Under the pieces are notes generated by a model. That model searched no databases. It saw only the letters and a program-made list of their open reading frames with translations, and was not told the origin of the DNA. From Ignavibacteriota bacterium (GTDB taxonomy: Bacteria > Bacteroidota > Ignavibacteria > UBA10030 > CAVZMI01), in assembly GCA_963776275.1 (NCBI GenBank), contig CAVZMI010000029.1, positions 23,123 through 87,122 of the forward strand: a stretch of DNA of 64,000 nucleotides, given 5' to 3'. The translations under genes were made by a program, and so were the position numbers. Shown piece after piece: positions 1 to 64,000 of the stretch. How positions within the stretch are numbered: the first letter of the stretch is position 1; every line of letters starts with the position of its first letter.

Positions 1-54
1 TACATTGTCGTTCGATACTTTCACTTGTGTCGAGAATTAAATAGAACCAGCTAT

Positions 55-462
55 TCATGTGCGTCTGCTCCATCCTGCTGAATTGTGTCCAAAAACGTCA
101 ATCGGATATACCTTGTCCCCGTTCATCAATTCTTGATCTTCAACATTGAAGTTAACATCTTGTGAAGCATTAATTGAACCACCATTGCCTACCAAAAGTC
201 CTACTCCTACCTGACCGTTCCCGTCTGCTCGAGCTTCCCACTGATCGCAATTCTCATTCGAACGGAAAACAACAGTTGAAATATCCATTCCAATAACTGC
301 CGATATTTTATTTCGTGTGTATGATTGTATAACAATTATCGGTATTCCGGCAATCTCAAAAAATCCTTGAACAATCTTTTCCAATCCATAGCCAGAAAAT
401 CTCTGTAAAAAATTCCCTGATCTTAATCTTCCGCTCGGATTTCTTCGCCAAAGATTATTCAT
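55..462 (-). CDS. hypothetical virion-module protein
   Basis: 135-aa ORF. Its start overlaps the stop of the upstream ORF (ATGA at 459-462). Same strand and packing as the virion block. No motif recognised. Confidence 0.45.
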   Translation of the reverse strand: MNNLWRRNPSGRLRSGNFLQRFSGYGLEKIVQGFFEIAGIPIIVIQSYTRNKISAVIGMDISTVVFRSNENCDQWEARADGNGQVGVGLLVGNGGSINASQDVNFNVEDQELMNGDKVYPIDVFGHNSAGWSRRT

Positions 463-1304
463 CCGCTTGCCACTTCCAAAATGAGTTCAGGCAGGCCCGT
501 CGCTGTGCTATCGGCCACAACCTGTAAAATTAAAGCACTATCTGAATAAACAACTGGCATACCGGTTTTTAACATATCATGAATGTCACCATCATTTGCC
601 GCACGTACTCTACCGGAAGTCCAAAGAGGTCGAAGTATCAATACATTGAAAGTCCCGGCAGTCATTGCGGTGCTGCCATTGGTTACAATAACCGATTCTA
701 TTTTCTGTATACCAACATCTCCGGATGCTAATGCTATTTGGAACATCTTGCCCAATGTAAGTGCATTTGCAGCTTGAGCAGCCGAAATGATAGATGTATG
801 TCCGGTTGCTCCTTCGGAATTCGTGTATGTAACCTGAACTTGCCAGTTCGTACCTGTTACAAAAGCAGTTACGACTTCAATCCATATTTCATTTCCCTTC
901 CCAAAAATAGTTCCACTTCCGGGATAATCAGGGCAACGTTGAGAGATTACTGGTTGGGCAGAAAGGTTTGTTGTTCCGCCTGCATAAGAATATGCTCCTG
1001 CTTTGAAAAGCATATCATAAATTGATAGACGACTGGCAACCGAGTTACCAAACTCTACTTTTGATAGATACCCAACACCGGATGTAAAGAGAATAATTGG
1101 ACATCCTGCTGTTGCATCTGTTGGGACCACTCCATTGGCGGTAGATGTTCCTGCGAGAATACCGGCTCCTGGATTACCCGCCAAGTCAAAAACACTGAAC
1201 GGGATAACTGCCACACTTGTTCTTGAGGCGGTTTTATTTATCGTTATCCGTTGTTTTACAGATGCAATGTACTGATCGAGTGATGTAATCATACTGTACT
1301 CCAT
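459..1304 (-). CDS. hypothetical virion/tail-module protein
   Basis: 281-aa ORF, rich in G/T/S/A. 16-nt overlap with the upstream ORF. Family not recognised. Confidence 0.5.
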   Translation of the reverse strand: MEYSMITSLDQYIASVKQRITINKTASRTSVAVIPFSVFDLAGNPGAGILAGTSTANGVVPTDATAGCPIILFTSGVGYLSKVEFGNSVASRLSIYDMLFKAGAYSYAGGTTNLSAQPVISQRCPDYPGSGTIFGKGNEIWIEVVTAFVTGTNWQVQVTYTNSEGATGHTSIISAAQAANALTLGKMFQIALASGDVGIQKIESVIVTNGSTAMTAGTFNVLILRPLWTSGRVRAANDGDIHDMLKTGMPVVYSDSALILQVVADSTATGLPELILEVASG

Positions 1305-1975
1305 AGACCAGCTTGGTCTTTAGTGAATACTTTTATAATTTTCTGCCCATCACCACTGGAGGCGGCTTCCAGATCCGCACCGTCGATTGTGCAATTGATA
1401 TTCGTTGTAGCCGGATAATTCCCCGCCGCGCCATTCATGTTGGTGGAACCATTTGCCGTTCCAATTAGGATCCCTGCACTGTGGATGCTATCGATTGCAG
1501 GTACGACTTTAACTTTGTATTCATCAAAAATAGAATCGCATTGGAAGCTAAACGAACAAGTCCGTTTCCCTGCTATTTTGGAGATTGTTGTTACATCCGG
1601 CCCTACGCTAATTGTTGAAACCGGTACCGTCATATCAAGAGTAATGGAATCGGTTGCCTGAGAAGATTCATTATACACATTATCACGGATCTTCAGGTAC
1701 AATGTTTTCGAACCATCACCTGCAGAAAGCTTAACTTGCTTCGTTGCGTTAAACGAGATCCAGATCGATGAGCCTTCTGTCGACTGTATATTGGTATCAT
1801 AAGACGGATCAACATTTCCCCAGATCTTCATCTGGTACCCGGTTGTATCTCCATCACTGGTGCTTATCGCACACGACACTAATTGTACACTGGTATAAGC
1901 CGCTCCACCTTCAATAATTATTGAAGGCGATGCTGGCCCCGATGTATCTAAGGTTAAATTAAAATAACTGGACAT
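1289..1975 (-). CDS. hypothetical virion-module protein (beta-rich)
   Basis: 228-aa S/T/G-rich ORF in the virion block. Family not recognised. Confidence 0.5.
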   Translation of the reverse strand: MSSYFNLTLDTSGPASPSIIIEGGAAYTSVQLVSCAISTSDGDTTGYQMKIWGNVDPSYDTNIQSTEGSSIWISFNATKQVKLSAGDGSKTLYLKIRDNVYNESSQATDSITLDMTVPVSTISVGPDVTTISKIAGKRTCSFSFQCDSIFDEYKVKVVPAIDSIHSAGILIGTANGSTNMNGAAGNYPATTNINCTIDGADLEAASSGDGQKIIKVFTKDQAGLWSTV

Positions 1976-1998
1976 TGACTACTCCTTCGTATCTTCCC

Positions 1999-2355
1999 TT
2001 ACTTTGTTATCCGCTTCATTGCTGAACTGTAAATCTGCTCCCACTCACCGAGCGTCTTAATCTGACTCTGATCTCCATGCTCTTGGAGGAAGATTTCCAA
2101 CCGACTCTGGATCCCACGCGAATAGTTTTTTGACCGGCAGAAAGTCACAACATTGACCTTCGCCACTTCTTCATCTTTTGTCTTTTTCGTTATTTTCGCC
2201 GGCACCTTTCTGGATTTATTCGTTGTATCCACTTTGCTCGTATCGACATTAACTGATGATCCTGATACTCCCGGCACTAAAGGATCAGGGACTATTTGAT
2301 TCGATGTTTTTTCATCAATTGCCGATTGATCGGTATTCGTTCCTTCTCTTTCCAT
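1999..2355 (-). CDS. hypothetical protein
   Basis: 118-aa ORF that directly abuts the upstream ORF (stop 2357, start 2355). N-terminal half is K/T-rich. Confidence 0.4.
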   Translation of the reverse strand: MEREGTNTDQSAIDEKTSNQIVPDPLVPGVSGSSVNVDTSKVDTTNKSRKVPAKITKKTKDEEVAKVNVVTFCRSKNYSRGIQSRLEIFLQEHGDQSQIKTLGEWEQIYSSAMKRITK

Positions 2356-2356
2356 T

Positions 2357-3322
2357 TCATCCTCCTGCTAAATAAGTTGTGTCGACATACAACCACTCCC
2401 TTTTACCCTGTCCTCCAACTTGTAGTTGTTGCTCTATCACAAGTGCCACTGTCATCAAACCTTGTACACCTGCAGCACCCTCATACTTTCCTTCGCCATC
2501 GCCACTCATAATAAATCTTGCATCCCAGACCATACCGTTACCAGCTCTCATGATGTACCGTCTCATGATGGGTCTCATCACGCGCATAATATCAGTGAAC
2601 TTATCCCGCCGTGCCGGATTCCCAATACAGACCCATTCAACTTGGAAGGCATCTATATCGCTCTCACCTTTTACTATTTGATCATTATACTCTGCAATGA
2701 AACTTGAAAAATATCGTTCCGCTATCTGTCCAGGTAATCGGCTGACAACGACAAAAAAATCTTCATCTTTAACCGCAGAATAATTTTTCATAACTCGAAG
2801 ATTCTTAGGGATCTCCGGTTTTTGACCTTGCAGTGAACGAACGGCATCGATGGCTTTCTCCACTGCCCTGACAATCAGCGATTTTCCATCCACCGCATAT
2901 ATCTTGATCTGCGCTTCCGGGATGATACTAAGATCGATTGTGGATGAGGGTTTGTTCCACTTTTTATCTCTTATCATAGCTCGATAGAAATATTCTTTTC
3001 CGTTTTCTACTGAATAATCGACAATCCATGTATGCGCATTATCGAGATCTCTGAAAACAAATATTCCCAGATCTGCTAATTGCCCATCACTCAATTCATC
3101 ATCAAAATATTCCTCGATGTTTTCATTCGAAGGGTTTGCTCCCTGTTTCTTGAAAATATAGACCTGCCATACTTCAGGAAGATTTGTTGGCAATGTCCAA
3201 TTCAGTTGGATTTCTCCACCATGTGGATCAGAGTTCGCTGTAAATGATTCCAGCGGATCTGTATCATCTCTTGTAACCACGAGATAAAATATGAAGTGAA
3301 AAATTTTAGGGCGGCTCCTCAA
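2357..3322 (-). CDS. hypothetical virion-module protein
   Basis: 321-aa ORF. TTG at 3322 is the only start candidate I found near its 5' end. Preceded by the conserved 23-nt motif at 3355-3377. Confidence 0.5.
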   Translation of the reverse strand: MRSRPKIFHFIFYLVVTRDDTDPLESFTANSDPHGGEIQLNWTLPTNLPEVWQVYIFKKQGANPSNENIEEYFDDELSDGQLADLGIFVFRDLDNAHTWIVDYSVENGKEYFYRAMIRDKKWNKPSSTIDLSIIPEAQIKIYAVDGKSLIVRAVEKAIDAVRSLQGQKPEIPKNLRVMKNYSAVKDEDFFVVVSRLPGQIAERYFSSFIAEYNDQIVKGESDIDAFQVEWVCIGNPARRDKFTDIMRVMRPIMRRYIMRAGNGMVWDARFIMSGDGEGKYEGAAGVQGLMTVALVIEQQLQVGGQGKREWLYVDTTYLAGG

Positions 3323-3354
3323 CTGGAGCCATGAGAGAAGTTATTCTCAAAATA

Positions 3355-3377
3355 GGTAATTATTACCGTGATAATGG
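3355..3377 (-). promoter_or_regulatory. conserved palindromic motif, copy B (GGTAATTATTACCGTGATAATGG on the plus strand)
   Basis: Matches 14907-14929 at 22 of 23 positions. Contains the perfect palindrome GGTAAT-T-ATTACC. Lies about 35 nt upstream of a minus-strand virion ORF. Confidence 0.45.
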
Positions 3378-3456
3378 GAATTTAAACGAAAAATTTTCTT
3401 GACATTAATGTATAATATTATGAGATTCACGCATTATACTACTAATGGAGCCTACC

Positions 3457-3798
3457 ATGAAACCACGAATCACGTCTGTATTAATTGCATTTCTCTCGCT
3501 ATTTTTTCTTATAGCTCAATTAGATGCCGGTCAATGCAAAGCCATAACAAAGAAGGGAACCCAATGTAAACGAGAAGCGGTTTCCGGTTCTGACTATTGC
3601 TGGCAACATGGGGGCTCAAAAAAGAACAATTCATCAGTTTCCTCAAAATCCACCGATCAGTCTCCTGCGACTAAACAATCTAAAAAAGAGACAACCATCG
3701 GTACTACGGCAACCGGCAAATCCTTATATCAAGGACCGCGTGGAGGTGTATATCATTATAGTAAAAGTGGAAAAAAGGTATATCATAAAAGAAGGTAG
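3457..3798 (+). CDS. small secreted Cys/His-motif protein with a basic C-terminal GPRGG..GKKVY motif
   Basis: GGAG sits 7 nt upstream of ATG 3457, so the track start at 3445 lies upstream of the SD. N-terminus MKPRITSVLIAFLSLFFLIAQLDA looks like a signal peptide. Contains CKAITKKGTQCKREAVSGSDYCWQHG and GPRGGVYHYSKSGKKVY. Confidence 0.55.
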   Translation: MKPRITSVLIAFLSLFFLIAQLDAGQCKAITKKGTQCKREAVSGSDYCWQHGGSKKNNSSVSSKSTDQSPATKQSKKETTIGTTATGKSLYQGPRGGVYHYSKSGKKVYHKRR

Positions 3799-3806
3799 GC
3801 TAATTT

Positions 3807-4031
3807 ATGAAACTATCTAAAGATATTCGTGATTTACTACTCTGTTTGTTAATTGCGATTTCTGTAATATTCATATTTCAAACTTGCAGTAAGGATAGTA
3901 ATCCAACCTCATCCGGGGATTGTCCAAACGGAAGAAGTGGAGCGGTTTGCAACGATGGGACAACAAGTTCGGCGACGGGGAGTGGTGCTTGCTCAAAACA
4001 TGGAGGTGTTAATCACTGGCTATGTAAATAA
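3807..4031 (+). CDS. small secreted or lipoprotein-like DUF3761-type protein
   Basis: Hydrophobic N-terminus ending FIFQTC. C-terminal CNDGTTSSATGSGACSKHGGVNHWLC fits my recollection of the DUF3761 pattern CxDGxxSxSxxxxGxCSxHGGVxxW. Confidence 0.55.
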   Translation: MKLSKDIRDLLLCLLIAISVIFIFQTCSKDSNPTSSGDCPNGRSGAVCNDGTTSSATGSGACSKHGGVNHWLCK

Positions 4032-4061
4032 ATATAAAATCCTCTCCATCCTTTCATCTTT

Positions 4062-4940
4062 TTATTCCGCAGCAAGTCCGGCTTTCTGGAAGGCGTCTTT
4101 GACGGCTTTTGCCAGCATCCCATAGAATTCTGTTTTCACTGAATTAATCGCCTTTTCAGCAATATGCGATGCCTGGATCCCGGGATGTATCCACGCTTGG
4201 GGATCGGAGTTCTCGGATATTGTCCTGAATGATGAATACCGAGATCCGGAACCCGGACCAGCCTTGAATCTTACAATATTCTCAAAAGGTGATGTTTTCC
4301 ATGTGTACCGTACTGATCCTGTTGGCTCCCCGCCGCGAGGATATAGAGTCTGGCTCCCAGGTTTCCCCGCTCCCGATCGGGCCAGATCTCCTGTGACCGG
4401 AAAGACTTTCGATCGTCTGCCCAGATCTCCCATCCCCTTCAGCCGGCCGCCCCAGTCATATGAGCGCTGATCGCCCCGGGCCGTGTTTCTTATTATTGTG
4501 GTAATCCTACTTTCTCTCAAACCCCGGGCGCCCTCATACACTCCGGCTTCTTTGAGTTCGGATGTCGAATGTTCAAAAGGTATATGGATATATCTTTTTC
4601 CATCTTTCCCTACTTTTACCTTTGCACTCGTGCTCAACATTTTCTTGAGATCGAATGGTTGAACACCTTCCTCCAGATATTTCGCTGCAACATGTCTATT
4701 GACCACGAAAAATTGTAGTGGATCATGCTCGAATGGATATTCAATTCCTTCATCGATCTTTTGAATGTAGCCCCCGGGTCTTTTGAGGGCTGTCGCCGCT
4801 TCTTTGTGCCACGCCTGCACTAAAACCCCATAGCCGAAAGCCTCGACCTCACGCTCCAACTGCTCCTTCAATCCTTCAATTGCACTAACCAGATTTTCGA
4901 AAGGGGTGATATCGATAAAATATGAGAGTCGGATATCCAT
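4062..4940 (-). CDS. hypothetical virion-module protein
   Basis: 292-aa ORF convergent with the plus-strand pair of small genes. Family not recognised. Confidence 0.5.
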   Translation of the reverse strand: MDIRLSYFIDITPFENLVSAIEGLKEQLEREVEAFGYGVLVQAWHKEAATALKRPGGYIQKIDEGIEYPFEHDPLQFFVVNRHVAAKYLEEGVQPFDLKKMLSTSAKVKVGKDGKRYIHIPFEHSTSELKEAGVYEGARGLRESRITTIIRNTARGDQRSYDWGGRLKGMGDLGRRSKVFPVTGDLARSGAGKPGSQTLYPRGGEPTGSVRYTWKTSPFENIVRFKAGPGSGSRYSSFRTISENSDPQAWIHPGIQASHIAEKAINSVKTEFYGMLAKAVKDAFQKAGLAAE

Positions 4941-4964
4941 TATTAATATTTCTATGTGAATAAC

Positions 4965-4993
4965 TTGCTTTTTAAAATGAATATAGCTATACT
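4965..4993 (+). promoter_or_regulatory. sigma70-like promoter for the RHH-tnpB unit
   Basis: TTGCTT (4965-4970), 17-nt spacer, TATACT (4988-4993). The RHH ATG follows 6 nt later with no SD, so the transcript may be leaderless. Confidence 0.4.
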
Positions 4994-4999
4994 ATCTAT

Positions 5000-5131
5000 A
5001 TGAGAATCTTCCAAATTTATCTGACCAAACCTCAGATTGCGGCACTTAAAAAGCTCTCAGAGAAACTCGATCTAAGCATTGCCGAGCTCGTGCGTCGTGC
5101 CATTGATATGTTCTTGGAACAACAAAAATGA
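5000..5131 (+). CDS. ribbon-helix-helix (CopG/Arc-like) small protein coupled to tnpB
   Basis: 43-codon ORF absent from the track (under 60 aa): MRIFQIYLTKPQIAALKKLSEKLDLSIAELVRRAIDMFLEQQK. It has a beta-strand then two helices with the SxAELxRxAI signature. Its TGA overlaps the tnpB ATG (ATGA at 5128-5131). Confidence 0.6.
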   Translation: MRIFQIYLTKPQIAALKKLSEKLDLSIAELVRRAIDMFLEQQK

Positions 5132-6267
5132 GACGCACATTTCAATATCGAGTTCAACTTTCTAAAACTAATGAAGCGAATTGTCTCAGATGGTTAGAGC
5201 AATGCCGAATTCTCTACAACCTTGCTCTTGAACAACGTATTACCATCTATCGACAAAGCAGAAAATCCCTTTCTTGTTACGATCAAATAAAACAGTTGCC
5301 CGAACTCAAAAAAGAGTTTTCCGATTTCAAACAGGTTGATTCTCAATGTTTGCAGGATGTTCTTGAACGACTCGATAAAGCATTTAAAGGATTCTTTCGG
5401 CATGTCAAACAGGGTAAAGCTGGATTTCCACGCTTCAAGTCTTTTGGAAGATATGATTCCTTCACGTTGAAACAATGCAGTTGGAAACTCAATATTAGAA
5501 ATCTTACCATCAAAAATATCGGAGTTCTCAGCCTTCGTCTCTCCCGGCCGATCGAAGGCCGTATCAAGACCATTACAATTCGTCGAACTCCAACCGGCAA
5601 ATGGTTCGCCTGTTTCTCCTGTGATGAGGTTCCCGTTCGAAGCTTTCCGATAACCACGGCCGAAGTGGGTATCGATGTTGGTAGCAGAACATTTTGTACA
5701 GACTCCGATGGATTCAGTATTCCCAATCCAAAATATTTGAAACAGGGGCAAGCTGATCTCCGACGCAAGCAGCGTCGCCTTGCCAGGCGTGTCAGAGGCT
5801 CGCAACGCAGGAAGAAAGCACGGATGCTTGTAGCTAAGGCCCACGAGAAAGTAGCCAATCAGCGGAAAGATTTTCTTCATAAGTTGGCGAACGACTATAT
5901 AAGAAAATACAAAACGATCCATATTGAGGATCTCAATATTCAAGAAATGGTAAAAGGAATTAAAGGCAATACGAAATACATCGGCAAATCCGTGGCCGAT
6001 GCCGGATGGGGTGAATTCTTTCGAATGCTCTCGTACAAAGCGGAAGAAGCTGGTCGAGTCATTGTTAGAGTTCCCTCGAAGGATACGACAACCACCTGTT
6101 CCCGATGCGGCGTTGCTGTTCCAAAATCTCTTACCATTCGTATTCATCGATGTCCCTCTTGTAATCTTAAAATCGGCCGTGACCTAAATGCGGCTCTGAA
6201 TCTTTTAAGGGTCGGGCAGACCCTTCAGGCGTCAACGTGGGCTGATGTAAGGCCGTGCGTTGCCTGA
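5128..6267 (+). CDS. tnpB: TnpB (IS200/IS605-family OrfB, RNA-guided RuvC nuclease), copy 1
   Basis: 379 aa. N-terminus MRRTFQYRVQLSKT..CLRWLEQCRILYNLALEQR. RuvC motifs GIDVG, IHIEDL and RDLNAALN. Zinc finger CSRCG..CPSC. Paralog of 50143-51270. Confidence 0.9.
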   Translation: MRRTFQYRVQLSKTNEANCLRWLEQCRILYNLALEQRITIYRQSRKSLSCYDQIKQLPELKKEFSDFKQVDSQCLQDVLERLDKAFKGFFRHVKQGKAGFPRFKSFGRYDSFTLKQCSWKLNIRNLTIKNIGVLSLRLSRPIEGRIKTITIRRTPTGKWFACFSCDEVPVRSFPITTAEVGIDVGSRTFCTDSDGFSIPNPKYLKQGQADLRRKQRRLARRVRGSQRRKKARMLVAKAHEKVANQRKDFLHKLANDYIRKYKTIHIEDLNIQEMVKGIKGNTKYIGKSVADAGWGEFFRMLSYKAEEAGRVIVRVPSKDTTTTCSRCGVAVPKSLTIRIHRCPSCNLKIGRDLNAALNLLRVGQTLQASTWADVRPCVA

Positions 6268-6322
6268 GAATCTCGGCGTTTTTAAAAGCATGGGAATGTC
6301 AAAGCCTCTCATATTTCATAGC
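6160..6322 (+). ncRNA. putative omega RNA (reRNA) of TnpB copy 1. The 5' boundary is approximate, and the guide is predicted at 6303-6322.
   Basis: A 35-nt block (6203-6237) is 100% identical to copy 2 while the flanking codons differ at synonymous sites. It contains the hairpin GGGTC-GGGCA-GACCC (6209-6223). Conservation continues about 35 nt past the stop codon and ends at GGGAATGTCAA (6302). Confidence 0.5.
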
Positions 6323-6325
6323 CGA

Positions 6326-7159
6326 TCATAAATCGTTGTCCAAGAATCTGTCGTTCGTTTCAAATACATCTTGTTTGGTGTCTACTGTGTCGATCGGATT
6401 TGTCAACTTATTGAAAAATGCACGCTTCACCGTCATAACCATTTTCGGAAGATCATTTTCTTCCGTAGCCCGGGCTTTCGCCAGTTCTTCCCAAACGATG
6501 TAGTTTGGTGAGCACAAAAATTCGACGGCATAATCTGCACCCACGGCCGGCGCCTTACTGTCCTCTGTCTCTAACCATTCGACTTCTATATCCGAGACCA
6601 CAGGCATATCCGCCGACGCCGAAATCTGTACTGTCCCATCCGACAATATTACGGTAGTAGGTTCGGTTCCATTGACCTTAATTTTATAGTCAGTCCCATA
6701 TATGTATCGGAGTTCGAATTTCTCGGCGTTCACACTCACGAGAGACAAAATGCTCTTTACGTCAAAGGCAAAGATCACATCTTTTTTCCCTCTGGTAAGA
6801 ACATCGAAATCTCTGATGGGCTTGTTCTTGATAACAATAATATCGCCTTTGAATATGCGATCGTAAATTGTCAGCCGCTTAAATTCACCTTCGACCCATT
6901 CCACTGGAGGTATCGAGAACCGCGCACCACCCTCATAAATCTTCCCCGCTGGCCGCGTAATGATATGATAGCTTACAGAAGTTCGGATCAATCTTACCTG
7001 GACCGGGTCATCATATTTGTATCCATGAATTGCATCGGCATCCGCCATAGTTAATCCATGCCTGAGTTCAGGCGACAATTTGGATTGATACCATAGGCAT
7101 TCGACTCCGAATTGTCGGATCAATTTCTGTACTTTGCTATTCGATAATATTTTTCTCAT
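6326..7159 (-). CDS. hypothetical virion-module protein
   Basis: 277-aa ORF, 8 nt downstream of the preceding virion ORF. Family not recognised. Confidence 0.5.
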   Translation of the reverse strand: MRKILSNSKVQKLIRQFGVECLWYQSKLSPELRHGLTMADADAIHGYKYDDPVQVRLIRTSVSYHIITRPAGKIYEGGARFSIPPVEWVEGEFKRLTIYDRIFKGDIIVIKNKPIRDFDVLTRGKKDVIFAFDVKSILSLVSVNAEKFELRYIYGTDYKIKVNGTEPTTVILSDGTVQISASADMPVVSDIEVEWLETEDSKAPAVGADYAVEFLCSPNYIVWEELAKARATEENDLPKMVMTVKRAFFNKLTNPIDTVDTKQDVFETNDRFLDNDL

Positions 7160-7167
7160 CGCCGGTC

Positions 7168-8268
7168 CTATACTACAGTTATTTCGTAACCGATACCATA
7201 TTCCCTCTTCATTTCCTCAGTCCACTTCGTTTCATCCTCGCGCAAATCTTTGAGCAGTCGATCAATACCCGATGACTCCGAACTGCTCACTCCATCCATC
7301 GACAAACTCTGAGAAATCAAGCGTACCTTCGCATCAATCTTAGGCAATATTTCAATAAGTGCGTTCCGGCCGATTGCTCTGCGAATTGCTTCTTTCTTTG
7401 CATCATCTAATGTCGGGAAATCCAGACCATGCGTATACTCGATCCGGAATAGTTGCGGGACACGACTGTATATCCCTCCCTGCATAATTGTTAGCCCGAG
7501 ACCATTCATCGCACCAATCAGTATTGAATACAGGGAGCCGGACATGGCTGTCGGCAAGAATTCTATTATACCCATCTTCTTGTCTATTACCAGCTGGTCA
7601 GCAATATTCGGGATAAGCTCAGCTTGCTGACTGCCGTATACCAACTTGAAGGAATCAACACTAATGAGCGGCCGGCAATCTACCTGCTGCAGCCAGAATT
7701 CTGTCTTGAAATCCTGCAAATAGTAATCGCGTTTTATTGAGTCTTTGGACTTAAAAAATTTCATCTTTATTCTATTTTCAAGCTCTCCCTGTGAAGCGAG
7801 AAGCGTATTTCTCATACTATCCCGATCTTCTTTTACATATGATTCGACGGCATCCTTATAATCGTCATCCAACTTCGCATCTGCGGCTATGTATTGACTT
7901 AGGAATATCGATACCGGCATAATTTCTGCCCGAACGCCATTTGTATCTCCAACAGTAATTAATCTGATATCCTGAGGCACATTCGATTGATCAATAAGAA
8001 CGTTGATTTCTTCGTTTTGGACATTCCAGTAAATGCGATAATAACCAGGTCTCGTATTTTGAGAGAATATTACATCGATGTAGTATTGATTTTTATCTTC
8101 TGCATCATCGAATGTAGCTTCCTTGTCTTTGATCTCTTCACTCTGATCATCGAGGGCCACGGCTCCATCCTCGCCGTAAATGCTTGCGGTGACAGTAAGG
8201 TCTGCCACCGCCGCATTCGCATCTTCGAGATAGAATCTATTCGTACCTTGAAGAGCCAATGTTTTCAT
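7168..8268 (-). CDS. hypothetical virion-module protein
   Basis: 366-aa acidic ORF, tightly packed after the 75-aa ORF. Family not recognised. Confidence 0.5.
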   Translation of the reverse strand: MKTLALQGTNRFYLEDANAAVADLTVTASIYGEDGAVALDDQSEEIKDKEATFDDAEDKNQYYIDVIFSQNTRPGYYRIYWNVQNEEINVLIDQSNVPQDIRLITVGDTNGVRAEIMPVSIFLSQYIAADAKLDDDYKDAVESYVKEDRDSMRNTLLASQGELENRIKMKFFKSKDSIKRDYYLQDFKTEFWLQQVDCRPLISVDSFKLVYGSQQAELIPNIADQLVIDKKMGIIEFLPTAMSGSLYSILIGAMNGLGLTIMQGGIYSRVPQLFRIEYTHGLDFPTLDDAKKEAIRRAIGRNALIEILPKIDAKVRLISQSLSMDGVSSSESSGIDRLLKDLREDETKWTEEMKREYGIGYEITVV

Positions 8269-8271
8269 CTA

Positions 8272-8499
8272 TTATGATCCTTTATTTTTCTCGTCAATAT
8301 ACCGATTTGCGATATCCATGGTATCTTGGTCTGTGCAGATAATCTGATGCTTTGACCAATCCAGCTTCGGGCCGGCAAAATATACTTCTTTCAATTTCAA
8401 TTTTCTCAATTCGGCCAAATCGAACGAAGTGTATGGTGCATCATAGAAATACAAATTGAAAGATTGACCTTCGAATTTTATAGCTTCTTTGTTTTTCAT
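8272..8499 (-). CDS. hypothetical protein
   Basis: 75-aa ORF between the tail fibre gene and the 366-aa ORF. Confidence 0.4.
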   Translation of the reverse strand: MKNKEAIKFEGQSFNLYFYDAPYTSFDLAELRKLKLKEVYFAGPKLDWSKHQIICTDQDTMDIANRYIDEKNKGS

Positions 8500-8512
8500 A
8501 TCCTAATCCTTA

Positions 8513-10624
8513 TTATGATGTCGGAGCTTTTATCAATCCGTGGGCTCCACCTAATGCATGGAGATCGTTGATTAAGGCCATAAGCGCTTGATTGAATTCT
8601 GTCTGTGTAGATTCATCGGTCAATACGTCTCTATTGAGTGTCCCGGTCGGTAATCCCCAGCCAGCCTTTGATGCGCCAATCAGTTTGTCCCAGTTTGCAG
8701 TAAATATACCTCCCGTATTGGCAAGCATTATATAGCTGGCATATATTTCTCCCCATGAAGCACCACTTCCAGCTACACACAATCCAGTACCACTCGCCTT
8801 TCCAATCCGAGGATATGAGCTCGAACGATCAAAAAACAATTGATCTGGTACAAACATTGAATTTCCATTATTAGTATCAATGCCAAAAATCTTGTTGCCG
8901 TCCATATCCGTCACATCAAACCATCTCTTAACCATTAAAGAAACCGCAGATCCGACAGCTTTCAAATATACTACTGGATCCGCCATATCTGAACCCAAAA
9001 GAGCGATGAAATTCTTAAATATTGCTTGGTCGGACCTAATGTTTTTTGATAGAATCTCAAACACGTTATTCCATACTCCCATTTTTTGCATGAGAATTGA
9101 AGCTCTCCATGTATCTGCCGCTGCGGCAAGATGCGTCCCGTCTCCATTCCAGCCGAGTCGAACAAGTTCCTCATAACTCTTACATGAAGGGAAACTATCA
9201 TGGTAAAACAAATCATGAGTATCCGCATGCGCTTTAAGAATAGCATTGGATTCTTTTGTCACGGCATTATTATCTTCTGACCAAACCGGAGAAGTACCTA
9301 TCAAACACCAATCCATATTGGGACAGGCAGTCAAAAATTTCTGATAAGTACTTTCGAGGGCATCTGCCCATCCCTCGATAGGATCCTTCCACTCCATATA
9401 CATGAGATCAAAATTCATTTCAGAAAAATAAGTCTGGAAGAAATCAGGATCTATTGCGTCCCATTGAGTAAGATCAGCACCCGAGCCAGCCGAAATGCTT
9501 AATTCTACTCCGGAATTTTTTGTAGATCTGATGTAACCACGTAACGATCTCACTATACCGGTGAGACCTACAATTCTTACTTGATGCTGACCTGTCTCTT
9601 CGTATGGTATTGTAATAGTTTTGAGTTCTATGTCACCGTCTGCATCCACATTCGTGTAATCCTCGATATCTTCCCATGTTCCTTGACCTTGACCCGAAAC
9701 AGTTTTGGTTTGCAGTTTAAACGTACCGGCATCGGGTTCTTGTATGTAAAATATTACAATTTCATCAGCATATTCCCCCCCACCATCGATGACAGTTCCT
9801 CCTTCGGGAATATAATAATATCCTCCAGACGAAGGATCGTCCGTCTTCCATTCAGCTCCATTTTCTGCACAATTTTGTGGAGTGGCTCCTTCCAACTTAC
9901 CATAGGCCTTTTGAACTAAATTATTTATGTAATTCGGAAGACGATTTCCTATTGAATCTCCCCAGACTGCTACTCTCAGCTGAGATGGAACCGGCGGATC
10001 TTCCGGATCTCCTGCTGCTTCCTTTTCACGTGCTATTTCCATCGCATGCAATTTTTGCCAGACGTTTCTGAATTGCGGGATCGGTGGAGTAGATACATTG
10101 GCCACTTCATCTTCCAGTGTTCCTATGTCTGTAGTGTGCTCGCCGACTGTTGTCTGTAAGCTTCCTATATCTGTAGTATGTCCACCGACTGTACTCTGCA
10201 AAGTTCCTATATCCTCACCCTGTGCGGCAACCGTCTCTTCTATGCCTTCTAACTCTACGCCTCCCAGATTTTCAATCTGGCTGGTATGTGTGTCGACTGT
10301 CTCCTGCAAAGTTTTAAGCGCTGCTATGGATGGCGATGAAATAAGTAAGTATCTTTTGCCCTTCGTGCGGTGTGGGCTGGCGGTTGTAATATCACTTCCT
10401 CGTTGCCCGAAAGTTAAAACTTTCCCGACTTTCACCGATATCACCCCATCCTCAATCTCAGGATCAAGAAAGGGAGAATGGATATACTCTTCATTGATGA
10501 TCCAGTACGGAAAAGGCGCCGCCGGCAGCCCTGATGCATCGAGCACCTCGCATATAGTAGCACTCTGAGTAATCCCGCTCTTCAAATATGCGGCCGCTAA
10601 TTCCTTTTTATTTTTAAGTGCCAT
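8513..10624 (-). CDS. tail fibre/tailspike with an SGNH (GDSL-type) esterase domain
   Basis: Probable start at ATG 10624 (MALKNKKEL), with GAGGTG 4 nt upstream. The track start at 10699 adds 25 implausible residues. Coiled repeats GTLQSTVGGHTTDIGSLQTTVGEHTTDIGTLEDEV. SGNH block I VAVWGDSIGN and block V GDGTHL. Confidence 0.6.
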   Translation of the reverse strand: MALKNKKELAAAYLKSGITQSATICEVLDASGLPAAPFPYWIINEEYIHSPFLDPEIEDGVISVKVGKVLTFGQRGSDITTASPHRTKGKRYLLISSPSIAALKTLQETVDTHTSQIENLGGVELEGIEETVAAQGEDIGTLQSTVGGHTTDIGSLQTTVGEHTTDIGTLEDEVANVSTPPIPQFRNVWQKLHAMEIAREKEAAGDPEDPPVPSQLRVAVWGDSIGNRLPNYINNLVQKAYGKLEGATPQNCAENGAEWKTDDPSSGGYYYIPEGGTVIDGGGEYADEIVIFYIQEPDAGTFKLQTKTVSGQGQGTWEDIEDYTNVDADGDIELKTITIPYEETGQHQVRIVGLTGIVRSLRGYIRSTKNSGVELSISAGSGADLTQWDAIDPDFFQTYFSEMNFDLMYMEWKDPIEGWADALESTYQKFLTACPNMDWCLIGTSPVWSEDNNAVTKESNAILKAHADTHDLFYHDSFPSCKSYEELVRLGWNGDGTHLAAAADTWRASILMQKMGVWNNVFEILSKNIRSDQAIFKNFIALLGSDMADPVVYLKAVGSAVSLMVKRWFDVTDMDGNKIFGIDTNNGNSMFVPDQLFFDRSSSYPRIGKASGTGLCVAGSGASWGEIYASYIMLANTGGIFTANWDKLIGASKAGWGLPTGTLNRDVLTDESTQTEFNQALMALINDLHALGGAHGLIKAPTS

Positions 10625-10740
10625 CTCACACCTCGTCTCAACAATAGTTAAAAAAATAAACTGAAAAATTAGAAACAGGCGACTTCTCCTCCCCCACAAC
10701 CAACTCTCTAAAAGAAACCGCCTGTTCCAGCACTGATGAT

Positions 10741-11229
10741 TTATTTCCGGCTTCTTCGTGCCATTTTTCCGTGTTCCTTAAGCTCCGATTTTTTCACATA
10801 GTTTTCAGCAAGATTCAATTTTAACTCTCCGATTTCTTTCATAATCTCTTCCTTGCTATCGATCATCACCGTCTTCACTTCGTCGAAGCGGTTCACATAA
10901 TTTTTTTCTATATTGTCTACTATCCCCGAGACAATATTAACTCTATCAGTGAGTTCTTTAAATCTATCCCTCTCGAATTGGCATCCTGCCGATATTGTTG
11001 CGACCAGTTTTTCACATTCCCTCATCCTATCCCAGAGTCCTTGAGCATCGCCCAAAGTCTTCTTTAAATTTTCCAATTCAGTATTGATTGAAGCAACTGA
11101 GGTTACCGCAGTTTCGAGATCGGAAATTTTCTTGAGTGTTATTTTCGCAGCAAGAACAAATACTGCCGACATTAGCAGCATAAATATTCCAAGAATGACA
11201 CTAAATGCATTCATCTCCATCGGATCCAC
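10741..11229 (-). CDS. membrane-anchored coiled-coil protein
   Basis: 162 aa. N-terminal transmembrane segment (FSVILGIFMLLMSAVFVLAA) followed by heptad-like sequence. Confidence 0.45.
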   Translation of the reverse strand: MDPMEMNAFSVILGIFMLLMSAVFVLAAKITLKKISDLETAVTSVASINTELENLKKTLGDAQGLWDRMRECEKLVATISAGCQFERDRFKELTDRVNIVSGIVDNIEKNYVNRFDEVKTVMIDSKEEIMKEIGELKLNLAENYVKKSELKEHGKMARRSRK

Positions 11230-11248
11230 CTTTCTCTACTTATTGGGT

Positions 11249-11680
11249 TTATGCTGATGGTTGAGGGAATTTTCCGCTGTCTACAATTATGCGGACAATA
11301 TCTTCCTTCTTCTTAATCTTGGGTGGAAGTACGATATCGAGACTTGTCGCGAGCTGTTTGAGTTCATCGACTTCCTTGCTCCCCAATTCTGATATCTGCC
11401 GCTGTTTGATTTCTTCTGCGGTGATATCGGTCGTCTGTGGGATATCATCAGGTTCACCATGTTCCTGAGTTAAATTGGTGTCTATCGTACCACCTTCGAT
11501 GCCCGTCGGCGCCACTATTTCACCCTTCGCCACGACTTCAGTATAACCTTTCACCCTGAGTAATTTCTCGGCCATTTTGTCGCTAACTTCGGCATTTCCC
11601 AGTGCATCGAACGTCACCGGTCCAAGCGATGTTCTGGTTGTCGATTTTTTCTGAAAACTGCAATGTATGATGCGTCCCAT
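11249..11680 (-). CDS. hypothetical head-associated protein with a Rho-N/SAP-like C-terminal motif
   Basis: 143 aa, immediately downstream of the capsid gene. Contains ELKQLATSLDIVLPPKIKKKEDIVRII. Confidence 0.4.
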   Translation of the reverse strand: MGRIIHCSFQKKSTTRTSLGPVTFDALGNAEVSDKMAEKLLRVKGYTEVVAKGEIVAPTGIEGGTIDTNLTQEHGEPDDIPQTTDITAEEIKQRQISELGSKEVDELKQLATSLDIVLPPKIKKKEDIVRIIVDSGKFPQPSA

Positions 11681-11768
11681 GTTCTATCCTTTCATTAAAA
11701 AGGGGTGAATGGGATTCCTTATCACCCACTCACCCCTCTCCCAATTAAGAAAAGTTTATTTGTTATGG

Positions 11769-13283
11769 TTAGCTGCGGACAATGCTTCCGACATTCCTTA
11801 ATACAACAATCTTCTTCGGATTGTACACGAGCAGCGCACCATACACACGCTGAATCCATCGGATTGCATCAGCTGTCGGGCCGAGGGGGAATAATGCGGC
11901 ATCGAGCAGCTGGTGATATGCCAGTACCTGATCCGTATCCCAATCGACCAGGAACATATAACCAGTATCCGGAATATACGTTCCATCATCATAGAATGCG
12001 GAGCCTGCCGGCGCAGTGAATAGATAGCGATATGCTGTCGGACTGGAATCCGTATGCAACCGTCGATATACTTCGAAGGCCGTAGCCGTCAATCCCGATC
12101 CGGATCCGCCATCGACGACCGTGAACTTCATTTTTTCACCGTCTTCGACCGTGATGTTTTGAATATGAGCATCTTCCGATGGCGTTGACTTATGGCCGAA
12201 CCTGTTTACAGCCACAATGCACCAATCATAGACTCCACCATCCAACCGCGAAGATGCATCGGAAACGGGCTCCGTATTTATTACCGGTGTTTCACCTCCA
12301 ACACTTGGCGTGATTGTCGGGACTGCGGGTGGTGTCGAACCCAGGGCCACAAAAGCATTATTATCACGATTCCGTCGCGGATATTTCCGTGGATTTAAGA
12401 AAATATCTTTACGAATTGGAGCTTCACCATCGTCATGAATAATGAGATTTGCTTTCAGTCCTTCGATCTCTGCATCGCGTTCACTTTTTATGCCGCCACC
12501 GACAACATAACGTTTGTCCTTCAGCAAAGTTGCTTTGTACTGATTCTTCGCAAACGGTGAAAGATAACAACGAACATTGCCCGTAAAACCTGTGATGTTT
12601 TCCAGGACCTGAATACCCTGGTTGAAATCTTCCAGCCGTGGCTGATAACCACGCAGATCTTGGATATGACCTGTCGATTCACTCAATCCGGCCTGAATGA
12701 CAGCTGACAGCAATCCATTGTATTCTGTGGAAACCAATGTCTTGTCCCCGAAATAAGAAAGGATATCGAGCTTTCGTTTGATGGCCAACATTTTTGATCT
12801 GATTTCACGTTCACGCGCCGGCGCCAGCGGTCGAACTGCGAGCATTGGATTCGAAACCTGACCTACAGAACCGACGTACTTGATCAATTCATATCGCCGG
12901 CTGTAGTAATCGTCTTCCGACGCCGGAAGTCCACCTTCACCAAACGTAAATGCTTCCCCGATCCCATCGACCGTGGAATACTCTTCGACCGTGGATTCGG
13001 CTTTCTTTTTGTCCTTCAGTAGATCATTGATTAGTGTGGTTGATTCCTCGGTGTACGTTAGATTCTTGAGGTTCGGCTCAAGACTCTCGATACGCAGCGC
13101 CCCACCACCCGTCTGCGTGTCGGGACCGGTACCATAACCGGCTTCTAACGCTTTACGAAGTTCGGCCAGTGGATTTTGAGCCTTAATGATGTCGGCAAAA
13201 CCGACAACCTCGCCTAAACCCTCCGCGCCTCTCCCGGATCCTGCGACATCTTCAATATCACCAGGATAAAATAATTCGTCCAT
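11769..13283 (-). CDS. putative major capsid protein
   Basis: 504 aa, directly downstream of the protease-scaffold gene. GGGGAG SD 5 nt upstream of the ATG. The N-terminal motif EAGYGTGPDTQTGGGALRIESLE is shared with the protease-scaffold protein. Confidence 0.55.
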   Translation of the reverse strand: MDELFYPGDIEDVAGSGRGAEGLGEVVGFADIIKAQNPLAELRKALEAGYGTGPDTQTGGGALRIESLEPNLKNLTYTEESTTLINDLLKDKKKAESTVEEYSTVDGIGEAFTFGEGGLPASEDDYYSRRYELIKYVGSVGQVSNPMLAVRPLAPAREREIRSKMLAIKRKLDILSYFGDKTLVSTEYNGLLSAVIQAGLSESTGHIQDLRGYQPRLEDFNQGIQVLENITGFTGNVRCYLSPFAKNQYKATLLKDKRYVVGGGIKSERDAEIEGLKANLIIHDDGEAPIRKDIFLNPRKYPRRNRDNNAFVALGSTPPAVPTITPSVGGETPVINTEPVSDASSRLDGGVYDWCIVAVNRFGHKSTPSEDAHIQNITVEDGEKMKFTVVDGGSGSGLTATAFEVYRRLHTDSSPTAYRYLFTAPAGSAFYDDGTYIPDTGYMFLVDWDTDQVLAYHQLLDAALFPLGPTADAIRWIQRVYGALLVYNPKKIVVLRNVGSIVRS

Positions 13284-13355
13284 AACTACTCCCCTGACTT
13301 ATGTGATAGAAAAAGTTAATTCGTCTCCACCCGCCCCTCGCGGGATATGAAATAC

Positions 13356-14852
13356 TTAGCTCGTTGTGAGGTGTGCTACCAGCTCATCCTGAATCGATTT
13401 CGATAACGCAACGATCCCCCTCTCCCGCATCATTGTCTGTGCAGCGAAATATTCGCGGCTCTTTTGTATATCTTTCTCCGCAGCACCACGATCCACCAAA
13501 TAATTCTCAACCCGGATCGATGACAATGATTTCAGAAGCGCAATACCTTTCGGTGCACCATCATCGGTGTCCGCGCCTTCTGTATTCACCGAGCCTTTGT
13601 CAATGAGGCTGATCCCAGCCTGGCTCTTTTTCAAGCCGACTTCAACCCGCGCTACCTGCTCATTGGTTGCATCAATCCCTTCTTCGAGCGTCGATACGCG
13701 GATATCTATACTCTTGAGAATATTCGTAATCTCCGAGAGCCCCACGGCAATCGAGCCGATTGATTTCGCAAGTTCCATCTGTCCTTCCCGGACCATAGCT
13801 GCCACCGATGATGTGACCTTACCCACTATGCCGATGAACTTCGCGGCATCGATCTCTTTGCTCTCGTCCATTATCGCGATCGATTTCTTGATCTCGGCAT
13901 CGGCCGACGCCACTTCGACCGAACGTTGTTCCAGGTTCGTCACGAAAATCGTGAGACCATCAACCGATTTTTTAAAATTCTCGATGGCCGCTCCCAGACT
14001 CTTCTCGACGGCCGTGTTGCAATCGGCACGTGCCTGGGACTTTTCTGCGAAATGCTCTTCCACTGCCTTCAGAGCATCGGCATGATTCTTCCCTTGCTTA
14101 CGGAAGGCTTCATATGCTTCTTGGCGTGAACTAAATTTTCCCATTTTAGATTTCTCCCCTGACTTTGAATGTTTATTTGAATTTGCACCTTCTAAACTTT
14201 CTTTTCGAAGAGCCCCACCCCCTGTTTGTGAATCCGGATTAGTTCCGTACCCGGCTTCCATCGATTTCACGAGAGCCAAATTCGATTTTTGCGCTTGCTC
14301 CATATATGTGGTTACTTCCTGCGGATTCGGTGTTACGACAACATTGATGACCTTACCCGCATAATCCCCATTTTTTAATCTCTTTGTATATTTTCCCTCA
14401 ATGGAAAAACCAATGGTGCGTTGATTGTTTGGGAATTTTGTATTGTGCTCTCGGAGGGCTTTGATCAACTTGACAACTTTCTGGGCATTGTCCATCTGCG
14501 GGAAGAGAGCCCCAATAAGATGCTCTTCACTGTCATTGATGCGATAACGTTTTAAAGGAGCTCCGATGATATTGTCGGGATCCGGACGAACGACGGTCGT
14601 TACTGTTCCGGATTTTGTAATCGTAGTCTCGATCGGATCATGTTCATATTTCACAAAACCATTCTTGTCAAAATAGGACCAGTCCATTTCTGGGATGATG
14701 GGTCTTTCACCCGATACATCTCTCACACGATTGAGCATCCGACCTTTGATGATATAATCATCATCCGGTACATGAATGCCCAGCTCTGACTTTTGCAGAG
14801 GCATATCGAAATCGAAAAATGCAGCTATTTTGAAGCTGTCACCTATTTTCAT
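13356..14852 (-). CDS. prohead protease fused to a scaffold-like coiled-coil region
   Basis: 498 aa. The N-terminal roughly 190 aa carry HK97-type prohead protease-like motifs (VKYEHDP, TIGFSIEG). The C-terminal half is A/E/K-rich and helical. Sits upstream of the capsid gene. Confidence 0.55.
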   Translation of the reverse strand: MKIGDSFKIAAFFDFDMPLQKSELGIHVPDDDYIIKGRMLNRVRDVSGERPIIPEMDWSYFDKNGFVKYEHDPIETTITKSGTVTTVVRPDPDNIIGAPLKRYRINDSEEHLIGALFPQMDNAQKVVKLIKALREHNTKFPNNQRTIGFSIEGKYTKRLKNGDYAGKVINVVVTPNPQEVTTYMEQAQKSNLALVKSMEAGYGTNPDSQTGGGALRKESLEGANSNKHSKSGEKSKMGKFSSRQEAYEAFRKQGKNHADALKAVEEHFAEKSQARADCNTAVEKSLGAAIENFKKSVDGLTIFVTNLEQRSVEVASADAEIKKSIAIMDESKEIDAAKFIGIVGKVTSSVAAMVREGQMELAKSIGSIAVGLSEITNILKSIDIRVSTLEEGIDATNEQVARVEVGLKKSQAGISLIDKGSVNTEGADTDDGAPKGIALLKSLSSIRVENYLVDRGAAEKDIQKSREYFAAQTMMRERGIVALSKSIQDELVAHLTTS

Positions 14853-14906
14853 CCGAAAATCTGCTCCATTTATGAAATTGTGTAATCGAAATGTATTTAT
14901 TTGTCC

Positions 14907-14929
14907 GGTAATTATTACCGCGATAATGG
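14907..14929 (-). promoter_or_regulatory. conserved palindromic motif, copy A (GGTAATTATTACCGCGATAATGG on the plus strand)
   Basis: Matches 3355-3377 at 22 of 23 positions. Lies 55-77 nt upstream of the protease-scaffold ATG and overlaps the stop of the HTH gene. Confidence 0.45.
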
Positions 14930-15241
14930 CTTTTTTGAAGATATCACTCTTCGGGGATGATGATCGTAATAATGCTTGATATCATTGGCGATGGTCTTCG
15001 TCGATACTCCCAGACGGTGTGCTATCTCATTCTGATTCTCACCGTTGAAGAGTTCTTGAACCACACGCCGGCGATGATGGAGGATATATGGCCTGAAACA
15101 AACTACTCCTTTCCGAATGTTAAGAACCTTCGAGAGTCTTACTAAGAAATGGTATCTTTTCTCTGGATCGGTGATTATTGTACTAATCACTTCTTCGACA
15201 CTCTCGCACGATTCCAGCGTATCATCGGAGTACTTCGGCAT
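14915..15241 (-). CDS. small HTH DNA-binding protein (sigma-70 region-4/LuxR-like helix-turn-helix)
   Basis: 108 aa. Contains ENQNEIAHRLGVSTKTIANDIKHY. Sits immediately upstream of the head protease gene and of motif copy A. Confidence 0.5.
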   Translation of the reverse strand: MPKYSDDTLESCESVEEVISTIITDPEKRYHFLVRLSKVLNIRKGVVCFRPYILHHRRRVVQELFNGENQNEIAHRLGVSTKTIANDIKHYYDHHPRRVISSKKPLSR

Positions 15242-15253
15242 ATCTTCCTTTCA

Positions 15254-15304
15254 AGAAATAAAAATACCTCGCCGCGAATATCTGTTCTATTATTCGCAAC
15301 GAGG
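15254..15304 (-). terminator. putative intrinsic terminator
   Basis: On the minus strand: CCTCG-ttg-CGAATA, a 10-nt loop, TATTCG-cgg-CGAGG, then TATTTTTATTTCTT. Lies after the 141-aa ORF. Confidence 0.45.
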
Positions 15305-15396
15305 TTCACTCGTTGACTCCGTTGAAGCTGTTCAGTATTTGATTACTATTGGATCAATCCATTCTTATCCATTCTGTTGATTGCTGTTGACTTTTT

Positions 15397-15822
15397 TCAA
15401 TCGAGATATCCGATACCTGGGATATATAATCGATCTTCTCCCTTTTCATCCTGTATCTGGTGCGGATTATCGGCACCAAGCCCATATTCATTTGATCGTA
15501 TATCTAAATACATTTGTGCCGCTGCCCAATTCAAAAGATCTGTCCCATAATCATAACGCTTCTTTATTTCTTCATCAGCTCCGAACACATCTTCCCCACC
15601 GCACATATCGACATATTCACGATATGGACGTGGTGCGTGTACTTTAAGTACTGATGCCAAATTCCACCAATAAGGACCGTAATTTTTCCAGAAATCGGGT
15701 AACTGTTTTTTAAGAGTCTCGATCAGTTTCGGTGTAACACGCTGTAAAAATCCTGATTCCGTATCATTCTTCAATACTTCCAGGGCCTCTTCCTCTACAA
15801 CTTGTTTTTCGAACATGCTCAC
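15397..15822 (-). CDS. hypothetical protein
   Basis: 141-aa ORF downstream of the SNF2 gene. No motif recognised. Confidence 0.45.
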   Translation of the reverse strand: MSMFEKQVVEEEALEVLKNDTESGFLQRVTPKLIETLKKQLPDFWKNYGPYWWNLASVLKVHAPRPYREYVDMCGGEDVFGADEEIKKRYDYGTDLLNWAAAQMYLDIRSNEYGLGADNPHQIQDEKGEDRLYIPGIGYLD

Positions 15823-15841
15823 CTCAATGTTATTTCAATTG

Positions 15842-18800
15842 TCATTCCTGGTCTTCTGTATTCTCTTCTTCTGGAACTTCTTCTTCCGTTGATGGCCATT
15901 GCCACCCGAATACCTCGTTCGCAAAATTAACTTCTTTTGGCATGGGTGGTTTATAATGACGATTTCTCCCTGCCCATATCTTTCTATATTCTGTCCGCTC
16001 TTTCTGAGCAATGTCCAAAATATCCTTCATCCATCGCCTAATATCTAATGGCCAATAAATATCATCCTTCGAGTATGTCGGTGGAAGATTTTCTGTTTGC
16101 CCTGTTCTACGATTATACTCCTCTTTTGGTTCAAAATCACTCCTTGCAGCAATTTTTACTCCTCCGGTTTTATGATCAATGACCGGTATGTCATCAACAT
16201 CATTTTCTTCAAGTATTTTGAATATATTTTCTTTCTTATTCGTGATCGTATCAGGTTGAAGTAATCTAACCTGCCTCCAATTTTTTATGCTGTCGTAAAG
16301 CTTCCTCTCAACTTCATCACTATGCACCGCTGGAGTTGATATCCCACTCTTGAAGAATGATTTGAATTCATTAAAACCAACATTGCTTATCTCTCCGGGT
16401 GATGGATTGGCATGATCGTATTCTCTTTGCTCGCCCTCAATAATTTTTTCTATTTTCACACGCCGATTGACCGGATCAACAGAAACGAATCGATATAATC
16501 CATGCTTCTCCCAATTACCTCCGTTTCGAGTAAAATATCTACCTACTGGTACTACAATTCGCCGATCGGCGTCGACATATGCCGGTTCATCCGATTCCAG
16601 AAGGCCTTTATATTCAAATTGCTCATTGTTCTGTAGTAGTTGTCTTGTATAGGTTATACGTTCCTGTAGCTGCTTGCCGAGTTCATCAGACTTTTCTTCC
16701 GGCTTCATCTTTTTATACTGGATCAAGAGATTCTGATATTGATTGAATGCAGACAATCCTCTCTTTTGCATTTCCTCTCGGTTCTTCTCAATCTGTGTTT
16801 TATTCTCTGCATCTACTTTTAGGCGCTCGGCTTCGGGATCATCGGAAAGCATCACCTGTAGTTCCTGCGGTGAAAAGCTTCTTCCGGAATTCTCATTCTT
16901 CGCTTCATCTGCTGTACCATTCCACAGATCCCATTGCCAGCCTTTCTTTCGATTGATCGCGTCAAAGAAAAATCCGTCAAATGTCCCATGTGTCATATAA
17001 TAATTTATATCGACCATTTCCCTCTTGTTCCCTTGCCGAACTCCTCGACCGTTGCGCTGTTCGATCGCTGCCGGCGTCCATGGTAAGGTAAGATGATTAA
17101 CGGCGCTTGTTTCTACCTGGAAATTCATACCTTCGGCCATTGTACTGTTGCCAATAACAACTTTGTATTTTCCACTGTTGTATTCTTCCGACATATGCTG
17201 TCTGTTCGATGAACTCCCGGCGGTATCAGCGTTGATTATGAGGATATCTTTCTCTGGAATACCGGCCTTAATTAATTCATTTTTGAGTTCTTTTTGTATC
17301 GCCTTAAATTCCGCAAATATCAATTGCTTTTCACCCGTCTTATAAATTCTTAAAGTATCTTCCACGCTTTCTTTCATCTTCGGACTTACACCCTCTTCTT
17401 CTACCTCTTTGCTGGTCAATTCTGGACGGTGTTCGCTTCCTTCCTCCATCAACAGTTTAATAGAAATTGCTGCCTTCTGCATATCTGAGAGAATCGAAAA
17501 AATATGATCACCACTTTCCTTCCGTTCTTCTTCGGTCATTGCCAACAACTCTCGAGCACGTTCTCTAAGATCATTATATACTCTTTTTTGTAATGTTGTC
17601 ATGTTGCTTGTGTTAAAATGCGGATCCGGTTGAGGGACCTTCAATCCTACATCCTGAGCTCGGCGCATGTCGGTATATCGCATGAAGATTGTTCGTAATT
17701 CTGGTAAGGCTTTGAAACCGGTCAAAGCTGGCCGCGGTTTTATCTCTCCACTGATATCTGCAATATCCAGAGTCTCTACATTACCGAAAGTATCGAAGAA
17801 GTCTTGCATGTTAAAAATATTTCGGCGATCGTATTCTTCAGGAGCAATATATTGAAGCATGTTATATGCTTCCAATGGATTATTCACTGTCGGTGTTGCC
17901 GTCAAGAAAAATACATTCTTTCCATTATTCTTTTCTCGAATGAACTGCGACGCAACATACATTCGCATCGATCGCTGTACGTCCGGCTGTGTCATTGCCC
18001 ATTTAATCGGCCGCCCGACAAGGCCAAAAAGATTCCGATAACTATGAGCTTCATCGGCGAACAACGCATCCACACCCAACTGGTCAAAATATATGGTTTC
18101 TACTTTCTCGTGGCCGGCTTTTACTCGACCCATGATTGCCCGTTCTATATTAGCTTTGGCGACTTCCACATCCCGGGCTGTGGCTTCCGCATTTGAACGT
18201 ATGATGTGTCGATGCACTACATCGTCCAGAGTCCGTTGCAATATCTCCGGACTGAATGACATCATGTCAAATTTATCCCGAGTAATCAGAACAATATCAT
18301 AATCATTCTGAGCGACCTGTTGTAATTTTCGTTGAACTTCCTCAAATGTATCTTCATTCCATTGGATTTTGCCTTTTACATCAAGTTGTAATGTTTCATT
18401 TTTATCCTTTTTCTCATGCATCCCTATGATCATGATCTTCCGTTTTTTATTTCCGGAAAAGACATTGATCTCACTCACCCAATTCGCCAGGACGCTTTTC
18501 GGTACTACGATCATCGGTTTCTTCGCTATTCCCCTTTCCTTCAAAAGATAGGCCGTGGCAATCGCGGCAAAAGTCTTGCCCAATCCGGTCCCATAAGCCA
18601 GGATGCCTCGTCCCACATCAAGCATTCTCCGGATAGCTGAATAATGGTATCGATTCAATGAAAATCCATCGTCCATTTTATCGATCGGGATGGGAGTATC
18701 GTCATACTCCTCTTTCACATAGTTGTTAAACTTTCGATTATAGGTATTCTCGAACTCTTGCCTTTTCGGATGAACTGCTAACCAGCTCCGGAAACGTTCT

Positions 18801-19309
18801 TTGAATTCTTCGATCGCTTCCTCACGGTCTTTATTCTGGACTCCGTGCTCCAATCCTAAATTATTGAGATGCCGGATTAAATCACCGTAGAAATTGTATT
18901 CACTTGGAACAGTGCCTTTCGAATGAGTTAGATCTACTTCGTAAATGTTCGTCGTTTCATCATACAATAAGGGTTTATTCCCCCGACTGATCATAAACTC
19001 ATTCAGTACTTCAAGGGGGATCCATCGCGAACGGAGATTGAGCGGCATCTCCTCAATCGTCCGGAATTTTACCTTTGATTGCATTGTTGTTATTTGATTT
19101 TCGAGTTTCTGAATTTTGAGTTCATTCTCTCGATCGTCACCTCCCATCAATCGACCTATTTCATTTTTCCATCGGTCGATTTTATCATACACCGTTCCGG
19201 AAAGCAGCCTTTCCATTGGCATGTCGTAATATAGCGGGATCAACAGCTCTTTTCGATCTTTCAGATCTATTATGTGCTCGCATGAGTGCGGTATCATAAT
19301 CTGCGTCAA
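15842..19309 (-). CDS. large SNF2-family helicase (polyvalent-protein-type)
   Basis: 1155 aa. Motif I GTGLGKTFAAIATAY, motif II FADEAHSYRN, then LTATPTVNNPLE, and a helicase-C region ending QRNGRGVRQGN. The true start is uncertain: in-frame ATGs at 19222, 19216 and 19147 would shrink the 125-nt overlap with the upstream ORF. Confidence 0.85.
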   Translation of the reverse strand: MTQIMIPHSCEHIIDLKDRKELLIPLYYDMPMERLLSGTVYDKIDRWKNEIGRLMGGDDRENELKIQKLENQITTMQSKVKFRTIEEMPLNLRSRWIPLEVLNEFMISRGNKPLLYDETTNIYEVDLTHSKGTVPSEYNFYGDLIRHLNNLGLEHGVQNKDREEAIEEFKERFRSWLAVHPKRQEFENTYNRKFNNYVKEEYDDTPIPIDKMDDGFSLNRYHYSAIRRMLDVGRGILAYGTGLGKTFAAIATAYLLKERGIAKKPMIVVPKSVLANWVSEINVFSGNKKRKIMIIGMHEKKDKNETLQLDVKGKIQWNEDTFEEVQRKLQQVAQNDYDIVLITRDKFDMMSFSPEILQRTLDDVVHRHIIRSNAEATARDVEVAKANIERAIMGRVKAGHEKVETIYFDQLGVDALFADEAHSYRNLFGLVGRPIKWAMTQPDVQRSMRMYVASQFIREKNNGKNVFFLTATPTVNNPLEAYNMLQYIAPEEYDRRNIFNMQDFFDTFGNVETLDIADISGEIKPRPALTGFKALPELRTIFMRYTDMRRAQDVGLKVPQPDPHFNTSNMTTLQKRVYNDLRERARELLAMTEEERKESGDHIFSILSDMQKAAISIKLLMEEGSEHRPELTSKEVEEEGVSPKMKESVEDTLRIYKTGEKQLIFAEFKAIQKELKNELIKAGIPEKDILIINADTAGSSSNRQHMSEEYNSGKYKVVIGNSTMAEGMNFQVETSAVNHLTLPWTPAAIEQRNGRGVRQGNKREMVDINYYMTHGTFDGFFFDAINRKKGWQWDLWNGTADEAKNENSGRSFSPQELQVMLSDDPEAERLKVDAENKTQIEKNREEMQKRGLSAFNQYQNLLIQYKKMKPEEKSDELGKQLQERITYTRQLLQNNEQFEYKGLLESDEPAYVDADRRIVVPVGRYFTRNGGNWEKHGLYRFVSVDPVNRRVKIEKIIEGEQREYDHANPSPGEISNVGFNEFKSFFKSGISTPAVHSDEVERKLYDSIKNWRQVRLLQPDTITNKKENIFKILEENDVDDIPVIDHKTGGVKIAARSDFEPKEEYNRRTGQTENLPPTYSKDDIYWPLDIRRWMKDILDIAQKERTEYRKIWAGRNRHYKPPMPKEVNFANEVFGWQWPSTEEEVPEEENTEDQE

Positions 19310-20234
19310 CCAGTACCAATCTTACTTTATATCCATTCTGTTTCAATTCATGATATAATTTTTCAGCCTTCCCGGGATTCGATAGCGCTCCATCGATCAC
19401 CACATTCTGTTTATTTTTTATTGCTTCTGAAATGAGCTGCTTACTCATATGCGAACTTTCTTCATGGGCAATACTGGCCGCTTCATAATCATCGGCTGCA
19501 CGGAGAATTTGGTATTCTGGTATAAATTCCTTTGCCTCATCGGCATCGACCCATACATGAGATCGATTCGATTTCAAATCACCGTACAATGTTCTAAGGA
19601 TCGTACTCTTTCCGGTCCCGCCTCCACCTGCCAGAACGATCGCCTCACGCTTTCCTTCAGGCAAATCTTTCGGCACCTCTGCTGTTTGTATATTGAGAAA
19701 TGCTGAATGTAGTTCGCTTCGTTCTGGTTCCCATTGTCCATCATGGAAATATCGCCGCTCAGTGCTTATATCCTTAACCTGCGATAGAAACTCCTCATCG
19801 AGATCCTCCGGCGTAATAGTCTCAAAATCACGATAGATATATTGCTTTAATCGATCAACATATTTCCTATTCTCTTCTTCTTCCGGTACCGGAGCTTCGC
19901 TGGCCGACGTTCTGGATATCGCGAAATGTTTTCCAAGTCTCGATTTAACAGCCAACATATGATCGGCTATGTCTGTAACCTTTACCCTCAAACCACGATA
20001 TTTGACTTCATCACCAACCTTTATATCCTTCTGCCACTGTTCAAGCTTGTGGGATTGAAGCTCTTGTTTCTGAGACTGATGTTGGTCGGTCGGTTTTTGA
20101 TTTCCTTTCTTCTGTTTCTCATAATCGTCATCGTTCAACCAACGTCCCTGATCTGTGGAGAACCTGCGTCGATCAGTGGGGCCAAACATCCGGACCTCGC
20201 CTTCTGTCGGCTTTTCCACTGACTTCCTAAACAT
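19185..20234 (-). CDS. Zeta-toxin-like P-loop kinase with an N-terminal junction/SH3-like module
   Basis: 349 aa. P-loop LAGGGGTGKSTI followed by VDADEAKEFIPEY and a GYKVRLVLVDAD layout typical of Zeta-toxin/AAA_33 kinases. 8-nt overlap with the upstream 1261-aa ORF. Confidence 0.6.
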   Translation of the reverse strand: MFRKSVEKPTEGEVRMFGPTDRRRFSTDQGRWLNDDDYEKQKKGNQKPTDQHQSQKQELQSHKLEQWQKDIKVGDEVKYRGLRVKVTDIADHMLAVKSRLGKHFAISRTSASEAPVPEEEENRKYVDRLKQYIYRDFETITPEDLDEEFLSQVKDISTERRYFHDGQWEPERSELHSAFLNIQTAEVPKDLPEGKREAIVLAGGGGTGKSTILRTLYGDLKSNRSHVWVDADEAKEFIPEYQILRAADDYEAASIAHEESSHMSKQLISEAIKNKQNVVIDGALSNPGKAEKLYHELKQNGYKVRLVLVDADYDTALMRAHNRSERSKRAVDPAILRHANGKAAFRNGV

Positions 20235-23200
20235 AACGATCGCCTTTTTCCCGATCGCTCTTGAAAAACCGTATCAGTTGGCGTATGCTTTTTTTTAAGC
20301 CGCCCTTTTCATTCGCTAATTCAAAACCATACTGCCTTGCAATATTTTCCATTTTACGATATACATCAAACGCCCCGAATTGTTCTTTTGCCGATTCCTG
20401 CTCATCGGCTGTCAGCTGCTCCTCTCCGGACCGATAGGGCTTATTCTCAAGCAGAGTTCGTTCAGCGATTGCCACCACATCCTGATACTGTTCTGCCTTC
20501 TTCTGTTCTTCAGATTTGATTGATCCGAAAATATCATCCTGATTCTGATCAAGTGTTTTAAGCGCATCAGAGAATCGGCGTATTTTTAGTGCGAATTGGT
20601 TTATCGATTTATTCCGGTTTTCTTCATCAAACCGTGGATTCATTGCTTGATGATATGCTATCATGCCGACAACAGTTAACGGATCCCGGAAAAGGTTCTC
20701 TTCTTTCTTCTCTGTGGAAAGTAGATCTTCCTGCCTCATTCGATGGATGAGTGTGTCAGGATTCATCGCTTGAGGATCGTCATTTAAGAATTCCACGTTT
20801 CCGGCCCGGATATTCATCAATGATTTCGTCCCAGAACCGAGGTTGTCATAGGATTTTACCACACGGCCGAGGAAGGATTGAATATCCGCATATCCGGGGA
20901 CCCGGCCTTCCGCCACTGCTCGCTGATTGTCTGCCAGGACCGAAGCCAACTTTCGTACCAATCTATGTGTTTTGTCATCCCGACCAGCAATATCCTCAAT
21001 GAAGTCTTTCTTTAGTTGCGCCAGCATCGCGATATTGACAAGTCTTGCTTGTACCGATGGATGGCTCTCAACTGCTTCACGGGCTAATCCGGAATCCTTC
21101 AAAATCTCTTGATAGAGTTGTGGATTGTTTCTGACAAACGTTCCCACGTTATTTTCATCGATCGACCGGTTACCTATACCTTCAAGATTAATACGAAAAT
21201 CATATGGCGTGCGTTGTGCATTTTGGAATGCCCGGGCTTCCTCGACCTCGGTCTGCGGTAGAGCTGCACTCTTCTGACCAAATGCCGCAAGTCGACGTGC
21301 ATCTTCATACGTATGCATCGGCGTCAATATCCGAACCAGCATATCGTTTTCTGTTAGTTTTTCTGTCGGAGTACCAAGTTTCTTCGCCTTATCGAGTATC
21401 ATCCCGAAATACTTTTCACGCTGCACGCCTTGTGTACCTTTAATGCCGGCACTGCGGCCATTTCCTTGGATGATATAGACTTTCCCATCTCTGGAAAATG
21501 CCACTGGTGCACCGCGGGTAGCATCCGCATTGTCCGTTACCACGTCGTCGTTAATATCGGAAGCAATCTTTTGCATTTGAGTTACCGCGTGCACGTCACT
21601 CCTTTTTCTTGCCTGCAGTTCAACGGGATGCTCTGCGTTCTCTTGACCTTCGACATTATGAGATTCAACTACCGAATCCATAGGTACAAAAGCATATACC
21701 ACATGATAACTATTCCCACTGCTATCTCTAATCTTGAATGGCTCTTCGACCACAGCTTTTGCGTTCTCGGGAATTTCCGAGGTATCTCCCCATTCAAATT
21801 TACCTTTGGCCCCGCTTGTACGCGCTTCACCTATTTTTTCTCTGAGCTTTTCGCGTAAATAATCATTCCGGCGCTGACGGATGAAGCTCTCTGCTGTATC
21901 CATGTAATCGGATATCTGTCTGGCTGCTGGCTTTTCCTTCAGAACGCCGCTTTGCGATAGAGTATTGAAAGCATCGATCTCTCGCCCTCGCTGATCATCC
22001 GCTACTTTCATTCGCTCAGCCAAGGATTGTATGGTTGCTTTCCATTCCGGTCGACCATATGCTTCTGCGAGCTGTTCGTCAATCCCCTCTCCACTATTAT
22101 CTATGAAAGAATCGAAAACATCTTTATACATGCCAGCATCAATCGGCTTACGTCCTGTTTTTTCTTTTTCGATCCTGGCTTTCGCCGTATCGACGTCCAT
22201 ATTCCTGATCTGCTCTTCCCTTAGTTTTCCTGTAAGTCCGACGACCAACCTCTTCATTTTCTTTGAACCATCATCGAGCTTACTATCATCGACGTTACGG
22301 CGTGTATTCTTTTTTAGGATTATATTCGTTCTCCGGTTTCCATCTATTACACCGATTTCATGACCATGCTTATAAACCGTAATGCCAGTAGCAATTTTAC
22401 CGAGACGTATATCTGTATATCGGGCACCCACTGCCGGCTCCAATCTCTTCCATACTTCATCATTGATTATCCGGATGGTCCCGGGCTTCAAGAGATCTGC
22501 TTGAGTAATACCTTCTTCCATTCTGATGGCACCAAGTTCTTTCTCGCCCTTTTGTACCGTAGCATTTCCATCTTCATCCAGGATTAAGTTTCCCTGATAT
22601 TTATCGAGATCGTACTGATTGATTTTAACTTCATCATTTCCCTTCCTCAGGACAATATCATCGCCATCGATGTCAACCAACTCCTGTGTTTCGCCTTTGT
22701 ATATCAAATGAATAGGCCGGTCATTAGCCGAAACTGTATACGTCTTTTTCTCCGGAAGCCATGTTCGGTTTAAAGTATAATGAATCTTAAACCAACCTTC
22801 TTGTTCCCATTCAACATCCTTTTGAAAATTGAAATCGTCAAGCTGATTCCAGTCTTTGGAGAGATGCTCTTTGAATTCCTTATATTCCGGTGTTTCTATC
22901 TGTTCATTGTGTATCCGGGTCACTTCTTCCTGATATTTTTCCCCGACTGATTTTGGATGGGGTTCGAATTGCAATACTCTCTCCTGCTGCCGCTTTTTCT
23001 TTTCATCAAGAGCATTCTGTTGATAAATCTCCGTCATTTTTCCATGTTGTATATCTCCAGTTTCTTGTGAAATAGTTTTTTCCGATTGCTTCTTGGCTGC
23101 GACCTTACTTTCTGCGTCATGATTGTACTCGGTTGTCTTCAATGTACCTGTCGATCCATCTTCTTTTTTGAAAGCAACAATATCATCTGCATAATTTACA

Positions 23201-24012
23201 ACCTGCACCTTTTCACCCTTCCATGGTATTTCCTGTCCGACTCGAAATTCTCGAGCTGCAGGCTTTGGAGTTCCTTCGTTTTGAACTTTATCCGTCTTCT
23301 TTTGCTGACGGCGTTCAAGCTCTTTCTTTTCCTCGTCCGCGTTCATCCACCTCATCGCACCATCCGGAGTCCGCATGAGCTTACGAATATCATTCGGCCC
23401 AAATTGCTTCGTCGTGCCCTCGGTGGGTTGCGATTCCGGATTGAGGTTTAACTTAAATTTTCCAGCATTGAAACTGATACCGACCTTATTCGGTCTTTGG
23501 GTGATAGATCTCGGGGTATTGGTTTGAATACGCTTCCGAAGTTCTATAAAGAAATTACCTACTTCCTCGATGGCCCGGGTTTCCCGCTGATAATCAATTG
23601 CTGGCCGCAATAGACTCTTCCGGCATACCTTTCTCCCAGCACCGTTTTCAATTAAGGCCATTTGATCACCGCATTCGATCACCGTGCCCTCTGTTGTCTT
23701 CGCTCCCTTTTGTAACCAGCTTCCCGATATTTCCAGAATCTTTCCCTGTATATCACTCATGATAATACAATCATTCTCACTCTTGAAAAAGTAAACTTTT
23801 CCATGTTCGCGAGATGGAGCCGACCCCAGAAAATTATCTATAGTCTTATCCACAAGTAAATAAGGTTTCCCATTGATAACACCGACTTCATAACTCTTAA
23901 GTATCAATGGAATTGAATTCTCTATCGGCTCGATCAAGAGCTCAATCCCGCGTGATAGGGTATAACCTTGCACCGTCTCGGCAAAATATTTCTTTGTGTC
24001 ACTCTCCATCAT
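20227..24012 (-). CDS. 1261-aa polyvalent-type protein with a ParB-like (ddrB-ParB-type) nuclease domain
   Basis: The stretch HPVELQARKRSDVHAVTQMQKIASDI...ATRGAPVAFSRDGKVYIIQGNGRSAGIK fits the ELQPRDR...GNGR pattern of ParB/sulfiredoxin-fold domains found in polyvalent proteins. The rest is large and not recognised. Confidence 0.6.
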   Translation of the reverse strand: MMESDTKKYFAETVQGYTLSRGIELLIEPIENSIPLILKSYEVGVINGKPYLLVDKTIDNFLGSAPSREHGKVYFFKSENDCIIMSDIQGKILEISGSWLQKGAKTTEGTVIECGDQMALIENGAGRKVCRKSLLRPAIDYQRETRAIEEVGNFFIELRKRIQTNTPRSITQRPNKVGISFNAGKFKLNLNPESQPTEGTTKQFGPNDIRKLMRTPDGAMRWMNADEEKKELERRQQKKTDKVQNEGTPKPAAREFRVGQEIPWKGEKVQVVNYADDIVAFKKEDGSTGTLKTTEYNHDAESKVAAKKQSEKTISQETGDIQHGKMTEIYQQNALDEKKKRQQERVLQFEPHPKSVGEKYQEEVTRIHNEQIETPEYKEFKEHLSKDWNQLDDFNFQKDVEWEQEGWFKIHYTLNRTWLPEKKTYTVSANDRPIHLIYKGETQELVDIDGDDIVLRKGNDEVKINQYDLDKYQGNLILDEDGNATVQKGEKELGAIRMEEGITQADLLKPGTIRIINDEVWKRLEPAVGARYTDIRLGKIATGITVYKHGHEIGVIDGNRRTNIILKKNTRRNVDDSKLDDGSKKMKRLVVGLTGKLREEQIRNMDVDTAKARIEKEKTGRKPIDAGMYKDVFDSFIDNSGEGIDEQLAEAYGRPEWKATIQSLAERMKVADDQRGREIDAFNTLSQSGVLKEKPAARQISDYMDTAESFIRQRRNDYLREKLREKIGEARTSGAKGKFEWGDTSEIPENAKAVVEEPFKIRDSSGNSYHVVYAFVPMDSVVESHNVEGQENAEHPVELQARKRSDVHAVTQMQKIASDINDDVVTDNADATRGAPVAFSRDGKVYIIQGNGRSAGIKGTQGVQREKYFGMILDKAKKLGTPTEKLTENDMLVRILTPMHTYEDARRLAAFGQKSAALPQTEVEEARAFQNAQRTPYDFRINLEGIGNRSIDENNVGTFVRNNPQLYQEILKDSGLAREAVESHPSVQARLVNIAMLAQLKKDFIEDIAGRDDKTHRLVRKLASVLADNQRAVAEGRVPGYADIQSFLGRVVKSYDNLGSGTKSLMNIRAGNVEFLNDDPQAMNPDTLIHRMRQEDLLSTEKKEENLFRDPLTVVGMIAYHQAMNPRFDEENRNKSINQFALKIRRFSDALKTLDQNQDDIFGSIKSEEQKKAEQYQDVVAIAERTLLENKPYRSGEEQLTADEQESAKEQFGAFDVYRKMENIARQYGFELANEKGGLKKSIRQLIRFFKSDREKGDRYV

Positions 24013-24182
24013 ACCTTCTTCACCTCTCGCGGTTTCTTCTTGAGTATTGCATACCCGTAAATTGTTTTTTTATTTCTAATACGACAACACAGCCATCTCA
24101 CCTGTTGACTCTCCCGAACATCTACATATTGAAAAAACGAATCAATATCTTTTGGAGGATATATTCTTCGTGTATTGTCCAT
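24009..24182 (-). CDS. small coupled ORF (57 aa)
   Basis: Not in the track. MDNTRRIYPPKDIDSFFQYVDVRESQQVRWLCCRIRNKKTIYGYAILKKKPREVKKV. Its start shares TGATG with the upstream stop, and its stop shares ATGA with the 1261-aa ORF start. Confidence 0.35.
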   Translation of the reverse strand: MDNTRRIYPPKDIDSFFQYVDVRESQQVRWLCCRIRNKKTIYGYAILKKKPREVKKV

Positions 24183-24442
24183 CACCGCCTCATAAATCTC
24201 CTCAATTCTTCCTCTTGTCGTACCATTATTAACTGGAGGGAATCAACTTGTTCCGGTTTGATATCTACTTTACTTTCCAGCCCCTTCCCCGACAATATTC
24301 TATATTTTCCAGTAAGGCTGACAAACCTGTATACCACTTTTGGTTCTGCCGACAACTCCCGTAATTTATAACCGAAAACTACACCTATGGCGAATAAGAC
24401 AATCGCTGAGATTACGATCAGTAATCCCCGCTTTGTTGTCAT
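24182..24442 (-). CDS. small single-pass membrane protein
   Basis: Probable start is MTTKRGLLIVISAIVLFAIGVVFGY at 24442, which gives an ATGA overlap with the stop of the MuF C-terminal ORF. The track start at 24511 lies inside that ORF. Confidence 0.4.
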   Translation of the reverse strand: MTTKRGLLIVISAIVLFAIGVVFGYKLRELSAEPKVVYRFVSLTGKYRILSGKGLESKVDIKPEQVDSLQLIMVRQEEELRRFMRR

Positions 24443-24921
24443 AATTCTATACCGTGTTGTTTTAGCGCGGTGAGTTTTGTGATGATGTCGCTGTTGTACC
24501 ATTTCTCCCATGCTTTCTCGTCCATGGCCTTCATCCGGATGTTGCCGTTTTCAATATATTGATTCAGAGGATTCAGTCGAACATAACGACAACGGCAATT
24601 TTTCACTACTAATCCATCTACCAAATAAGAATGATCGTTGGCAACCTCTATGTTGTAAACAAGATTATTGTCTTCAAAACATTTGTTTTCTACTATCCTG
24701 AGAAGCTTATATTTACACTTTGGATTGAAATTGACCTTTTTCATTACGGAGTTTTTCCCCTTTCTCTGAAGCATGCTCATCATCATGGCATTCGCGGCAT
24801 AGTACTTCCAAATTGTCCATCTCATTATTATGTCGATCCCTATCTTTATGATGGACATGTAAACTAAATACTGAGCCACAACGTTCACATTCCTTTTTCT
24901 TTCCATAAATGCCAAAAGCAT
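24439..24921 (-). CDS. C-terminal Hint block of the intein plus the MuF C-extein (second reading frame of a split gene)
   Basis: YNIEVANDHSYLVDGLVVKN followed by CRCRYV is an intein C-terminal block followed by the MuF CRC motif. It lies in the +1 frame relative to 24713-26584. The track N-terminus upstream of about 24760 is probably not translated in this frame. Confidence 0.55.
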   Translation of the reverse strand: MLLAFMERKRNVNVVAQYLVYMSIIKIGIDIIMRWTIWKYYAANAMMMSMLQRKGKNSVMKKVNFNPKCKYKLLRIVENKCFEDNNLVYNIEVANDHSYLVDGLVVKNCRCRYVRLNPLNQYIENGNIRMKAMDEKAWEKWYNSDIITKLTALKQHGIEL

Positions 24922-25621
24922 ATTTCCGGTATGATTTACGTCCGTCTTTAAATCTCGGTGCCTGAATTTTCACCTTCCCATAATTAGGATTCAAAGAGCC
25001 TATTTTTGAATCTGATATTTTTTTAATCGAAGGATTAGAACCTTTATTTTTACCGCTATTCCACGAAGGCTTGCCTTTTAACCATTGACCCCAAGAACCA
25101 TCCTGCACCTTCTTTTTGATAGCGAGATGTGCTTTTTCAATTATTCGTTTTCTTTCTTCGGGATCTTTGTATCTCTCGTAGAGTGCTTCACTTTTATTTC
25201 TCCATTTCAAGCCGTAATTATTCATCCATCGTCTCACTGTGTCAGGACTCACGCCATATTGTTTTGACATTTGCAAAATTGACATGTGATGGATATTATG
25301 TTTCTCAGATAATTCTTCCGCGGTAGGTTTATATTTTGCTTCTAATTCAACAACCATATCGCCTGGAATAATTTCATCTATTTTCGCCCAATAAAATTTT
25401 TCATTCCGTTTTATTAATATTTCGTGTTTAGAGGTCGATTTTAATTCAATTCCATTATCCGTCGTGAGCCGATTAAACTTTCCAATATATTCACGCACAT
25501 TCTTTCCAATTACTTTTTGATGCTTTCCTCGATGCGTAAAAACTTCATCGCCCTCTTGGATATCTTTTATTTTCTTCCTCTCTCCATTTGATAGGCTAAT
25601 TATTGCATCTCCATAAAAACA
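24598..25621 (-). mobile_element. intein with an HNH homing-endonuclease domain, inserted in the MuF HPxCRC motif
   Basis: N-terminal Cys at 25619-25621 (IPLHPY/CFYGDAIISLSNG), TSKHEIL block B, HTH and NUMOD3-like repeats, HNH CERCG..HVHHKDRDRHNN..CRECHDDEH, and C-terminal ..LVVKN/C at 24598. The length is 1024 nt, which is 3n+1, so the intein is frame-broken. Confidence 0.7.
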
Positions 25622-26584
25622 ATATGGGTGAAGAGGTATGACAGGCATTGACAGTTCGTGATGTGCTCTTTGAACTAATCCCGGATTTCCGTTTTCATCG
25701 ATTACTTTTTTATACGGTGATGAACTCCGGCCAATATTGTCCTTCCCCGTCCACACGACGTTAGTCCATAGCCATGATCGCCGTTGATATTCCTTGCTCT
25801 CTGGATCAAAGTTGCCATAAGTCATATCCTCGGCAGGCTCTATCACTGGAAATATTTTGCCATCAATAAGCCGACTACATTGTGGACAGCAATTGATCAG
25901 AGACATTCCTATTACCCAATCACTGGGTGGTACCTGTGCCAGATATCCATTGTTGAAAGCAGCATTCGTTTCGGTGATCGCGACTCTCTTCCAATCCCTG
26001 TTCAGTTCGTGCTCATCATCAAAGAATTCTGTTTCCAATGCCCGTCGAAAATCCCGGACACTGCCACGATTCTTAAGATTATCATATAAGAGTTCTTGTA
26101 TCCTACTCACGGTCCGACCGGTAGCGTTTGTCAAATTCTTCGCACCGTTCGAAACGCTCCATTCCAAAGCTTTTGTCTCGCGGACTGTTAGTTTGTAATC
26201 TCTTGCTGCATCCCGAATTCGTGCTGGAAGTTTTTCTATATCGAGTATTTTTCGAGGCGGTACTGGCGGAAGAGTCTCACTCTTCTCAATCAATTTGCCG
26301 ATGATGAATCCCCTTACTAACCATGTCTCTATCTCCGGCATTTTCCCATAAAAATATTTCCGGATGAATGAATCGATATCCTGAAGATCTTGAAGTGTGG
26401 GTATCGCACCCTCCTTCAATCTTCCTGCCAGATATTTATTCAGCGATTCATAGAATTTCTCAATTTCGAAAGAAGAATGGAATTGCTTCTCAAGTATTCC
26501 TAATTCTTCAAGGTGTTGTATGCCTCCTGGCTGAGTTTGAAGCTTCTGGAATACATCTCTTGATATTTTAAGAGGTGCTGTCAT
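24713..26584 (-). CDS. MuF-like (SPP1 gp7 family) head morphogenesis protein N-extein plus intein N-terminal and HNH part
   Basis: 623 aa. MuF motif WKRVAITETNAAFNNGY. The extein ends at IPLHPY, followed by the intein. The ORF terminates at 24713, before the C-terminal Hint block. Confidence 0.7.
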   Translation of the reverse strand: MTAPLKISRDVFQKLQTQPGGIQHLEELGILEKQFHSSFEIEKFYESLNKYLAGRLKEGAIPTLQDLQDIDSFIRKYFYGKMPEIETWLVRGFIIGKLIEKSETLPPVPPRKILDIEKLPARIRDAARDYKLTVRETKALEWSVSNGAKNLTNATGRTVSRIQELLYDNLKNRGSVRDFRRALETEFFDDEHELNRDWKRVAITETNAAFNNGYLAQVPPSDWVIGMSLINCCPQCSRLIDGKIFPVIEPAEDMTYGNFDPESKEYQRRSWLWTNVVWTGKDNIGRSSSPYKKVIDENGNPGLVQRAHHELSMPVIPLHPYCFYGDAIISLSNGERKKIKDIQEGDEVFTHRGKHQKVIGKNVREYIGKFNRLTTDNGIELKSTSKHEILIKRNEKFYWAKIDEIIPGDMVVELEAKYKPTAEELSEKHNIHHMSILQMSKQYGVSPDTVRRWMNNYGLKWRNKSEALYERYKDPEERKRIIEKAHLAIKKKVQDGSWGQWLKGKPSWNSGKNKGSNPSIKKISDSKIGSLNPNYGKVKIQAPRFKDGRKSYRKYAFGIYGKKKECERCGSVFSLHVHHKDRDRHNNEMDNLEVLCRECHDDEHASEKGEKLRNEKGQFQSKV

Positions 26585-26934
26585 TCGACGGAACCATGAT
26601 TCTTGTCATTCCAATATTGCATCCATGCTTCAACCATCCGTTCCACCATTTCTTTTGGTAGGCCTGTTGAGTTTGTCACCCTATCGATCGCCTCGTCTTT
26701 GGTACCATTGATCGTCTGTGGTGCTATAGGTACATTGATACGGAAGGGTTGTCCAAAAACACAGCTGTTATAGACATTACCAGCTATGCCCCGCTGCCCG
26801 GATTTATGCATTTTGAGAATCTGCATTTCCTGCGAGAATATATCTTTCTTTTTCTGTCGATCCTGTGCGTGAATAGACTGCTCTGATTCGATGCCGAATA
26901 CGCTTTTGCCGAATGCTTCGATCTTCAATTTCAT
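26581..26934 (-). CDS. hypothetical protein
   Basis: 117-aa ORF with ATGA-type coupling on both sides. Confidence 0.45.
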   Translation of the reverse strand: MKLKIEAFGKSVFGIESEQSIHAQDRQKKKDIFSQEMQILKMHKSGQRGIAGNVYNSCVFGQPFRINVPIAPQTINGTKDEAIDRVTNSTGLPKEMVERMVEAWMQYWNDKNHGSVE

Positions 26935-27350
26935 AAACCTTCTCCTGTTATTTGTCCTTCAAAATTCTTCTTTATTTTTTGTGCTTCTATGAGTTGAATC
27001 CTCAAATATTTATTTACTTCTTCAAGATCGAGTTCTACTGCCAGCTGATTCTTCAGTTCCTGCAGGTATTGCCATCGCTCCGGGTGTTCTTTTCTGACCC
27101 ATACTTGGTACTCTATCTCCGTCATGCTTGATAAGTGTTTGTACTTATGACAACAGATGCACAAACATATTCCGTTCAGTAAGTTCCATCGTAGTCTCAG
27201 ATTCCCCCGGGTGACAATGTGATCTGCTTCAAAATCCTTTTCCTCTCCTTCTTGACCGCAGCGTTCACAAACGCACGGTGCGCGAATGATTCTCCGCCAT
27301 AGATCGTCGTTCGATTCATGAAGCTTATCACGATCGTACTCCGTCGTCAC
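26931..27350 (-). CDS. HNH endonuclease (NinG-like)
   Basis: 139 aa. CERCGQEG..FEADHIVTRGNLRLRWNLLNGICLCICCHKYKH. Confidence 0.65.
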   Translation of the reverse strand: MTTEYDRDKLHESNDDLWRRIIRAPCVCERCGQEGEEKDFEADHIVTRGNLRLRWNLLNGICLCICCHKYKHLSSMTEIEYQVWVRKEHPERWQYLQELKNQLAVELDLEEVNKYLRIQLIEAQKIKKNFEGQITGEGL

Positions 27351-27904
27351 TTACTCAATCCTCTGTAAATCAATGTGGCTGCCACAACACCAGCACCAAA
27401 CCAAATTTCTTTCTTCTCATACCAGGGTATCTCCTGCAGCAATGGTATGATCTCTTTGATTTGGACCTGCTTCAATCGTATTTCACAGCTATCTCGCGTA
27501 TGCATCATTAACTTCGTGATAGGATCGGCTTTTATACTCCAATGTGTGATGATCCTGGCACCTTCGGTCTCCGCCGTATCGATGTAATGCTCTTCAAATG
27601 GCTGAGCCAGATCTCGGATAATCATTTTTAGACTGTCAAGGTTATCTTTAAGGCTACCGGCTGCCGTCATCAAACTATCTATCCTTGCCTGCTCTACTTT
27701 TGTCGCTTTTACCGGTTGTGCTTTCTTAGTTTCGGACTTCGGTGGAAGCTGAATCGGTGGCAAATTTATTCTCAGAGTATCCATCTGATGTGGTAACATA
27801 GCAATACGATTTCGCTCATGACTTACACCTGTAAAAAACCCTCCACCAAATAATAATGCGATTATTATTATTGCCAACAAAAACCATTTAATCGTGTCCT
27901 TCAT
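27347..27904 (-). CDS. membrane protein with N- and C-terminal transmembrane segments
   Basis: 185 aa. WFLLAIIIIALLFGGGFFTG near the N-terminus and IWFGAGVVAATLIY near the C-terminus. A lysis or spanin-like role is possible but unsupported. Confidence 0.45.
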   Translation of the reverse strand: MKDTIKWFLLAIIIIALLFGGGFFTGVSHERNRIAMLPHQMDTLRINLPPIQLPPKSETKKAQPVKATKVEQARIDSLMTAAGSLKDNLDSLKMIIRDLAQPFEEHYIDTAETEGARIITHWSIKADPITKLMMHTRDSCEIRLKQVQIKEIIPLLQEIPWYEKKEIWFGAGVVAATLIYRGLSK

Positions 27905-28175
27905 TGTTAACTCTCCTTATGATATTCACCATGGATGGCGGTGGGTAAACAAAATCGTGTCGTCTGCAAGTGACCAATATCTGTGATTGATTCTTTCTTC
28001 TTTCAAGCCGTAGGTCATAGAATATTTCACCTTCCGTCTCATAGATGCTTTCGATTATCGCATGACAATTAAACTCCAAACAAAACACCCTGTCCCTGCT
28101 CTGCGGTGACTCCTGTTCTTTGTATATCACCGTTGTCCCCCTCCATTGAATTCCCCTGCTCCCGCTTACACTCAA
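27888..28175 (-). CDS. hypothetical protein (overlaps 28069-28368 by 107 nt)
   Basis: 95-aa ORF in the +1 frame relative to the upstream ORF. Either the true start is internal or the two ORFs are one frame-broken gene. Confidence 0.3.
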   Translation of the reverse strand: MSVSGSRGIQWRGTTVIYKEQESPQSRDRVFCLEFNCHAIIESIYETEGEIFYDLRLERRKNQSQILVTCRRHDFVYPPPSMVNIIRRVNNEGHD

Positions 28176-28368
28176 TACTTGCTGCCAGTTTCCTGTTTAT
28201 ACATCGTGTTCGGTGATGTATGTAGCAATGAGCAAGCCGCATTCCATCAACCGCTAAATTTTCAAATCCATCTATAGTCTTGAAAAAGTTCAAGGATTCT
28301 ATTGGACAGCTGCATTCCGATTCTGAAGTTGATATCTTGCGACTTTTTCTGTGATAAATTCTTTCCAT
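28069..28368 (-). CDS. hypothetical Cys/His-containing protein
   Basis: 99-aa ORF abutting the portal stop. Contains CSCP..HCYIHHRTRC. Confidence 0.35.
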   Translation of the reverse strand: MERIYHRKSRKISTSESECSCPIESLNFFKTIDGFENLAVDGMRLAHCYIHHRTRCINRKLAASIECKREQGNSMEGDNGDIQRTGVTAEQGQGVLFGV

Positions 28369-30132
28369 TTATTCCGGCTCTCCATACTGCTCGATGAGCT
28401 GACGATCCTTTTCACTCAGTTCATTTCCTCCCTGTCCCTCTCCTGGACCGGCTGGCTGCTGCTGCATTGCCTGTTGCTGCTGCGCTGCTTCTTCCTGTTG
28501 CTTCTGCTGTGCTATCATCCGGATAAATGATTGTACTGCTGTGCTATCGATTGCCGGCATGTCATAAATATTCATATCTCCGAGCATCAGCCTCGCCGGT
28601 TCTTCCCCGTTCTCCTTCCGGATGCTGTTGATCGATGTATCGATCGATATCCGCTGTTTATTAACACTCATCTTCGCCTTCATATCCTCATCGGCAAGGC
28701 CTTTAAAATCGATCTTCACTGGTAATCTGGTGATTTCTTCAAATACTGTCACTCCCGATGTGGTAAGGGTGTTCAAAGTGTTTTCAGCGTGGTTTAAGAA
28801 AGTTTTCAATCCGTTGTCTCTGGATTCTTTCCATACGCCATCTTTATTCTCTTCATTGAGCCTGCTGCCCTTCATCGCATCCTGAAAACTTGCAATCCCC
28901 AGTTCGTTAGGGTTCGTTCCGGAGAGAGCGCATACAATGCTGACAAAGAGTGTAAGTCCGGTATAGAATTCCAGTTCCTTCGGTGATGAATGGATGTTCA
29001 CCCATTTCACATCACCCTTCTCCGGAACTCCAATGATAGGTAGACGCCGCTGGTTCCCTACACCTGTCATTGTCGCCCATAGAATCTTCTTGAGTTTTTC
29101 CAGCTGCAGTGGATTCGACATTCCCCCGGTCATCGCCAGCACCCCCATCGGTGTTCTGTTCGTAGAGAAGTTCGAAGCATTATATACGATCGCATTCAAG
29201 ATAATCGTCGCAATCCGGATTGACTGTTCCATGACCGAATATCCTCGGCGCCATTTTGTATATTCGGTACGTAAGAAGAAATGAGATTTTATAAGATGAT
29301 CACGTGTCACAGCCTGCCACCTTTCATCCCCTCTGATCATCACGTATTCTTTATCCGGTAGCTCGATATCTTTATTATCTTTCCTGTCGACCAAATCCAA
29401 TAGATCTTCGTCAACACGCGGCAAGGGGTAATGTCTGACTTTCGGTATGATCGGTCTCCATAGGGATGGATCTTCGAGCTGCAAACCGATTGGATTATTT
29501 AGCGCATCACGGTGGATCCGGATAGTAATATCATCTACGTCAAAAAAATCGTTGTACATCTGACCTAAAAACTTCGCCAAACTCGGCCTGGTCTCGCCGG
29601 CAGGGAAGAATAGTTTCTGCTGGAATCTTGATTCCCATTGCTCTAATTCCTTCTTCTGATCTTCAGTGGGATCAAAGCTTGGATTCTTCCATATTAGGCT
29701 AAAGCCTGTATCCCTACCGTATTTCCGTGAACTTGATAGCTCAGCAAAATCTGTCAGCTGCAGCCGTCGCAGGTTTTTAATCATTGCAGGTATTTCCGTC
29801 TCCCCTGCCCTACGGAGATAGCGATATGGAATGTCACGGCCGGTAGCGATGTCAATCCATTTGTACTTTTCATCTTCGCTTGTCGTCAGTAGAAGGCTTT
29901 CATAGAGCAACGCCGTCAATTTTTCGCCTTCTTTTTTTACCATCTGTAGTTCCGACATATCCTTCTCATACTGCTCTCTGAGTTTAGGATCCTTGTCGAT
30001 TTCTTCGACAATCGCCGGATTTGATTTTACCAGGCTGTCTACTAAATTCCCCGCTACTTGGTCATCGAGTTCCAACATAGCCCACATCCCCCCTTTACAA
30101 CTCTGAAAATTCAAATTTACATTGTGACACAA
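28369..30132 (-). CDS. putative portal protein
   Basis: 587 aa. Sits upstream of the MuF-like gene, which is the usual portal-MuF order. Q/E-rich C-terminal tail. The likely start is ATG 30078 (MLELDD), with GGGGGG 9 nt upstream. Confidence 0.5.
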   Translation of the reverse strand: MCHNVNLNFQSCKGGMWAMLELDDQVAGNLVDSLVKSNPAIVEEIDKDPKLREQYEKDMSELQMVKKEGEKLTALLYESLLLTTSEDEKYKWIDIATGRDIPYRYLRRAGETEIPAMIKNLRRLQLTDFAELSSSRKYGRDTGFSLIWKNPSFDPTEDQKKELEQWESRFQQKLFFPAGETRPSLAKFLGQMYNDFFDVDDITIRIHRDALNNPIGLQLEDPSLWRPIIPKVRHYPLPRVDEDLLDLVDRKDNKDIELPDKEYVMIRGDERWQAVTRDHLIKSHFFLRTEYTKWRRGYSVMEQSIRIATIILNAIVYNASNFSTNRTPMGVLAMTGGMSNPLQLEKLKKILWATMTGVGNQRRLPIIGVPEKGDVKWVNIHSSPKELEFYTGLTLFVSIVCALSGTNPNELGIASFQDAMKGSRLNEENKDGVWKESRDNGLKTFLNHAENTLNTLTTSGVTVFEEITRLPVKIDFKGLADEDMKAKMSVNKQRISIDTSINSIRKENGEEPARLMLGDMNIYDMPAIDSTAVQSFIRMIAQQKQQEEAAQQQQAMQQQPAGPGEGQGGNELSEKDRQLIEQYGEPE

Positions 30133-30138
30133 AGTCTT

Positions 30139-30654
30139 TTATGCTGTTAAATATTTTCTTCTGCGGCCAAGTTGTATATTGCTGATTGCTGTCGGCGATA
30201 TCATGAATCTATCCGCAATTTCGCGCTGGGTTATTTTCCCTCTCAAGTTTCTTATCTCCAGCACTTGCTCGTCTGTCAGTTTAGCTTCGGGATGTTTTTC
30301 ACCTTCCAAAAATGTTCCATCCCTAATTCGATCCTCTTTCTGATTTTTCGATTTCGTGCCCCACGATAAATTAGCAATAGAATTATCATTTTTGCCGTTT
30401 GGTCCATGACAGCCCTCCATTCCGGGAGGACATGAACCAACAAATGTGAGAAGCACAAGCCGATGGACTCGTAAATTTGGCTTATTCAAACCAAAATGTG
30501 CTATATTATATCCACGGCGATCTTTCCGTGGTTTCAGCTTTCTAATTCCGCGTTTATTTACTTTCGCGCCACCTATCGGCCTATTACTCCAAATATTTCC
30601 ATCTGTATCGGCATAGTAATTTGGGTATCCGGGTATCGGTCTCATCTCAGCCAT
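30139..30654 (-). CDS. HNH homing endonuclease (NUMOD4 + HNH_3 type) with a C-terminal HTH
   Basis: 171 aa. PIPGYPNYYADTDGNIWS (NUMOD4-like), then VHRLVLLTFVG..CHGPNGKNDNSIANLSWGT. Confidence 0.8.
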   Translation of the reverse strand: MAEMRPIPGYPNYYADTDGNIWSNRPIGGAKVNKRGIRKLKPRKDRRGYNIAHFGLNKPNLRVHRLVLLTFVGSCPPGMEGCHGPNGKNDNSIANLSWGTKSKNQKEDRIRDGTFLEGEKHPEAKLTDEQVLEIRNLRGKITQREIADRFMISPTAISNIQLGRRRKYLTA

Positions 30655-31322
30655 TATAAATCCACTCTCTCGCCCAGATCAACACCCGTTTCATCCGGGG
30701 CGGCTTTCGTTTCATCCGGCTGCGTCTCACGCAATATTCTTTGTTTCTGCTCATCCACTGTCAATTCAGATTTCGATAAATGTGTGGGAGGTTTTCCAAT
30801 TGGTGCTGGTCGAGTATGTGTAAATCTCCGCTGGTGATCATAAGCAGCAGGTGTTGTTGGTGTCTCTTCCTGGACACCATTCTTTTCTTTCTCCTCCATG
30901 ATCTCTTTCAGGATGTCCTCAATCACAGCCACCGGGACTTCCAATTTACCCGACATCTCTTCTACAGAATAAGTTTTTGCATCTCCGAGCAATCGCTGCA
31001 CTTGCCATCGTTGGAACTGCGCTGTGTACACGCTCGTTTCCAGCCAAATGTTCTTTTTGTTGAATAATTTCATCAGTTTTTCCGCGGAACGGGCAATCCA
31101 TTTCCACGGACAGATCCCAAGCCATTCCCCGAATGTTAGTCTATTGCTGTCTGCCATCTGCAACACTCCGAGGCATTGCTTCATTATCTTCTCGGATAGT
31201 GCATTTGTCCGGCTCCACCAGTTTAGTGCTTCCGATGCAGACTGATACATCTTCTCTTTTCTATTTCGTTCACGTTCTACCCTCCGATGAAGCTCTGCAA
31301 TTTTCTTTTTCTGTGTGCTCAT
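30654..31322 (-). CDS. hypothetical protein
   Basis: 222-aa ORF. Family not recognised. Confidence 0.45.
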   Translation of the reverse strand: MSTQKKKIAELHRRVERERNRKEKMYQSASEALNWWSRTNALSEKIMKQCLGVLQMADSNRLTFGEWLGICPWKWIARSAEKLMKLFNKKNIWLETSVYTAQFQRWQVQRLLGDAKTYSVEEMSGKLEVPVAVIEDILKEIMEEKEKNGVQEETPTTPAAYDHQRRFTHTRPAPIGKPPTHLSKSELTVDEQKQRILRETQPDETKAAPDETGVDLGERVDL

Positions 31323-31361
31323 CTTTGCTATTCTCCCCTGGGAAATAAGACTGTAGTTTCC

Positions 31362-31613
31362 TCAATCTACTATTGTCGAATTGAAATGTTCGTCTGGATT
31401 GCTTACAACAAAAGCCCGATCAATCCAGTATTTTTCATCCAGCAAAAAATCACCCATTTTTTGTTCACTCGTTTTATCCCTAAATGCTGTATCAGAAAAT
31501 CCAAGCTTACCACATAATTCTGTCACGGTTTTCTCGTCGTATCCTCCTGATTCAATTATTCTCCTTGCTTCCCGAACATTTGCAAGTATCTGTGAAAGCT
31601 TTTTAGTCTCCAC
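31362..31613 (-). CDS. hypothetical protein
   Basis: 83-aa ORF, co-oriented with its neighbours. Confidence 0.4.
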   Translation of the reverse strand: METKKLSQILANVREARRIIESGGYDEKTVTELCGKLGFSDTAFRDKTSEQKMGDFLLDEKYWIDRAFVVSNPDEHFNSTIVD

Positions 31614-31648
31614 TATGTTGCTCCTTTCATCACATGAGAAATAAAGTT

Positions 31649-31885
31649 TTAACTGATTGGTCTTAGTGGTGTGTAGTTCCCGAAATGTGATGCATGCAAC
31701 GGATGCACTCCGCGATGTGCATGGCTACGGCGTATTCGATTACCGCGACGTAGAGCATTCTTCTTGCGATAATTTTGTTTCGGCTGTAGTCCCGGGTTCA
31801 TTGACTTTACAATCCCACCGACAAAACCGGCCATCACTTTCATTGGGCCTGGCTTCGCATGAATCGATTCGGATTTCTCTGCCAT
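31649..31885 (-). CDS. hypothetical basic protein (coding strand uncertain)
   Basis: 78-aa R/K/H-rich ORF. An 84-aa plus-strand ORF (31657-31911) covers the same DNA. Confidence 0.25.
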   Translation of the reverse strand: MAEKSESIHAKPGPMKVMAGFVGGIVKSMNPGLQPKQNYRKKNALRRGNRIRRSHAHRGVHPLHASHFGNYTPLRPIS

Positions 31886-31907
31886 GTTTTGCCTTTCATT
31901 ATGTTTA

Positions 31908-32204
31908 TTAAATGTGTGATTCTTTAATCTTTCCAGTATCTATGTCCAACGATAATCTTTGTTGTTGTTCGAGTATTGCCATTTCGAAATCGCCTAAATA
32001 ATGCATCGCGAAATCACCCAACTCTACAACTTGGTCAATTGGTAAATTCAATTCTTTTGATATGATCTGTAGGAAAGCTGCTTTGGTAGGATCCTTTTTC
32101 TTCTCTTCTTCGAGGCGCTGTCGAATCAAAATATATCGTCTTGATAACTCTATGAGTTTGTCATCATCCTCGAAAATATTTTCGGGGCCGGTTATCGACG
32201 GCAT
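31908..32204 (-). CDS. hypothetical protein
   Basis: 98-aa acidic ORF downstream of a terminator-like hairpin. Confidence 0.4.
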   Translation of the reverse strand: MPSITGPENIFEDDDKLIELSRRYILIRQRLEEEKKKDPTKAAFLQIISKELNLPIDQVVELGDFAMHYLGDFEMAILEQQQRLSLDIDTGKIKESHI

Positions 32205-32232
32205 ATGGACGGCTCGCTGAATGGATAGACAT

Positions 32233-32261
32233 AAAAAAAGGCATACACTTTTTGTGCTGCC
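32233..32261 (-). terminator. putative intrinsic terminator
   Basis: On the minus strand: GGCAGCAC-AAAAA-GTGTATGCC (4+3 bp stem with an internal loop) followed by TTTTTTT. About 80 nt after the stop of the 139-aa ORF. Confidence 0.45.
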
Positions 32262-32343
32262 TCATTCAGTTTGGTTCGTTTCCACCATTCACTATACGAA
32301 CCGATTCCGTTTCGTCTATTGTTGTGTTATCTCTTCTGGTCTA

Positions 32344-32763
32344 TTATTCTCCGTTAGTGTTAGACTGTTTTACTTCACATTCTTTGTTACATAAAGTTGT
32401 ACAAATATATGAAATCTGATCTCCCATGTCAAGTGGTTTTTTGTCTTTTATCACTTCACCTGTATAAATTCCACCCTCCTCTTTGATCAGCTGCTCCTTC
32501 TCCGGATCGAAGCCCGATTCGATCAGTTCCTTAAACAGCCGGCAATCAATCCTTTCCAGTTCCTCCTGCAACTTCTGGATGTTCTGGGGCGTCGGTTCGC
32601 ATCCGAATTGTTCTAAAATCACCCTACATTTTCGAGGTCTATTCTTCAATTCTGCTGGCGCTCTCCAAGCAAGATATTTCGCAATCTGCGCCGCTCTTCT
32701 ATGTCTTACTATCTGATCCATTCCCTCATCCTTCAAATGGTCAATAAAAGTAAATTCCCTCAA
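32344..32763 (-). CDS. hypothetical protein
   Basis: 139-aa ORF. No motif recognised. Confidence 0.45.
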   Translation of the reverse strand: MREFTFIDHLKDEGMDQIVRHRRAAQIAKYLAWRAPAELKNRPRKCRVILEQFGCEPTPQNIQKLQEELERIDCRLFKELIESGFDPEKEQLIKEEGGIYTGEVIKDKKPLDMGDQISYICTTLCNKECEVKQSNTNGE

Positions 32764-32834
32764 TAATTGACGAATCTCTTTTTTTATTACCCAGCATACA
32801 ACCGCCCTGGAATCTCCTGACTAACTCCATGTTA

Positions 32835-33074
32835 TCAAACCAGCACCATTGAAGAAGTAGACAGAACCCCTCCTGCCAACTTCCAACTCCCTTGCTCCCA
32901 TGTAGGTATGAAACCGGCCGAGATTGCCTTCTGAATAATTAGATCCCTTTTCTCTTTCAAGATTCGCACCTCGAACTCGGCTTCAATCCCCGGTTTGAGA
33001 TCATCGAGCACGATGTCTTTGATCTGATTATCGATGTGATTCAACTGGTTTTCTATTTCTCTCACCCTATCCAT
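32835..33074 (-). CDS. hypothetical protein
   Basis: Start moved to ATG 33074 (MDRVREIENQ), which has GGGGGAG 3 nt upstream. The track start at 33095 lies only 3 nt downstream of the -10 box of the promoter at 33099-33127, upstream of the expected transcript start. Confidence 0.45.
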   Translation of the reverse strand: MDRVREIENQLNHIDNQIKDIVLDDLKPGIEAEFEVRILKEKRDLIIQKAISAGFIPTWEQGSWKLAGGVLSTSSMVLV

Positions 33075-33098
33075 TGGCTCCCCCTCTTGTGCCAATAG

Positions 33099-33127
33099 AT
33101 AATATCACATAATATGATAAATGTCAA
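33099..33127 (-). promoter_or_regulatory. sigma70-like promoter (ACTTGACA type)
   Basis: On the minus strand: TTGACA (33127-33122), 17-nt spacer, TATTAT (33104-33099). The upstream context TACTTGACAT is shared with the promoter at 46.69 kb. Confidence 0.5.
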
Positions 33128-33405
33128 GTATTATCTGACATTAGTTTCGTTCTATCGAGAATATTAAATACCTCTTCATTAAGTGGAGATACCTCATCAA
33201 ACGTAACAGTTCTCTTTTCGTTGTATTTTTCATAGGACGGACAACCTGACCAGCCTTTGATGGTTAATCGCCGTTGCCCATTGGGTTTAGCAATTCCTCT
33301 CTCATCGGTAAACGAATAGTGCTCAATTTCAAATACTATTGGTTTCTTTACTGTTGTCTGTCCTTCCTCTTGTATCTCCTCAATCGTTATTCGACATTTA
33401 GGCAT
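33124..33405 (-). CDS. hypothetical protein
   Basis: 93-aa ORF. Confidence 0.4.
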   Translation of the reverse strand: MPKCRITIEEIQEEGQTTVKKPIVFEIEHYSFTDERGIAKPNGQRRLTIKGWSGCPSYEKYNEKRTVTFDEVSPLNEEVFNILDRTKLMSDNT

Positions 33406-33589
33406 TTTTCTTTTCCTCCTCGTACTTCTGACACATCCACATTCTCAGGTATGGCGATAGTTTAAGGTGTAAGCCTGCTGCCCTCTGTTCGAACTCCGTC
33501 ACCATTTCCTCTGGTAGCCCTATCTGTACCATTTGTAACTTCTTCCCTGCATCATCTTCCCCGGTCTTTTTACGCTGTTTGGTCGCCAT
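33398..33589 (-). CDS. hypothetical protein, possibly RHH-like
   Basis: 63 aa. QMVQIGLPEEMVTEFEQRAAGLHLKLSPYLRMWM could be strand-helix-helix. Weak call. Confidence 0.3.
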   Translation of the reverse strand: MATKQRKKTGEDDAGKKLQMVQIGLPEEMVTEFEQRAAGLHLKLSPYLRMWMCQKYEEEKKNA

Positions 33590-33779
33590 GGTTTATCTCT
33601 TCGTCTTTTATTAGTGGATTCGGTACAGTCCATCTGTTTGAGTAATTTGGACATTGTAGCGTCACTGTATCATTATTGTTAATTGAAATCACTTCGCCTT
33701 CACCATCACATTCTAAACAATACTTCTCTTCACCTAAATGCTCCAGAATATCACGTTGATTTATTGTACTTGTACTCAT
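33570..33779 (-). CDS. small zinc-ribbon-like protein
   Basis: 69 aa with CLECDGEGE...LQCPNY. Confidence 0.35.
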   Translation of the reverse strand: MSTSTINQRDILEHLGEEKYCLECDGEGEVISINNNDTVTLQCPNYSNRWTVPNPLIKDEEINHGDQTA

Positions 33780-33979
33780 TCGGATATTGACCTCTGAACT
33801 GTTGTTTCCATCGATTCATCGAGCTCAAACGTATGTGTATTAATACAACCCATTCCTCCAATGTTTCTCTTTACTTTTTCTTCTTCTTTCTCGGTAGGTT
33901 TTGTGCTGAACATCCTCACACCTATTATATCGCACTCTGCACATGAAACGGCAACCGTCACCCATTTCTTTTCACTCAT
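33776..33979 (-). CDS. hypothetical protein
   Basis: 67-aa ORF, ATGA-coupled to the next ORF. Confidence 0.35.
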   Translation of the reverse strand: MSEKKWVTVAVSCAECDIIGVRMFSTKPTEKEEEKVKRNIGGMGCINTHTFELDESMETTVQRSISE

Positions 33980-34036
33980 TTCTCGATCCCCCGGTTATTG
34001 CTTTCCAATGTAAGACAATACAATATAATACTCAAG

Positions 34037-34270
34037 TCAAGTTATCAGCTCTTCCCGGGCTGCCTGCCGACGTGCAAGAATCTTGCTGAATTTCTGGTTT
34101 TCCTGCTCTGTTTCCTCAATCGCCGAGTTAATGGCACTCACTACTCTCTCGATCAGGATCCCGGGTTCCTGTGTAGGGGCTTTTTGAATAGCACCTTCGG
34201 CCAGTAAGTATACACGGTTCTTATCCATATTATTCCTCTTGCTGCTTTCGACCCTGTTCTTCCCGTTCAC
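34037..34270 (-). CDS. hypothetical protein
   Basis: 77-aa ORF. Confidence 0.35.
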   Translation of the reverse strand: MNGKNRVESSKRNNMDKNRVYLLAEGAIQKAPTQEPGILIERVVSAINSAIEETEQENQKFSKILARRQAAREELIT

Positions 34271-34472
34271 GTTGTTGTCGTCTTATCTCACGCGCTGGTT
34301 CCTCTTGTGGAAGTTTCTCCCTATCCCTTGTGGAGAGTTTTTCCTTAATGGTTTTCATCCAAATCCTATATATCAATGATCCCGCCTTCCTTATAATACG
34401 GGCATCAATCTTCTTTTCTTCTCTATTTGTTAGTTCAATTCGTTCTATTATCGCATCCTTCTTCTTGTTCAT
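34230..34472 (-). CDS. hypothetical K/E/R-rich protein
   Basis: 80-aa ORF of charged, low-complexity sequence. Confidence 0.3.
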   Translation of the reverse strand: MNKKKDAIIERIELTNREEKKIDARIIRKAGSLIYRIWMKTIKEKLSTRDREKLPQEEPAREIRRQQREREEQGRKQQEE

Positions 34473-34505
34473 GCTTTCTTCTCCACCTGCTCAACTTGAC
34501 TCTTT

Positions 34506-34739
34506 TTATCTATGTGTTGATAACAATCTATATTTTTGTGATAAGATGACCTTATCACTCTGGACTATTATCTCCATTGGTGAAAATTCAAGTACTGGAA
34601 TTCCATTGCGTATAAAAATTCCTCGCCCATCTGGATATAAGAATAATAGGTCATCTCCTCTGAGATCTTTTGAGGTAAGAATATTTATACCAAAGATCAT
34701 CATACTTTCTGTTCTATTTTCCCTTCTTAGGTTAACCAT
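34506..34739 (-). CDS. hypothetical protein
   Basis: 77-aa ORF with a 13-nt overlap with the upstream ORF. Confidence 0.35.
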   Translation of the reverse strand: MVNLRRENRTESMMIFGINILTSKDLRGDDLLFLYPDGRGIFIRNGIPVLEFSPMEIIVQSDKVILSQKYRLLSTHR

Positions 34740-35488
34740 ATCGGATCAGTCTCAACTTCCTTTTCGATCTCTCTTACAATTTGACAATCACCCAGTAGCG
34801 GTTCTCCGTCACTTCCGGTCCCGATCCTATTTCCCGATACCTCATATATTGGTCTCTGAAAACAACCTGATAACGTTACACAAGCTGACCCGGTATGACT
34901 TGGCATTATAACTCGCACCTTTCTCCCTCTCTCGATCGCTTCATACACCGATATTCCTTCTTCGTCTTTTTTGAAAAGATAGTTATGAGAACGACCGGAT
35001 TCTGGTGGTAATCCAAATCGTATGTAAATTATATTACCGTTTGTCCCGTTTCGATTCCAATATTTGAATTCCAAGCTGCTCGCTATCTGATACAACTGTT
35101 TCGGTTCAATACGTTTATTGTGCAGCAATGGCGCCTTCTTCAATATATTCATGGATTTATAATCATTCTCTTCTTTTATTTCGATCAGTCCACAGTACTT
35201 GGGGACATCTGGGATTATGCCTGCTGGGGCCACAAAAAAATATCTGTTCGGCCTTCTATTATCCACTGGGAAAACTTTCTCTCCCTGCAGCACTGAATGT
35301 TTCCACGCCTTCTGTTTGAATTCACGAAGATAGTCGGCCTTCGAAATCTTTATCTCAAATTCCCATACAATCAGATTGGGCCGTATAAGCAATAGATCTG
35401 CTTCCCATCCATAGAGTAAACTATTGGGTGTGATGATCCCTGCTGATAGCCGGTTCCTGAGTATCTGTTGGATGTCAGCTTCCCTCAT
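34727..35488 (-). CDS. PD-(D/E)xK nuclease-fold protein (MmcB-like)
   Basis: 253 aa. GWEADLLLIRPNLIVWEFEIKISKADYLREFKQKAWKH...NRYFFVAP fits the D...ExK plus SxaDf pattern of MmcB-like proteins. Confidence 0.5.
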   Translation of the reverse strand: MREADIQQILRNRLSAGIITPNSLLYGWEADLLLIRPNLIVWEFEIKISKADYLREFKQKAWKHSVLQGEKVFPVDNRRPNRYFFVAPAGIIPDVPKYCGLIEIKEENDYKSMNILKKAPLLHNKRIEPKQLYQIASSLEFKYWNRNGTNGNIIYIRFGLPPESGRSHNYLFKKDEEGISVYEAIERGRKVRVIMPSHTGSACVTLSGCFQRPIYEVSGNRIGTGSDGEPLLGDCQIVREIEKEVETDPIWLT

Positions 35489-35796
35489 TCCTGATTTGTC
35501 CCCTCGATTATTATACTGTCTACAGTTCGAGTGGCTAATGCATCCAATGCCGCGTACAAACGTTCAATAGCCTTTCCAATATCCTCGCAGGCGAATTTTG
35601 ATCTTTGGAAAAACTCGAGCCGATCGATGGCAGCTTCTATTACGTTCTCTACCAGTGCACCATTCGGCTCTTTCCAGTCTCCTCCGCGGCCGAGCGGACC
35701 ATCTTGCCAAATGATGGCATATCCTGTCCCGTAAGTTAAACCTCCGGCCGGATTACCGGCTTCATCGATCCGATGTTCTGACTTCATCTTGTTCAT
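35485..35796 (-). CDS. hypothetical conserved phage protein
   Basis: 103-aa ORF. The motif YAIIWQDGPLGRGGDWKEPNGALVENVI is not one I can name. Confidence 0.45.
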   Translation of the reverse strand: MNKMKSEHRIDEAGNPAGGLTYGTGYAIIWQDGPLGRGGDWKEPNGALVENVIEAAIDRLEFFQRSKFACEDIGKAIERLYAALDALATRTVDSIIIEGTNQE

Positions 35797-35902
35797 CTTT
35801 CTTTTTCCCTTTTTTCTTATCGAACGTGATATCTCGCCATGGCCATGGATTACAGTGCCGATCCATATTCTCCCAAATCTTTTCTATTGTATATTCTTCC
35901 AT
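35762..35902 (-). CDS. small ORF (46 aa)
   Basis: Not in the track. AAGGAG 2 nt upstream of ATG 35902. MEEYTIEKIWENMDRHCNPWPWRDITFDKKKGKKKDEQDEVRTSDR. Confidence 0.3.
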   Translation of the reverse strand: MEEYTIEKIWENMDRHCNPWPWRDITFDKKKGKKKDEQDEVRTSDR

Positions 35903-35918
35903 AACTCCTTCTTAAATA

Positions 35919-36251
35919 TTAATTATCCTTTTTACCTATTTTAACAAGTTCGATACGATGTGCGAAGAAATCCACTTTAATAATTTTAGGGATAAGACGA
36001 ACTATACAATATCGCTTCTTTCCTTCTTGTTGTGTTCTATCCATCCATCTAACACGATATTTTTTCCCATTGATTAACCAAAACCCTTTGTCATGAATAT
36101 CTCTCTTACCTATGGAAAGTGGATCGTCAAATTGAAATACAAGTTCATCTCCATCTTTCTTAAGTATCTCAAAGTTTTTCATACGCATTGCTTCGCGTAT
36201 CCTTTCCATCACTCCTCCTCTGCTTTTACCGCCCACCCTTCGTTCATCCAT
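35919..36251 (-). CDS. hypothetical protein
   Basis: 110-aa ORF. The likelier start is ATG 36209 (MERIREAM), preceded by AGGAGGAG and overlapping an upstream frame's TGA (TGATG). Confidence 0.45.
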   Translation of the reverse strand: MDERRVGGKSRGGVMERIREAMRMKNFEILKKDGDELVFQFDDPLSIGKRDIHDKGFWLINGKKYRVRWMDRTQQEGKKRYCIVRLIPKIIKVDFFAHRIELVKIGKKDN

Positions 36252-36483
36252 TTCGAAGCTGCTTCATCTCCCATGATACCAAATAGATGCGAAACCAAAC
36301 GATCCTGTAATTCCTGATAACCGATTGCATCTTCATCACCATAAAATAATTTCCGGAGAGTAAGTTTTATCAGCTCTTCACTCTCTTTACTGATCTCTGC
36401 ATTCTTCTTATTGCACCATAGTGCCGCAGTACGGACAGACTTTTATTGTCCCGTCACAAATGTGTTCTAACATGTTTCTGTTG

Positions 36484-36789
36484 TCATTTAACTTTTTTAA
36501 GAGGCTCACTCACTCTCGCTATAAAAAACTCTACGCTGATTTTATTCTTGTTGAAAGTGCAATTTTCAACAAACACTTCTACTTTTTGGTTAATGCTTTT
36601 CGCGCTTGCTTTTAATGCGATAGACATATTTGTAATACTTTTCCCCAGTGTTTCTGCTCCTATATATCCACCGCCCTCTTTCAGTGTTATTGCCATATTC
36701 AATTTTTGTGTCTCTGGAATAATCGCCGTTGCTTCAACTTGTATTTCCTCTTTACACTTAGGACATTTCATCGTTCGTTCGCCTTTCAA
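36484..36789 (-). CDS. hypothetical protein with an N-terminal CxxC
   Basis: 101-aa ORF with MKCPKCKEE near its start. Confidence 0.4.
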   Translation of the reverse strand: MKGERTMKCPKCKEEIQVEATAIIPETQKLNMAITLKEGGGYIGAETLGKSITNMSIALKASAKSINQKVEVFVENCTFNKNKISVEFFIARVSEPLKKVK

Positions 36790-36855
36790 ATTAGATTAAA
36801 TGCAACAGAACCAAGCAATCAAACTGACCGAATCAGTTAAGTGCAAAATTCATTG

Positions 36856-37002
36856 TCAAATGCAACACCGGTAATACCATAATATATCTCTCCGGCGTTC
36901 AATCGTTACCAACCAAATCATTTTATCTTCGTTGTCCAGTTTTACGGGATACCAAGCAAACCATCTATGCCAAGGTAATTCTTCTCTATATTTCCATTCC
37001 AT
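36856..37002 (-). CDS. small Trp-rich ORF (48 aa)
   Basis: Not in the track. GGAGG 4 nt upstream of ATG 37002. MEWKYREELPWHRWFAWYPVKLDNEDKMIWLVTIERRRDILWYYRCCI. Confidence 0.4.
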   Translation of the reverse strand: MEWKYREELPWHRWFAWYPVKLDNEDKMIWLVTIERRRDILWYYRCCI

Positions 37003-37074
37003 AAATCCTCCGCGTTGCATTTGTTTGTTAAAATTATTTTGAAAGTTTATCTATCGGCAGTTTAGTGCCATTCG

Positions 37075-37338
37075 TTATATCCCTTTCTTTTCTCTGGCTT
37101 GTCGGATTTTCTCTCCTTCTTCCCTGAGACTCATTACGATCGCACCTTTTTTAACGGCTACAATTCGCTTATTTTCCGTCACATCATAGTGCGGCATGAA
37201 TCGATGATCCTGAAACCAATTTATCTTTAATCCGATTGACTGTGCGAATTCATGCAATTCTTCTATGGTATCTGCTATAAGATGATACCAGATCTTTCCT
37301 CTCCACATAACTTTTTTACTACCAATGAATACGCTCAT
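37075..37338 (-). CDS. DUF4031-family protein
   Basis: 87 aa. WYHLIADTIEELHEFAQSIGLKINWFQDHRFMPHYDVTENKRIVAVKKGA matches the DUF4031 pattern (hhxaDxxeELHxfAxxlGl...HYDl). Confidence 0.65.
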   Translation of the reverse strand: MSVFIGSKKVMWRGKIWYHLIADTIEELHEFAQSIGLKINWFQDHRFMPHYDVTENKRIVAVKKGAIVMSLREEGEKIRQAREKKGI

Positions 37339-37610
37339 TTCTTTTGTTTTGTATCAACGTATGTAGAAGAAATCCCCTTCGGATAGTCTCCATGTATGTG
37401 TGCCTTCTTTTCTATCTGTCTTATAAATAAAAACAAAGTATCAATCCTCTTATTTATATGATCGATCCGCCACATTGCTAATCCACCAAAGAAAACGATC
37501 AGAGATATGCCAAATATGATAAAACCATTGGTCAAATCTTCAGCTATTATTACTTCGATCAGACCGATAATGACGCCGATCATTCCGATTAAAATGAAAA
37601 TCGCTGGCAT
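37335..37610 (-). CDS. small two-TM membrane protein (holin-like topology)
   Basis: 91 aa. Hydrophobic segments IFILIGMIGVIIGLIEVII and FIIFGISLIVFFGGLAMW. No endolysin was seen nearby. Confidence 0.4.
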   Translation of the reverse strand: MPAIFILIGMIGVIIGLIEVIIAEDLTNGFIIFGISLIVFFGGLAMWRIDHINKRIDTLFLFIRQIEKKAHIHGDYPKGISSTYVDTKQKK

Positions 37611-37911
37611 GTTCTTTTCTCCCCTGAATATGTGATTGTGAATTTATTCCTTGTTGATCCTTTCCCCGTACATTCAATCCCCCGATGAACCCCTCATTCT
37701 CATAAAACTTTTTCGATTTCGCTCTTACTACCAAATGCAGTACTTTTTTGAGCTGACTTATCTGAAGCCCACACTTATTTCGTTGCGTCGGGTTCAGTTG
37801 CTCCAATAGGTCGATCTCATACTCGATATTCCGGATGAGCCACTCGAATCGTCCGGAAATCAGATTGTACTCAACTTCTTTCCTCGAAAAATTTATTTCC
37901 TTGAAAGACAT
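37540..37911 (-). CDS. hypothetical protein
   Basis: 123-aa ORF. The last roughly 25 aa overlap the next ORF and look non-native. Confidence 0.4.
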   Translation of the reverse strand: MSFKEINFSRKEVEYNLISGRFEWLIRNIEYEIDLLEQLNPTQRNKCGLQISQLKKVLHLVVRAKSKKFYENEGFIGGLNVRGKDQQGINSQSHIQGRKEHASDFHFNRNDRRHYRSDRSNNS

Positions 37912-38304
37912 TTATGATAAATCCTTTATCGTTCTTACCAGATCCACCTGTACACGCTGCATCTCGATCAGATTCTTTGCCGTCTCATTGATCGCCTTGG
38001 CTTGATCGATGTATTTGGGGTCCTCCTGAATCTTCTTTATAGTATCCATGAGCGTTGTTCCCAAACCCTTCATTGGAAGATTGTCTTCCATGGCATTGTA
38101 AAGTGCCAGAGCATTTTTCTTATCCGGCCTCGGCTCTACAGGTAAAAATTCTCGCCGTAAGTCCTCACCATTGACTCGAATCACTCGCTTGTCCGTTGTA
38201 ATTTTGAAAAGATTCCTCTCCTCCTGCTCGATGCTCTGGATGATGTAATTAATTCCCTTGTAGAGATATGTACCACCGATCATTTTATAGAATGCCCTAT
38301 TCAT
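37912..38304 (-). CDS. hypothetical protein
   Basis: 130-aa ORF, ATGA-coupled to the upstream HNH gene. Confidence 0.45.
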   Translation of the reverse strand: MNRAFYKMIGGTYLYKGINYIIQSIEQEERNLFKITTDKRVIRVNGEDLRREFLPVEPRPDKKNALALYNAMEDNLPMKGLGTTLMDTIKKIQEDPKYIDQAKAINETAKNLIEMQRVQVDLVRTIKDLS

Positions 38305-39020
38305 GCCGATTCTTTTAATAATTGATTGAGTTGTAATTGCTTTCGTTTCGCATCCAGAAGATCTGGCTTTTTCAACAATCTCTCATAGAGCTTCTTATCA
38401 TAACTGCCTTTACCACCTCTATTGCTGGCTAAACATTTCGCGATAAATCCATCCGTCATCCTTGTATTGGCCGCGTGCTGTATATGTGTGATACATTCCA
38501 GATTGCTCGGTCTACAGTTCATCGTATTCCCATCGCGAAATACTATGATGTGGTCTTTGGGTATACGACCATATGTTTTCTTCCAGACATAAACATGATA
38601 CATGATCCATTTTGCTTTTTTGATCCGAATCCATTTATATTCCCGGATCTTTCCCGTTTTTTTATCTGTGTCTATTCGTATCCTGATGCATCCATTGTAT
38701 TTCGTGTTCGCCGGCTGGTGACCTTTCTTGAACTCTGTTGCCCGACTGTAATGGACACCCTTACGACTCTTGTTCCATGTTTTATGTCCCTTTTGGAATT
38801 CCGTTGACGGAGATCTACGAACACCTTTTGTAAATTGACTCATATTAAACTTTTTCTTTATGCAGAGGAGATGCTGCATGCGATATATTGCTCTCGGGTG
38901 TCTCCCCAAGACAGCGGCAATTTCTGCCGCTGTCTTCTTACTGTGAAGATAGAGGTATCGAAATCTTTTTATTTCGGTTGCAGTCCATGGTCTCCTGAAT
39001 CCCGGTGGTCTCTTCTTCAT
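38301..39020 (-). CDS. HNH homing endonuclease (HNH_3 type) with an N-terminal Myb/sigma-r4-like HTH and NUMOD3-like repeats
   Basis: 239 aa. WTATEIKRFRYLY..AAEIAAVLGRHPRAIY, then GHKTWNKSRKG and KKGHQPANTKYNG, then HVYVWKKTYGRIPKDHIIVFRDGNTMNCRPSNLE. Confidence 0.75.
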   Translation of the reverse strand: MKKRPPGFRRPWTATEIKRFRYLYLHSKKTAAEIAAVLGRHPRAIYRMQHLLCIKKKFNMSQFTKGVRRSPSTEFQKGHKTWNKSRKGVHYSRATEFKKGHQPANTKYNGCIRIRIDTDKKTGKIREYKWIRIKKAKWIMYHVYVWKKTYGRIPKDHIIVFRDGNTMNCRPSNLECITHIQHAANTRMTDGFIAKCLASNRGGKGSYDKKLYERLLKKPDLLDAKRKQLQLNQLLKESA

Positions 39021-39111
39021 TTCTTCGCTTTCTTCAATACATCATGCCGAATAAACGCCTGCAGGGAACTGTGCTCCTCCAGGCGCTGACGGTCATTCGT
39101 TGATGGTGCGG

Positions 39112-39369
39112 TTAACCGATGTGGGCAACCTGGTTTGAAGGATTATCCTGTATATAAGCCTCCAATTTCGCCGGATCCGTGAATACAAAGATCGACGTAA
39201 GATCAAAAGGCTCGCCCATATCCGGAAATACCTTCACATTGACAGTTGCCTGTCCTTCATTGATTGGAGTCCATACATACGTCACGATAGCTGGTTGCTC
39301 GTCGTGACCGTTGAAGTTGACTCCTTTGACGGTAACGATTGTACCGCATTTGATTGATTCCTCGCCCAT
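39112..39369 (-). CDS. hypothetical protein
   Basis: 85-aa ORF. Confidence 0.4.
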   Translation of the reverse strand: MGEESIKCGTIVTVKGVNFNGHDEQPAIVTYVWTPINEGQATVNVKVFPDMGEPFDLTSIFVFTDPAKLEAYIQDNPSNQVAHIG

Positions 39370-39430
39370 AGCTTATCCTTTCTTTTCTGAGTTATTGGAA
39401 TCCGATCCGTTATTCGGTTCGGTATAATAA

Positions 39431-40246
39431 TCACTTCTTCTTTGTGGGTTTACTCTTCCGCGCCGGCTTTTTCGTAACGACCTTTTTCTTCTTCGCAGTA
39501 AGCGCTAAACGGATCTTGCCTACGTCAATTCTCTTCTCCTTTGCTACTTTGAGAAGATTGTTGAAATCTCCTATTTCACAACATCCCACATTCAGAGCCT
39601 CGGTATAAATCACCATGATCATCGTCTTTCTCTTATTCTCCTTATAATGCTTCATGAGGGCTTTACGGTAATCACGGCCGCCATATTTTGCTTTCGGCGC
39701 TTCTATCCCGATCGCATCGCACATCCGCTTGGCTGAGTCGAAACTCAGTGCATCGACCATATGCTCACCGATCGCATCGAGCATGGTCTGATCGATTTTG
39801 AGATTTGAATCATAAACCGCTTTGAAAATTGCATTCCGGACTTTTAACTCCTGTAGAGTTTTCTTTCTCTCTGCAGCCTGCTTCTTCCGCCAACCTCCAT
39901 CATCACTGCTGCGTTGAAATGGCCGGCAAGTTTTGCATTTGGAATCGGTGCATATTCTCTTTAAATGCCCGATACCATCTCCTTCGACGATGAGTCCGGT
40001 TATTGCATTTTCGCAACCCTTTAATGGATTGCGATATCCTGAAGCCTCGATCACTCCCTTGCCTCTACTGGAATAATTCGTCGAGATCTCGACGAATATT
40101 TCATTGCGGCGCTTGAGCTCTTCGCGCTTGATATCCCAGATAGGCTCCCATCTTCGCATGGTAGCATGGGGCATCGAGACAGCGATCGTTTTTCGAGTCT
40201 CCAAAAAGGTCCGGATCGGCGCCAGTACGCTTTGGACAAACGGCAC
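39431..40246 (-). CDS. probable C-terminal part of the ParB-like gene (+1 frame)
   Basis: 271 aa with a second Cys cluster (ICTDSKCKTCRPF) and a K-rich tail. Overlaps the ParB ORF by 146 nt. Confidence 0.45.
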   Translation of the reverse strand: MPFVQSVLAPIRTFLETRKTIAVSMPHATMRRWEPIWDIKREELKRRNEIFVEISTNYSSRGKGVIEASGYRNPLKGCENAITGLIVEGDGIGHLKRICTDSKCKTCRPFQRSSDDGGWRKKQAAERKKTLQELKVRNAIFKAVYDSNLKIDQTMLDAIGEHMVDALSFDSAKRMCDAIGIEAPKAKYGGRDYRKALMKHYKENKRKTMIMVIYTEALNVGCCEIGDFNNLLKVAKEKRIDVGKIRLALTAKKKKVVTKKPARKSKPTKKK

Positions 40247-40982
40247 AGGCCACGGATTCTACTTTCGTTTTGAACTCACCTTTCTTTGACCATGGGGCAG
40301 CCGACAGCGAAAGCATGATATTATTTTCGATCCATCTGGCGAGTTCCCGTTCATCACTGATATAATCATCGAAACATGCTTTCAATGTGGTCTTTTGATC
40401 CCTTTCATTAAGCGGAGCAATCAACATAGCTTGACCGAGATTGATTTTTTGGGATCGTAATGCGTTCTTTCCCGAATCGATCAATGAGTTCAATTTCATG
40501 CGTTTTGCAACATAAGATTTCTGTTTCCCGATCTGGCCGGCGATTTTTTCAATGGTGATGCCTTTGGATAACTTCATGAGTTTGGCATATTCCGCGGCCT
40601 CATCGAGCGGATCCAAACCCTCCCGCTGAGTATTGTCGATCAGTGAATATTCAACAGCTTCCTCATCGTTCATTACTTTCACGATTGCCGGCATCTCAGT
40701 CAATCCGCAGCGTTGCGCAGCCATGAAACGGCGCTGTCCGGTTATGATCTCGAAGATATCTTCTCCATTTTTCGCCGGACGCACTGTGATTGGATGCTGT
40801 ATTCCTTTCGCCTCTATTGAGGCTGTCAATTCCAACAATTTTACTTCATCGATTTCCTTCCGACCATTCAGCGGTGAGATCGAGAGCTTACTGATTGGAA
40901 TCATTGCGATTTGAGGTGTGGTAGCAATCATGGATGTTTCTCCTTTTCTTCTTTTTATTGAAATAGTGTTTTTGTCGCACAA
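40101..40982 (-). CDS. parB: ParB-like nuclease-domain protein (N-terminal part)
   Basis: 293 aa. ISPLNGRKEIDEVKLLELTASIEAKGIQHPITVRP...FEIITGQRRFMAAQ is the ParB N-domain with the GxRR box. Followed by CAVCPKRTG..LFGD...CLDAPCYHAK. Confidence 0.75.
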   Translation of the reverse strand: MCDKNTISIKRRKGETSMIATTPQIAMIPISKLSISPLNGRKEIDEVKLLELTASIEAKGIQHPITVRPAKNGEDIFEIITGQRRFMAAQRCGLTEMPAIVKVMNDEEAVEYSLIDNTQREGLDPLDEAAEYAKLMKLSKGITIEKIAGQIGKQKSYVAKRMKLNSLIDSGKNALRSQKINLGQAMLIAPLNERDQKTTLKACFDDYISDERELARWIENNIMLSLSAAPWSKKGEFKTKVESVACAVCPKRTGADPDLFGDSKNDRCLDAPCYHAKMGAYLGYQARRAQAPQ

Positions 40983-42715
40983 ATTGAGCCAGAATCATCT
41001 TCGATGAGTCGGCGACCTTTTAATCTCGCAAGATAAGTATCCCTACTTGATCTCTTGTATGTGGTTAAATCACTGATTTCATCTCTTGTTAGAGAGTTTG
41101 GATATCTCTTTATGAGCAACTCGAAAATTGTTCTTTCGCCAGGAGGCAGTTTATGCAACCAATGTTCTATAAGTTTTTCGCCTGATGGAAGAGGTTCAAA
41201 ATTATTTCCAAGAGCGGTCAATCCTTCATTTGTTACAACTATTCTTGCACCCGTTTTGACATAACCTCTCGTTGCTAATCGAGCGATGTAAGTATCACGA
41301 CTTGATCTCCGATATTTAGCTATGACACTGATTTCATCTCTCGTCAAACCATCATCATATTGAGCGACAGAATTCAGAATCATGGCTTCACCAGGAGGAA
41401 GCTTTACTACTTCGCTGTCACCTGAGTCCGACATCTTATTTTGCTTAGAATAATCAAATTTCCTCTCCATATTTTTGTGTAGGATTTCACCTCCTGTTGG
41501 GGCTTTTTGTATTTTATAGATTGGAACCTTAATGGGCTCTGGTAATACAGCCGTTGAGCTGGCCAGCATTTCAGCAGCTTTTTTCATCTTCTCATTCTGT
41601 TTGATAATGATATTTTCAAGCGATCGCATCCTCGCATTCGATTCACGTTGTACTTCCTGTTTTGCTTTCTCAACCGCACGTCCAATTATCGATTCATCTA
41701 CCTTTTGTGGAACAAGAGAATCGACATTGGCAATCTGGATCTGAAGCTTATGTTCAAGTTCTCGAACTCTTTTTTTGAGCTCTATGGGATCGTTTTCTTT
41801 CGCTCTTTCGATAGTCGAGGCCATTTGTCTCCGAAGAGCATTAAGGTCGATTTCTGCAGGTTTTTTGGGCTCAATTCTTTTCTCTCCGGGCTTTGGCGTA
41901 GCACCTGAATCGAATGTTTCGATCGGCAATACATGAACTCTTTGAAATATACCTTCCGCTTCAGGCCAACCTGGAGACCAGAACCATGCGTCACCAATGG
42001 GCAACGAAGGTAATGACTCCATAAGAGTTTTCTGCTGTTCAATCGTTCCATGAACGTCAATCCAAGCCTTCATAGCATCGAGGTCTTGCGGAGCTATTGT
42101 ACGCAGTGCGATAAGAATCTGTACCTGTGTCAGTACGTTCTTATTTAGCACCGCCGCTCTCTGTGTTACAAGAATACATCCAATACCACGCTGTCCGCCT
42201 CGACGCACTATATCCTCGGCAGCACCGAGCATCCGTTCCTCTCCCTTCTGTGGTTTCTGGGGAGCAATGGCATCGGCTTCGTCAATAACAAGCATCATTG
42301 GAGTTCGATATATTTCCTTCGCCTTCAATCGATATAGGTTTTCTAAGAATGCTGTCATGAATGTTGCGACTTCGTGCTTTCTGAAAAGCGAGAGGTCGAT
42401 CAGAATGCTTACCCTTTCTTCAACAACGAGTTTTGCCACAATTTCACCGGAATTCACTTCCAAAGGTACGTCTGCTCGTTCCCCGCCAAGAATAATAATC
42501 GGATAGCCGGGCGATTTCCCATCCGAGGCAGATCGAATTCCCCACTGATCCCCCTTGGGATCAACAAGTACGACTTGTTGACCGATCTTCAAGAGTTGCT
42601 CTGCCATCCGTCGCATTGTGTAACTTTTCCCTGCTCTACGCTTTGCAAGTAGACCGAAGGTCTGCGTAACACTTTCAATCGGCAATGATAATTCTTTTGA
42701 TATGTGTAGTTTCAT
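40955..42715 (-). CDS. HerA/FtsK/VirB4-class P-loop ATPase with two C-terminal winged-helix repeats
   Basis: 586 aa. Walker A KRRAGKSYT, then VVLVDPKGDQWG, Walker B MMLVIDEADAIAP, then ILVTQRAAVLNKNVLTQ. Duplicated LTRDEISxxxxY[KR]RSSRDTY[IL]ARL units. Confidence 0.65.
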   Translation of the reverse strand: MKLHISKELSLPIESVTQTFGLLAKRRAGKSYTMRRMAEQLLKIGQQVVLVDPKGDQWGIRSASDGKSPGYPIIILGGERADVPLEVNSGEIVAKLVVEERVSILIDLSLFRKHEVATFMTAFLENLYRLKAKEIYRTPMMLVIDEADAIAPQKPQKGEERMLGAAEDIVRRGGQRGIGCILVTQRAAVLNKNVLTQVQILIALRTIAPQDLDAMKAWIDVHGTIEQQKTLMESLPSLPIGDAWFWSPGWPEAEGIFQRVHVLPIETFDSGATPKPGEKRIEPKKPAEIDLNALRRQMASTIERAKENDPIELKKRVRELEHKLQIQIANVDSLVPQKVDESIIGRAVEKAKQEVQRESNARMRSLENIIIKQNEKMKKAAEMLASSTAVLPEPIKVPIYKIQKAPTGGEILHKNMERKFDYSKQNKMSDSGDSEVVKLPPGEAMILNSVAQYDDGLTRDEISVIAKYRRSSRDTYIARLATRGYVKTGARIVVTNEGLTALGNNFEPLPSGEKLIEHWLHKLPPGERTIFELLIKRYPNSLTRDEISDLTTYKRSSRDTYLARLKGRRLIEDDSGSICATKTLFQ

Positions 42716-42957
42716 GTTTTCTCTTTCATTGCTACATATTCACGAAGCCAGGGCAACTTACTTTTGAGAATATCAATCCTTTCTTTTAATTCGGGAATTT
42801 TCTCGCCCGTTCTCAAATTAAATCTTTGATAAATATATAATAACCAACAAGCTTTCGTGTATGCATTCTTTCTATTTTCAATTGGCATTCTAAAGCTTTT
42901 CCCGCTTTCCACGATCTGTACCGATTGATCAATAATTTCTTCCAGTGATGTGAACAT
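42712..42957 (-). CDS. hypothetical protein
   Basis: 81-aa ORF, ATGA-coupled to the ATPase gene. Confidence 0.4.
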   Translation of the reverse strand: MFTSLEEIIDQSVQIVESGKSFRMPIENRKNAYTKACWLLYIYQRFNLRTGEKIPELKERIDILKSKLPWLREYVAMKEKT

Positions 42958-42958
42958 T

Positions 42959-44734
42959 TTATTTGTTTCTCAGTTTGTTAATGAGTTCATTGAGAATACT
43001 TGTCTGTGCTTCCGCCGATTGTCCATCTATCACTGCATCAATAATTTTCCGTTTTTTCTCGATCAGTTCGGCTATTTCTTCATCAATGGTATTAATGGCA
43101 TTCAAATACCAGGCTGTGACACAATCTGTCTGACCAATTCGATGAAGGCGGTCCTCGGCCTGCTGCATTATACTTGGAGTCCATCCCTGTTCAACAAATG
43201 CCACGTTGCTCGCAGCGGTCAGCGTGATTCCCATTCCTCCAGCCTGCAAACTGCATACGATAATCCGACATTCCGGATCACTCTGGAATCGATCGATATT
43301 CGATTGACGGGTTTGGCCATCGTCTTCACCAAAAACATGCGCCGAGCCGTACCATGATGCTATTTTCTTTTGAATCGCGATATGTGAGGCAAATACTACC
43401 AACTTTTCACCGTTCTCTAAAAAATCGTCTATCCACTCCTTTACAGCTTCCATCTTGCCGCCAGCTGCCAATTGCTTTAAGGCCTCTATCCGGACAAGTT
43501 CCTCTGCCTTCCTGGCTCGCTCCTCTGTTGTATCACCACGTTCTTTAATTGCCAGTATTTTTTCTTCCACCGGCAGATCTTTAATAATTTCCAGGAAAGA
43601 TTCATCTTTCATTGCCCGATCTTTGAGCCAAGTAACTACCTCACTTTCAGCTCTTTCGTATTCCGTTCTATTTGTGATTTCAATCGGTACGATCGCCACT
43701 CTCTTTGGTGGAAGCTCTTTCAATACGTCTTCTTTCTTCCGACGAATCATACATTTTTCTCTGAGCTTCGAATTCAATTCACCAAGATTCTCAGCTCCTT
43801 CCATCCATAAACCGAATCGGCCGCGGAAAGCTGCACAATATTTTGTCGCGAATTTCCACCATCCACCGAAATCATCAAGCCGATCGATAATTTGAAGCTG
43901 ACTGATAAGTTCTTTGGGCTTGTTCAGTATTGGTGTACCTGTGAGAAGCAACCTGACTGGAATATTTTTTGATAATTCTCTACAAGCTTTTGTGCGTTGC
44001 GTTTTGATTGCTTTGACATAATGGCTTTCATCGAGGACAATCGCCTTGAAATCTATATTCTTCAACGCTTCAATATGCTTCATGAGAATGTCGTAATTGA
44101 TTATCACGATATCGGTCTTATAATATCCGGCACCATATCCATTGACAACGGATGTAGTTTTCCCGATCAACCATTTCCTTGCTTCCCGTTGCCAATTCAA
44201 TTTTAATGATGCAGGACATACGATAAGTGATGGAAATGCTGAAATATTCTTTATGGTTGCCAATGCGGTGATCGTCTTCCCTAAACCCATTTGATCCGCA
44301 ATCAAACATCGTTTGACTCTCGATGCATACACCACACCAACCTTCTGAAACGTCATGAGTTCTCCACCCAATCCCTCGATCTGAATGTCCGTCCTGCTGG
44401 CTTCGGATAATTCAAGATTCCGCTGCAGGGTGGCATTGATATTGGCTATCTTTTCTTCTATACCCGCCTCCAGAGTGAAACCATTTGAATCGGCAAATTC
44501 TAACATCTGTTGAATGTCAACAATGTTCTCGGGCACTTTCCATGTCTTTGTCTTGCTGTCATATCGTGCACCTTCAATTTTCTTCACCGCTGCAACTAAG
44601 AACGCATCGTAGGAGAAGGATACGATGAATCCACCAGCAGATGATATCGATATCTTCTTATCCCGAAGAGATCGTCTCTGAAATTCTTGAGCCGGCTTCT
44701 TCCGGACAAGAAATTGTAATTCGCCAGCTCTCAC
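42959..44734 (-). CDS. SNF2-family helicase with an N-terminal HARP-like domain (annealing-helicase type)
   Basis: 591 aa. FSYDAFLVAAVKKIEGARYDSKTKTWKVP (HARP-like), then DQMGLGKT, LDESHYVK and QAEDRLHRIGQ. Confidence 0.8.
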   Translation of the reverse strand: MRAGELQFLVRKKPAQEFQRRSLRDKKISISSAGGFIVSFSYDAFLVAAVKKIEGARYDSKTKTWKVPENIVDIQQMLEFADSNGFTLEAGIEEKIANINATLQRNLELSEASRTDIQIEGLGGELMTFQKVGVVYASRVKRCLIADQMGLGKTITALATIKNISAFPSLIVCPASLKLNWQREARKWLIGKTTSVVNGYGAGYYKTDIVIINYDILMKHIEALKNIDFKAIVLDESHYVKAIKTQRTKACRELSKNIPVRLLLTGTPILNKPKELISQLQIIDRLDDFGGWWKFATKYCAAFRGRFGLWMEGAENLGELNSKLREKCMIRRKKEDVLKELPPKRVAIVPIEITNRTEYERAESEVVTWLKDRAMKDESFLEIIKDLPVEEKILAIKERGDTTEERARKAEELVRIEALKQLAAGGKMEAVKEWIDDFLENGEKLVVFASHIAIQKKIASWYGSAHVFGEDDGQTRQSNIDRFQSDPECRIIVCSLQAGGMGITLTAASNVAFVEQGWTPSIMQQAEDRLHRIGQTDCVTAWYLNAINTIDEEIAELIEKKRKIIDAVIDGQSAEAQTSILNELINKLRNK

Positions 44735-44901
44735 TTATCGTTTCCTGTGTTAGACGGTGATGCGTCATGTTGTGTAGAGATCTTCCTACAATCAGCGCAT
44801 TTACTCAGATAGGATTCTGTATATGAAACATCGCTATGACCCCAGGTATTCCCACAACTCTCACAATAATGCGTATGCTCTCCATTATTAATGTCGCTCA
44901 T
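44731..44901 (-). CDS. small zinc-ribbon protein
   Basis: Start moved to ATG 44901 (MSDINNGEHTHYCESCGN..KCADC), which has AGAGGAGAA 3 nt upstream. The track start is 44970. Confidence 0.45.
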   Translation of the reverse strand: MSDINNGEHTHYCESCGNTWGHSDVSYTESYLSKCADCRKISTQHDASPSNTGNDK

Positions 44902-44966
44902 GATTTCTCCTCTTTGGAAATAGAACGATCCCGCCAACCTCCCCTCAGCTGGCGGGACCCATGCGA

Positions 44967-46184
44967 TCAATTATTTCGCAACATCAATTCACCCGCTATT
45001 TCCTGCAACTCACGCTGCCGGCGCTGCTCGACGTCCCGGGCAACCGCCGATACCGCCTGTGAAAGTTTCCAGAGTGTCGGTTCACCGGTGACACCATCAT
45101 CCAGATTGCTTTCAAGAAGTTTCTTCTGTATGGCCTGTACTTCTATCGGAACTAAGCCGATTCGCGGAAGTCTTTTAATCTCTTGTTCGAGATCTACCAC
45201 CATTTCACTCGCTCCTTGGATTATCTTCCCGCGATGCACAAGTTCTTCTTTAGATAACAACTGGCGCACGATATCGCGGAGAACGCTCGCTTGGGTCTGA
45301 GTATCAAGGCGGTATGTTTCATCGCTAAGCCTGAAATCATCCGGGATCCGACCACCGAGATGAACCCTTCGCATTACGCTTTCCAATACGGAGCCATTCA
45401 AACATCGTCCCTGTAAAAAGAAGAATCTTACTTCAAGTGCCCCATCGCCAAAGTCACTGTTGGCCAACCTCAGACCGAATGCAAGGTGCACGATCCCGTT
45501 TCGCTGTGTCTTGATCGGGATGATAGTCGGTAAGAGTACTTCCAACCAAAATCGAAGATCGTCGGCGTATGCGTCGAATACCCGGGCTCCAGCTGAATGA
45601 ATCTCCGTTATAAAAGCCTTTGTGATTTCCGGGCTTGAAAGTCTGCGGTACTGATCACTCAGCACACCACGTATCTGGTTTCCTACCGATCGGACCAGAA
45701 CTCGCTGTCGCAACGAATGAGCGCAATGATCATTGAGTGTCCGTGCGGCAAGTCTCCGCTGCCAATCCTCATTGCCCAATGCCAAATTCCGGATATAGGC
45801 CGATGGGATGCCAAGCTTTTCTCCGGCCTGTTCAGCTGCATGGGGGTGGAGTGTAAATTTCTGTGAATTGCCGTTTCCTCCGAACTCCATGAAAAGGGAG
45901 CCGTTCGAATCAAAATACACCGGGGCATCTTGACCAAGCGGAGCGATGAAATCTTCCAGCATTGATCCATCTCGTTCTATCCGGTCGAGAATGTCCTTCG
46001 ACCTTCGTTGACCTTCTTCGATCTTCTCATCAATTTTATGTTGAAGAACTTCCCTGAGTCCTTCTTCTGTGTCTGTAAGCACTTCTGTCGTAGCCATTGC
46101 CGTATCTCCTATTTTGTTATTCCTGTTGTTGGAGTTCTTTTTCTGCTTTTTTCTGTTTCCATGCTTGGAGTTTTTGGAGACCAA
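44967..46184 (-). CDS. DUF932-like phage/plasmid protein (tentative)
   Basis: 405 aa. LAFGLRLANSDFGDGALEVRFFFLQGRCLNGSV resembles the NSxDGSxAL...vCxNG core I associate with DUF932. Not verified. Confidence 0.4.
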   Translation of the reverse strand: MVSKNSKHGNRKKQKKNSNNRNNKIGDTAMATTEVLTDTEEGLREVLQHKIDEKIEEGQRRSKDILDRIERDGSMLEDFIAPLGQDAPVYFDSNGSLFMEFGGNGNSQKFTLHPHAAEQAGEKLGIPSAYIRNLALGNEDWQRRLAARTLNDHCAHSLRQRVLVRSVGNQIRGVLSDQYRRLSSPEITKAFITEIHSAGARVFDAYADDLRFWLEVLLPTIIPIKTQRNGIVHLAFGLRLANSDFGDGALEVRFFFLQGRCLNGSVLESVMRRVHLGGRIPDDFRLSDETYRLDTQTQASVLRDIVRQLLSKEELVHRGKIIQGASEMVVDLEQEIKRLPRIGLVPIEVQAIQKKLLESNLDDGVTGEPTLWKLSQAVSAVARDVEQRRQRELQEIAGELMLRNN

Positions 46185-46410
46185 TCTCTTTCTTTGTTAT
46201 AAATCTCTTCCCCGCTTCCTCCTTTGATAATTCCTCCAGCTCTGAAGCCTGTGAGATCTGAATCAGTCCATAACTTTCTACCTCTGCCAACGCATTCGGA
46301 ATTAATTCGCCATTCTCATCACGGTTTTTGATTATCTTTACTCTTTTTGCATTATCTTCCGGGCCGAGCTTATAAATGATTCCTGGCTTTGCATCACGAG
46401 CGCATATCAT
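46117..46410 (-). CDS. hypothetical protein
   Basis: 97-aa ORF. Confidence 0.4.
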   Translation of the reverse strand: MICARDAKPGIIYKLGPEDNAKRVKIIKNRDENGELIPNALAEVESYGLIQISQASELEELSKEEAGKRFITKKEIGLQKLQAWKQKKAEKELQQQE

Positions 46411-46422
46411 GACAATTCCCTT

Positions 46423-46632
46423 TCAATTCAGTCGGTGAGTTGTAAGAACATCTATCAATTGTTTTTTCTCGATGAGGCCAAGAAGTGTTTTACTATTATT
46501 GTTGAGGATGTAATTCAGATAATTGGGGATGCCGAGACGATGAGCAAGAGCGCATAGAATCTTTTCTTCCGCCGTAAAATAATGGAACATTCTGACGGTT
46601 GATTGGGCCTTATTTTGTTGATCCTGCGGCAT
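46423..46632 (-). CDS. hypothetical protein
   Basis: 69-aa ORF. First gene downstream of the promoter at 46668-46695. Confidence 0.4.
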   Translation of the reverse strand: MPQDQQNKAQSTVRMFHYFTAEEKILCALAHRLGIPNYLNYILNNNSKTLLGLIEKKQLIDVLTTHRLN

Positions 46633-46667
46633 GGTGTGATCTCTGTTTATTGTAAAACCCTATATGT

Positions 46668-46695
46668 AATATAATATAATATATGATAATGTCAA
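46668..46695 (-). promoter_or_regulatory. sigma70-like promoter (ACTTGACA type)
   Basis: On the minus strand: TTGACA (46695-46690), 16-nt spacer, TATATT (46673-46668). A second ACTTGATA box lies about 20 nt upstream. Sits in the 98-nt gap downstream of the terminase large subunit. Confidence 0.5.
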
Positions 46696-46730
46696 GTAAT
46701 ATCATATAGTATCAAGTAATATGCCATATT

Positions 46731-48806
46731 TTATAGCTTATCGAGTGTGTTTTCAACAAAGGTTTTGATCTTTTCAGCCTCTGATTTATCGATTCCCAAG
46801 GCCTTCGCAATGATCGCCAGATGTTTGGCTGGTGGTTCTCCTCTGTTTATTAATGTCTGTCGCTCGATCATGAATCTCTCGGCCAGAGCCAACATCTTCG
46901 TGTCACTCAATGCAGCACCCTCCTGATATGGTATGCTTACTTCGAGCTGAGTCAGTGCATCGCATAGTATCGCATCCACATCCGCAAAATCTTTCGAGCC
47001 ATCATTCGCGTGATCGACACGATTATTTATTTTCAACAACCGCTCATGCTCCATCAAATTCCATTCACCAACGGTTCGCCTGATACCACGTCGCGTCAGT
47101 TCGTGTTTGTCGTCAAATAGTATGTGAGGAATATTATTCCAGAACATCCACCTCAGCTTCGTATAGATCTTCATCTGCTGCGGATTACTGAATCCGAGTG
47201 TCTTGCTATAAACTCCTCTTGCAATAATCTCATGGGACAATTTCTCAGAATTGTATTTATCGCTTAGTGCAAACCGGCTTCCCGGGAATTTATCCAATAG
47301 GATCCCGAGTACTTCTCCAAAATTCAAGTAATCTACGGTCAGCTCCTCTTTCGGCTGCCATACAATTACGATGTCCAGTATCGGTCTTTTATTTATTGTC
47401 ACTAACTCTGCCCGATTCTCGATAAATAATTCATCGCGCATCTCATTCATCGTTTCGATATAGCCACCTTTGAATACAAATGCGTCATAGTTCGTGGCCG
47501 CATCAAACGCCCATCCCCGCGGCCTGCTGTCACCTTTTATTCTTGTTAATTCAATTCCAATGTATCTTTTTATCTCTCTTTTCATGGTCATCGGATTTTC
47601 TATCACTCGTTCGGTTACTTTATATTGATAATCTACAGGGGATTCTGATGGTGTGAAACACTCCCGGACCTTATCAACGTGAGGTTGATAGAATCCTTCC
47701 CTTGAACTTCCCTTGATACATTCGTATCGGGCTTTGGCGTCGGATGGATCATTTCTGTAAGCTGACGCAATATCTTTATCTTCTTTTTTGGCATTTGGAT
47801 TCATATCGAATGTAGAGCTTACGAATGCAAATATTGTTCGTGGTAGATTGTTTTTTTTCTCCTCTTCGGCTCTTTGAACCAATGTCCAGGTAAAATCCCA
47901 CTCGGAATTATTCAGATATGAAAAGGTTATTGATTTACCTACACTGTGACCGAATCGCGTATTAAGATTCCCTGTAACACCTTTATGTAAAAGTTCAACA
48001 TCACGGTATCCGGTCGCTGAATCGGCTCGCGATGGTTCATCGATGACGTCGATGATAAGATTCAATCCTTCAAACCCGGTAGGAGTCGAATCAAGAGAAT
48101 GATGTATTATAGGACCATGACCAAGCATTGTGGGTACTGTTATCTCTTTCTTTTTTAAGTCTCCAAACTGTGATCGCAGATCAAGTCCCACATATCGTTC
48201 GAACCAGTTTTCGTTGCCTTCTGCTGTCTTACATCGTCTGATTAATCCATCTATTTTCGAAAAATGTACGTCACGTGCCTGCTTTTCTGTTACCATTGAA
48301 TGATTTGCGATTTCGAAGGGCATTGCCTTGTCGATCGGCTTATCATAAAAACGTGAAAAGTATAGATGCGGATTGACCATGTTCGCTATTTTATAAGTGC
48401 AATAAATTACAAATGGTGCAATGATATATGTATTCTTTCCGCCGCCCTGACCGATCGCAAATACATACTGTTGATATGTTGTGTCCCATTCATACGGATC
48501 CCGCCCGGCTAATTCCCACAAAACTTTATACTGATTTTCTGAAGGATGCATATCCAGGCGTTGTTCAATAAACTCCTGAATGTCGACAACCCCACCCTCT
48601 TTCCAGAAACTCTTTTCTCTCCAGAATGGCTTGGTCTTCGATTCAGTCAGTAGTAATGGCGCCGGACTTTGGCCCTTGATCTGATTCAGTTGGTCCTGGT
48701 TCTCCTTGTTCTTTTTCTGGAACTGTTCGTCCTTGACCTGGCGCTCCAATCCTCCCAAGAGGAAGAGGAGGGAGTCCGTTATCCCTAAATGATTCTCTGA
48801 AGGCAT
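46731..48806 (-). CDS. terL: terminase large subunit
   Basis: 691 aa. Walker A-like IGQGGGKNTYI, Walker B LIIDVIDEPS, coupling motif FVSST, and RNaseH-fold nuclease motifs WAFDAATNYDAFVF and DGSKDFADVDAIL. The start is uncertain because of a 164-nt overlap with the upstream ORF. The next in-frame ATG is at 48551. Confidence 0.65.
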   Translation of the reverse strand: MPSENHLGITDSLLFLLGGLERQVKDEQFQKKNKENQDQLNQIKGQSPAPLLLTESKTKPFWREKSFWKEGGVVDIQEFIEQRLDMHPSENQYKVLWELAGRDPYEWDTTYQQYVFAIGQGGGKNTYIIAPFVIYCTYKIANMVNPHLYFSRFYDKPIDKAMPFEIANHSMVTEKQARDVHFSKIDGLIRRCKTAEGNENWFERYVGLDLRSQFGDLKKKEITVPTMLGHGPIIHHSLDSTPTGFEGLNLIIDVIDEPSRADSATGYRDVELLHKGVTGNLNTRFGHSVGKSITFSYLNNSEWDFTWTLVQRAEEEKKNNLPRTIFAFVSSTFDMNPNAKKEDKDIASAYRNDPSDAKARYECIKGSSREGFYQPHVDKVRECFTPSESPVDYQYKVTERVIENPMTMKREIKRYIGIELTRIKGDSRPRGWAFDAATNYDAFVFKGGYIETMNEMRDELFIENRAELVTINKRPILDIVIVWQPKEELTVDYLNFGEVLGILLDKFPGSRFALSDKYNSEKLSHEIIARGVYSKTLGFSNPQQMKIYTKLRWMFWNNIPHILFDDKHELTRRGIRRTVGEWNLMEHERLLKINNRVDHANDGSKDFADVDAILCDALTQLEVSIPYQEGAALSDTKMLALAERFMIERQTLINRGEPPAKHLAIIAKALGIDKSEAEKIKTFVENTLDKL

Positions 48807-49299
48807 TGATAGCTCTTAATTTGACTTCCGGTTCTAATCCTTCAATGGTTTTTGTTATTGCATCATAAATTGCTTCTACTAATCTTACGAATTGAAACTC
48901 TTTCATGAATTCTATATATCGTTCGAGTTGTTTACCTAACGATTCTGCCGATTGTAAAATGAGTTCCAGATATTTTCTTTTTTCTCTTTCATTAATCTTT
49001 TCTAAACTCTTTTTTGCAATCTCCAATACCACCCGTGTATCGGTTATACAGCTTTGTACTTCATTGATTATGTTAATTCCACGTTCATAATGTTCTTGGC
49101 TATCGCGTATAAATTTTTTTACTATTCCAGCCTTTATACCGGCACGCGATTGTTTCTGTTTATCTCTGACCGATACCCCTGCTCGCTTCTTGTGATAATT
49201 GACAAGTCGAACTTTTATTCCCAGTATTTTAGCAATTTCCTTGGCTGATAAACCCTTTTTGTTCAGTTTGAGTATATTTTCACGAAGATTTTTTTTCAA
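48643..49299 (-). CDS. terS: putative terminase small subunit (N-terminal HTH)
   Basis: 218 aa. LNKKGLSAKEIAKILGIKVRLVNYHKKRAG. Sits immediately upstream of terL. The G/P-rich C-terminal tail lies in the overlap region. Confidence 0.5.
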   Translation of the reverse strand: MKKNLRENILKLNKKGLSAKEIAKILGIKVRLVNYHKKRAGVSVRDKQKQSRAGIKAGIVKKFIRDSQEHYERGINIINEVQSCITDTRVVLEIAKKSLEKINEREKRKYLELILQSAESLGKQLERYIEFMKEFQFVRLVEAIYDAITKTIEGLEPEVKLRAINAFRESFRDNGLPPLPLGRIGAPGQGRTVPEKEQGEPGPTESDQGPKSGAITTD

Positions 49300-49568
49300 T
49301 CTTCAACCTCAACAATCATCCGAAATTGGTTCTTCGCTGCAACTGCATAGCACAACTTTCTGATACACTCAATTGTCTGCCCACCCCTCCCGAGCACTTT
49401 CCCAACTTCTGAGGCGGTCACTTCGATGTATAGGGCATACATCTTATCACGCTCTCCTTCTTTTATTTCCACACTGTCGGGTGTGTTGACGAGATTTTTG
49501 ACAATGTTTTCAACCATCTCCCTTATTTGTCGTGCAACTTGTTGTTGCTTCGGATTGAGTGATTTCAT
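49296..49568 (-). CDS. KH-domain RNA-binding protein (KhpA/YlqC-like)
   Basis: 90 aa. VKNLVNTPDSVEIKEGERDKMYALYIEVTASEVGKVLGRGGQTIECIRKLCYAVAAKNQFRMIVEV carries the GxxG loop and the layout of the UPF0109/KhpA family. Confidence 0.7.
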   Translation of the reverse strand: MKSLNPKQQQVARQIREMVENIVKNLVNTPDSVEIKEGERDKMYALYIEVTASEVGKVLGRGGQTIECIRKLCYAVAAKNQFRMIVEVED

Positions 49569-49651
49569 AGAATTCTCCCCTGAAAATGATTTACTAATGA
49601 TGGGCTACTGCAATGCATTAAGAAAATCCAACCATACCCCTTGAACTCTTT

Positions 49652-50110
49652 TTACTTCCATCCAGACCTCGGCCAATCTTTCGGAAATATTATTCCTACG
49701 GACGGATTCAATTCGCGTATGGCCATGGCACGCGCCACATATACAGCTTCTTTATTCTTGAATATGATATAGCTTTCAGCACCGAGTCTTTCGAGATCGC
49801 ATAATGCTTCGAACTGATGATATTTCACACCGAATTGATCTGGATCTGTCGGTAATAAAAAAGGTAAACCGAGTTTCGTTCTGTGACTCTTCGCCTCGAT
49901 GAATAGTGATCGGGCATATTGATTGTTTGAACCATAAAATCGTGAACCTATAAAGTCATATCCTGTCCTTCGCTTAAAAAATACTACATCTCCATTCGGC
50001 GTCTTTCTGTATCCTTTTGGAACCTCGAACTTTTGCAAATAGGCTATTCTCCGCCTCCAATATTCCTTCGCCACAAGCATTATCTCCTTCTCAAAATCCA
50101 TACCCCTCAT
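49652..50110 (-). CDS. PD-(D/E)xK Holliday-junction-resolvase-like nuclease (RecU/Hjc-like)
   Basis: TGYDFIGSRF...SLFIEAKSH gives the D...ExK motif. The likely start is ATG 50110 (MRGMDF), with AGGA 6 nt upstream. The track start at 50155 lies inside the TnpB right end. Confidence 0.55.
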   Translation of the reverse strand: MRGMDFEKEIMLVAKEYWRRRIAYLQKFEVPKGYRKTPNGDVVFFKRRTGYDFIGSRFYGSNNQYARSLFIEAKSHRTKLGLPFLLPTDPDQFGVKYHQFEALCDLERLGAESYIIFKNKEAVYVARAMAIRELNPSVGIIFPKDWPRSGWK

Positions 50111-50255
50111 TGACATTCCTACGTTTAAAGACGTTGAGATTTTCAGGCTACACATGAGTTTACCTCACTCTTCGTTGACGCCTGAAGGGTCTGCCCGACC
50201 CTTAAAATGTTATGTGCCGCGTTCAAATCCCGATTCATCTTCAAACCGCATGCGG
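50090..50255 (-). ncRNA. putative omega RNA (reRNA) of TnpB copy 2. The 5' boundary is approximate, and the guide is predicted at 50109-50090.
   Basis: Carries the same 35-nt identical block and hairpin (50187-50201) as copy 1. Homology ends at AGGAATGTCAA (last A at 50110). Confidence 0.5.
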
Positions 50256-51270
50256 GACATTTATGAATACGACGGTGAATTGTTTTTGGTACCAACTCTC
50301 CACATTGAGAACAAGTTTCACTCGTGCCTTTGGGATCAACCTTCACCACCGTCCTACCAGCTTCCTCCGCTTTGTAGGATAGCATTGTAAAGAAATCACC
50401 CCATCCGGCATCGGCCACAGATTTACCTGCATATTTGTTTTCACTGACCATTGCTGGTATATCCAGATCCTCGATGTGAATGATTTTGTAATTTCTGATG
50501 TAATGATTCGCTGTCTTATGAAGAAAATCTTTGCGCTGATTCGCTATTCTCTCATGGACCTTGGCTACAAACATCCGTGCTTTCTTCCTGCGTTGCGAAC
50601 CTCTGACTTTCCGTGCAAGTCTTCGTTGACGGCGACGGAGATCTGCCTGTCCCTGCTTTAAGTATTTTGGATTGGGAATACTGAATCCATCGGAGTCTGT
50701 ACAGAATGTACGGCTGCCAACATCGATACCGACCTCGGCCGTCGTTACCGGAAAACTCCGAACCGGAACTTCGTCACAGGAAAAGCAAGCGAACCATTTG
50801 TCGGTTGAGGTGCGACGGATTGTAATGGTTTTGATCTTACCCTCAATCGGTCGGGAGAGATAAAGTTTCAATCGTCCAATCTTCGAAAGATGCAAATATT
50901 GTCCTTCAATTTTCCAGCCATGTTGTGTCAAGGTGAAGGAATCATAGCGACCAACGGATTTGAAACGTGGGAATCCGGCTTTGCCTTGCTTAACTCTCCG
51001 GAAGAATCCTTTGTATGATTTATCGAGTCGCTGAAGAACATCACATAGGCAGTGAGAATCAATCTGTATAAAGTCAGGAAATGCTTTTTTGAGTTCCGGA
51101 AGTTGATTCTGTTGATCGTAATAAGAGAGAGATTTTTTACACTGCCGATAAACCATTATGCGTTGCTCGAGGGCGAGGTTGTAAAGAACTCGGCACTGTT
51201 CCAACCAACGGAGGCAATTCACCTCAGTTGTCTTCGAAAGTTGAACTCGATATTGAAATGCGCGTCTCAT
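50143..51270 (-). CDS. tnpB: TnpB (IS200/IS605-family OrfB, RNA-guided RuvC nuclease), copy 2
   Basis: 375 aa. GIDVG, IHIEDL, CSQCG..CPACG and RDLNAAHN are all present. By eye about four-fifths identical to copy 1. Confidence 0.9.
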   Translation of the reverse strand: MRRAFQYRVQLSKTTEVNCLRWLEQCRVLYNLALEQRIMVYRQCKKSLSYYDQQNQLPELKKAFPDFIQIDSHCLCDVLQRLDKSYKGFFRRVKQGKAGFPRFKSVGRYDSFTLTQHGWKIEGQYLHLSKIGRLKLYLSRPIEGKIKTITIRRTSTDKWFACFSCDEVPVRSFPVTTAEVGIDVGSRTFCTDSDGFSIPNPKYLKQGQADLRRRQRRLARKVRGSQRRKKARMFVAKVHERIANQRKDFLHKTANHYIRNYKIIHIEDLDIPAMVSENKYAGKSVADAGWGDFFTMLSYKAEEAGRTVVKVDPKGTSETCSQCGELVPKTIHRRIHKCPACGLKMNRDLNAAHNILRVGQTLQASTKSEVNSCVA

Positions 51271-51458
51271 CGCGTCTCTATTCCCCGGCGTTTTATCATT
51301 TGTGCATTTCTCAATTCCGCGCTGATTTCTTTCCAGACATTCCCGCGCCGCTCTGGGAATATGCTTTGAGGATCATTGACGGGACCAGGCCGACTTTTGT
51401 ATAACTCAAGAGCGATCGACAGGAAGACACTGCTCGACTTATTATCCGCCTTTTGCAT
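51267..51458 (-). CDS. small coupled ORF (63 aa)
   Basis: MQKADNKSSSVFLS... Its start shares TAATG with the DUF5131 stop, and its stop shares ATGA with the tnpB start. No motif recognised. Confidence 0.35.
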   Translation of the reverse strand: MQKADNKSSSVFLSIALELYKSRPGPVNDPQSIFPERRGNVWKEISAELRNAQMIKRRGIETR

Positions 51459-52408
51459 TATTTGGTTTCGCATATCGTCCTCTCTGGCATCTCATTCCAG
51501 ATTCTACAATCAAGCTCTCGACCTGCTTTATTCTTCCCTATTCCATCAAACCACCACCGTTCCTTTGTCACGGGATCCTCAAAGAGTTGATAATGCAGCA
51601 TTGTTTTTCTTTCTTCATATGTCTCGGCATCTCTCATCTCACTCTCCGGACATATTGGTTTCCATCGTCCCCATTGTTTAAAGAAAAACGGGATGGATGC
51701 TGCCTCGCATTGATCGCGAATCTCACGTACCCAATTGGGAAATAGTGGTCTTGCTTCCGGACCAGATTCGCCTCCACATATCACCCAGGTAAGTTTTGAT
51801 TTATTTCCCCACCATTTTGCTGGGTCTTTCCGACCATTGACACAAAACAATTTTATAGGTCCGAGCATTGGCTCTATACTTAAGAATCTGACCGCAGCCG
51901 GCGTTTCATACAGATCTGATACACGTAGATCATATGTCTCTTGGTTCTCTGCTGATATCCCCAGCCAAACGTTCGGTTTTGGCCAATGACAACCTATAAT
52001 GATTCCGGTCCCATCGTATGCTTTCTCCGGAGCCGTTCCATTGTGAGTCCAAATTCCCTCCCAAGACCCTACCTTAGAAAACCATTCTTTCATTCGCCCA
52101 GGACGTTTCGTCAATATCTGATAAATATGTTTTTCAGACATTGCGCCAAATACTCTCGCAATAAAATCATCAGGCACCTGTTCATGGAATAGATCACTCA
52201 TCGAACACAAAAAAATCTTCCTCGGCTTTCGCCAGTGAAGAGGCTGATCTAACTTCTCCGGATGAAGTTCAATTTTTGAGAAATCGACATCTATCCTCGG
52301 TGCGATCCGTTCTGCATAACAATTTTTACATCCGGCCGATATTTTTGTGCAACCAGAGATAACGTTCCAGGTTGAATCCGTCCATTCTATTTTTGAGTTT
52401 ATTCCCAC
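51458..52408 (-). CDS. DUF5131 (phage Gp37/Gp68 family) protein
   Basis: 316 aa. SKIEWTDSTWNVISGCTKISAGCKNCYAERIAPR is the family's signature N-terminus. GTG start with GGAAGGA upstream. Confidence 0.8.
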   Translation of the reverse strand: MGINSKIEWTDSTWNVISGCTKISAGCKNCYAERIAPRIDVDFSKIELHPEKLDQPLHWRKPRKIFLCSMSDLFHEQVPDDFIARVFGAMSEKHIYQILTKRPGRMKEWFSKVGSWEGIWTHNGTAPEKAYDGTGIIIGCHWPKPNVWLGISAENQETYDLRVSDLYETPAAVRFLSIEPMLGPIKLFCVNGRKDPAKWWGNKSKLTWVICGGESGPEARPLFPNWVREIRDQCEAASIPFFFKQWGRWKPICPESEMRDAETYEERKTMLHYQLFEDPVTKERWWFDGIGKNKAGRELDCRIWNEMPERTICETK

Positions 52409-52432
52409 TTTAATTTCCTTCCGAATAAAAAC

Positions 52433-52510
52433 CTCTCGCGTGCTATTCTTCTAATAAGGGCGGAGGCGGCCCCCGATCGTCCCCCGATAAGACGATCATA
52501 CACGCGAGAG
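52433..52510 (-). other. structured intergenic element (long-range stem enclosing hairpins, followed by a T-tract)
   Basis: 10-bp stem CTCTCGCGTG/CACGCGAGAG (52433-52442 with 52501-52510) encloses GATCGTC-9 nt-GACGATC (52475-52497) and a GC-rich hairpin. On the minus strand it is followed by GTTTTTATT. Confidence 0.4.
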
Positions 52511-52514
52511 AGTC

Positions 52515-53222
52515 TTATGGTTGTGAATTGTTCCTTATAATTTCATCAAACTCTACCATCATTTGTGGAACCAGCATCGGTAGAATTAATTCCCAGTGAG
52601 GATCTTCATTTTGGACAATTCCCTTTGCAACTGCTTTCTGCCAGAGGTCAAGTTTTGCCTGATCTGGAAGTAAGTAAAATTGCGCCTGGAGGCGCTTACA
52701 TTTTTTATCGATTCGTTCTGCATGTTTGCGGATTTGTTCTCTTATTTTACCACTCCACCAGATTTGTACATCAATTAGACCCTGCCTTGCGAATTCTTCC
52801 TCATTCATCGATCCAATTTTAAGTCGAATATATTCATCTCTTCTTTTTTGGATCCGATGTTCAAAAATCATTTCAATCTCTGCCGAGCTATAAAGGGTTT
52901 CAGAGTTAAGAAACATATCAAGAGTAATTGCCCGAAAATCCTTCGTTTTGACTACGTTCTTTGCCCATTCTAAAATTTTTTCGATGGGTTCCGGTTGATT
53001 ATTCAGAGACACTGCCAATGCTCGTCGTTCATCGTCGGAAAGATGAATTTGCTTCATGTTTTCGACCCATTGAACAATTTTAACAATCCTGGCATATCGT
53101 GCAGCATCACTCTCTGCGACGGACTGGAGTTTGTTCAAAAGTGCGTCGAGCGTCTTCGTTTGTTGTAGATCCACCTGCTCTCGCAGATCGACCTTCTTGA
53201 TTACTTCTTGAATGCTTTCCAT
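52515..53222 (-). CDS. hypothetical replication-module protein
   Basis: 235-aa ORF with no P-loop. Overlaps the upstream ORF by 116 nt. Confidence 0.45.
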   Translation of the reverse strand: MESIQEVIKKVDLREQVDLQQTKTLDALLNKLQSVAESDAARYARIVKIVQWVENMKQIHLSDDERRALAVSLNNQPEPIEKILEWAKNVVKTKDFRAITLDMFLNSETLYSSAEIEMIFEHRIQKRRDEYIRLKIGSMNEEEFARQGLIDVQIWWSGKIREQIRKHAERIDKKCKRLQAQFYLLPDQAKLDLWQKAVAKGIVQNEDPHWELILPMLVPQMMVEFDEIIRNNSQP

Positions 53223-53991
53223 TTTTCACCGTTAAAAATAGTCTTGTGAATTGTTTCCGTAATGCTGACACCGAGAGAATATTTATTTTCCAAAATGGAT
53301 CATGTTGACAAAATTCGATTATTATTCTTATCTCATTTGGATTGCGTTTGTCAAGGCGTATTAGCCTATCCATTTCCATTGCCCATTCTTCAAAATTTGG
53401 TCTTTTCACTTTGGGATCGTTTTTAAGCATTCTCGCGTATAGGAGTCTTGATAATTTCATCGGAGGTAATTCTTTTGGGAATCGTTCCGACGCTCTTTTT
53501 CTTTTGTCCTTGTCCTTGTCCTTGTCCTTGTCCTTGTCCTTAACCCCTTCTATGCCCTCAATTTGATCTCTATTTGAGATCAAATTGGAGTCAAGTTGAC
53601 CTCCATTTGAGGTCAAGTTGAGGTCAAGTTGAGTTCTTAAATAGGGTGTTGGATCAATCCCATTTTGAATAAGTAAATTGATTGCTGAATTATGCATCCG
53701 ATTCTTATCGTTCAAAATTCCACCGTATTGGAACTCTATGAATCCCGTTAAAAACCACCTCCCATTATCCAGAACCTTTATTCGTTCTTTGTCCACATTA
53801 ACTGTTTCAATAAACTCTTGAAGATTGACTTTCGCCCCAATCAATCTGTTAAATGTCGTACTATTCGGCCGCCATATTCCCGCATGATCACATGTATCTT
53901 TTATGAATCCCCATAGGAGTTTGTAATTCTTTGACAATCCAATAAACCAGTCTTCTTTCCATATTTCTGTATCTGTGTATCTTTTTGCCAT
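53107..53991 (-). CDS. replisome organizer / replication initiator (DnaD/DnaB_2-like C-terminal domain)
   Basis: 294 aa. N-terminal WKEDWFIGLSKNYKLLWGFIKDTCDHAGIW. C-terminal WAMEMDRLIRLDKRNPNEIRIIIEFCQHDPFWKINILSVSALRKQFTRL fits the DnaD-like pattern. Iterons lie in the linker. Confidence 0.6.
   Translation of the reverse strand: MAKRYTDTEIWKEDWFIGLSKNYKLLWGFIKDTCDHAGIWRPNSTTFNRLIGAKVNLQEFIETVNVDKERIKVLDNGRWFLTGFIEFQYGGILNDKNRMHNSAINLLIQNGIDPTPYLRTQLDLNLTSNGGQLDSNLISNRDQIEGIEGVKDKDKDKDKDKDKRKRASERFPKELPPMKLSRLLYARMLKNDPKVKRPNFEEWAMEMDRLIRLDKRNPNEIRIIIEFCQHDPFWKINILSVSALRKQFTRLFLTVKNGKHSRSNQEGRSARAGGSTTNEDARRTFEQTPVRRRE
53506..53541 (-). repeat. hexanucleotide tandem repeat (GTCCTT)x6 encoding (KD)n
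   Basis: Six perfect units, translated as KDKDKDKDKDKDK in the replisome organizer linker. Confidence 0.9.
53565..53632. other. putative replication origin: palindromes plus three phased GTCAAGTTGA iterons
   Basis: GATCTC-TATTT-GAGATC at 53565-53581. GTCAAGTTGA at 53590, 53612 and 53623, giving spacings of 22 and 11 bp. Lies inside the initiator gene, as in the lambda O/ori arrangement. Confidence 0.5.
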
Positions 53992-53997
53992 AAGGAC

Positions 53998-54498
53998 CTA
54001 TGCCGGTATGCATTCAAGTTGATTGTAGAGCGCTGATACTATTGGATCTTCTTTTTTTGATTTTTTTGTTTCATTTATCGTTGCCGGTTTTTGTACCAGA
54101 ACCGGCGCCATTACAGATTGAAATTGAGCCGCATCAAGTCCCATCAATGACCAATCTATTGCATTTCTCCTACGTTTAAGACTTTTACGAGCGCAAACAA
54201 GCTCCTCATGATTTAGCGCCCAAAAATATCCTCTACCACGATGACCGATGGCTATCGGATTATGATTGCCCCTTAACCAATTGATCATTTTTCGTAATTG
54301 AATATCATTGATTGTTATTCCGTCCGATGCTTTCAGCCGCTCACATATTTCTCGGCCGAGAATAGGTTTAAGAGGTGTAACACTTCCGGATGCTCGGGAT
54401 GATTTAAGCTTCCTCGCAATCTTTATGGCGATGGCTTTCAGATCATCCTTAATGTTAAAATCATCAATCTCTTCTTCGAGCTCATTCATAATAGACAC
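53998..54498 (-). CDS. hypothetical protein
   Basis: 166-aa ORF. Confidence 0.45.
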   Translation of the reverse strand: MSIMNELEEEIDDFNIKDDLKAIAIKIARKLKSSRASGSVTPLKPILGREICERLKASDGITINDIQLRKMINWLRGNHNPIAIGHRGRGYFWALNHEELVCARKSLKRRRNAIDWSLMGLDAAQFQSVMAPVLVQKPATINETKKSKKEDPIVSALYNQLECIPA

Positions 54499-54749
54499 AG
54501 CTGATTCGGATCGTCTGTCAAATAATATTTTCTCAAATTTTCTATAACCGATCTATTCTTGGGCGTATCTCTGAAACTCCACTGTTTATCATTCTCATTG
54601 TAAGTGAATCCATCGGGATTCTTCTCCGTCAGAACCCCAATGGAAGTTTTGATCCCGCTTATAACTGCTCGCGCCCCGCCAGCGCTATGATTCCAATCCT
54701 CGGAATCAAACAGCAGATATATGTATCCCGCTTGAGTAGATATTTTCAT
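54486..54749 (-). CDS. hypothetical protein
   Basis: 87-aa ORF. Confidence 0.4.
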   Translation of the reverse strand: MKISTQAGYIYLLFDSEDWNHSAGGARAVISGIKTSIGVLTEKNPDGFTYNENDKQWSFRDTPKNRSVIENLRKYYLTDDPNQLCLL

Positions 54750-54802
54750 TTGGTTCTGTTATTAAAAAAGGAAAGAGCAATTACCGCTTAAAGCTTTTTA
54801 TA

Positions 54803-55339
54803 CTATTCAGTTGTTACACCCTCGGTGAGTTGTTTGGGTTTTCCCCCCGATTCCAGTACTTCATACTCAGCAGCTACCGCTCCCGCCGCACCATGCTCTT
54901 CAAATGGAAGCTCCTGCTGTGGCTTTACTATGATTATTGTTATTACATTTTTGAGATTAGAAACAATTTCACCGGCCGTATCTGCATCGATATCACTGCA
55001 TTTTATTTTGATCTTTGCTACCAGATTACCACCAGCATCAAGCGCACCAGTTTCGATGTCTGTGAGCTCACAACCGATCTTATCAAAACCCGGAAAATCC
55101 AACAACAATCCGTCGTGTTTCAGAAAAGCAATAGGAATGTGACCTTCAATCGGTAATTCGCCAGTGAGGATTCTTCTCAATCCATCACTTTTTTCTTTAG
55201 CTATAACGTCATCGAGAAAGTTTATGTCCTGAGTGCGAACCATCCCGACAATTGTAATTCCGATGATATTTCCACCCTCTTTTTCATATGCAAACGGAGA
55301 TGTTGCCGAAATATCGAGGCTGAATGGTTTGTCATACAT
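54803..55339 (-). CDS. hypothetical protein
   Basis: 178-aa ORF. Confidence 0.45.
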   Translation of the reverse strand: MYDKPFSLDISATSPFAYEKEGGNIIGITIVGMVRTQDINFLDDVIAKEKSDGLRRILTGELPIEGHIPIAFLKHDGLLLDFPGFDKIGCELTDIETGALDAGGNLVAKIKIKCSDIDADTAGEIVSNLKNVITIIIVKPQQELPFEEHGAAGAVAAEYEVLESGGKPKQLTEGVTTE

Positions 55340-55351
55340 GATTTCGATTCC

Positions 55352-55726
55352 TTATTTTTGGTCTTTGGAGTGTTTCCGGTCCGATTGCATTTCAATGAGT
55401 TCAATTTTTAGGTTTTCACATTGTAGCTCGATCGTATCGCTTAACCGCCGGCGTAACGCATTCAACCTACCTTCAATTGTTTTTCCTATCTCGATTTTAA
55501 ATTTCCATTCCGGTATCTGTGCATTCGCCGCGGTTATTTCTGCCGCTTTGTTGTTGTACCAACGGTCAATCTTTTCACCCAAAAAACATAACCGTCCCAT
55601 ATTGCTGCTACGAATTCTTAAAATCTGTAATGCATTTGCTGCTGAATATCCAATCGTCAGGCTTGTTGCCATTCCGCTCATTTCTTTTAAAACATTTTCC
55701 ATTTCAGTGATTGTGGATTCGTCCAT
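55352..55726 (-). CDS. hypothetical protein
   Basis: 124-aa ORF. Confidence 0.45.
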   Translation of the reverse strand: MDESTITEMENVLKEMSGMATSLTIGYSAANALQILRIRSSNMGRLCFLGEKIDRWYNNKAAEITAANAQIPEWKFKIEIGKTIEGRLNALRRRLSDTIELQCENLKIELIEMQSDRKHSKDQK

Positions 55727-55734
55727 GCATCATC

Positions 55735-56145
55735 TCAAAATGGAAGGTCTGATTCGTTTTGAACTGTACCAGTTGCAGCTGCTGATGATTGGTTTTCCGC
55801 AGCTTCGCTCGACGATGTTTGCCTTGGAGCTCCATCGAGCATGATTAAACTCTCAGCCAAGATTTCAGTGATATAACGTTTCACACCATTTTTATCGTCG
55901 TAGCTTCGTGTTTGAATCCGTCCTTCGATATAAACTCTTTTCCCCTTCTTCAGCCACTCGCCGCATATTTCTGCAAGTTTTCTCCAGGCAACAATATTGT
56001 GCCACTCGGTGCGTTCCTGCAGATTTCCATCCTGATCCTTCCAGCTCTCGCTTGTCGCGATGGCAACTCCGCTTGTGGTATATCGGAGCTCAGGGTCCTT
56101 CCCGAGATTTCCGATGAGCATCGCTTTATTCAGACTTTTCGCCAT
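55735..56145 (-). CDS. ssb: single-stranded DNA-binding protein
   Basis: 136 aa. [48 protein letters not shown] is an OB fold. The acidic C-terminal tip ends in DLPF. Confidence 0.9.
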
Positions 56146-57106
56146 CTGAAGTCTCCGATGATGTGACGGTTGTGGTTTCAGTAAATATTCTCTTACTCAC
56201 GTATCTCAGCGCGTCGCCGTTATGCTTCACCGCCTCCAGACATACCTCAACCGTCTGTTCCTTCACGTATCTCAGCGCGTAGCCGTCCCGACGCACCGCC
56301 TCCAGACATACCTCAACCGTCTGTTCCTTCACGTATCTCAGCGCGTCGCCGTTATGCTTCACCGCCTCCAGACATACCTCAACCGTCTGTTCCTTCACGT
56401 ACTGAAGCGCGTAGCCGTCCTGACGCACCGCCTCCAGACATACCTCAACCGTCTGTTCCTTCACGTACTGAAGCGCGTCGCCGTTATGCTTCACCGCCTC
56501 CAGACATACCTCAACCGTCTGTTCCTTCACGTACTGAAGCGCGTCGCCGTCCCGACGCACCGCCTCCAGACATACCTCAACCGTCTGTTCCTTCACGTAT
56601 CTCAGCGCGTAGCCGTCCTGACGCACCGCCTCCAGACATACCTCAACCGTCTGTTCCTTCACGTACTGAAGCGCGTCGCCGTCCTGACGCACCGCCTCCA
56701 GACATACCTCAACCGTCTGTTCCTTCACGTATCTCAGCGCGTAGCCGTTATGCTTCACCGCCTCCAGACATACCTCAACCGTCTGTTCCTTCACGTACTG
56801 AAGCGCGTCGCCGTTATGCTTCACCGCCTCCAGACATACCTCAACCGTCTGTTCCTTCACGTACTGAAGCGCGTCGCCGTTATGCTTCACCGCCTCCAGA
56901 CATACCTCAACCGTCTGTTCCTTCACGTACTGAAGCGCGTCGCCGTCCTGACGCACCGCCTCCAGACATACCTCAACCGTCTGTTCCTTCACGTACTGAA
57001 GCGCGTCGCCGTCCTGACGCACCGCCTCCAGAGCTTTTTCGCCTATTAGTTCGATGATTTCTGATTCTCGGCGATTGATCGATACCAAAAATAACTTGAG
57101 ATCCAT
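56126..57106 (-). CDS. tandem-repeat protein (DUF4116-like 22-aa repeats x13)
   Basis: 326 aa. The unit LEAV[RQD/KHN/RRD]G[D/Y]AL[Q/R][10 protein letters not shown] repeats 13 times. Short unique N- and C-termini. Confidence 0.7.
56198..57031 (-). repeat. 66-bp tandem repeat array (about 12.6 units), coding
   Basis: Exact 66-nt periodicity (for example CGCCTCCAGA at 56231 and 56297). The units are identical except at a few codons. Confidence 0.95.
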
Positions 57107-57136
57107 AATCCTCTCCTTTTTTCTCTTCTGAGTAAT

Positions 57137-59548
57137 TCAGTTTATGATTTGTATGCCCGTTTTCTTATCAAGATGGATCCTTTGCGGTATCTGCTGCCAC
57201 AGTTCTGGCGTCTGCGATATGATCATCCCGTAATACCGCTTTCCGAGTGTGAATGATTCTCGCATCATCTTTAGAAATTTGTCCTTGTTATCAGGATCCA
57301 AAGGACCGTCTGCTTCATCGGAGTAAGATGTTAAATATTCCTTTCCGGATTTCTGAGAAAGATAGATCGATATCCCTTCGCTGATTGCTCTGTCAACCCA
57401 TACAGCCTCGCCTCCGGAGAGCATCTCCAGTTTCTTCTCTGTTCCGTTTCCAAAAACCTTAATTTCGAATGTCTCTTTTTGTTTGCCTTCTGTTGTTATT
57501 CGTGTCGTCTCAAATTGTATTTGAAATCTGGACCCGAAAGTGTTCGCCAGTAATTCGTTTGTTATTGAGGTCACTGCGACACCGGCGTAATCTAATTCAA
57601 TGGCCGGGATACCATCCCTGGAGAATGCTTTCTGTAGAAGGAGCCAGTACTCAATTTCTTTTCCCAGCTTCTGGAGTTCGCCCGATTTCAGCTTTTTCAG
57701 TTCGGCTTCCAGTTTATCCAATCGCTCCAATTCATTCCTCACTGATATCAGCTCACCCTGCAACTCTGCATCCCGAGCAGCGATGATCATAAGTTCGTTT
57801 TCGTTACTCGCTATCTTCTTTATCAACTCGGTCCGCTGACCTCGTAATTCGTCCAGTTTTCTTGCAACCTCTGACAACCTCTGCCATTCATTGTTCTTCT
57901 CTTCCAATTGCCCTTTATATTCCTTAAGGCTCTGCTCTTTGCGGATCTCGAGACTTCGGATCTGCTCATCGATTGAGCTTAAGACTTCATTTTTAGCTTT
58001 GATGATGGTCTCTGCTTCGCGCAATTCGACCTGTATTTCTTCCCACCGTTTTGCTTCGATCTCCTTGATTTGTACCTTTACCGTCGCATGATGCTTTGCA
58101 TCATAACCGATCGCCGCTTTCTGCTTCTCAAATTCAACTGCCTGTCCGTTGGGTGGAGGATTTTGTATCAACATAGCGAGCTGCTGCTGTGCTTCAACTT
58201 TTTTCTCGTTCCCCTTTTCGGCGAAAGATTCATAGATTAGTTCGATCTCCTTAATTTCCGATCGAACTGCATCGATTTCCTTTCCTGACTCTATAGCACC
58301 CTGTAAGAATTGACATGATTTTTGCATCGTTTCATGTCCATTACATGGTACACTACCAATCAATGCAGCTCTTTTCTCAAGTTCCGATAATCGCTGCTTT
58401 GTATGCCCGATCTTTGTCTCACCTTCACGTTTATGTTGATCGATCTGTAATTCGGTCCTCGATAAGATATTCCGAGCATCCTGGACAGCCATATTATGAG
58501 CACTCTGTTGCCGGCTGAATTCCAATTGATAGTTGTTGAACTCAGAATCTATGATATGAAACCGACTTTCCTTTTCAGATAATGTTTTCTCCTCGATTCT
58601 TAAGGCTTGGAGTTGAGAAACTTGAGTATCTATTTCCGTCTTGTGGCTGACTATTGTTGATTTTCGTTCGATCTCTTTGACGATGAGTATTCTTTTCTGC
58701 TGCAAATCCGCTGCTTCTTTGTTAGATTCGATTTCCAATCCGGAAATCCGCGATAGCAGTACCTTTATATCTTCATTGATTTTTCCGATTCCTTGTATCA
58801 GGCCTTCATTCTCGCCGATCTGCCGATCGTAATCCTCTCTCGTTTTCTGCAACCGAAACCGTTCGATGTTCTTGGCTTCTTTTTGTATCCTCATCTCATC
58901 CAGGTCTTTGAGTAGAATCTGATATTGTTCTGTCAATTGCGGCTTCCGCAATAGTTCAAGAGATTGACTGTCGATCGCGTTTTTCTTCTCCTCATATCGG
59001 ATATCGAGTTCCTTCGCCCTTTGCTTTGTGTATTCCTCATAATATTGATATCGATCAAGAGCGAGAAGCTCAAAAAACAAGGCCTTCCTTTCAGTCACAT
59101 CCAATCTTGCAAAACTTTCATGCCGTTGTGAATTAAAGATCGATCGGAAAAATAACTCTGGAGTACCTAACAATTTCTCGATCACCACATCATAGGTCAT
59201 GTTCTTTCCATCATTCTGCGGTTCACCGTTTTTCCATATATAGGCTTCCGATTTGCCGGTTTCGGCATCGATCGATATGAGTGTTCGAAATTCATCCGTA
59301 CCGATCGCAAAACAGAGTTCACGATATGAATCCTTTAACCGGAAATGATCCTGAAGCTTTCCTTTTCGAGATGCTAACATACGATAGGGGTGAAGATTTT
59401 CAAGTATTGTTGTCTTACCCGCTCCATTGCTGCCTACTAAAGCGACTATCCCGGGGCTGAAATTCGTGAATTCAATTTTTACCTCGTCCAGTCCTATCCC
59501 CTCATATATTCCTATCGCTCCCCGTAATTTTAGTGATATAAGTCTCAC
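57137..59548 (-). CDS. Rad50/SbcC-like SMC ATPase
   Basis: 803 aa. Walker A GSNGAGKTTILE, a long coiled-coil middle region, signature LSGGE and Walker B-like YSDEADGPLD. Confidence 0.8.
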   Translation of the reverse strand: MRLISLKLRGAIGIYEGIGLDEVKIEFTNFSPGIVALVGSNGAGKTTILENLHPYRMLASRKGKLQDHFRLKDSYRELCFAIGTDEFRTLISIDAETGKSEAYIWKNGEPQNDGKNMTYDVVIEKLLGTPELFFRSIFNSQRHESFARLDVTERKALFFELLALDRYQYYEEYTKQRAKELDIRYEEKKNAIDSQSLELLRKPQLTEQYQILLKDLDEMRIQKEAKNIERFRLQKTREDYDRQIGENEGLIQGIGKINEDIKVLLSRISGLEIESNKEAADLQQKRILIVKEIERKSTIVSHKTEIDTQVSQLQALRIEEKTLSEKESRFHIIDSEFNNYQLEFSRQQSAHNMAVQDARNILSRTELQIDQHKREGETKIGHTKQRLSELEKRAALIGSVPCNGHETMQKSCQFLQGAIESGKEIDAVRSEIKEIELIYESFAEKGNEKKVEAQQQLAMLIQNPPPNGQAVEFEKQKAAIGYDAKHHATVKVQIKEIEAKRWEEIQVELREAETIIKAKNEVLSSIDEQIRSLEIRKEQSLKEYKGQLEEKNNEWQRLSEVARKLDELRGQRTELIKKIASNENELMIIAARDAELQGELISVRNELERLDKLEAELKKLKSGELQKLGKEIEYWLLLQKAFSRDGIPAIELDYAGVAVTSITNELLANTFGSRFQIQFETTRITTEGKQKETFEIKVFGNGTEKKLEMLSGGEAVWVDRAISEGISIYLSQKSGKEYLTSYSDEADGPLDPDNKDKFLKMMRESFTLGKRYYGMIISQTPELWQQIPQRIHLDKKTGIQIIN

Positions 59549-59567
59549 GGTCTTTCCCTTTCAGTTT

Positions 59568-60236
59568 TCAACTGTTGAATTGTAGTTTGTCTCGCCAGAT
59601 CTTGAATAATTCAGATGTCGCCCTTACATCTCCGAGACAATAGGTCGCGATCTCCCGGTACCTACCTTCAATGAATAGTTTGTGCACATCACTGCCGACG
59701 ACGTTTTGAGTTTTCGGGCTTTGAATCCCGAATGCCTTACAATAAAAATCCAGATTGAATTTACGGACTGATCCATAGAATGTGAGTTGATCGAGTAAAT
59801 CGCAGTGTAGTTTCGAGTCGTATCGATAAGGCATCAAATTCCTTTGCGGCTTCAGCTGCAGTATTGCCGATCGCAACATCAAGAATGGACAATCAAAACC
59901 ACGGCCGTTGAATGTCACTATCTGATTGAAATTCTTTAGGATCTTCCAGAACGCTTCGATGCATGCAAGTTCGGTACCAGGGATCAATTTTGAACCATCA
60001 ATTTCGGTTTCTGTTGTCTCATCCGATATATAGTATACACACCCTCCACCGGCGTCTGGGTTCATCATGCCGATCGCCACAATCCTGGCTGTGAGCGGAT
60101 ATAGAGCCATTTTTTCAATAGTCTCCTGAGCTTCTTTTTCCCCTTCTGCAAATTTGAGCAGATATTCCTGCCGCACTGGGTCAAAACTTTCCCATGGAAA
60201 AGCTACTGTTTCGATATCGACCACGATAGAGCTCAT
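59568..60236 (-). CDS. DnaQ-fold 3'-5' exonuclease (PolB-exonuclease-like)
   Basis: 222 aa. Exo I VVDIETV, Exo II FNGRGFDCPFL, Exo III YCLGDVRAT. Confidence 0.65.
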   Translation of the reverse strand: MSSIVVDIETVAFPWESFDPVRQEYLLKFAEGEKEAQETIEKMALYPLTARIVAIGMMNPDAGGGCVYYISDETTETEIDGSKLIPGTELACIEAFWKILKNFNQIVTFNGRGFDCPFLMLRSAILQLKPQRNLMPYRYDSKLHCDLLDQLTFYGSVRKFNLDFYCKAFGIQSPKTQNVVGSDVHKLFIEGRYREIATYCLGDVRATSELFKIWRDKLQFNS

Positions 60237-61426
60237 GCCGAGACCTGCCTTTCTACCTCAGCTGCAAGTTCCAGCAATTCTGGTTCGATGTTGATGTTAT
60301 TTACCCTTCCCCATTCCGCTACCTTCTCCGGAAGCGTTTGAACCTTAGCCATTGCCTCACTCCGGATCCGCTCGTCCGGGACAACTACCCATTCTATTTG
60401 GTGTGAATACGCTCCTGGATAGCATCGCTTCACATCTTCTTCAGTGATGAGTTTTCGCTGCTCGGCTCGAACCGTCACCCTCACGCGAAGCTCAGCATCG
60501 ATCCAATCTCTCTCAATCGACAGATCGTCCAATATTCCACCATACATGTATTTCGCTTCGTGTTTCGCCATCGGCCTTGACGGGATCTGTATTTTCCTAA
60601 CTTCTGCACTACCCTTTTGCATTTCCACGATATTGAAAAATTTCGATTCGGTCTCCCCCCAATTGATATGATATGTCGCACCAGAATAAAAACTATGTGT
60701 GCTAATCTGTTGGGCTTTATGGATATGACCCAACGCATTGTAATCAGCACATGCAAGTTCCAGATCATTGGCAGTGATTATAATATCCTGACTGAAAATT
60801 GTCTGGCCATTGGAAAGTTTCGAATCGGCTACATTACAGTGCCCAACCAAGATAGTCGGACATTGGACCTGCTGTGTCAATACTCCCCATCCCAGGAATA
60901 TCTGTTGAAGTTTCTGGATTATCTCGAAATTAGACTCGTCAACCGACATTGTCTTATCTCGCATGAACCAGGCTTTTATCGGATATGGCAGCATGTGCAA
61001 TAAGGCCACCATCTCTTCCGAGACAGAAAACCATTGATCTTCCTGGATCGTTCTAAATGTATATTCACCGATCGGATTTTTATAGAGACCTATGGTCTCC
61101 GCGATATTGGAAAGATGAATAGGATGATATGTTTCGAGTTTTCTGAGTACTTCAAGGCTGCCAGCTGGATCATGATCTTCATTTCCGTACACGATCGCCA
61201 CAGGAGCAATATTGGCAAGTCTTTCTATATGTCCGATCATCGGGTTGACCGCCGAATTACCGTCCAGCATCTGTCTCTTATTTTGCAGATCGCCGGCCAC
61301 AACTATCAGCTGGGGCTTTTCGATCTGCGCTTGTTCTTCAATAAATCGAGAACTTATCAGACACTTCTCAAGCTTTTCGGTATCCCAATGCTCGTCGGCA
61401 ATATGAAGTAACTTTAATGTTGACAT
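60233..61426 (-). CDS. Mre11/SbcD-like calcineurin-fold nuclease
   Basis: 397 aa. HIADEH, VVAGDL, GNEDHD, VGHCN and LGHIHK. Confidence 0.8.
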   Translation of the reverse strand: MSTLKLLHIADEHWDTEKLEKCLISSRFIEEQAQIEKPQLIVVAGDLQNKRQMLDGNSAVNPMIGHIERLANIAPVAIVYGNEDHDPAGSLEVLRKLETYHPIHLSNIAETIGLYKNPIGEYTFRTIQEDQWFSVSEEMVALLHMLPYPIKAWFMRDKTMSVDESNFEIIQKLQQIFLGWGVLTQQVQCPTILVGHCNVADSKLSNGQTIFSQDIIITANDLELACADYNALGHIHKAQQISTHSFYSGATYHINWGETESKFFNIVEMQKGSAEVRKIQIPSRPMAKHEAKYMYGGILDDLSIERDWIDAELRVRVTVRAEQRKLITEEDVKRCYPGAYSHQIEWVVVPDERIRSEAMAKVQTLPEKVAEWGRVNNINIEPELLELAAEVERQVSA

Positions 61427-61466
61427 GCTTCACCTCTGTTGTTGTCGGTCGTGGTGAATAGTTCAG

Positions 61467-62627
61467 TTATTCAAATGGCAGTATCGGTTCGTCTTTCTTT
61501 TCCGGATCAGGTAGATTGATTAAGAACCAAAGATATTTGACCTGGTTCTCCGGAGAAAGAGAAGATGGTCCAATCGATCCTTCCTTCGGAGAATAATTTT
61601 TTAATTTGATAAGCTCATCGATCTTAACTAAACGCTCAGCCGGCGTCGACTGCATCCAGCTTTCTTTGAATTCCTTTTCTGTCACCTGGCTCTTCACAAC
61701 TATCGCCTCTTGAATAGAGGCCACTGTTGCCTTCTCTATTGTTTCTGTAACCAGGTGGCCGACCAATTCATTTTCTTCTTCAACCGAATTATCAGTCGGA
61801 ATTTGCTCGATGTTCGAAGAGGTAGGTAATTGTGGCCGGCCAAAAATGTCATTGATGTTTGTAGTCAGAGCCGACCTCATAAATTCACGCTTCAAATTCG
61901 GATCTGAAAGAATGAATTTTGGATTGACGGTCACCCGTGGGACAACGAACAGTTTATCCAATTCCTGTGCTGTATAGGTTGGTTTGATCGCCAGGATCGC
62001 CCTGATCACGCGGTTGTAGGCGCCGGTCTCGGCCAATGCATGCTTGTGCTTCTCCACCTGCAGCATGCAGCTTTTGAATTCGCGTTCAATTTTAGTTGTG
62101 CATTCCCGGGTCCCGTATTTGTAGTAATTTTTCTCTCCCTGTTTGTGGGGATCCCAATCAAAAAGCTTACCCGCCATACCCTCCTCTTCGAGTCTGGCTC
62201 GGGTCTCCTTCTCTATCACAAGCAAGTCGACTTCCTTTGATGCGGTCATCGTGATCCACGAACCATCAGGTTTCCGTAGGGCACCTGTCGCACTGAATAC
62301 TAAACTTTTCGGATTACGTCCATCATCCGTGCGTCGAGACCTCTCCGGATCGAAGATGATGCCGGCTGTGTGTGCCAATTTCTGTAAAGCTACTTTTGTT
62401 AATCCGAACTGATTCTTTGTAACCTTAAATACCTCCTTGTTGTCCGGATTAGGGTCGATCTTCACCATTTCGATACTGACCTGCTGAAGGGGCGATATTT
62501 CAAATTGTTGCACAGATGGGTAAAGTACGTTGCATCCTTGCTTTTGCGCATCCGCCAGGGTGGCGATTGCCGTAGTCTTGTCATTTTGTTGTGATGTTGC
62601 TACCATTGTGGTCTCCGTTATGTTCAA
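61467..62627 (-). CDS. hypothetical recombination-module protein (possible single-strand annealing protein)
   Basis: 386 aa. The call rests only on position next to the SbcCD-like genes and on a KHALAETGAYNRVIRAILAIK helix. Family not recognised. Confidence 0.3.
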   Translation of the reverse strand: MNITETTMVATSQQNDKTTAIATLADAQKQGCNVLYPSVQQFEISPLQQVSIEMVKIDPNPDNKEVFKVTKNQFGLTKVALQKLAHTAGIIFDPERSRRTDDGRNPKSLVFSATGALRKPDGSWITMTASKEVDLLVIEKETRARLEEEGMAGKLFDWDPHKQGEKNYYKYGTRECTTKIEREFKSCMLQVEKHKHALAETGAYNRVIRAILAIKPTYTAQELDKLFVVPRVTVNPKFILSDPNLKREFMRSALTTNINDIFGRPQLPTSSNIEQIPTDNSVEEENELVGHLVTETIEKATVASIQEAIVVKSQVTEKEFKESWMQSTPAERLVKIDELIKLKNYSPKEGSIGPSSLSPENQVKYLWFLINLPDPEKKDEPILPFE

Positions 62628-62632
62628 TTCTA

Positions 62633-62923
62633 TTAATTAGGTTCTGATTGATTGAGTTCTGCTTGCCATTTCTTCAATGCTGCGAGATCGTTTTTGCGTT
62701 TCTGATCTTTTCTCCGTTTCCGCCGTGCCTTTTTATCCTCATGAAAAATAAAATGGTAGATGATAACTCCCATTTTCGATACAGATGATCTCGACTTCTT
62801 CCAACCGATAAATAATTTCTCTTTCACACTATCAATGGCACAATCGATACGTACAATTGTATCGAGCATTCGTAATGCCCTCGGCCATTCAATTTCTGTT
62901 ATGCGTTTTCCTTTTAGCGGCAT
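62633..62923 (-). CDS. hypothetical basic protein
   Basis: 96-aa ORF. Confidence 0.4.
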   Translation of the reverse strand: MPLKGKRITEIEWPRALRMLDTIVRIDCAIDSVKEKLFIGWKKSRSSVSKMGVIIYHFIFHEDKKARRKRRKDQKRKNDLAALKKWQAELNQSEPN

Positions 62924-63260
62924 CTGTATCCCTCACCGTATTTAAATAATTTTGTACCAGCTGTTGATCGTGATTGATTTCGTTATATTGCCAATCAAAT
63001 ATTACCCATAAGGGAATGAACGGACGTGTACCGATCTTTATGGTCTGCAATTTTTTATCTTTGAGATACCGCAGAAATGTATTTCGAGATAATCCAATAA
63101 GTTTCACGACTTTCGTAAGTGATAGAAGACTAAAGGGTGTATACTTCGAATTGCTCGATTCCAATATCTGTTCGAGCTTTGCATATTTATTTGAGTCTAA
63201 GCCGGGCTTAGGCTCGTATGCTGGATCGAGAATCGCTGTACCTTTTTCCTGATCACTCAT
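62889..63260 (-). CDS. excisionase/MerR-type HTH DNA-binding protein
   Basis: 123 aa. LSLTKVVKLIGLSRNTFLRYLKDKKLQTIKIGTRPFIPLWVIFDW. Confidence 0.5.
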   Translation of the reverse strand: MSDQEKGTAILDPAYEPKPGLDSNKYAKLEQILESSNSKYTPFSLLSLTKVVKLIGLSRNTFLRYLKDKKLQTIKIGTRPFIPLWVIFDWQYNEINHDQQLVQNYLNTVRDTDAAKRKTHNRN

Positions 63261-63277
63261 TTATATTCTGTCACAAA

Positions 63278-63478
63278 TTATTGTTTCACAGCGGTTATAG
63301 GATTAGAGAGCTTGCCTTTGCGTTTGAGATCGCGCTTGAGAGCCTGATTTACCTCATGCTGAATATCACTACCCTTTGCGGCTGCGATATCTCCATAGAT
63401 TGAATAGAGTTCTCGCATAATCCTGACCGGCATTGGTTTGGTAGATGTGACAGATTCGTTTGACTTTTTAGATTTCAT
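63278..63478 (-). CDS. small Arc/RHH-like protein in the Cro-like position
   Basis: 66 aa. First gene of the leftward operon, opposite the CI-like gene. MPVRIMRELYSIYGDIAAAKGSDIQHEVNQALKRDL. Confidence 0.4.
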   Translation of the reverse strand: MKSKKSNESVTSTKPMPVRIMRELYSIYGDIAAAKGSDIQHEVNQALKRDLKRKGKLSNPITAVKQ

Positions 63479-63520
63479 TGCTTATAGTGGATTTGTTAAC
63501 GTGTGTTAGCTGATGTGAAC

Positions 63521-63549
63521 AATATACACTTATATACTATTGTTGTCAA
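63521..63549 (-). promoter_or_regulatory. sigma70-like leftward promoter
   Basis: On the minus strand: AACTTGACA (box at 63549-63544), 17-nt spacer, TATATT (63526-63521). Confidence 0.5.
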
Positions 63550-63572
63550 GTTAATATTCACTCTTATACAAT
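63543..63572 (+). promoter_or_regulatory. possible rightward promoter for the CI-like gene
   Basis: TTGTCA (63543-63548), 18-nt spacer, TACAAT (63567-63572). Its -35 box overlaps the leftward -35 box back to back. Confidence 0.35.
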
Positions 63573-63591
63573 ATTACAAATATCAGTAATC

Positions 63592-64000
63592 ATGCCAAAA
63601 ATTGACCTTAATATTACTAAGCGATTCATTGAATTTGGACAATCGAAATTTGGCAATGATTTTGGTTGGCAGGCAACTTATGCGAGAAAACTTGGTATAT
63701 CACCACAACAAATGAGCAATATAATCGCGGGCAGATCAATTGTTGGTGAGCCGATACAATTAAGATTAATAAGAATAATGGGTTGTGATATCGAATGGCT
63801 TATGACTGGTAAAAAGGCGAACAATCCACATAACCTATCCGTAAGGGAATCGGCATCATCCTATGGAATAGATGAAAAAGATAAACGGATCAAGGAGCTG
63901 GAGTTGCTTTTGAAGGAAAAAGATGAGACTATTGAAAAACTCTTGCGCGAGAGCGTTCCTGATATTGTTAAATTGTTACTGGAAAAGATAAAAATAACTG
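63592..64000 (+). CDS. CI/XRE-family HTH repressor-like protein (3' end outside the window)
   Basis: Not in the track because there is no stop within the window. MPKIDLNITKRFIEFGQSKFGNDFGWQATYARKLGISPQQMSNIIAGRSIVGEPIQLRLIRIMGCDIEWLMTGK... is an HTH followed by the CI-type WLxxG motif. Confidence 0.65.
   Translation, partial: MPKIDLNITKRFIEFGQSKFGNDFGWQATYARKLGISPQQMSNIIAGRSIVGEPIQLRLIRIMGCDIEWLMTGKKANNPHNLSVRESASSYGIDEKDKRIKELELLLKEKDETIEKLLRESVPDIVKLLLEKIKIT

Follow-up and report, generated by a model that had tools for sequence, protein, structure and literature searches.

The locus considered here raises the question of whether an intein whose two halves lie in different reading frames is a damaged element or one that is encoded in two parts. 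In the 64,000-nucleotide stretch of an Ignavibacteriota bacterium contig that was analysed (the window), an initial annotation made from the sequence alone described an HNH-type intein in the conserved HPxCRC motif of a MuF-like gene, regarded it as broken by a +1 frame change, and offered a one-nucleotide assembly error, a recent inactivation or a required +1 frameshift as explanations. All sequence statements and coordinates of that annotation hold, including the span of the intein on the minus strand (25621..24598, 1024 nt, which is 3n+1). Its description of the intein as broken is not supported, as the two-ORF layout is kept in relatives. The best fit is an option that the annotation did not put forward, a naturally split intein encoded by overlapping ORFs.

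Two overlapping frames in a minor head gene

The insertion lies exactly at HPY/CRC (the slash marks the splice junction) of the MuF-like minor head gene, and the features of the locus are collected in Table 1. ORF1 reads ...IPLHPY followed by CFYGDAIISLSNGERKKIKDIQEGDEVFT and TSKHEIL, and its C-terminal end is ...CRECHDDEHASEKGEKLRNEKGQFQSKV, immediately ahead of the stop codon. The +1 frame reads ...KYKLLRIVENKCFEDNNLVYNIEVANDHSYLVDGLVVKN/CRCRYV.... At the junction between the two, the same nucleotides are read as RNEKGQF in frame A and as MKKVNF in frame B. ORF2 was predicted as a gene (P0003) by the sequence collection's own gene caller, and its stop overlaps the start of the next gene (ATGA at 24442-24439).

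Table 1. Features of the interrupted minor head gene (positions are those of the window)
Feature	Position	Strand	Remarks
ORF1, 623 aa	24713..26584	-	N-extein, N-terminal Hint half, DNA-binding region, HNH; own stop TAA 24715-24713
N-extein of MuF-like minor head protein	25622..26584	-	residues 1-321, ending ...IPLHPY
N-terminal Hint half	25343..25621	-	block A with Cys1, CFYGDAII...; block B, TSKHEIL
HTH and NUMOD3-like DNA-binding region of the putative endonuclease	24971..25291	-	Pfam matches below cut-off; alignment to P0007
HNH nuclease core	24770..24889	-	CERCG...HVHHKDRDRHNN...NLEVLCRECHDDEH
Conserved junction CGTAATGAAAAAGGTCAATTTC	24727..24748	-	holds the ORF2 ATG (24744-24742)
Overlap of ORF1 end and ORF2 start, 32 nt	24713..24744	-	
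ORF2, 101 aa, +1 frame	24439..24744	-	C-terminal Hint piece and C-extein; within the listed ORF 24439..24921
C-terminal Hint piece, 49 aa	24598..24744	-	MKKVNFNPKCKYKLLRIVENKCFEDNNLVYNIEVANDHSYLVDGLVVKN; blocks F and G, penultimate Lys, terminal Asn
C-extein, 52 aa	24442..24597	-	CRCRYVRLNPLNQYIENGNIRMKAMDEKAWEKWYNSDIITKLTALKQHGIEL; aligns collinearly with the C-terminal end of the intein-less proteins of L002 and P0155

With respect to the splicing domain, the Pfam Hint profile matched ORF1 above its cut-off (31.6 bits against 29.7), and the C-terminal Hint block by itself gave no Pfam match. When the two frames were joined in a conceptual read-through, PF14890 (Intein_splicing) was matched over positions 1-155 of 155 with 40 bits (cut-off 35.8). 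Leaving out the C-terminal piece reduced this score to 29.4 bits, and the end-to-end match was obtained only with the piece added. Blocks F and G are present as VYNIEVANDHSYLV and DGLVVKN/C, in which the terminal Asn is followed by the +1 Cys, and the Pho RadA mini-intein (PDB 2lqm) is alignable through VYNIEVANDHSYLV-DGLVVKN/C. Residues C1, T63 and H66 of Hint-N are invariant in four lineages. The penultimate Lys in place of His, which had been remarked upon as uncommon, is real and is conserved in the intein family.

The endonuclease region of ORF1 matched HNH PF01844 (23.7 bits; cut-off 21.4) and PHROG HNH families down to E=4.6e-13, while its HTH and NUMOD3 Pfam matches were below the cut-offs (NUMOD3 E=0.013). 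The Cys4, His and Asn of the HNH core are invariant in four lineages. Residues 92-298 of the intein align with residues 8-221 of the 222 in the free-standing HNH protein P0007 (39% identity over 215 residues), which ends one residue past GRF, and ORF1 ends where the free-standing HNH homologues end. From its motif, Cys4 zinc site and DNA-binding modules, this part of ORF1 is a predicted HNH homing endonuclease. It is fused in frame to Hint-N and lacks a conserved start: a single in-frame Met lies near the beginning of the HNH part (GDMVVE in the window), and P0002, P0005 and P0154 do not have it. The break between the frames lies at the canonical endonuclease-insertion loop; an AF2 model of the read-through intein, which was poor (pLDDT 62.8, pTM 0.34), places it with low confidence after the last HNH helix and ahead of the first strand of the C half.

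In terms of the host gene, the spliced extein did not match PF04233 (MuF / SPP1 gp7, IPR006528), and a match in only 1 of 15 intein-less relatives (E=1.3e-4) does not amount to an assignment by family profile. PHROG 'head morphogenesis' matches were weak (E=1.9e-4), and neither a profile of the intein-less relatives searched against PDB sequences nor a fold search against the PDB returned anything. The AF2 model of the intein-less protein P0155 (pLDDT 82.7) matched 'phage head morphogenesis domain / minor capsid protein' models in BFVD with probability 1.0 and TM 0.4-0.5. The tblastn matches are 'minor head protein' genes of Thermus phages and cross the splice junction, and the host gene lies 1.8 kb downstream of the portal gene. 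Its original designation as a MuF-like minor head gene is supported by fold, by the weak profile matches and by this position.

The insertion point is proven by an empty-site allele. The syntenic sister phage L002 (IMGVR_UViG_3300018018_000035) carries an intein-less 372-aa gene, 84% identical, whose empty site reads ...IPCHPY/CRCRWIRLKPLNQYIENGNIRM..., and this allele, together with the Hint and HNH matches above cut-off, upholds the placement of an HNH-type intein in the conserved HPxCRC motif. Both L002 and P0155 read HPY/CRC without an insert, and the N-extein is 84-88% identical to the intein-less P0156/L002 and P0155. Because these closest exteins (88% and 84% identical) are without an intein, the comparison points to recent mobility of the element.

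The same HPx/CRC site is also occupied in other ways. P0014, from the same lineage, is a contiguous mini-intein (..VVKN/CRC), as is P0166/L009 (..VHN/CRC), and P0167/L008 is a contiguous LAGLIDADG-type intein (..SGN/CRC). All share the identical insertion point with the window intein but differ from it in being single ORFs with no HNH. P0014 has both its Hint-N and its Hint-C sequences in common with the window intein, and ORF2 residues 2-88 align with P0014 residues 428-514 at 44% identity. These inteins show the site to be an intein hot spot at which the split form has a contiguous sister. A co-conversion tract was also considered at this site; identity to L002 is 72-73% in the last approximately 170 nt before it, against a typical value of about 83%, and the case was not convincing.

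Conservation of the two-ORF layout

The layout is known only from four DNA loci (the window, L004, L005 and L007) and from the protein-only record P0005. L004, L005 and L007 are three independent metagenomic assemblies that are 44-51% identical to the window, and identity between the inteins of different lineages is 44-58%. In every case ORF1 comprises N-extein, Hint-N, HTH/NUMOD and HNH and stops 4-6 codons past a conserved KGQF; P0002/L004, P0154/L007 and P0005 agree with the window in domain order and in where ORF1 ends. The ORF2 ATG is retained in 4/4 DNA loci, 32-38 nt upstream of the ORF1 stop, with counterparts of ORF2 beginning at this same ATG in the relatives (L004 1069, L005 119, L007 3460). 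Specifically, ORF1 of L004 ends in ..RNAKGQFQPITAG and ORF2 runs from MQKVNFNP.. to ..IVKN/CRC, with an overlap of 38 nt; the corresponding sequences are ..RNEKGQFQPKL and MKKVNFNP.. in L005 and ..RNGKGQFLPQR and MEKVNFSP.. in L007, each with an overlap of 32 nt. P0005 has the same ORF1 end (..KNEKGQFLPVVRV).

Since frame B contains stops 26 nt upstream of the ATG in L004 and 9 nt upstream in L005, this ATG is the only start common to all four loci. The frame-A residue lying over its G varies (E/A/G), with a codon that always begins with G, and the 921 aligned nt hold only 3 conserved off-frame ATGs. All but 2 positions of the junction are identical in L004, L005 and L007, and the junction falls within the most conserved 24-nt stretch of the intein (20/24 positions without variation; the mean is 41%). 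In the overlap, 5/6 conserved codons do not vary at their third position, compared with 38/104 overall. Conservation extends over blocks F and G and the C-extein, with no stops or indels, and Cys1, TxxH, the block F D-H, the terminal Asn and the +1 Cys are all kept in the window, L004 and L005. In L007 the terminal Asn is replaced by Thr, so that at least one member may fail to complete splicing.

Further copies were sought in several collections. A blastn search of the region against phage records gave no match, no copy was present in 40 relatives of the host genome, and 400 genomes of the phylum gave weak partial matches only, none of the split type. A scan of genome contigs with a profile of the N half and HNH returned only free-standing HNH genes, mostly from Patescibacteria bins, and scans of IMG/VR yielded nothing beyond the sister phage with the empty site and two distant matches to Hint-N. 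The metagenome scan produced one contig, which begins inside the C-terminal piece and is thus uninformative on the junction.

Explanations for the frame change

We consider it likely that the element is a cis-encoded, naturally split intein at HPY/CRC, carried by two overlapping genes, and its best explanation is a mobile intein of class-1 type. This reading rests, among other evidence, on homology that both frames carry over the same nucleotides (to P0007 in frame A and to P0014 in frame B) and on the recurrence of the layout in independent assemblies of divergent relatives. ORF1 would provide the N-extein, Hint-N, HTH/NUMOD and HNH, stopping where an HNH homing endonuclease of the free-standing type would naturally end, and ORF2 would provide the Hint-C piece (49 aa) and the C-extein (52 aa) from the conserved ATG 32 nt before the ORF1 stop. 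Both products would be made from one late mRNA and associate via their Hint halves, and trans-splicing would then join the exteins into a 373-aa head protein and set free the intein-endonuclease complex in nicked form, the HNH part of which could cut intein-less alleles, such as that of the sister phage, and so lead to homing. Against a split intein, the window has a poor or misplaced Shine-Dalgarno sequence for the ORF2 ATG (a GGGG whose end lies 12 nt upstream), and L004 has none; phage and host use such sequences only moderately. Charge complementarity of the halves is known from the DnaE and gp41-1 split inteins, and none was found between the two Hint halves here.

The +1 difference between the ORF1 and ORF2 frames and the near invariance of the 22-nt junction would also suit a conserved programmed +1 ribosomal frameshift in its AAA_AGG or UUU_C, in which most ribosomes would finish ORF1 and a fraction would shift to produce a contiguous, cis-splicing intein precursor. 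Re-pairing after a +1 slip would be open to tRNA-Lys (AAA to AAG) or tRNA-Phe (UUU to UUC); a fused product would be structurally plausible in view of the contiguous HNH inteins of similar spacing in other genes (P0017, P0049, P0063, L094), and dual-frame conservation would fit a frameshift giving two products as well. Nonetheless, the candidate slip sites are not followed by a stop or rare codon, no Shine-Dalgarno sequence lies at a prfB-like distance, no conserved RNA structure was detected (consensus -1.3 kcal/mol, no covariation), the A-runs are just 4-5 long, and the conserved ATG heading frame B is left unexplained. Moreover, gene-call coordinates, the only information used for contig ERZ1426817, leave 72 nt between the stop of ORF1 and the start of the downstream ORF2, which would preclude fusion there. 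We regard such a frameshift as unlikely; what stands of the initial proposal is this small probability, with no recognisable signal to accompany it. That a splicing-competent precursor is made only via a conserved +1 frameshift at the invariant AAAAGGUCAAUUUC is similarly doubtful. If this were the case, frameshift efficiency would set the ratio of a dead-end head-protein-endonuclease fusion to mature head protein, and the element would be, to our knowledge, the first intein with splicing dependent on recoding. Further in-frame TTTC words occur in L004 and L007.

The remaining explanations treat the intein as inactive or the sequence as faulty. It is quite unlikely that the gene is split but no longer splices, with the Hint halves holding the MuF pieces together or the 52-aa C-terminal piece acting alone; such a state would account for the change from Asn to Thr in L007 and has a precedent in Aeh1 NrdA, a fragmented phage protein assembled without splicing (cited in PMC2677866 and PMC3045599), but none of the catalytic positions has been lost in the window, L004 or L005, and to retain them would be needless if binding alone mattered. 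Homing endonuclease inteins do decay after fixation, and the contig belongs to a metagenome-style bin (96% complete, 5.3% contamination), as might be expected if a recently inactivated or decaying intein had truncated MuF and left a pseudogene in a defective phage. We judge this very improbable: four to five lineages separated by about 50% protein divergence share the same break with intact frames on both sides, and they have kept the residues of the HNH, of blocks F and G and of the C-extein; the downstream ATGA coupling is also retained. The recent inactivation suggested at the outset is likewise contradicted by the same offset, ATG and intact coding in three assemblies 44-51% identical to the window. 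As for a one-base assembly or sequencing error, the window does contain short A and G runs in a homopolymer-rich tract (24735-24766), yet JGI 3300036760, ENA ERZ27229597 and ERZ27279942, all assembled from other samples, show an identical frame structure with run lengths that differ among them (GAAAAAGG, GCAAAAGG, GGAAAAGG). With offset, ATG and intact coding shared by L004, L005 and L007, and the ORF1 end by P0005, an error is scarcely credible.

Relation to fractured genes and contiguous inteins

Split inteins with a homing-endonuclease gene between the halves at one locus were described as 'fractured genes' by Dassa, London, Stoddard, Schueler-Furman and Pietrokovski in 2009, and a hallmark of these loci is that the endonuclease 3' end overlaps the start of the C-intein ORF by 6-69 bp (PMC2677866). 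The present locus resembles them in its phage or metagenomic context, in having N-extein/N-intein and C-intein/C-extein as adjacent same-strand ORFs, in a break at the endonuclease-insertion loop, in an overlap within their range (32-38 bp) and in an initiator Met of the downstream half that lies inside the endonuclease gene. It differs in that the endonuclease, instead of being free-standing, continues in frame from the N-intein half, is an HNH enzyme with HTH/NUMOD by prediction rather than GIY-YIG or Vsr-like, and resides in a structural MuF-like head gene rather than a gene of DNA metabolism. The layout corresponds to a half-completed 'step IIIa' of the model of Dassa et al., who drew this as one undivided step and did not report the half-way form (PMC2677866). 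In evolutionary terms, the locus could be viewed as a half-resolved fractured gene, in which the endonuclease is joined to the N half and keeps its own stop and the embedded downstream start.

Contiguous HNH inteins (bioRxiv 10.1101/2025.01.02.630785; P0017, P0049, P0063, L094) share the order Hint-N, DNA-binding modules, HNH and Hint-C, and their endonuclease family is related to that of the window (29-30% identity). Whereas their HNH reads into Hint-C in one frame, that of the window ends at a stop, with Hint-C in the +1 frame behind its own ATG. The inteins of actinobacteriophage minor capsid proteins (IPR006528, MuF/SPP1 gp7-type) are contiguous, with antisense LAGLIDADG or Vsr-like endonuclease ORFs (bioRxiv 10.1101/2025.01.02.630785). 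By the descriptions given in that survey, they reside in the same type of host protein and likewise have only non-canonical endonuclease arrangements.

What resembles an error or a pseudogene at this locus is a conserved gene layout, and annotators should not 'repair' it. The arrangement represents a natural form midway between the fractured gene, whose endonuclease is free-standing, and the classical bifunctional HNH intein, and the contiguous mini-intein P0014, the empty alleles of L002 and P0155 and the split form together provide a short evolutionary series open to bench tests. If trans-splicing takes place, the element would be a new natural split intein with Cys1, a +1 Cys, a penultimate Lys and a C-terminal piece of 49 aa, and its host would be a structural protein of the virion, a class in which split inteins are unusual.

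Reading frames of the intein

Overall, the window carries an intein laid out across two minus-strand reading frames. Following ...IPLHPY, ORF1 continues into CFYGDAIISLSNGERKKIKDIQEGDEVFT and TSKHEIL, which are followed by an HTH/NUMOD-like stretch and then a complete HNH motif, and it stops four codons past ...RNEKGQF. The C-terminal Hint piece, ...KYKLLRIVENKCFEDNNLVYNIEVANDHSYLVDGLVVKN/CRCRYV..., is found in the +1 frame (ORF2), which extends to 24439. Specifically, Pfam matches to the Hint and HNH domains of ORF1 lie above curated cut-offs, those to HTH and NUMOD3 are weak, and the C-terminal Hint piece by itself has no Pfam match. In a conceptual read-through protein (P0173), built with TTTC as a four-letter word for Phe, PF14890 (Intein_splicing) is matched over 1-155 of 155 positions at 40 bits (cut-off 35.8), and the score is 29.4 without the C-terminal piece. 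The alignment of the Pho RadA mini-intein also extends through block G. Taken together with the frame coordinates, these matches fully confirm what the initial annotation had read from the sequence, namely Hint blocks and an HNH motif divided by a frame change.

Features of the window and of relatives carrying the same intein (/, splice junction)
Feature	Window position	Strand	Description
ORF1	26584..24713	minus	623 aa; 321-aa N-terminal part ending ...IPLHPY
Intein insert	25621..24598	minus	1024 nt
Free-standing HNH endonuclease gene	26931-27350	minus	139 aa; PHROG HNH, E=3e-8; two genes upstream of head gene
Giant protein downstream of head gene	20227-24012	minus	1261 aa
L004 (JGI 3300036760)			ORF1 end ..HEKRNAKGQFQPITAG stop; ORF2 MQKVNFNPSQQVNLIPVVKNELSNDCDQVYNIEVTADHSYVANGFIVKN/CRCRWV..; ORF2 start 38 nt before ORF1 stop
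L005 (ENA ERZ27229597)			ORF1 end ..RMRNEKGQFQPKL stop; ORF2 MKKVNFNPNCKYDLEKVV...IVVKN/CRCSW; overlap 32 nt
L007 (ENA ERZ27279942)			ORF1 end ..ERNGKGQFLPQR stop; ORF2 MEKVNFSPRGRYKLLKVTEN...LIVKT/CRCRW; overlap 32 nt
P0005			618 aa, known as protein; end ..EKNEKGQFLPVVRV stop

The intein relatives recovered by protein and contig searches are 44-58% identical among themselves, and all share the two-ORF layout; the junction CGnAATGnAAAAGGTCAATTTC is common to all four DNA loci (window, L004, L005 and L007). The initial annotation had called the intein broken by a +1 frame change and had offered assembly error, recent inactivation or a required +1 frameshift as the explanation. The frame break is conserved: assemblies made independently have it at one position, with both frames intact across this divergence, which neither an assembly error nor a random inactivating indel or decay can account for. 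What stands of that interpretation is the intein itself, its HPY/CRC site and its host. The Hint-C piece of L007 (L007:3460-3615) ends ..LIVKT/CRC, with Thr replacing the terminal Asn. The terminal Asn of an intein is required for succinimide formation, and the L007 Thr would mean that this variant is inactive, unless it arose in sequencing.

Insertion site, host protein and phage context

With respect to the insertion site, the IMG/VR contig L002 (IMGVR_UViG_3300018018_000035) shares the gene order of the window (139-aa HNH gene, at 2235..2654 in L002, 117-aa gene, head gene, small membrane protein, giant protein), and its 372-aa head homologue, 84% identical, reads ...IPCHPY/CRCRWIRLKPLNQYIENGNIRM... 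without an intein. This empty allele proves the insertion site. A second intein-less homologue, P0155, lies on an 86-kb contig and shares 88% identity. L002 also shows the identical ATGA, in which the ORF2 stop and the next-gene start overlap. In tblastn, the joined exteins hit 'minor head protein' genes of phages, in alignments that cross the junction to residue 327. Over the ~170 nt immediately upstream of the site (window 25622-25790, L002 3794-3960), DNA identity to L002 is 72-73%, against a typical ~83%, and just downstream it is 85-92%; the upstream dip is a possible, though unconvincing, trace of one-sided co-conversion by the intein donor. Two more distant head-protein homologues carry other contiguous inteins at exactly HPx/CRC, one with LAGLIDADG-like motifs (P0167 in L008, ..FSGN/CRC) and one an unrelated mini-intein (P0166 in L009, ..ITVHN/CRC), and the site is therefore an intein hot spot.

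The host had been described as MuF-like. Sequence profiles are weak here: PF04233 has no match on the joined extein and is matched by one of 15 relatives (E=1.3e-4), and a PHROG 'head morphogenesis' match (E=1.9e-4) crosses the junction. An AF2 model of P0155 (pLDDT 82.7) had no match in a fold search of the PDB; in BFVD it matched 'phage head morphogenesis domain' and 'minor capsid protein' models (probability 1.0, TM 0.4-0.5). The portal gene lies 1.8 kb upstream of the head gene. We accept the host protein as MuF-like by fold and genomic context, not by PF04233 membership.

The contig is phage-like (93,354 bp, 43% GC), has no terminal repeat and belongs to a 3.7-Mb, 38-contig bin. Several further endonuclease genes are present in the window phage. 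The giant protein exceeds 2000 aa in relatives, with ddrB-ParB, RadC or ART-PolyVal domains, and resembles the polyvalent proteins that often accompany MuF; its L004 counterpart, also downstream of the head gene, lies at 1801-6105.

The junction of the two reading frames

P0007, a free-standing HTH-NUMOD-HNH protein of 222 aa, aligns through residues 8-221 with intein residues 92-298 and stops one residue past its GRF; many other free-standing matches likewise end no more than a few residues from the ORF1 end point. In these alignments ORF1 ends at the natural endonuclease end. Homology of ORF2 to residues 428-514 of P0014, a contiguous mini-intein at the same site of the same host protein, begins at ORF2 residue 2 (KKVNFNPK..). 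From these two alignments it follows that homology in frame A extends through ..GGT CAA TTT, and that homology in frame B begins at AAG GTC AAT TTC, on the same nucleotides. No other 24 nt of the 1-kb intein are as conserved as this overlap, in which 20 of 24 positions are invariant against a 41% mean and 17 of 24 in the HNH core; within it, conserved residues have an invariant third codon position in 5/6 cases, as opposed to 38/104 overall. The ORF2 ATG is found in all four loci and was picked by the collection's gene caller in every case; only three off-frame ATGs are conserved in 921 aligned nt. The frame-A residue that it overlaps is Glu, Ala or Gly, with the codon G always kept. Frame-B stops lie 26 nt (L004) and 9 nt (L005) upstream, so that the ATG is the first possible start in those loci.

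Readings of the layout

These features are most consistent with an HNH intein that is naturally split and encoded in cis, as a variant form of the fractured genes, which we consider the probable reading. Its weak points are a poor SD before the ORF2 ATG in the window and in L004, absent charge complementarity between the two Hint halves, and the terminal Thr of L007. A conserved +1 frameshift giving two products would likewise constrain both frames, but every usual signal is absent at the junction, where no conserved RNA structure was found, and the conserved ORF2 ATG would be left unexplained; we regard it as improbable.

In terms of known systems, the putative split intein resembles the 'fractured genes' of phage-like metagenomic DNA, in which neighbouring ORFs encode the two halves of a split intein and flank a homing-endonuclease gene (Dassa et al. 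2009, PMC2677866). The window junction fits the overlap described there, of 6-69 bp between the endonuclease 3' end and the C-intein ORF in 15 loci, for which the authors proposed a downstream initiator Met supplied by the invading element. Unlike those genes, the window endonuclease is an HNH enzyme fused in frame to Hint-N, without a conserved start of its own, and its host protein is part of the virion. In step IIIa of their model, losing the flanks of the endonuclease gene recreates a contiguous intein, and the window layout corresponds to this step half completed. According to a 2025 preprint (10.1101/2025.01.02.630785), minor capsid (IPR006528) proteins of actinophages contain inteins that carry antisense endonuclease ORFs; it also describes HNH inteins read in frame elsewhere, and a single split intein in a different gene. 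Neither an intein in a MuF-type gene nor an HNH intein is therefore new in itself. No description of the fused-N, overlapping-C form was found in the literature searched. A separate 630-aa phage-like protein (L095, G242:C1:234659-237823; ORF 1204..3096, minus strand of the locus) carries a contiguous intein (..DIC/FTAWQYKITT... to ...SYIVNGVVVHN/CDEL) whose inserted endonuclease domain is DUF559/Vsr-like and in frame (PF04480, 48.6 bits, cut-off 20.6); in both publications, Vsr-like intein endonucleases are reported as free-standing or antisense ORFs only.

A 21.6-kb contig (ENA ERZ1426817) encodes the same 102-aa ORF2 protein as L005, with the upstream Hint-containing gene called at 587 aa and ending 72 nt before the ORF2 start (gene-call coordinates). 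If real, these calls would leave the HNH tail truncated and ORF2 intact, which would favour independent initiation. From the two-ORF architecture, whose conservation is observed, we infer that a split intein would act from a single late transcript, with ORF1 translated and ORF2 initiated at its internal ATG. The Hint halves would then associate and trans-splice to give a 373-aa head protein, and the released complex of the N-half-HNH with the C-piece would serve as a homing endonuclease against empty alleles like the one in L002.

Follow-up and report, generated by a model that had tools for sequence, protein, structure and literature searches.

A tnpB gene with its omega-RNA, probably the stranded right-hand part of an IS608-like element, fused into a phage operon

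The window, that is, the whole stretch of 64,000 nucleotides of DNA analysed, contains two tnpB genes, and the one considered here (copy 2) is located on the minus strand among phage genes. The features of this locus are the following:

51458..52408 (-): DUF5131 gene, located upstream in the operon (Pfam PF07505, E = 3.9e-87; phrog_2045)
51267..51473 (-): small phage ORF of 68 aa (start ATG 51473) or 63 aa (start ATG 51458)
50143..51270 (-): tnpB copy 2, 375 aa, an intact RNA-guided RuvC nuclease by sequence
50110..50229 (-): omega-RNA scaffold, comprising the tnpB 3' end and a 33-nt tail, with a provisional 5' bound
50120-50110 (-): right-end terminus AGGAATGTCAA, with a TCAA cleavage-site-like end that fits the family consensus
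50090..50109 (-): predicted guide TGAGGGGTATGGATTTTGAG, the 20 nt that open the resolvase core directly behind the A of its ATG
49652..50155 (-): RecU-like Holliday-junction resolvase ORF, with candidate starts ATG 50155, ATG 50116 and ATG 50110
49605..49676 (-): resolvase C-terminal frameshift, a 1-nt deletion (about 49675) with respect to relatives, followed by the orphaned out-of-frame C-terminus VWMEVKRVQGVWLDFLNALQ*

The other copy (copy 1), for which an empty site is seen in the relative L166, was used as boundary reference:

4940..6322 (+): copy 1, with its TTAT target (4940-4943), a degenerate left end and the promoter TTGCTT-17-TATACT
5000-5131 (+): arc-like RHH gene
5128-6267 (+): tnpB copy 1
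6200-6302 (+): omega-RNA of copy 1
6303-6322 (+): guide of copy 1

By its sequence, 50143-51270 can be identified clearly beyond chance as a tnpB gene. The product contains the Pfam domains OrfB_IS605, Cas12f1-like_TNB and HTH_OrfB_IS605 (PF01385, PF07282, PF12323), the gene ends with a TGA stop (50145-50143, minus-strand reading), and in an alignment of 30 sequences both the RuvC D-E-D triad (D183, E267, D348) and the CxxC...CxxC zinc finger (C320, C323, C338, C341) occupy invariant columns. The protein shares 76% amino acid identity with that of copy 1 (dN/dS 0.137, dS 1.25), in agreement with its description as a second TnpB in the first-pass annotation, and its nearest relative outside the window is 65% identical. 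Near-identical copies with different flanks, indicative of recent mobility, were not found, the only other copy in the window being that 76% identical one. The gene also differs from domesticated, nuclease-dead TnpBs (TldR-like), given its intact catalytic residues and the absence of the cassette from the relatives L084 and L165. No disabling mutation was observed in tnpB copy 2, which would fit continued function too.

The right end was delimited by comparison with the family, of which 18 members end in (A/G)TG(T/C)CAA with flanks that diverge directly after GTCAA; the family-wide tail consists of ...GCCTGAGAATC-hairpin-AGTGTCAA, followed by this divergence. The scaffold of copy 2 ends at ...GGAATGTCAA (50110), the last A of AGGAATGTCAA at that position is the A of the ATG opening MRGMDF, and homology to L084 and L165 restarts at 50111/50110. 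The conserved tail after the tnpB stop does therefore define the right end, as had been proposed, with a boundary common to the 18 family members. A subterminal hairpin, a TCAA end and an encoded omega-RNA scaffold are present, as in the IS200/IS605 family, and the terminal scaffold hairpin, of which the 3' arm is formed by an AGGA belonging to the conserved right end of the family, is weaker than the family consensus. The RNAalifold analysis of the omega-RNA gave 27 pairs, 20 of them with compensatory changes; 95.5% of cells were paired versus 75.5% in shuffles (the observed value was reached by none of 500) and about 40% in a control with the partners slid. The covariance model matched copy 2 at 50210-50110 with 81.1 bits, and only the two copies of the window were matched, with none in relatives. 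Rfam at gathering thresholds gave no match in the window, and no tRNA was detected with ARAGORN. At the level of sequence, the right-end boundary and the omega-RNA structure appear clearly beyond chance.

The guide was placed by its position relative to the right end, and the prediction that it corresponds to the start of the resolvase coding region is correct for the resolvase core. Within the window, TGAGGGGTATGGATTTTGAG has a single match at up to 3 mismatches. The matching sequence is TGAGAGGAATGG preceded by CCGGAA in L084 and TGAGAGGTATGG preceded by GCCGGCA in L165, with 2/20 mismatches each, one of them at position 5. The family target motif, taken as the TAM that a homing nuclease would require, is TTAT or TTAC (TTAY), and it is absent 5' of the guide match in both L084 and L165. 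Because of the two mismatches and of CCGGAA or GCCGGCA in place of TTAY, the guide does not address the junction in these relatives, contrary to the earlier proposal that it targets an uninterrupted DUF5131/resolvase junction; since the relatives have no TTAY before the guide match, moreover, it cannot be demonstrated that the junction at the right end was originally made by a transposase. No target besides its own flank can be demonstrated from sequence for this guide.

The left side is built differently. Copy-to-copy homology begins exactly at the tnpB ATG. The canonical left end, defined in L082, L088, L090, L093 and L098-L100 from two-copy elements and a conserved GAGAAAAC-hairpin-ATGAAT motif, consists of TTAY, 17-19 nt, this motif, a promoter and tnpA. 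Upstream of copy 2, neither the left-end hairpin and TTAY nor a sigma-70-like site was found, and phage coding DNA homologous to L084 and L165 extends up to the ATGA. No Y1_Tnp ORF is adjacent, and a tblastn search of the window, 64 kb of the 93-kb contig, with the TnpAs of the clade produced only noise (best E = 0.14). Since left end, TnpA, promoter and TTAY target motif are all missing, the cassette would be immobile and expressed from the phage operon.

The DUF5131 stop is joined to an in-frame ATG of the small ORF in TAATG (51460-51456, minus-strand reading), and the TGA stop of the small ORF overlaps the tnpB ATG in ATGA (51270-51267). Both overlaps had been correctly described; the 63 aa assigned to the small ORF are possible, but so are 68 aa from ATG 51473, which has its own AGAGGA (-6.5 kcal/mol), versus none for the TAATG start (+0.1). 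Four-base NTGA stop/start overlaps are found in 15 of the 81 adjacent minus-strand ORF pairs in this genome and are therefore unremarkable in themselves. With this ATGA overlap with the phage operon and no promoter or left end of its own, copy 2 is best read as a gene expressed with the operon and not as an autonomous IS, as the first-pass annotation had already suggested.

The small ORF has no match in Pfam or PHROG, and its homologs occupy the same position in the tnpB-less L084 (7813-8001) and L165. It can thus be classified as a phage gene outside the element, and its interpretation as a degenerate TnpA or Arc was rejected. The 9-mer GGGAATGTC, described as the right-end terminus, is indeed present inside this ORF (51344-51336), but the terminus of copy 2 is AGGAATGTC, whereas GGGAATGTC is that of copy 1; the only part common to both, the 8-mer GGAATGTC, occurs 9 times in the window versus about 3 expected. 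As for the alternative of a vestigial left-end feature or chance, the former was rejected because these letters encode conserved RGNVW codons of the phage gene, kept in the tnpB-less relatives, and the real left end of the family is wholly different; the resemblance is attributed to chance.

In L084 and L165, which have no tnpB at the locus, the order is DUF5131, small ORF and resolvase, with TAATG or ATGA as the coupling between the last two; the resolvase has 189 aa and a conserved N-terminal extension of 22 residues (MIIQERRKKLIIRSADLGNAG in L084, MIVQEHRKRIIIRSTDPGAAG in L165). The cassette of the window fills exactly the stretch from the ATGA start to Met23 of this resolvase. The element had been assigned to a DUF5131/resolvase junction, but in the relatives the resolvase starts 22 codons upstream, coupled to the small ORF, and the cassette replaces those codons; this different start codon, which had been named beforehand as a check, counts against the earlier model. 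L084 and L165 share 85.6% nucleotide identity with each other and 82% with the window. The similarity to the relatives breaks at the cassette, with 24-73% nucleotide identity in the module to the left of tnpB and 74-91% on the right side. The DUF5131 gene, whose product has about 51% amino acid identity with its L084 homolog, belongs to this left module, where divergence from the relatives is much greater than in the genes on the other side of tnpB. Complete tnpA-tnpB elements belonging to the clade of copy 2 occur in related phages. The related phage L085 has a tnpB from this clade 12 nt after a RecU-like gene; its canonical left end is likewise missing, with neither hairpin nor ATGAAT box, although a remnant promoter is possible. 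In wider searches, 10 kb had no megablast match among 50,697 phage records and tblastn produced only TnpBs of up to 46% identity, an exact search with the window's own TnpB retrieved no contig, IMG/VR yielded only relatives of up to 47% identity with DUF5131, uninformative for the junction, and nothing with the resolvase, and the TerL scan found nothing in the genome contigs and only L168 in IMG/VR, too distant and without the resolvase.

The downstream ORF had been annotated as PD-(D/E)xK RecU/Hjc-like, and this is confirmed by phrog_843 (E = 5.5e-11), by an AlphaFold2 model (pLDDT 90.3) and by Foldseek matches to B. subtilis RecU (1zp7, E = 1.2e-7, TM 0.64) and Hjc (2wcw, E = 1.7e-4); the Pfam RecU match (E = 1.2e-4) is below its cut-off, and a PDB sequence search gave only noise. 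Invariant D52, E72 and K74 constitute the D...ExK catalytic motif of this group. From ATG 50155 the product has 167 aa and is preceded by GAGG (50166-50163), and from ATG 50110 it has 152 aa and is preceded by AGGA (50120-50117), with Shine-Dalgarno energies of -9.5 kcal/mol for ATG 50155, +0.6 for ATG 50116 and -4.2 for ATG 50110. The 167-aa resolvase on public record (P0121) uses the ATG 50155 start, which lies inside the omega-RNA scaffold with its GAGG in a scaffold hairpin loop. This GAGG and ATG are specific to copy 2 among its closest relatives; an adaptive origin of the site is not claimable, as L098 shows a comparable chance arrangement. Whichever of the starts 50155 and 50110 is used, the right end of the element would, on sequence grounds, supply the initiation region of the resolvase. 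The resolvase core is under purifying selection (dN/dS 0.06-0.08), and the truncated protein is plausibly functional, because its closest homologs naturally start 2-9 residues ahead of the G-x-x-F-E motif. At the opposite end of the gene, the 1-nt deletion was located by three-way alignment and frame translations; the DFL..L motif, nearly invariant in resolvase homologs, is encoded intact in the window in another frame, and none of the other genes shared with the relatives is frame-broken. Programmed frameshifting was rejected, with no slippery heptamer detected by eye.

Taken together, copy 2 is probably the stranded right-hand part of an IS608-like IS200/IS605 element, fused into the phage operon in place of the first 22 codons of the resolvase. 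The segment 50110-51270 (-) comprises tnpB, omega-RNA and right end and would have lost the left end, the first gene (tnpA or arc) and the promoter. It is joined seamlessly into an operon of replication/packaging genes, with the tnpB ATG at the position of the ATGA small-ORF/resolvase overlap of the relatives and the right end abutting their Met23. Read-through would provide the transcription of tnpB, and coupling to the small ORF its translation; the element could presumably no longer be moved by a Y1 transposase, and the truncated resolvase would be initiated within the right end, from ATG 50155 with GAGG or from ATG 50110 with AGGA. The same RNA would comprise scaffold and guide as well as the ribosome-binding site and first codons of the resolvase, so that binding or processing of a transcript by TnpB would probably prevent its use as resolvase mRNA. 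The most likely origin, which is also the least certain step, is a canonical insertion, or acquisition together with the diverged left module by phage recombination, with a deletion between two ATGA(G) repeats after or along with it. The polarity, insertion and not loss, rests on the mobile nature of tnpB and not on parsimony, since there are only two tnpB-less relatives, closer to each other than to the window. Given the much greater divergence of the left module, these relatives may not represent the true left flank before insertion, and it is possible that the donor lineage never had the 22-codon extension.

A working, transposase-independent homing or competition nuclease formed by the left-end-less tnpB and its omega-RNA is an unlikely alternative to this stranded remnant. 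Cassette-less phages would be cut during co-infection, and repair would copy the cassette in (non-restorative homing) or the competitor would be destroyed, a concept discussed in the review PMC13565253. The intact catalytic residues, the purifying selection on the protein and the conserved omega-RNA fold agree with such a role, although dN/dS includes the time as an active IS and the terminal scaffold hairpin of copy 2 is weakened. The operon setting recalls the free-standing homing endonuclease genes of T4, another tnpB that lacks a canonical left end is found in L085, and co-conversion or marker exclusion might leave a sharp similarity break like that at the cassette. However, the insertion is missing from both relatives, and in their alleles, the only tnpB-less ones known, 2/20 guide positions are mismatched, one of them position 5, and CCGGAA or GCCGGCA stands where the family needs TTAT/TTAC.

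The full model of the first-pass annotation, in which the AGGA and terminal A of the right end create a Shine-Dalgarno site and start at 50110 and the guide targets the uninterrupted DUF5131/resolvase junction, is also improbable. The geometry is exactly as described, with the AGGA 6 nt upstream of ATG 50110 and part of the family's conserved right end, and a start only 2-9 residues before G-x-x-F-E is normal among close resolvase homologs. However, the A cannot be assigned to the element, because this ATG already exists as Met23 in L084 and L165; the pairing is at chance level (28% of random ATGs in the window pair at -4.2 kcal/mol or better) and weaker than the -9.5 kcal/mol of ATG 50155, the start used for P0121; the AGGA is the 3' arm of the terminal scaffold hairpin; and the uninterrupted locus is built differently and lacks the target motif. 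An IS1341-type element that is non-autonomous but still mobile, and that a Y1 transposase acting in trans has recently inserted, would account for the complete right end with canonical TCAA and could draw on the full tnpA-tnpB elements of related phages, but it is very unlikely and effectively refuted by the left junction, where phage homology runs to the ATGA and there is neither left-end hairpin or TTAY nor room for them; in addition, the two genome copies are only 76% identical (dS 1.25) and no TnpA is encoded in the window. An assembly chimera joining a tnpB contig to a phage contig, conceivable for a metagenome-type contig whose similarity break coincides with the cassette, is hardly credible, since reading frames and start/stop overlaps are kept at both junctions, the flanks on either side remain collinear with the homologous regions of the relatives and the other shared genes are intact.

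Copy 2 is probably an ordinary kind of stranded IS remnant with a tidy gene fusion and reveals no new mechanism. It offers a nucleotide-level case of an IS605-family element reduced to tnpB and omega-RNA and absorbed into a phage operon, in which the element would have taken over the start/stop coupling of its neighbour and its right end would have given the truncated resolvase a new translation start. It may serve as an example to guide the annotation of orphan tnpB genes, which are numerous in phage genomes. The locus is also a natural construct in which omega-RNA production and downstream-gene translation may compete on one transcript. It is conceivable, though doubtful, that the resolvase mRNA has the last 100 nt or so of the omega-RNA as its 5' leader, ribosome-binding site and first codons, so that TnpB binding or processing in cis gates resolvase translation; if true, a stranded transposon end would have become a post-transcriptional switch, possibly together with transposase-independent homing between co-infecting phages.

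Among known systems, copy 2 resembles IS608-type elements (IS200/IS605; Y1 TnpA, TnpB, omega-RNA; TTAC target; TCAA right-end site) in its three Pfam domains, the overlap of the omega-RNA with the tnpB 3' end, the subterminal right-end hairpin and the TCAA. Its clade relatives insert 3' of TTAT/TTAC and their tnpA overlaps tnpB by ATGA, whereas copy 2 has no left end, TnpA, promoter or left target motif and its ATG is fused to a phage ORF. Solo tnpB genes of the IS1341 type and immobilised or exapted TnpBs, a published category (Altae-Tran et al. 2023, PMC10691335), are likewise without transposase, apparently immobile and amid unrelated genes; however, IS1341-type elements keep both ends and copy 2 only the right one, and most published exaptations are either dead as nucleases or conserved between species, whereas copy 2 retains its catalytic triad and is missing in both of its nearest relatives. 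T-even phages contain free-standing homing endonuclease genes (seg, mob; intronless homing; concept in PMC13565253), and copy 2 resembles these as a selfish nuclease gene that has conserved phage genes on both sides and would be expressed from phage transcription units, but its targeting would be RNA-guided, and no cleavable empty allele was identified for it. In IStrons (IS605/607-group I intron chimeras; PMC10690162, PMC13521648), one RNA likewise serves element and interrupted host gene; copy 2 has no intron, and its host gene is 5'-truncated and would be re-initiated inside the omega-RNA or at its end. Finally, copy 1 resembles the arc (RHH)-containing IS605 elements (bioRxiv 10.64898/2026.09.24.754181), as does L096, both with a 43-aa RHH gene directly upstream of tnpB and beside the element promoter, whereas an arc gene is missing from copy 2; the arc gene of copy 1 stands in for tnpA and shares an ATGA overlap with tnpB, while the arrangement emphasised in that paper is divergent.

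The second tnpB copy of the window is placed in a phage operon, and the organization of this region is the following:
51458-52408, minus strand, DUF5131 gene
51267-51473, minus strand, small ORF of the phage
50143-51270, minus strand, tnpB gene of copy 2, followed by its omega-RNA (right end at 50110)
49652-50155, minus strand, resolvase ORF, with a core opening MRGMDF at ATG 50110

All the coordinates of the first-pass annotation were matched when the minus strand was read. The DUF5131 and small-ORF genes share TAATG (51460-51456), the small ORF and tnpB share ATGA (51270-51267), the tnpB stop is at 50145-50143, and the tail AGGAATGTCAA occupies 50120-50110, its final A being the first base of the MRGMDF ATG, with AGGA 6 bases 5' of that ATG. 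Four-base stop/start overlaps occur in 15 of 81 neighbouring minus-strand ORF pairs and are routine in this genome. An equally possible start of the small ORF is ATG 51473, which has its own AGAGGA; the TAATG start has none. The 9-mer GGGAATGTC is indeed present at 51344-51336, but it had been taken as the terminus of copy 2 and it is copy 1 (4940-6322, plus strand) that ends in GGGAATGTC, copy 2 ending in AGGAATGTC. The 8-mer common to both termini was found 9 times in the window versus about 3 expected. The occurrence at 51336-51344 was rejected as a left-end relic; it codes for RGNVW, a conserved stretch of the small ORF, and the related phage L084 has GGGAATATT there.

The 375-aa product of the copy-2 ORF matches OrfB_IS605, Cas12f1-like_TNB and HTH_OrfB_IS605. 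Invariant columns of a 30-sequence alignment hold the four zinc-finger cysteines as well as D183, E267 and D348 of RuvC, and a TldR-like dead TnpB was rejected on account of these RuvC residues. The copy-1 tnpB (5128-6267, plus strand) shows 76% protein identity to copy 2, and DNA homology between both copies starts exactly at the ATG and stops at GGAATGTCAA. The dN/dS value of 0.137, with a dS of 1.25, indicates that the copies are old and have evolved separately under protein-level constraint. The closest TnpB proteins beyond this genome, several of them in related phages, display 65% identity.

Downstream of the tnpB stop, 18 family members have ...GCCTGAGAATC, then a hairpin, then (A/G)GTGTCAA. 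Their flanks are unrelated right after GTCAA, which places the copy-2 right end at 50110, so that the guide begins with base 50109. The omega-RNA structure obtained with RNAalifold has 27 pairs, 20 of them with compensatory changes; pairing was found in 95.5% of cells versus 75.5% in shuffled alignments (observed value reached in 0 of 500 shuffles), and fell to about 40% when the partners were slid as control. Covariance-model hits in the window were the two copies, at 82.9 and 81.1 bits, and no others; the tnpB-less relatives gave none, and no matching family was found in Rfam. The copy-2 scaffold keeps this architecture, with the terminal hairpin reduced to four good pairs.

The left side of canonical relatives begins with TTAT/TTAC, separated by 17-19 nt from GAGAAAAC. 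A hairpin, ATGAAT and a TTGAC...TATACT promoter come next, in this order, ahead of tnpA, and the tnpA stop and tnpB overlap in ATGA. None of this layout was found upstream of copy 2, nor any promoter-like site upstream of its tnpB, nor a Y1 transposase within the window. The tnpB gene is missing at this position in two related phages, L084 (an 86-kb ENA contig with about 82% nucleotide identity to the window over shared genes) and L165 (a JGI contig). In both, the end of the small ORF (TAATGA or CGATGA) overlaps the start of a 189-aa resolvase, whose N-terminus is MIIQERRKKLIIRSADLGNAG in L084 and MIVQEHRKRIIIRSTDPGAAG in L165, followed by MRGMDFEKE; this extension is considered coding because it is kept between the two phages. 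The window shares ...CGATGA at the left junction, and on the right homology is back at AATGAG (50111). Thus, the tnpB/omega-RNA cassette stands exactly in place of the 22 codons of this extension, with an ATGA(G) repeat on either side.

The ORF downstream of copy 2 is a RecU-like resolvase, as revealed by phrog_843 (E = 5.5e-11), an AlphaFold2 model (pLDDT 90.3) assigned by Foldseek to Bacillus subtilis RecU (E = 1.2e-7, TM 0.64) and also to Hjc, and an invariant D...ExK motif. Three start codons (minus strand) have been considered:
ATG 50110, Shine-Dalgarno energy of -4.2 kcal/mol, a value that 28% of random ATGs also reach
ATG 50116, +0.6 kcal/mol, without Shine-Dalgarno
ATG 50155, -9.5 kcal/mol, with GAGG 7 nt upstream in the inner scaffold hairpin loop

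The closest resolvase homologs start 2-9 residues ahead of the G-x-x-F-E motif, which makes a protein beginning at or near MRGMDF plausible. ATG 50155 lies 13 nt inside tnpB, and a 167-aa entry of the public protein collection (P0121) begins there. Copy 2 is alone among close family members in having ATG at this position, the others having GTG; since the further tnpB-carrying relative L098 has a similar chance arrangement, an adaptive origin of this site is not claimable. With any of these starts, the resolvase initiation signals would, from the sequence, come from the right end of the element.

With dN/dS values of 0.06-0.08, the resolvase core shows strong purifying selection. A 1-nt deletion at about 49675, relative to L084 and L165, shifts the frame ahead of ..VWMEVKRVQGVWLDFLNALQ*, the C-terminus conserved in the family, and the nearly invariant DFL..L segment is intact in another frame (49605-49676, minus strand). 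Of more than 30 shared genes, no other has a broken frame, so the deletion is probably real and recent, although a single assembly error could also account for it.

The guide had been proposed to address the uninterrupted DUF5131/resolvase junction, and this did not hold. Copy 1 is cleanly inserted 3' of TTAT (4940-4943), with the empty site seen in the relative L166, which gives TTAY as the clade target motif. The copy-2 guide differs at 2 of 20 positions from its match in L084 and L165, where CCGGAA or GCCGGCA is in front instead of TTAY; its own flank is its sole match in the window. On these sequences, targeting of any empty allele cannot be shown.

Nucleotide similarity to L084 is 74-91% right of the cassette versus 24-73% across 2.7 kb on the left, where proteins are 51-57% identical, so that the cassette is located at a sharp mosaic boundary. 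L084 and L165 are closer to each other (85.6% nucleotide identity) than either is to the window. The left, replication-side module (within 51267-54000) contains a DnaD-like gene, a 235-aa gene, DUF5131 and the small ORF; the right, packaging side (47400-50110) contains the resolvase, KH, HTH and TerL genes, with TerL 94% identical in amino acids to that of L084. A canonical insertion may have been followed by deletion between the resolvase-start ATGA and the tnpB ATGA, which would take out the left end and first gene of the element along with the 22-codon extension. Alternatively, recombination could have brought in tnpB together with the diverged left module, the right crossover being at the right end. 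Both routes fit and neither is provable from three genomes. The more distant related phage L085 (2482-4155) has a same-clade tnpB (65% identity) between a RecU-like gene and the KH gene, its start being 12 nt from the RecU-like stop codon. No canonical left end (hairpin or ATGAAT box) was found upstream, a remnant promoter being possible. This is an independent stripped-down insertion beside the same gene, so that such copies recur in this phage group.

Copy 2 is a known kind of element in a neat gene fusion. It derives from an IS608-type IS200/IS605 element and works like one, but lacks the left end, TnpA and mobility of that family, and is therefore best classed with the immobilised remnants, which PMC10691335 describes as a category. 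A likeness to homing endonucleases (PMC13565253) has no support from any cleavable allele. The copy-2 tnpB would be part of the phage-operon transcript, its translation being coupled to that of the small ORF, and TnpB may still assemble with its own omega-RNA, with no target apparent. One RNA segment would be scaffold, guide, and resolvase ribosome-binding site with its first codons, so a transcript engaged in RNP formation or processing should be lost to resolvase translation.

The copy-1 element is nearly complete and oriented opposite to all phage genes around, with these features:
4940-6322, plus strand, TTAT target, degenerate left end, promoter TTGCTT-17-TATACT

The promoter is about 6 nt before the ATG, in a leaderless-like arrangement. 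A 43-aa RHH (Arc-like) gene, which overlaps tnpB by ATGA, takes the place of tnpA; its counterpart is the Arc repressor recently described for IS605 elements, and the RHH-tnpB layout was also found in the tnpB-carrying relative L096. In L166, without the cassette, the two genes flanking the site overlap by ATGA, and the downstream gene begins MIGYN... versus a new N-terminus, MDIR..., in the window. A 13-14-nt inverted repeat, ATAAAATATGAGAG and CTCTCATATTTCAT (4915-4928 and 6305-6318), flanks copy 1, and consequently its guide has a partial match, with 3 of 16 positions mismatched, on the opposite strand beside the other end of the element.

The KH gene (49296-49568, minus strand) separates the resolvase gene from the HTH gene, which is small-terminase-like. 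It codes for an RNA-binding protein with a KH domain of the KhpA/KhpB type and is kept in L084, L165, L085 and the contig of P0003, an unusual fixture for a packaging module. A 1.15-kb segment (44960-46108, minus strand), missing from L084 and L165, encodes a 376-aa protein (ATG 46097) with phrog_1362 (function unknown) as sole match and no Pfam hit; this gene is accessory and has been inserted where the small genes after TerL meet those before the SNF2 helicase gene. Tandem 66-bp repeats (56197-57032, minus strand; ORF 56126-57106) encode a 326-aa DUF4116-repeat protein with 12 repeats by Pfam, and its homolog in L084 has 525 aa, so that repeat copy number differs between relatives. L084 also has a DDE transposase gene of the IS1595 family, accompanied by three small ORFs (2569-3504, minus strand). 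This gene is not in the window, indicating that these phages have been colonised by more than one IS family.

Follow-up and report, generated by a model that had tools for sequence, protein, structure and literature searches.

The window, that is, the entire 64,000-nt stretch of DNA analyzed here, carries on its minus strand (56126–57106) a complete ORF of 326 aa, which an earlier interpretation made from the letters alone (the sequence-only reading) had described as consisting almost entirely of 66-bp repeats. The ORF call, Tandem Repeats Finder, and the exact 66-nt spacing of the units all bear out this description. Consistent with the same reading, the gene lies between a gene for an SbcC/Rad50-like ATPase (57137–59548, minus strand; phrog_77, E = 5.5e-40) and ssb (55735–56145, minus strand; PF00436, E = 3.6e-34). 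Inspection of the sequence revealed a Shine-Dalgarno-like AAGGAGAG at 57111–57118 on the minus strand, 4 nt before the ATG at 57106 and with its GGAG core 6 nt upstream. At the other end, the final 20 nt of the repeat gene (56126–56145) overlap the start of ssb, and the same 20-nt overlap is found in two related phage loci (L004 and L005); translational coupling of the two genes is possible. An antisense ORF of 275 aa (56222–57049, plus strand) was not considered a gene because it is a by-product of the stop-free frame of the repeat; in contrast to it, the neighbors of the repeat gene all lie on the minus strand.

The repeat protein is composed of an N-terminal cap, 13 units, and a C-terminal cap with a tail, all encoded on the minus strand. 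The N-cap (25 aa, 57032–57106) follows the motif M.LKEFL..VNG.ES.IIEY.GEEA, which is conserved across the small stand-alone family described below, and is near-identical to that of the orthologue P0186. Tandem Repeats Finder, unit spacing, and the AF2 model place 12 full 66-bp units of 22 aa each at 56240–57031, whereas unit 13 (56198–56239), as read from the sequence, is truncated, its first 14 residues being followed by SKRIFTET. The C-cap, recognized by the family motif YV.KSIF, makes up 56126–56197 together with an acidic Ser/Thr-rich tail and the stop codon. The units start exactly 66 nt apart (57031, 56965, and so on to 56239), and Tandem Repeats Finder reported an array at 56208–57032 with a period of 66, 12.5 copies, and a score of 1306. 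A 39-nt inter-unit scaffold was found in 12 mismatch-free copies, against a chance expectation of 0, and is absent from the rest of the window.

At the DNA level, 42 of the 66 nt are invariant over all 12 full units, and the number of synonymous differences is 0. The claim that 17 of the 22 residues never change holds for the 12 full units and for the first 14 residues of the 13th, but the 13th is not a full unit as had been assumed. The order of the variants was matched exactly: RQD-D-Q twice, KHN-D-Q twice, KHN-Y-R, RQD-D-Q, RQD-Y-R, RRD-D-Q, KHN-D-Q, RQD-Y-Q, KHN-D-R, RRD-Y-R, and KHN-D-R. The variable nucleotide sites of the window array are all biallelic, the alleles being CGTCAGGAC/AAGCATAAC (with CGG additionally in two units), GAC/TAC, and CTTCAG/CTGAGA; unit 13, like the last unit of the orthologues, has the terminal-type CTGAGA (Leu-Arg) allele. 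Further, the alleles G/T at nt 24, CTTCAG/CTGAGR, and CGNCAR/AAGCNT are common to phages that have fixed differences in their scaffolds. Because the sites are biallelic and the alleles are common to related phages, the array represents reshuffled ancestral unit types, and the description of these positions as hypervariable had to be abandoned. A single nucleotide change separates D from N and D from Y; it can also separate Q from R (CAG/CGG), but here the difference amounts to several bases (CTTCAG/CTGAGA). The five variable residues would go back to a small number of old unit types (RQ versus Kx, D versus Y, and internal LQ versus terminal LR), which within-unit crossovers probably reshuffled with no newly generated diversity. 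That the differences fall into three mutational blocks in a stretch of 24 nt is statistically unremarkable in a single array (P = 0.38 for 3 blocks and 0.08 for 5 codons); the clustering is meaningful because the same positions recur in other lineages, not because of the window array alone.

The suggested resemblance to DUF4116 repeats proved to be a strong match: the Pfam profile HMM (PF13475) recognized the protein with E = 6.3e-106 and 346.2 bits (cutoff 24.9) in 12 matched stretches. The family has been modeled as an alpha-solenoid (PMC8078820). Consistent with this, and with the solenoid foreseen in the sequence-only reading, the AF2 model of the 326-aa protein (pLDDT 90.4, pTM 0.83) is a regular helix-kink-helix-loop in which helices A and B of each full unit have 10 and 6 residues, respectively, the kink falls at position 7, and the loop has 5 residues, and the best Foldseek match in BFVD was a Marseillevirus F-box/DUF4116 model (E = 3e-22, TM 0.84, rmsd 2.0 A). 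PDB searches by sequence and by fold, the latter with the 326-aa and 86-aa models, gave no informative neighbor, the Foldseek matches being limited to weak ARM (peptide-binding) or designed-repeat structures (E = 1.1e-3 to 4e-3, TM 0.16–0.28). Membership of the ARM/HEAT class was rejected, with Foldseek E values never below 1e-3 and Pfam HEAT_GCN1 below threshold with 0 stretches. PADLOC and NCBIfam returned spurious sub-threshold matches only, and DUF4116 proteins have no ligand on record and no solved structure. The variable residues are located at the end of helix A, in the kink, and at the i/i+3 positions of the short helix B; judging from helix periodicity and the high family entropy at these positions, they are presumably exposed, in agreement with the earlier expectation that they face the surface.

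The DUF4116 family is large, with >1,200 matches among only 8,000 scored candidates in the first search, and is distributed over phages, giant viruses, protists, and bacteria. Within it we defined a stand-alone phage-type subfamily that has the conserved N-cap, the units, the C-cap YV.KSIF, and no other domain, and the window protein shows all of these features. A profile search with the collapsed window protein produced 387 matches, mostly of 75–160 aa, and a protein of phage Slicky01 also belongs to the subfamily. A small stand-alone protein typically has 75–160 aa and 2–5 units. Other DUF4116 homologues are fused to F-box, RING, IBR, AAA, or kinase domains, and one to an ArdC N-terminal domain; in the F-box, RING, IBR, and AAA fusions the homologous arrays occupy the place usually taken by protein-recognition repeats. 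Overall, the results show that the window ORF is a real phage gene encoding a stand-alone DUF4116 alpha-solenoid with caps and an acidic tail.

We used the SbcC gene to find orthologous loci and compared the copy number of the units between them. The same gene is present between sbcC and ssb in related phages with 2, at least 3, 13 (the window, as assembled), and 22 units. The 2-unit orthologue (L004) has ∼80% nucleotide identity to the window and the same gene order, and retains the caps and the locus. Two further loci (L008 and L010) have flanks 99.85–99.96% identical to those of L004, yet contain at least 3 units, among them a new one with a D-to-Y change, this count being a lower bound because both contigs break within the array. 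In the fourth case (L005), whose SbcC has 83% amino acid identity, the 22 units include a 10-unit higher-order duplication, and the scaffold is dimorphic at three sites (synonymously at two), so that the confinement of variation is not absolute. The difference between 2 and at least 3 units despite 99.9% identical flanks identifies a coding minisatellite, and the comparison shows that the array consists of near-identical 66-bp in-frame units whose copy number is polymorphic among close relatives. It would expand and contract in frame through unequal homologous recombination or slippage between the 66-bp units. GC3 jumps sharply within the gene at this minisatellite. The alternative suggestion of a contingency locus is strongly supported insofar as the repeat number changes; because 66 nt is a multiple of 3 and all copy-number variants are in frame, there is no frame switching and no phase-variation switch. 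Searches for closer relatives were negative: the 8-kb neighborhood had no nucleotide match in 50,697 phage records, IMG/VR had none with the SbcC protein or the 33-nt scaffold, and a GTDB genome scan with a 22-mer from the array had none and thus gave no hint of a host or prophage; the repeat protein found in IMG/VR only the distant L002, whose context is non-comparable. Look-ups of exact proteins (the repeat protein, SSB, P0244, and P0241, the SbcC 100% identical to that of the window) were likewise negative.

The array length or unit order might also be an artifact of assembly, as short-read contigs do break or end in such arrays (L008 and L010 do so, and contig Ga0079306 starts and ends in one) and the exact repeat protein has no other record. 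Exact repeats in the window array, however, reach at most 137 nt, so that k-mers or reads of ∼140 nt or more give a unique path. In addition, neither the reading frame nor the 66-nt spacing shows any irregularity, an independent related contig (L005) contains 22 units in a similar mosaic, and an SbcC 100% identical to that of the window is known from a 93-kb contig. We therefore regard an artifact as distinctly unlikely. An explanation at the level of DNA, in which the direct-repeat array within a replication/recombination module represents replication-origin iterons or the target of a diversity-generating retroelement, is barely credible, since the caps and motifs are strongly conserved as protein over hundreds of proteins. 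Iterons would be absent from the 2-unit orthologue, and a better origin candidate lies within the initiator gene at 53504–53634. The array has no notable RNA structure (folding z = 0.26) and no Rfam match. A retroelement target was rejected because the window contains no second, template copy of the unit and the allele differences involve all bases and are not adenine-specific.

To describe the diversity of the units, we compared 393 units from 120 small stand-alone proteins. The ratio of within-protein to between-protein diversity was 0.96–0.98 at positions 7, 9, and 12 but 0.10–0.36 at positions 18–21; in other words, at positions 7, 9, and 12 two units of the same protein are as dissimilar as two from separate proteins, whereas the scaffold positions 18–21 are homogenized inside each protein. 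The sequence-only reading had counted an even spread of variation over homologous repeats against itself: ∼12 positions do vary between proteins, but within proteins the variation is concentrated on positions 7, 9, and 12 and, to a lesser degree, 5 and 6. The same trend, albeit weaker, was seen in 120 long homologues. The alphabets of the triad are small (D/N; Y/D/N/H/F; Q/R/K) and are freely combined over >100 proteins, the D/N, D/Y, and Q/R triples being near linkage equilibrium (mutual information similar to that of shuffles). This variable-position pattern recurs in independent lineages (P0041/L001, P0098, L007, and L011). Mutual information between units gave weak signals (z ∼4 for 9–12), dominated by same-position concerted evolution and a 2–5 helix-face pair, and was dropped as evidence for contacts between neighboring units.

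The within/between ratios and the cross-phage alleles fit selection that maintains diversity in the contact codons alongside concerted evolution of the scaffold. A neutral process is nevertheless conceivable, if doubtful, in which a functional ancestor of 2–4 units ran away as a minisatellite because the solenoid tolerates extra units, with the variable sites simply the least constrained and neither a code nor selection for heterogeneity involved. The typical family member does have 2–5 units in 75–160 aa, the 2-unit orthologue retains caps and locus, the alleles are few, conservative, and mostly a single mutation apart, and the triples are near linkage equilibrium while the single-array clustering test is weak. 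The restricted alphabet, for its part, could be purely structural: D/N, as found at position 7, is a classic helix N-cap pair, and Q, R, and K, as found at position 12, are generic exposed helix residues. Neutrality fits less well with the multi-nucleotide alleles that persist over phages 20% diverged while the intervening scaffold is homogenized. It fits equally poorly with L007, where codons 6, 7, and 9 account for 7 nt of difference between odd and even units and the remaining 57 nt for a single synonymous change, and with positions 19 and 20, which are as variable between proteins as 7 and 12 and yet are homogenized within them. We favor the interpretation that positions 7, 9, and 12, together with 5 and 6, would form a ligand-contact patch where helix A turns into helix B and along the outer face of the latter, as the family statistics suggest, and that selection may maintain the unit-to-unit differences in this patch while recombination homogenizes the remainder of the unit.

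The repeat gene is always found in operons of small early genes, often adjoining RecT, ERF, Rad52, SSB, or primase genes, but other family members adjoin RNA ligase, ThyX, or lysis genes or only small unknown ORFs, which weakened the case for a tight linkage to SSB and recombinases; the association with recombination genes may reflect only shared early-gene status. It had been proposed that the solenoid is a programmable binder of nucleic acid or another polymer, similar to TALE, PUF, or PPR proteins. As a nucleic-acid reader, it would contact one nucleotide of ssDNA, RNA, or dsDNA through the 7/9/12 triad of each unit, and the unit order would spell the target. The constant scaffold with small alphabets at three positions, freely combined in >100 proteins, the location of the gene in recombination/replication modules of several phages, and the homologue with an ArdC N-terminal domain are compatible with this proposal, and residues of the types D/N, Y/D/N/H/F, and Q/R/K serve base recognition in PUF and TALE proteins. 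Against it, the repeat protein has a pI of 4.76 and a net charge of −24 (median pI of the family matches, 5.9), has no Pfam or Foldseek match to TALE, PUF, or PPR proteins, and has a two-helix unit of 22 aa rather than 33–36 aa. Moreover, the 2-unit orthologue could read only two elements, the F-box, RING, IBR, and AAA fusions suggest protein recognition, and some family members have RNA ligase, ThyX, or lysis genes as neighbors. The proposal is thus not favored, and we consider it unlikely. Similarly improbable is the more general view that DUF4116 units constitute a modular code in which each triad reads one nucleotide or residue of a linear polymer (ssDNA, RNA, or an extended peptide); if it were true, phages would re-program the target by recombining minisatellite units, and a new programmable binder scaffold would stand beside TALE, PUF, and PPR.

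The charge could instead point to an acidic DNA mimic that, like Gam or Ocr, acts as a decoy to sequester a host nuclease or restriction enzyme and so shield recombination intermediates. Besides the net charge of −24, 10 of the 12 full units carry −1 to −3 (units 5 and 12 are neutral), and in the lineage of the window the gene is wedged between sbcC and ssb. In L011 the gene is immediately upstream of RecT and an exonuclease, which corresponds to the place of gam in lambda. However, the acidity is not conserved across the family, as the homologue P0041 is approximately neutral and the Slicky01 protein has a net charge of −2, and the 2-unit orthologue would be too short to imitate much DNA; DNA mimicry was rejected as a family-wide rule and appears quite improbable for the window protein also.

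We give an even chance to the explanation that the gene encodes an early accessory solenoid that would bind a protein, with a contact patch that is kept heterogeneous and an array that grows and shrinks by unequal recombination. The weakest step in this explanation is the ligand, which would be a host or phage protein or an extended peptide bound early in infection; this reading draws on the fusions to F-box, RING, IBR, AAA, and kinase domains, the charge of −24, and the weak ARM and designed-repeat neighbors in the PDB. The solenoid might act as an adaptor, inhibitor, or multivalent decoy, longer arrays offering more, or differently ordered, contact patches. That one protein is functional with 2 units and with 22 argues against a length-specific binding register.

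The orthologues amount to a natural experiment for DUF4116 because the same caps, slot, and scaffold are combined with 2, at least 3, 13, or 22 units that differ only at three to five presumably surface-facing positions. Should the variable positions prove to be the contact patch, the phage versions would be a ready-made allelic series for finding the ligand, and one that could test the short two-helix unit as a modular binder. Whatever the function, the locus is a clear coding minisatellite in a prokaryotic virus, with concerted evolution and unit alleles shared across phages, and is relevant to how recombination shapes phage genes and to metagenome assembly across arrays. Metagenome contigs were seen to break or circularize within such arrays.

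With respect to known systems, the window protein resembles the DUF4116 proteins of giant viruses, jumbo phages, protists, and bacteria in its 22-aa period, the motif lEAVkqnG.AL.yVkeQT.eiC, and the predicted alpha-solenoid. It differs from them in being small and stand-alone, with its own N-cap and C-cap and no F-box, RING, IBR, or kinase partner, in units that are near-identical in DNA, and in the extreme length polymorphism of the array. Classical contingency loci share only the length hypervariability, as simple-sequence on/off switching of a frame or promoter is absent here. Like the units of TALE, PUF, and PPR proteins, those of the window combine a constant scaffold and a small alphabet at fixed positions with recombination-prone arrays of variable length. 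TALE repeats, however, have 33–35 aa with the repeat-variable diresidue at 12/13, and PUF and PPR repeats have ∼35–36 aa and a basic RNA-binding surface; with a 22-aa unit, a strongly acidic protein, and no sequence or structural match, membership of these classes was rejected. ARM and HEAT proteins and designed repeats (importin-alpha, DHR, and alphaRep) are likewise alpha-solenoids of stacked helix pairs, but ARM and HEAT units have ∼40 aa and 2–3 helices, whereas the window unit is shorter (helix A 10 residues, helix B 6), and the TM score is only ∼0.2. The designed alphaRep proteins consist, as here, of idealized near-consensus units with capping modules (PMC3754942). Finally, the zinc-finger array of PRDM9 is similar in its near-identical DNA units evolving in concert, in a copy number that varies among close relatives, and in differences concentrated in a few codons, which in PRDM9 are those of the ligand-contact residues (PMC3890296). 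The unit of PRDM9 is a C2H2 zinc finger rather than a two-helix solenoid unit, its ligand is DNA, and its alleles are highly diverse whereas those of the window are few and shared; the likeness is one of evolutionary pattern.

The repeat gene (56126-57106, minus strand), a 326-aa ORF, is flanked by genes for an SbcC/Rad50-like ATPase and ssb in a tailed phage that encodes a portal, a major head protein, a terminase, SbcCD and a DnaD/O-like initiator; no deposited phage genome is closely related to it. Tandem Repeats Finder reported a 66-bp period with 12.5 copies (score 1306), and splitting the ORF at CTGGAGGCGGTG gave 13 unit starts exactly 66 nt apart, with the residue combinations in precisely the order listed by the sequence-only reading; unit 13 ends early, after residue 14, and is followed by the C-terminal tail. 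The 39-nt inter-unit scaffold was present in 12 copies with 0 mismatches and nowhere else in the window, where none would be expected by chance. An antisense ORF of 275 aa (56222-57049, plus strand) also covers the array; it is no evidence of a gene because a stop-free frame in the repeated unit yields it automatically.

At 42 of the 66 nucleotide positions all 12 full units were identical, with 0 synonymous differences, and each variable site had two alleles, grouped in linked blocks: CGTCAGGAC versus AAGCATAAC (CGG in two units), GAC versus TAC, and CTTCAG versus CTGAGA, the last including a linked synonymous Leu change. The positions previously called hypervariable are biallelic linked blocks, probably recombined between units. 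All four combinations of the multi-nucleotide first and third blocks were present, which argues that the window units arose by recombination among a small number of older types rather than by point hypermutation. The location of all three blocks within 24 nt of the 66-nt unit is, alone, unremarkable (P=0.38; P=0.08 counting five codons).

A search profile built from the N- and C-caps plus two units retrieved a large protein family whose members are small (75-160 aa), stand alone and have 2-5 units. One of these, P0186 (86 aa), has two units only and N- and C-termini nearly identical to those of the window protein; its contig, L004, shares the window's gene order (SbcC, repeat gene, ssb, then six further genes) at about 80% identity. 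The JGI contigs L008 and L010, with flanks 99.85-99.96% identical to L004, both stop within the array and jointly need at least 3 units, one D-to-Y. On the 86-kb contig L005 (SbcC 83% identical), the repeat gene has 22 units (525 aa); unit mismatch was 0.040 at a 10-unit offset versus about 0.08 at other offsets, which reveals a duplication of a 10-unit block. The comparison of repeat number proposed earlier thus gave 2, at least 3 and 22 units in related phages versus 13 in the window, and copy number shifts on a strain-level time scale, by what would be unequal homologous recombination or slippage between units. The end of the repeat gene overlapped the start of ssb by 20 nt in all 3 of the 3 assemblies spanning the gene. 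The same alleles recurred in the different phages: a G/T alternative at nt 24 determines D or Y, internal units carry CTTCAG, the terminal unit carries CTGAGR, as do some internal units, and CGNCAR (RQ) alternates with AAGCNT (K followed by H, R or S). The scaffold has its own fixed synonymous differences in each phage. This pattern suggests that the "variable" residues are old unit types.

Array DNA was 89-96% identical in register between the window and L004/L005, with lower identity in the flanks (79-82%); convergent GC-ending codons, inter-phage array exchange and DNA-level selection are possible explanations. GC3 was 0.73-0.83 in the array versus 0.35-0.40 in the gene's own termini (genome GC, 43%). 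This jump, between the window array (56198-57031) and its termini (56126-56197 and 57032-57106), was also seen in L004, L005, L001 and L007, and was absent where units have diverged (phage Slicky01 and L006); it is compatible with GC-biased gene conversion or a foreign origin of the units. In L005, an IS1595-family transposase and three small ORFs (9960-10895, minus strand) are inserted just downstream of the 123-aa gene following ssb, an insertion that the window does not have.

That the length or order of the window array is an assembly artefact is possible but unlikely. Short-read assemblies break at similar arrays elsewhere, but the longest exact repeat here is 137 nt, so that the path becomes unique once reads or k-mers reach about 140 nt; moreover, frame and unit spacing are perfect, and L005 attests to long mosaic arrays in the window lineage. 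The longest internal repeat of L005, 192 nt, together with its contig name, suggests a long-read assembly. JGI contig Ga0079306_1000289 (52.9 kb), from an unrelated GC-rich phage, starts and ends inside a DUF4116 array (L009, 1-170; L011, 10503-10839) and was therefore cut or circularised within the repeat by assembly.

The resemblance to DUF4116 noted earlier was borne out by a Pfam match of 346 bits against a cutoff of 24.9, and PHROGs assigned the protein to families without known function. AlphaFold2 (81-sequence alignment; pLDDT 90.4, pTM 0.83) predicted a strictly periodic alpha-solenoid. In each unit, position 7 forms a break between a 10-residue first helix (positions 19-22 and 1-6) and a 6-residue second helix (positions 8-13), and a 5-residue loop completes the unit. 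The model superposed on that of a Marseillevirus F-box/DUF4116 protein with a TM of 0.84; in the PDB, structural neighbours were weak only (importin-alpha ARM repeats and a designed repeat, TM about 0.2) and no sequence match was found. Across 918 units of 120 homologues, A3, V4, L11, V14, C22, Q17 and T18 were conserved and probably form the core, and the most variable positions were 9, 19 and 12, then 2, 16, 6, 15, 7 and 5. A helical wheel puts positions 9 and 12 on the face away from L11 and V14, and helix A closes with positions 5 and 6 beside the turn, so that each unit should present its five variable residues as a single exposed patch. Many longer DUF4116 proteins (P0012, P0018, P0042, P0050, P0083, P0089) have in common an N-terminal module (motif NHNGYQF.TGLN.D..PFNP.G.C..GGIYFC), which has no Pfam match in P0012 and could be a domain, so far uncharacterised, that partners the repeat.

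We compared amino-acid diversity within and between proteins for 120 small family members (393 units). The within/between ratio was 0.96-0.98 at positions 7, 9 and 12, 0.79 at position 6, 0.60 at position 5, about 0.55 at positions 1, 2, 15 and 16, and 0.10-0.36 at positions 18-21; positions 19 and 20 vary between proteins as much as 7 and 12 but are homogenised within them. Long multi-domain homologues showed the same trend, more weakly. Independent lineages gave similar pictures: P0041/L001 (7 units; KQD/KRN, D/Y, K/R), P0098 (SQY-D-K versus SKN-Y-R), L007 (7 nt in codons 6, 7 and 9, and 1 nt in the rest of the unit, distinguish odd from even units) and L011 (ER[DN]G[DY]AL[QR]). Position 7 is D/N in 85% of units, position 9 Y/D in 61% and position 12 Q/R/K in 85%, and all eight D/N, D/Y and Q/R triples are common and nearly unlinked. 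These data fit selection that would maintain heterogeneity in a contact patch against a scaffold made uniform by recombination, as in PRDM9 or TALE arrays. Because D/N is a standard pair at helix N-caps and Q/R/K residues are generic on exposed helix faces, the three-position alphabet may instead be structural rather than a code.

The TALE-like code of the sequence-only reading is improbable in our judgment: the protein has a net charge of -24 and a pI of 4.76, Pfam and structure comparison revealed no similarity to TALE, PUF or PPR proteins, and an orthologue with 2 units exists, all of which argue against nucleic-acid binding. In homologues, the fusion partners of DUF4116 arrays comprise F-box, RING, IBR and AAA domains and, in a giant virus, a kinase, and one homologue bears an ArdC N-terminal domain. 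These fusions speak for protein recognition, the repeat module usually being the substrate recogniser in such architectures; what the protein binds is the weakest step of the argument. In nine independent phages the gene always belonged to an operon made up of small early genes, in one of these settings: between DnaG and PolA; as the first gene, facing a CI-like repressor and followed downstream by ERF and SSB; immediately upstream of genes for a RecT-like annealing protein and an exonuclease (L011); upstream of a Rad52-like protein; or beside RNA ligase, ThyX or lysis genes, or unknown ORFs alone. Recombination genes are thus frequent but not universal neighbours and may merely reflect early expression. 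On the grounds of charge, fusions and early-gene context, we favour an early accessory solenoid binding a host or phage protein, with an acidic DNA-mimic decoy as a sub-variant.

Elsewhere in the window, the stretch 53504-53634, inside the DnaD/O-like initiator ORF (53107-53991, minus strand), looks like a lambda-type replication origin within the initiator gene: a (TTGTCC)n run encoding KDKDKDKDKDKDK precedes iteron-like direct repeats of 11 bp, five to seven in number (TCAAGTTGAGG / TCAAATTGGAG). Two giant ORFs (15842-19309, 1155 aa; 20227-24012, 1261 aa; both minus strand) may encode injected anti-restriction proteins. One of the two adjacent ORFs encodes a very large methyltransferase/helicase with DarB-like antirestriction similarity (phrog_11801, E=3e-161; phrog_10089, E=6e-78); on the minus strand, the portal gene lies upstream and the head genes downstream.

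The searched literature mentions DUF4116 only as a modelled alpha-solenoid, and we found in it no description of the capped stand-alone subfamily in phages, of the polymorphism in length from 2 to 22 units or of the three-position alphabet. The repeat protein is clearly a DUF4116 member; the defining features of TALE, PUF, PPR and ARM repeats were looked for and were absent, so it belongs to none of these. The contingency-locus idea held insofar as unit number varies between phages, but with a unit length divisible by three this is not a classical contingency locus. In its evolution the gene behaves like a PRDM9-type coding minisatellite (PMC3890296).
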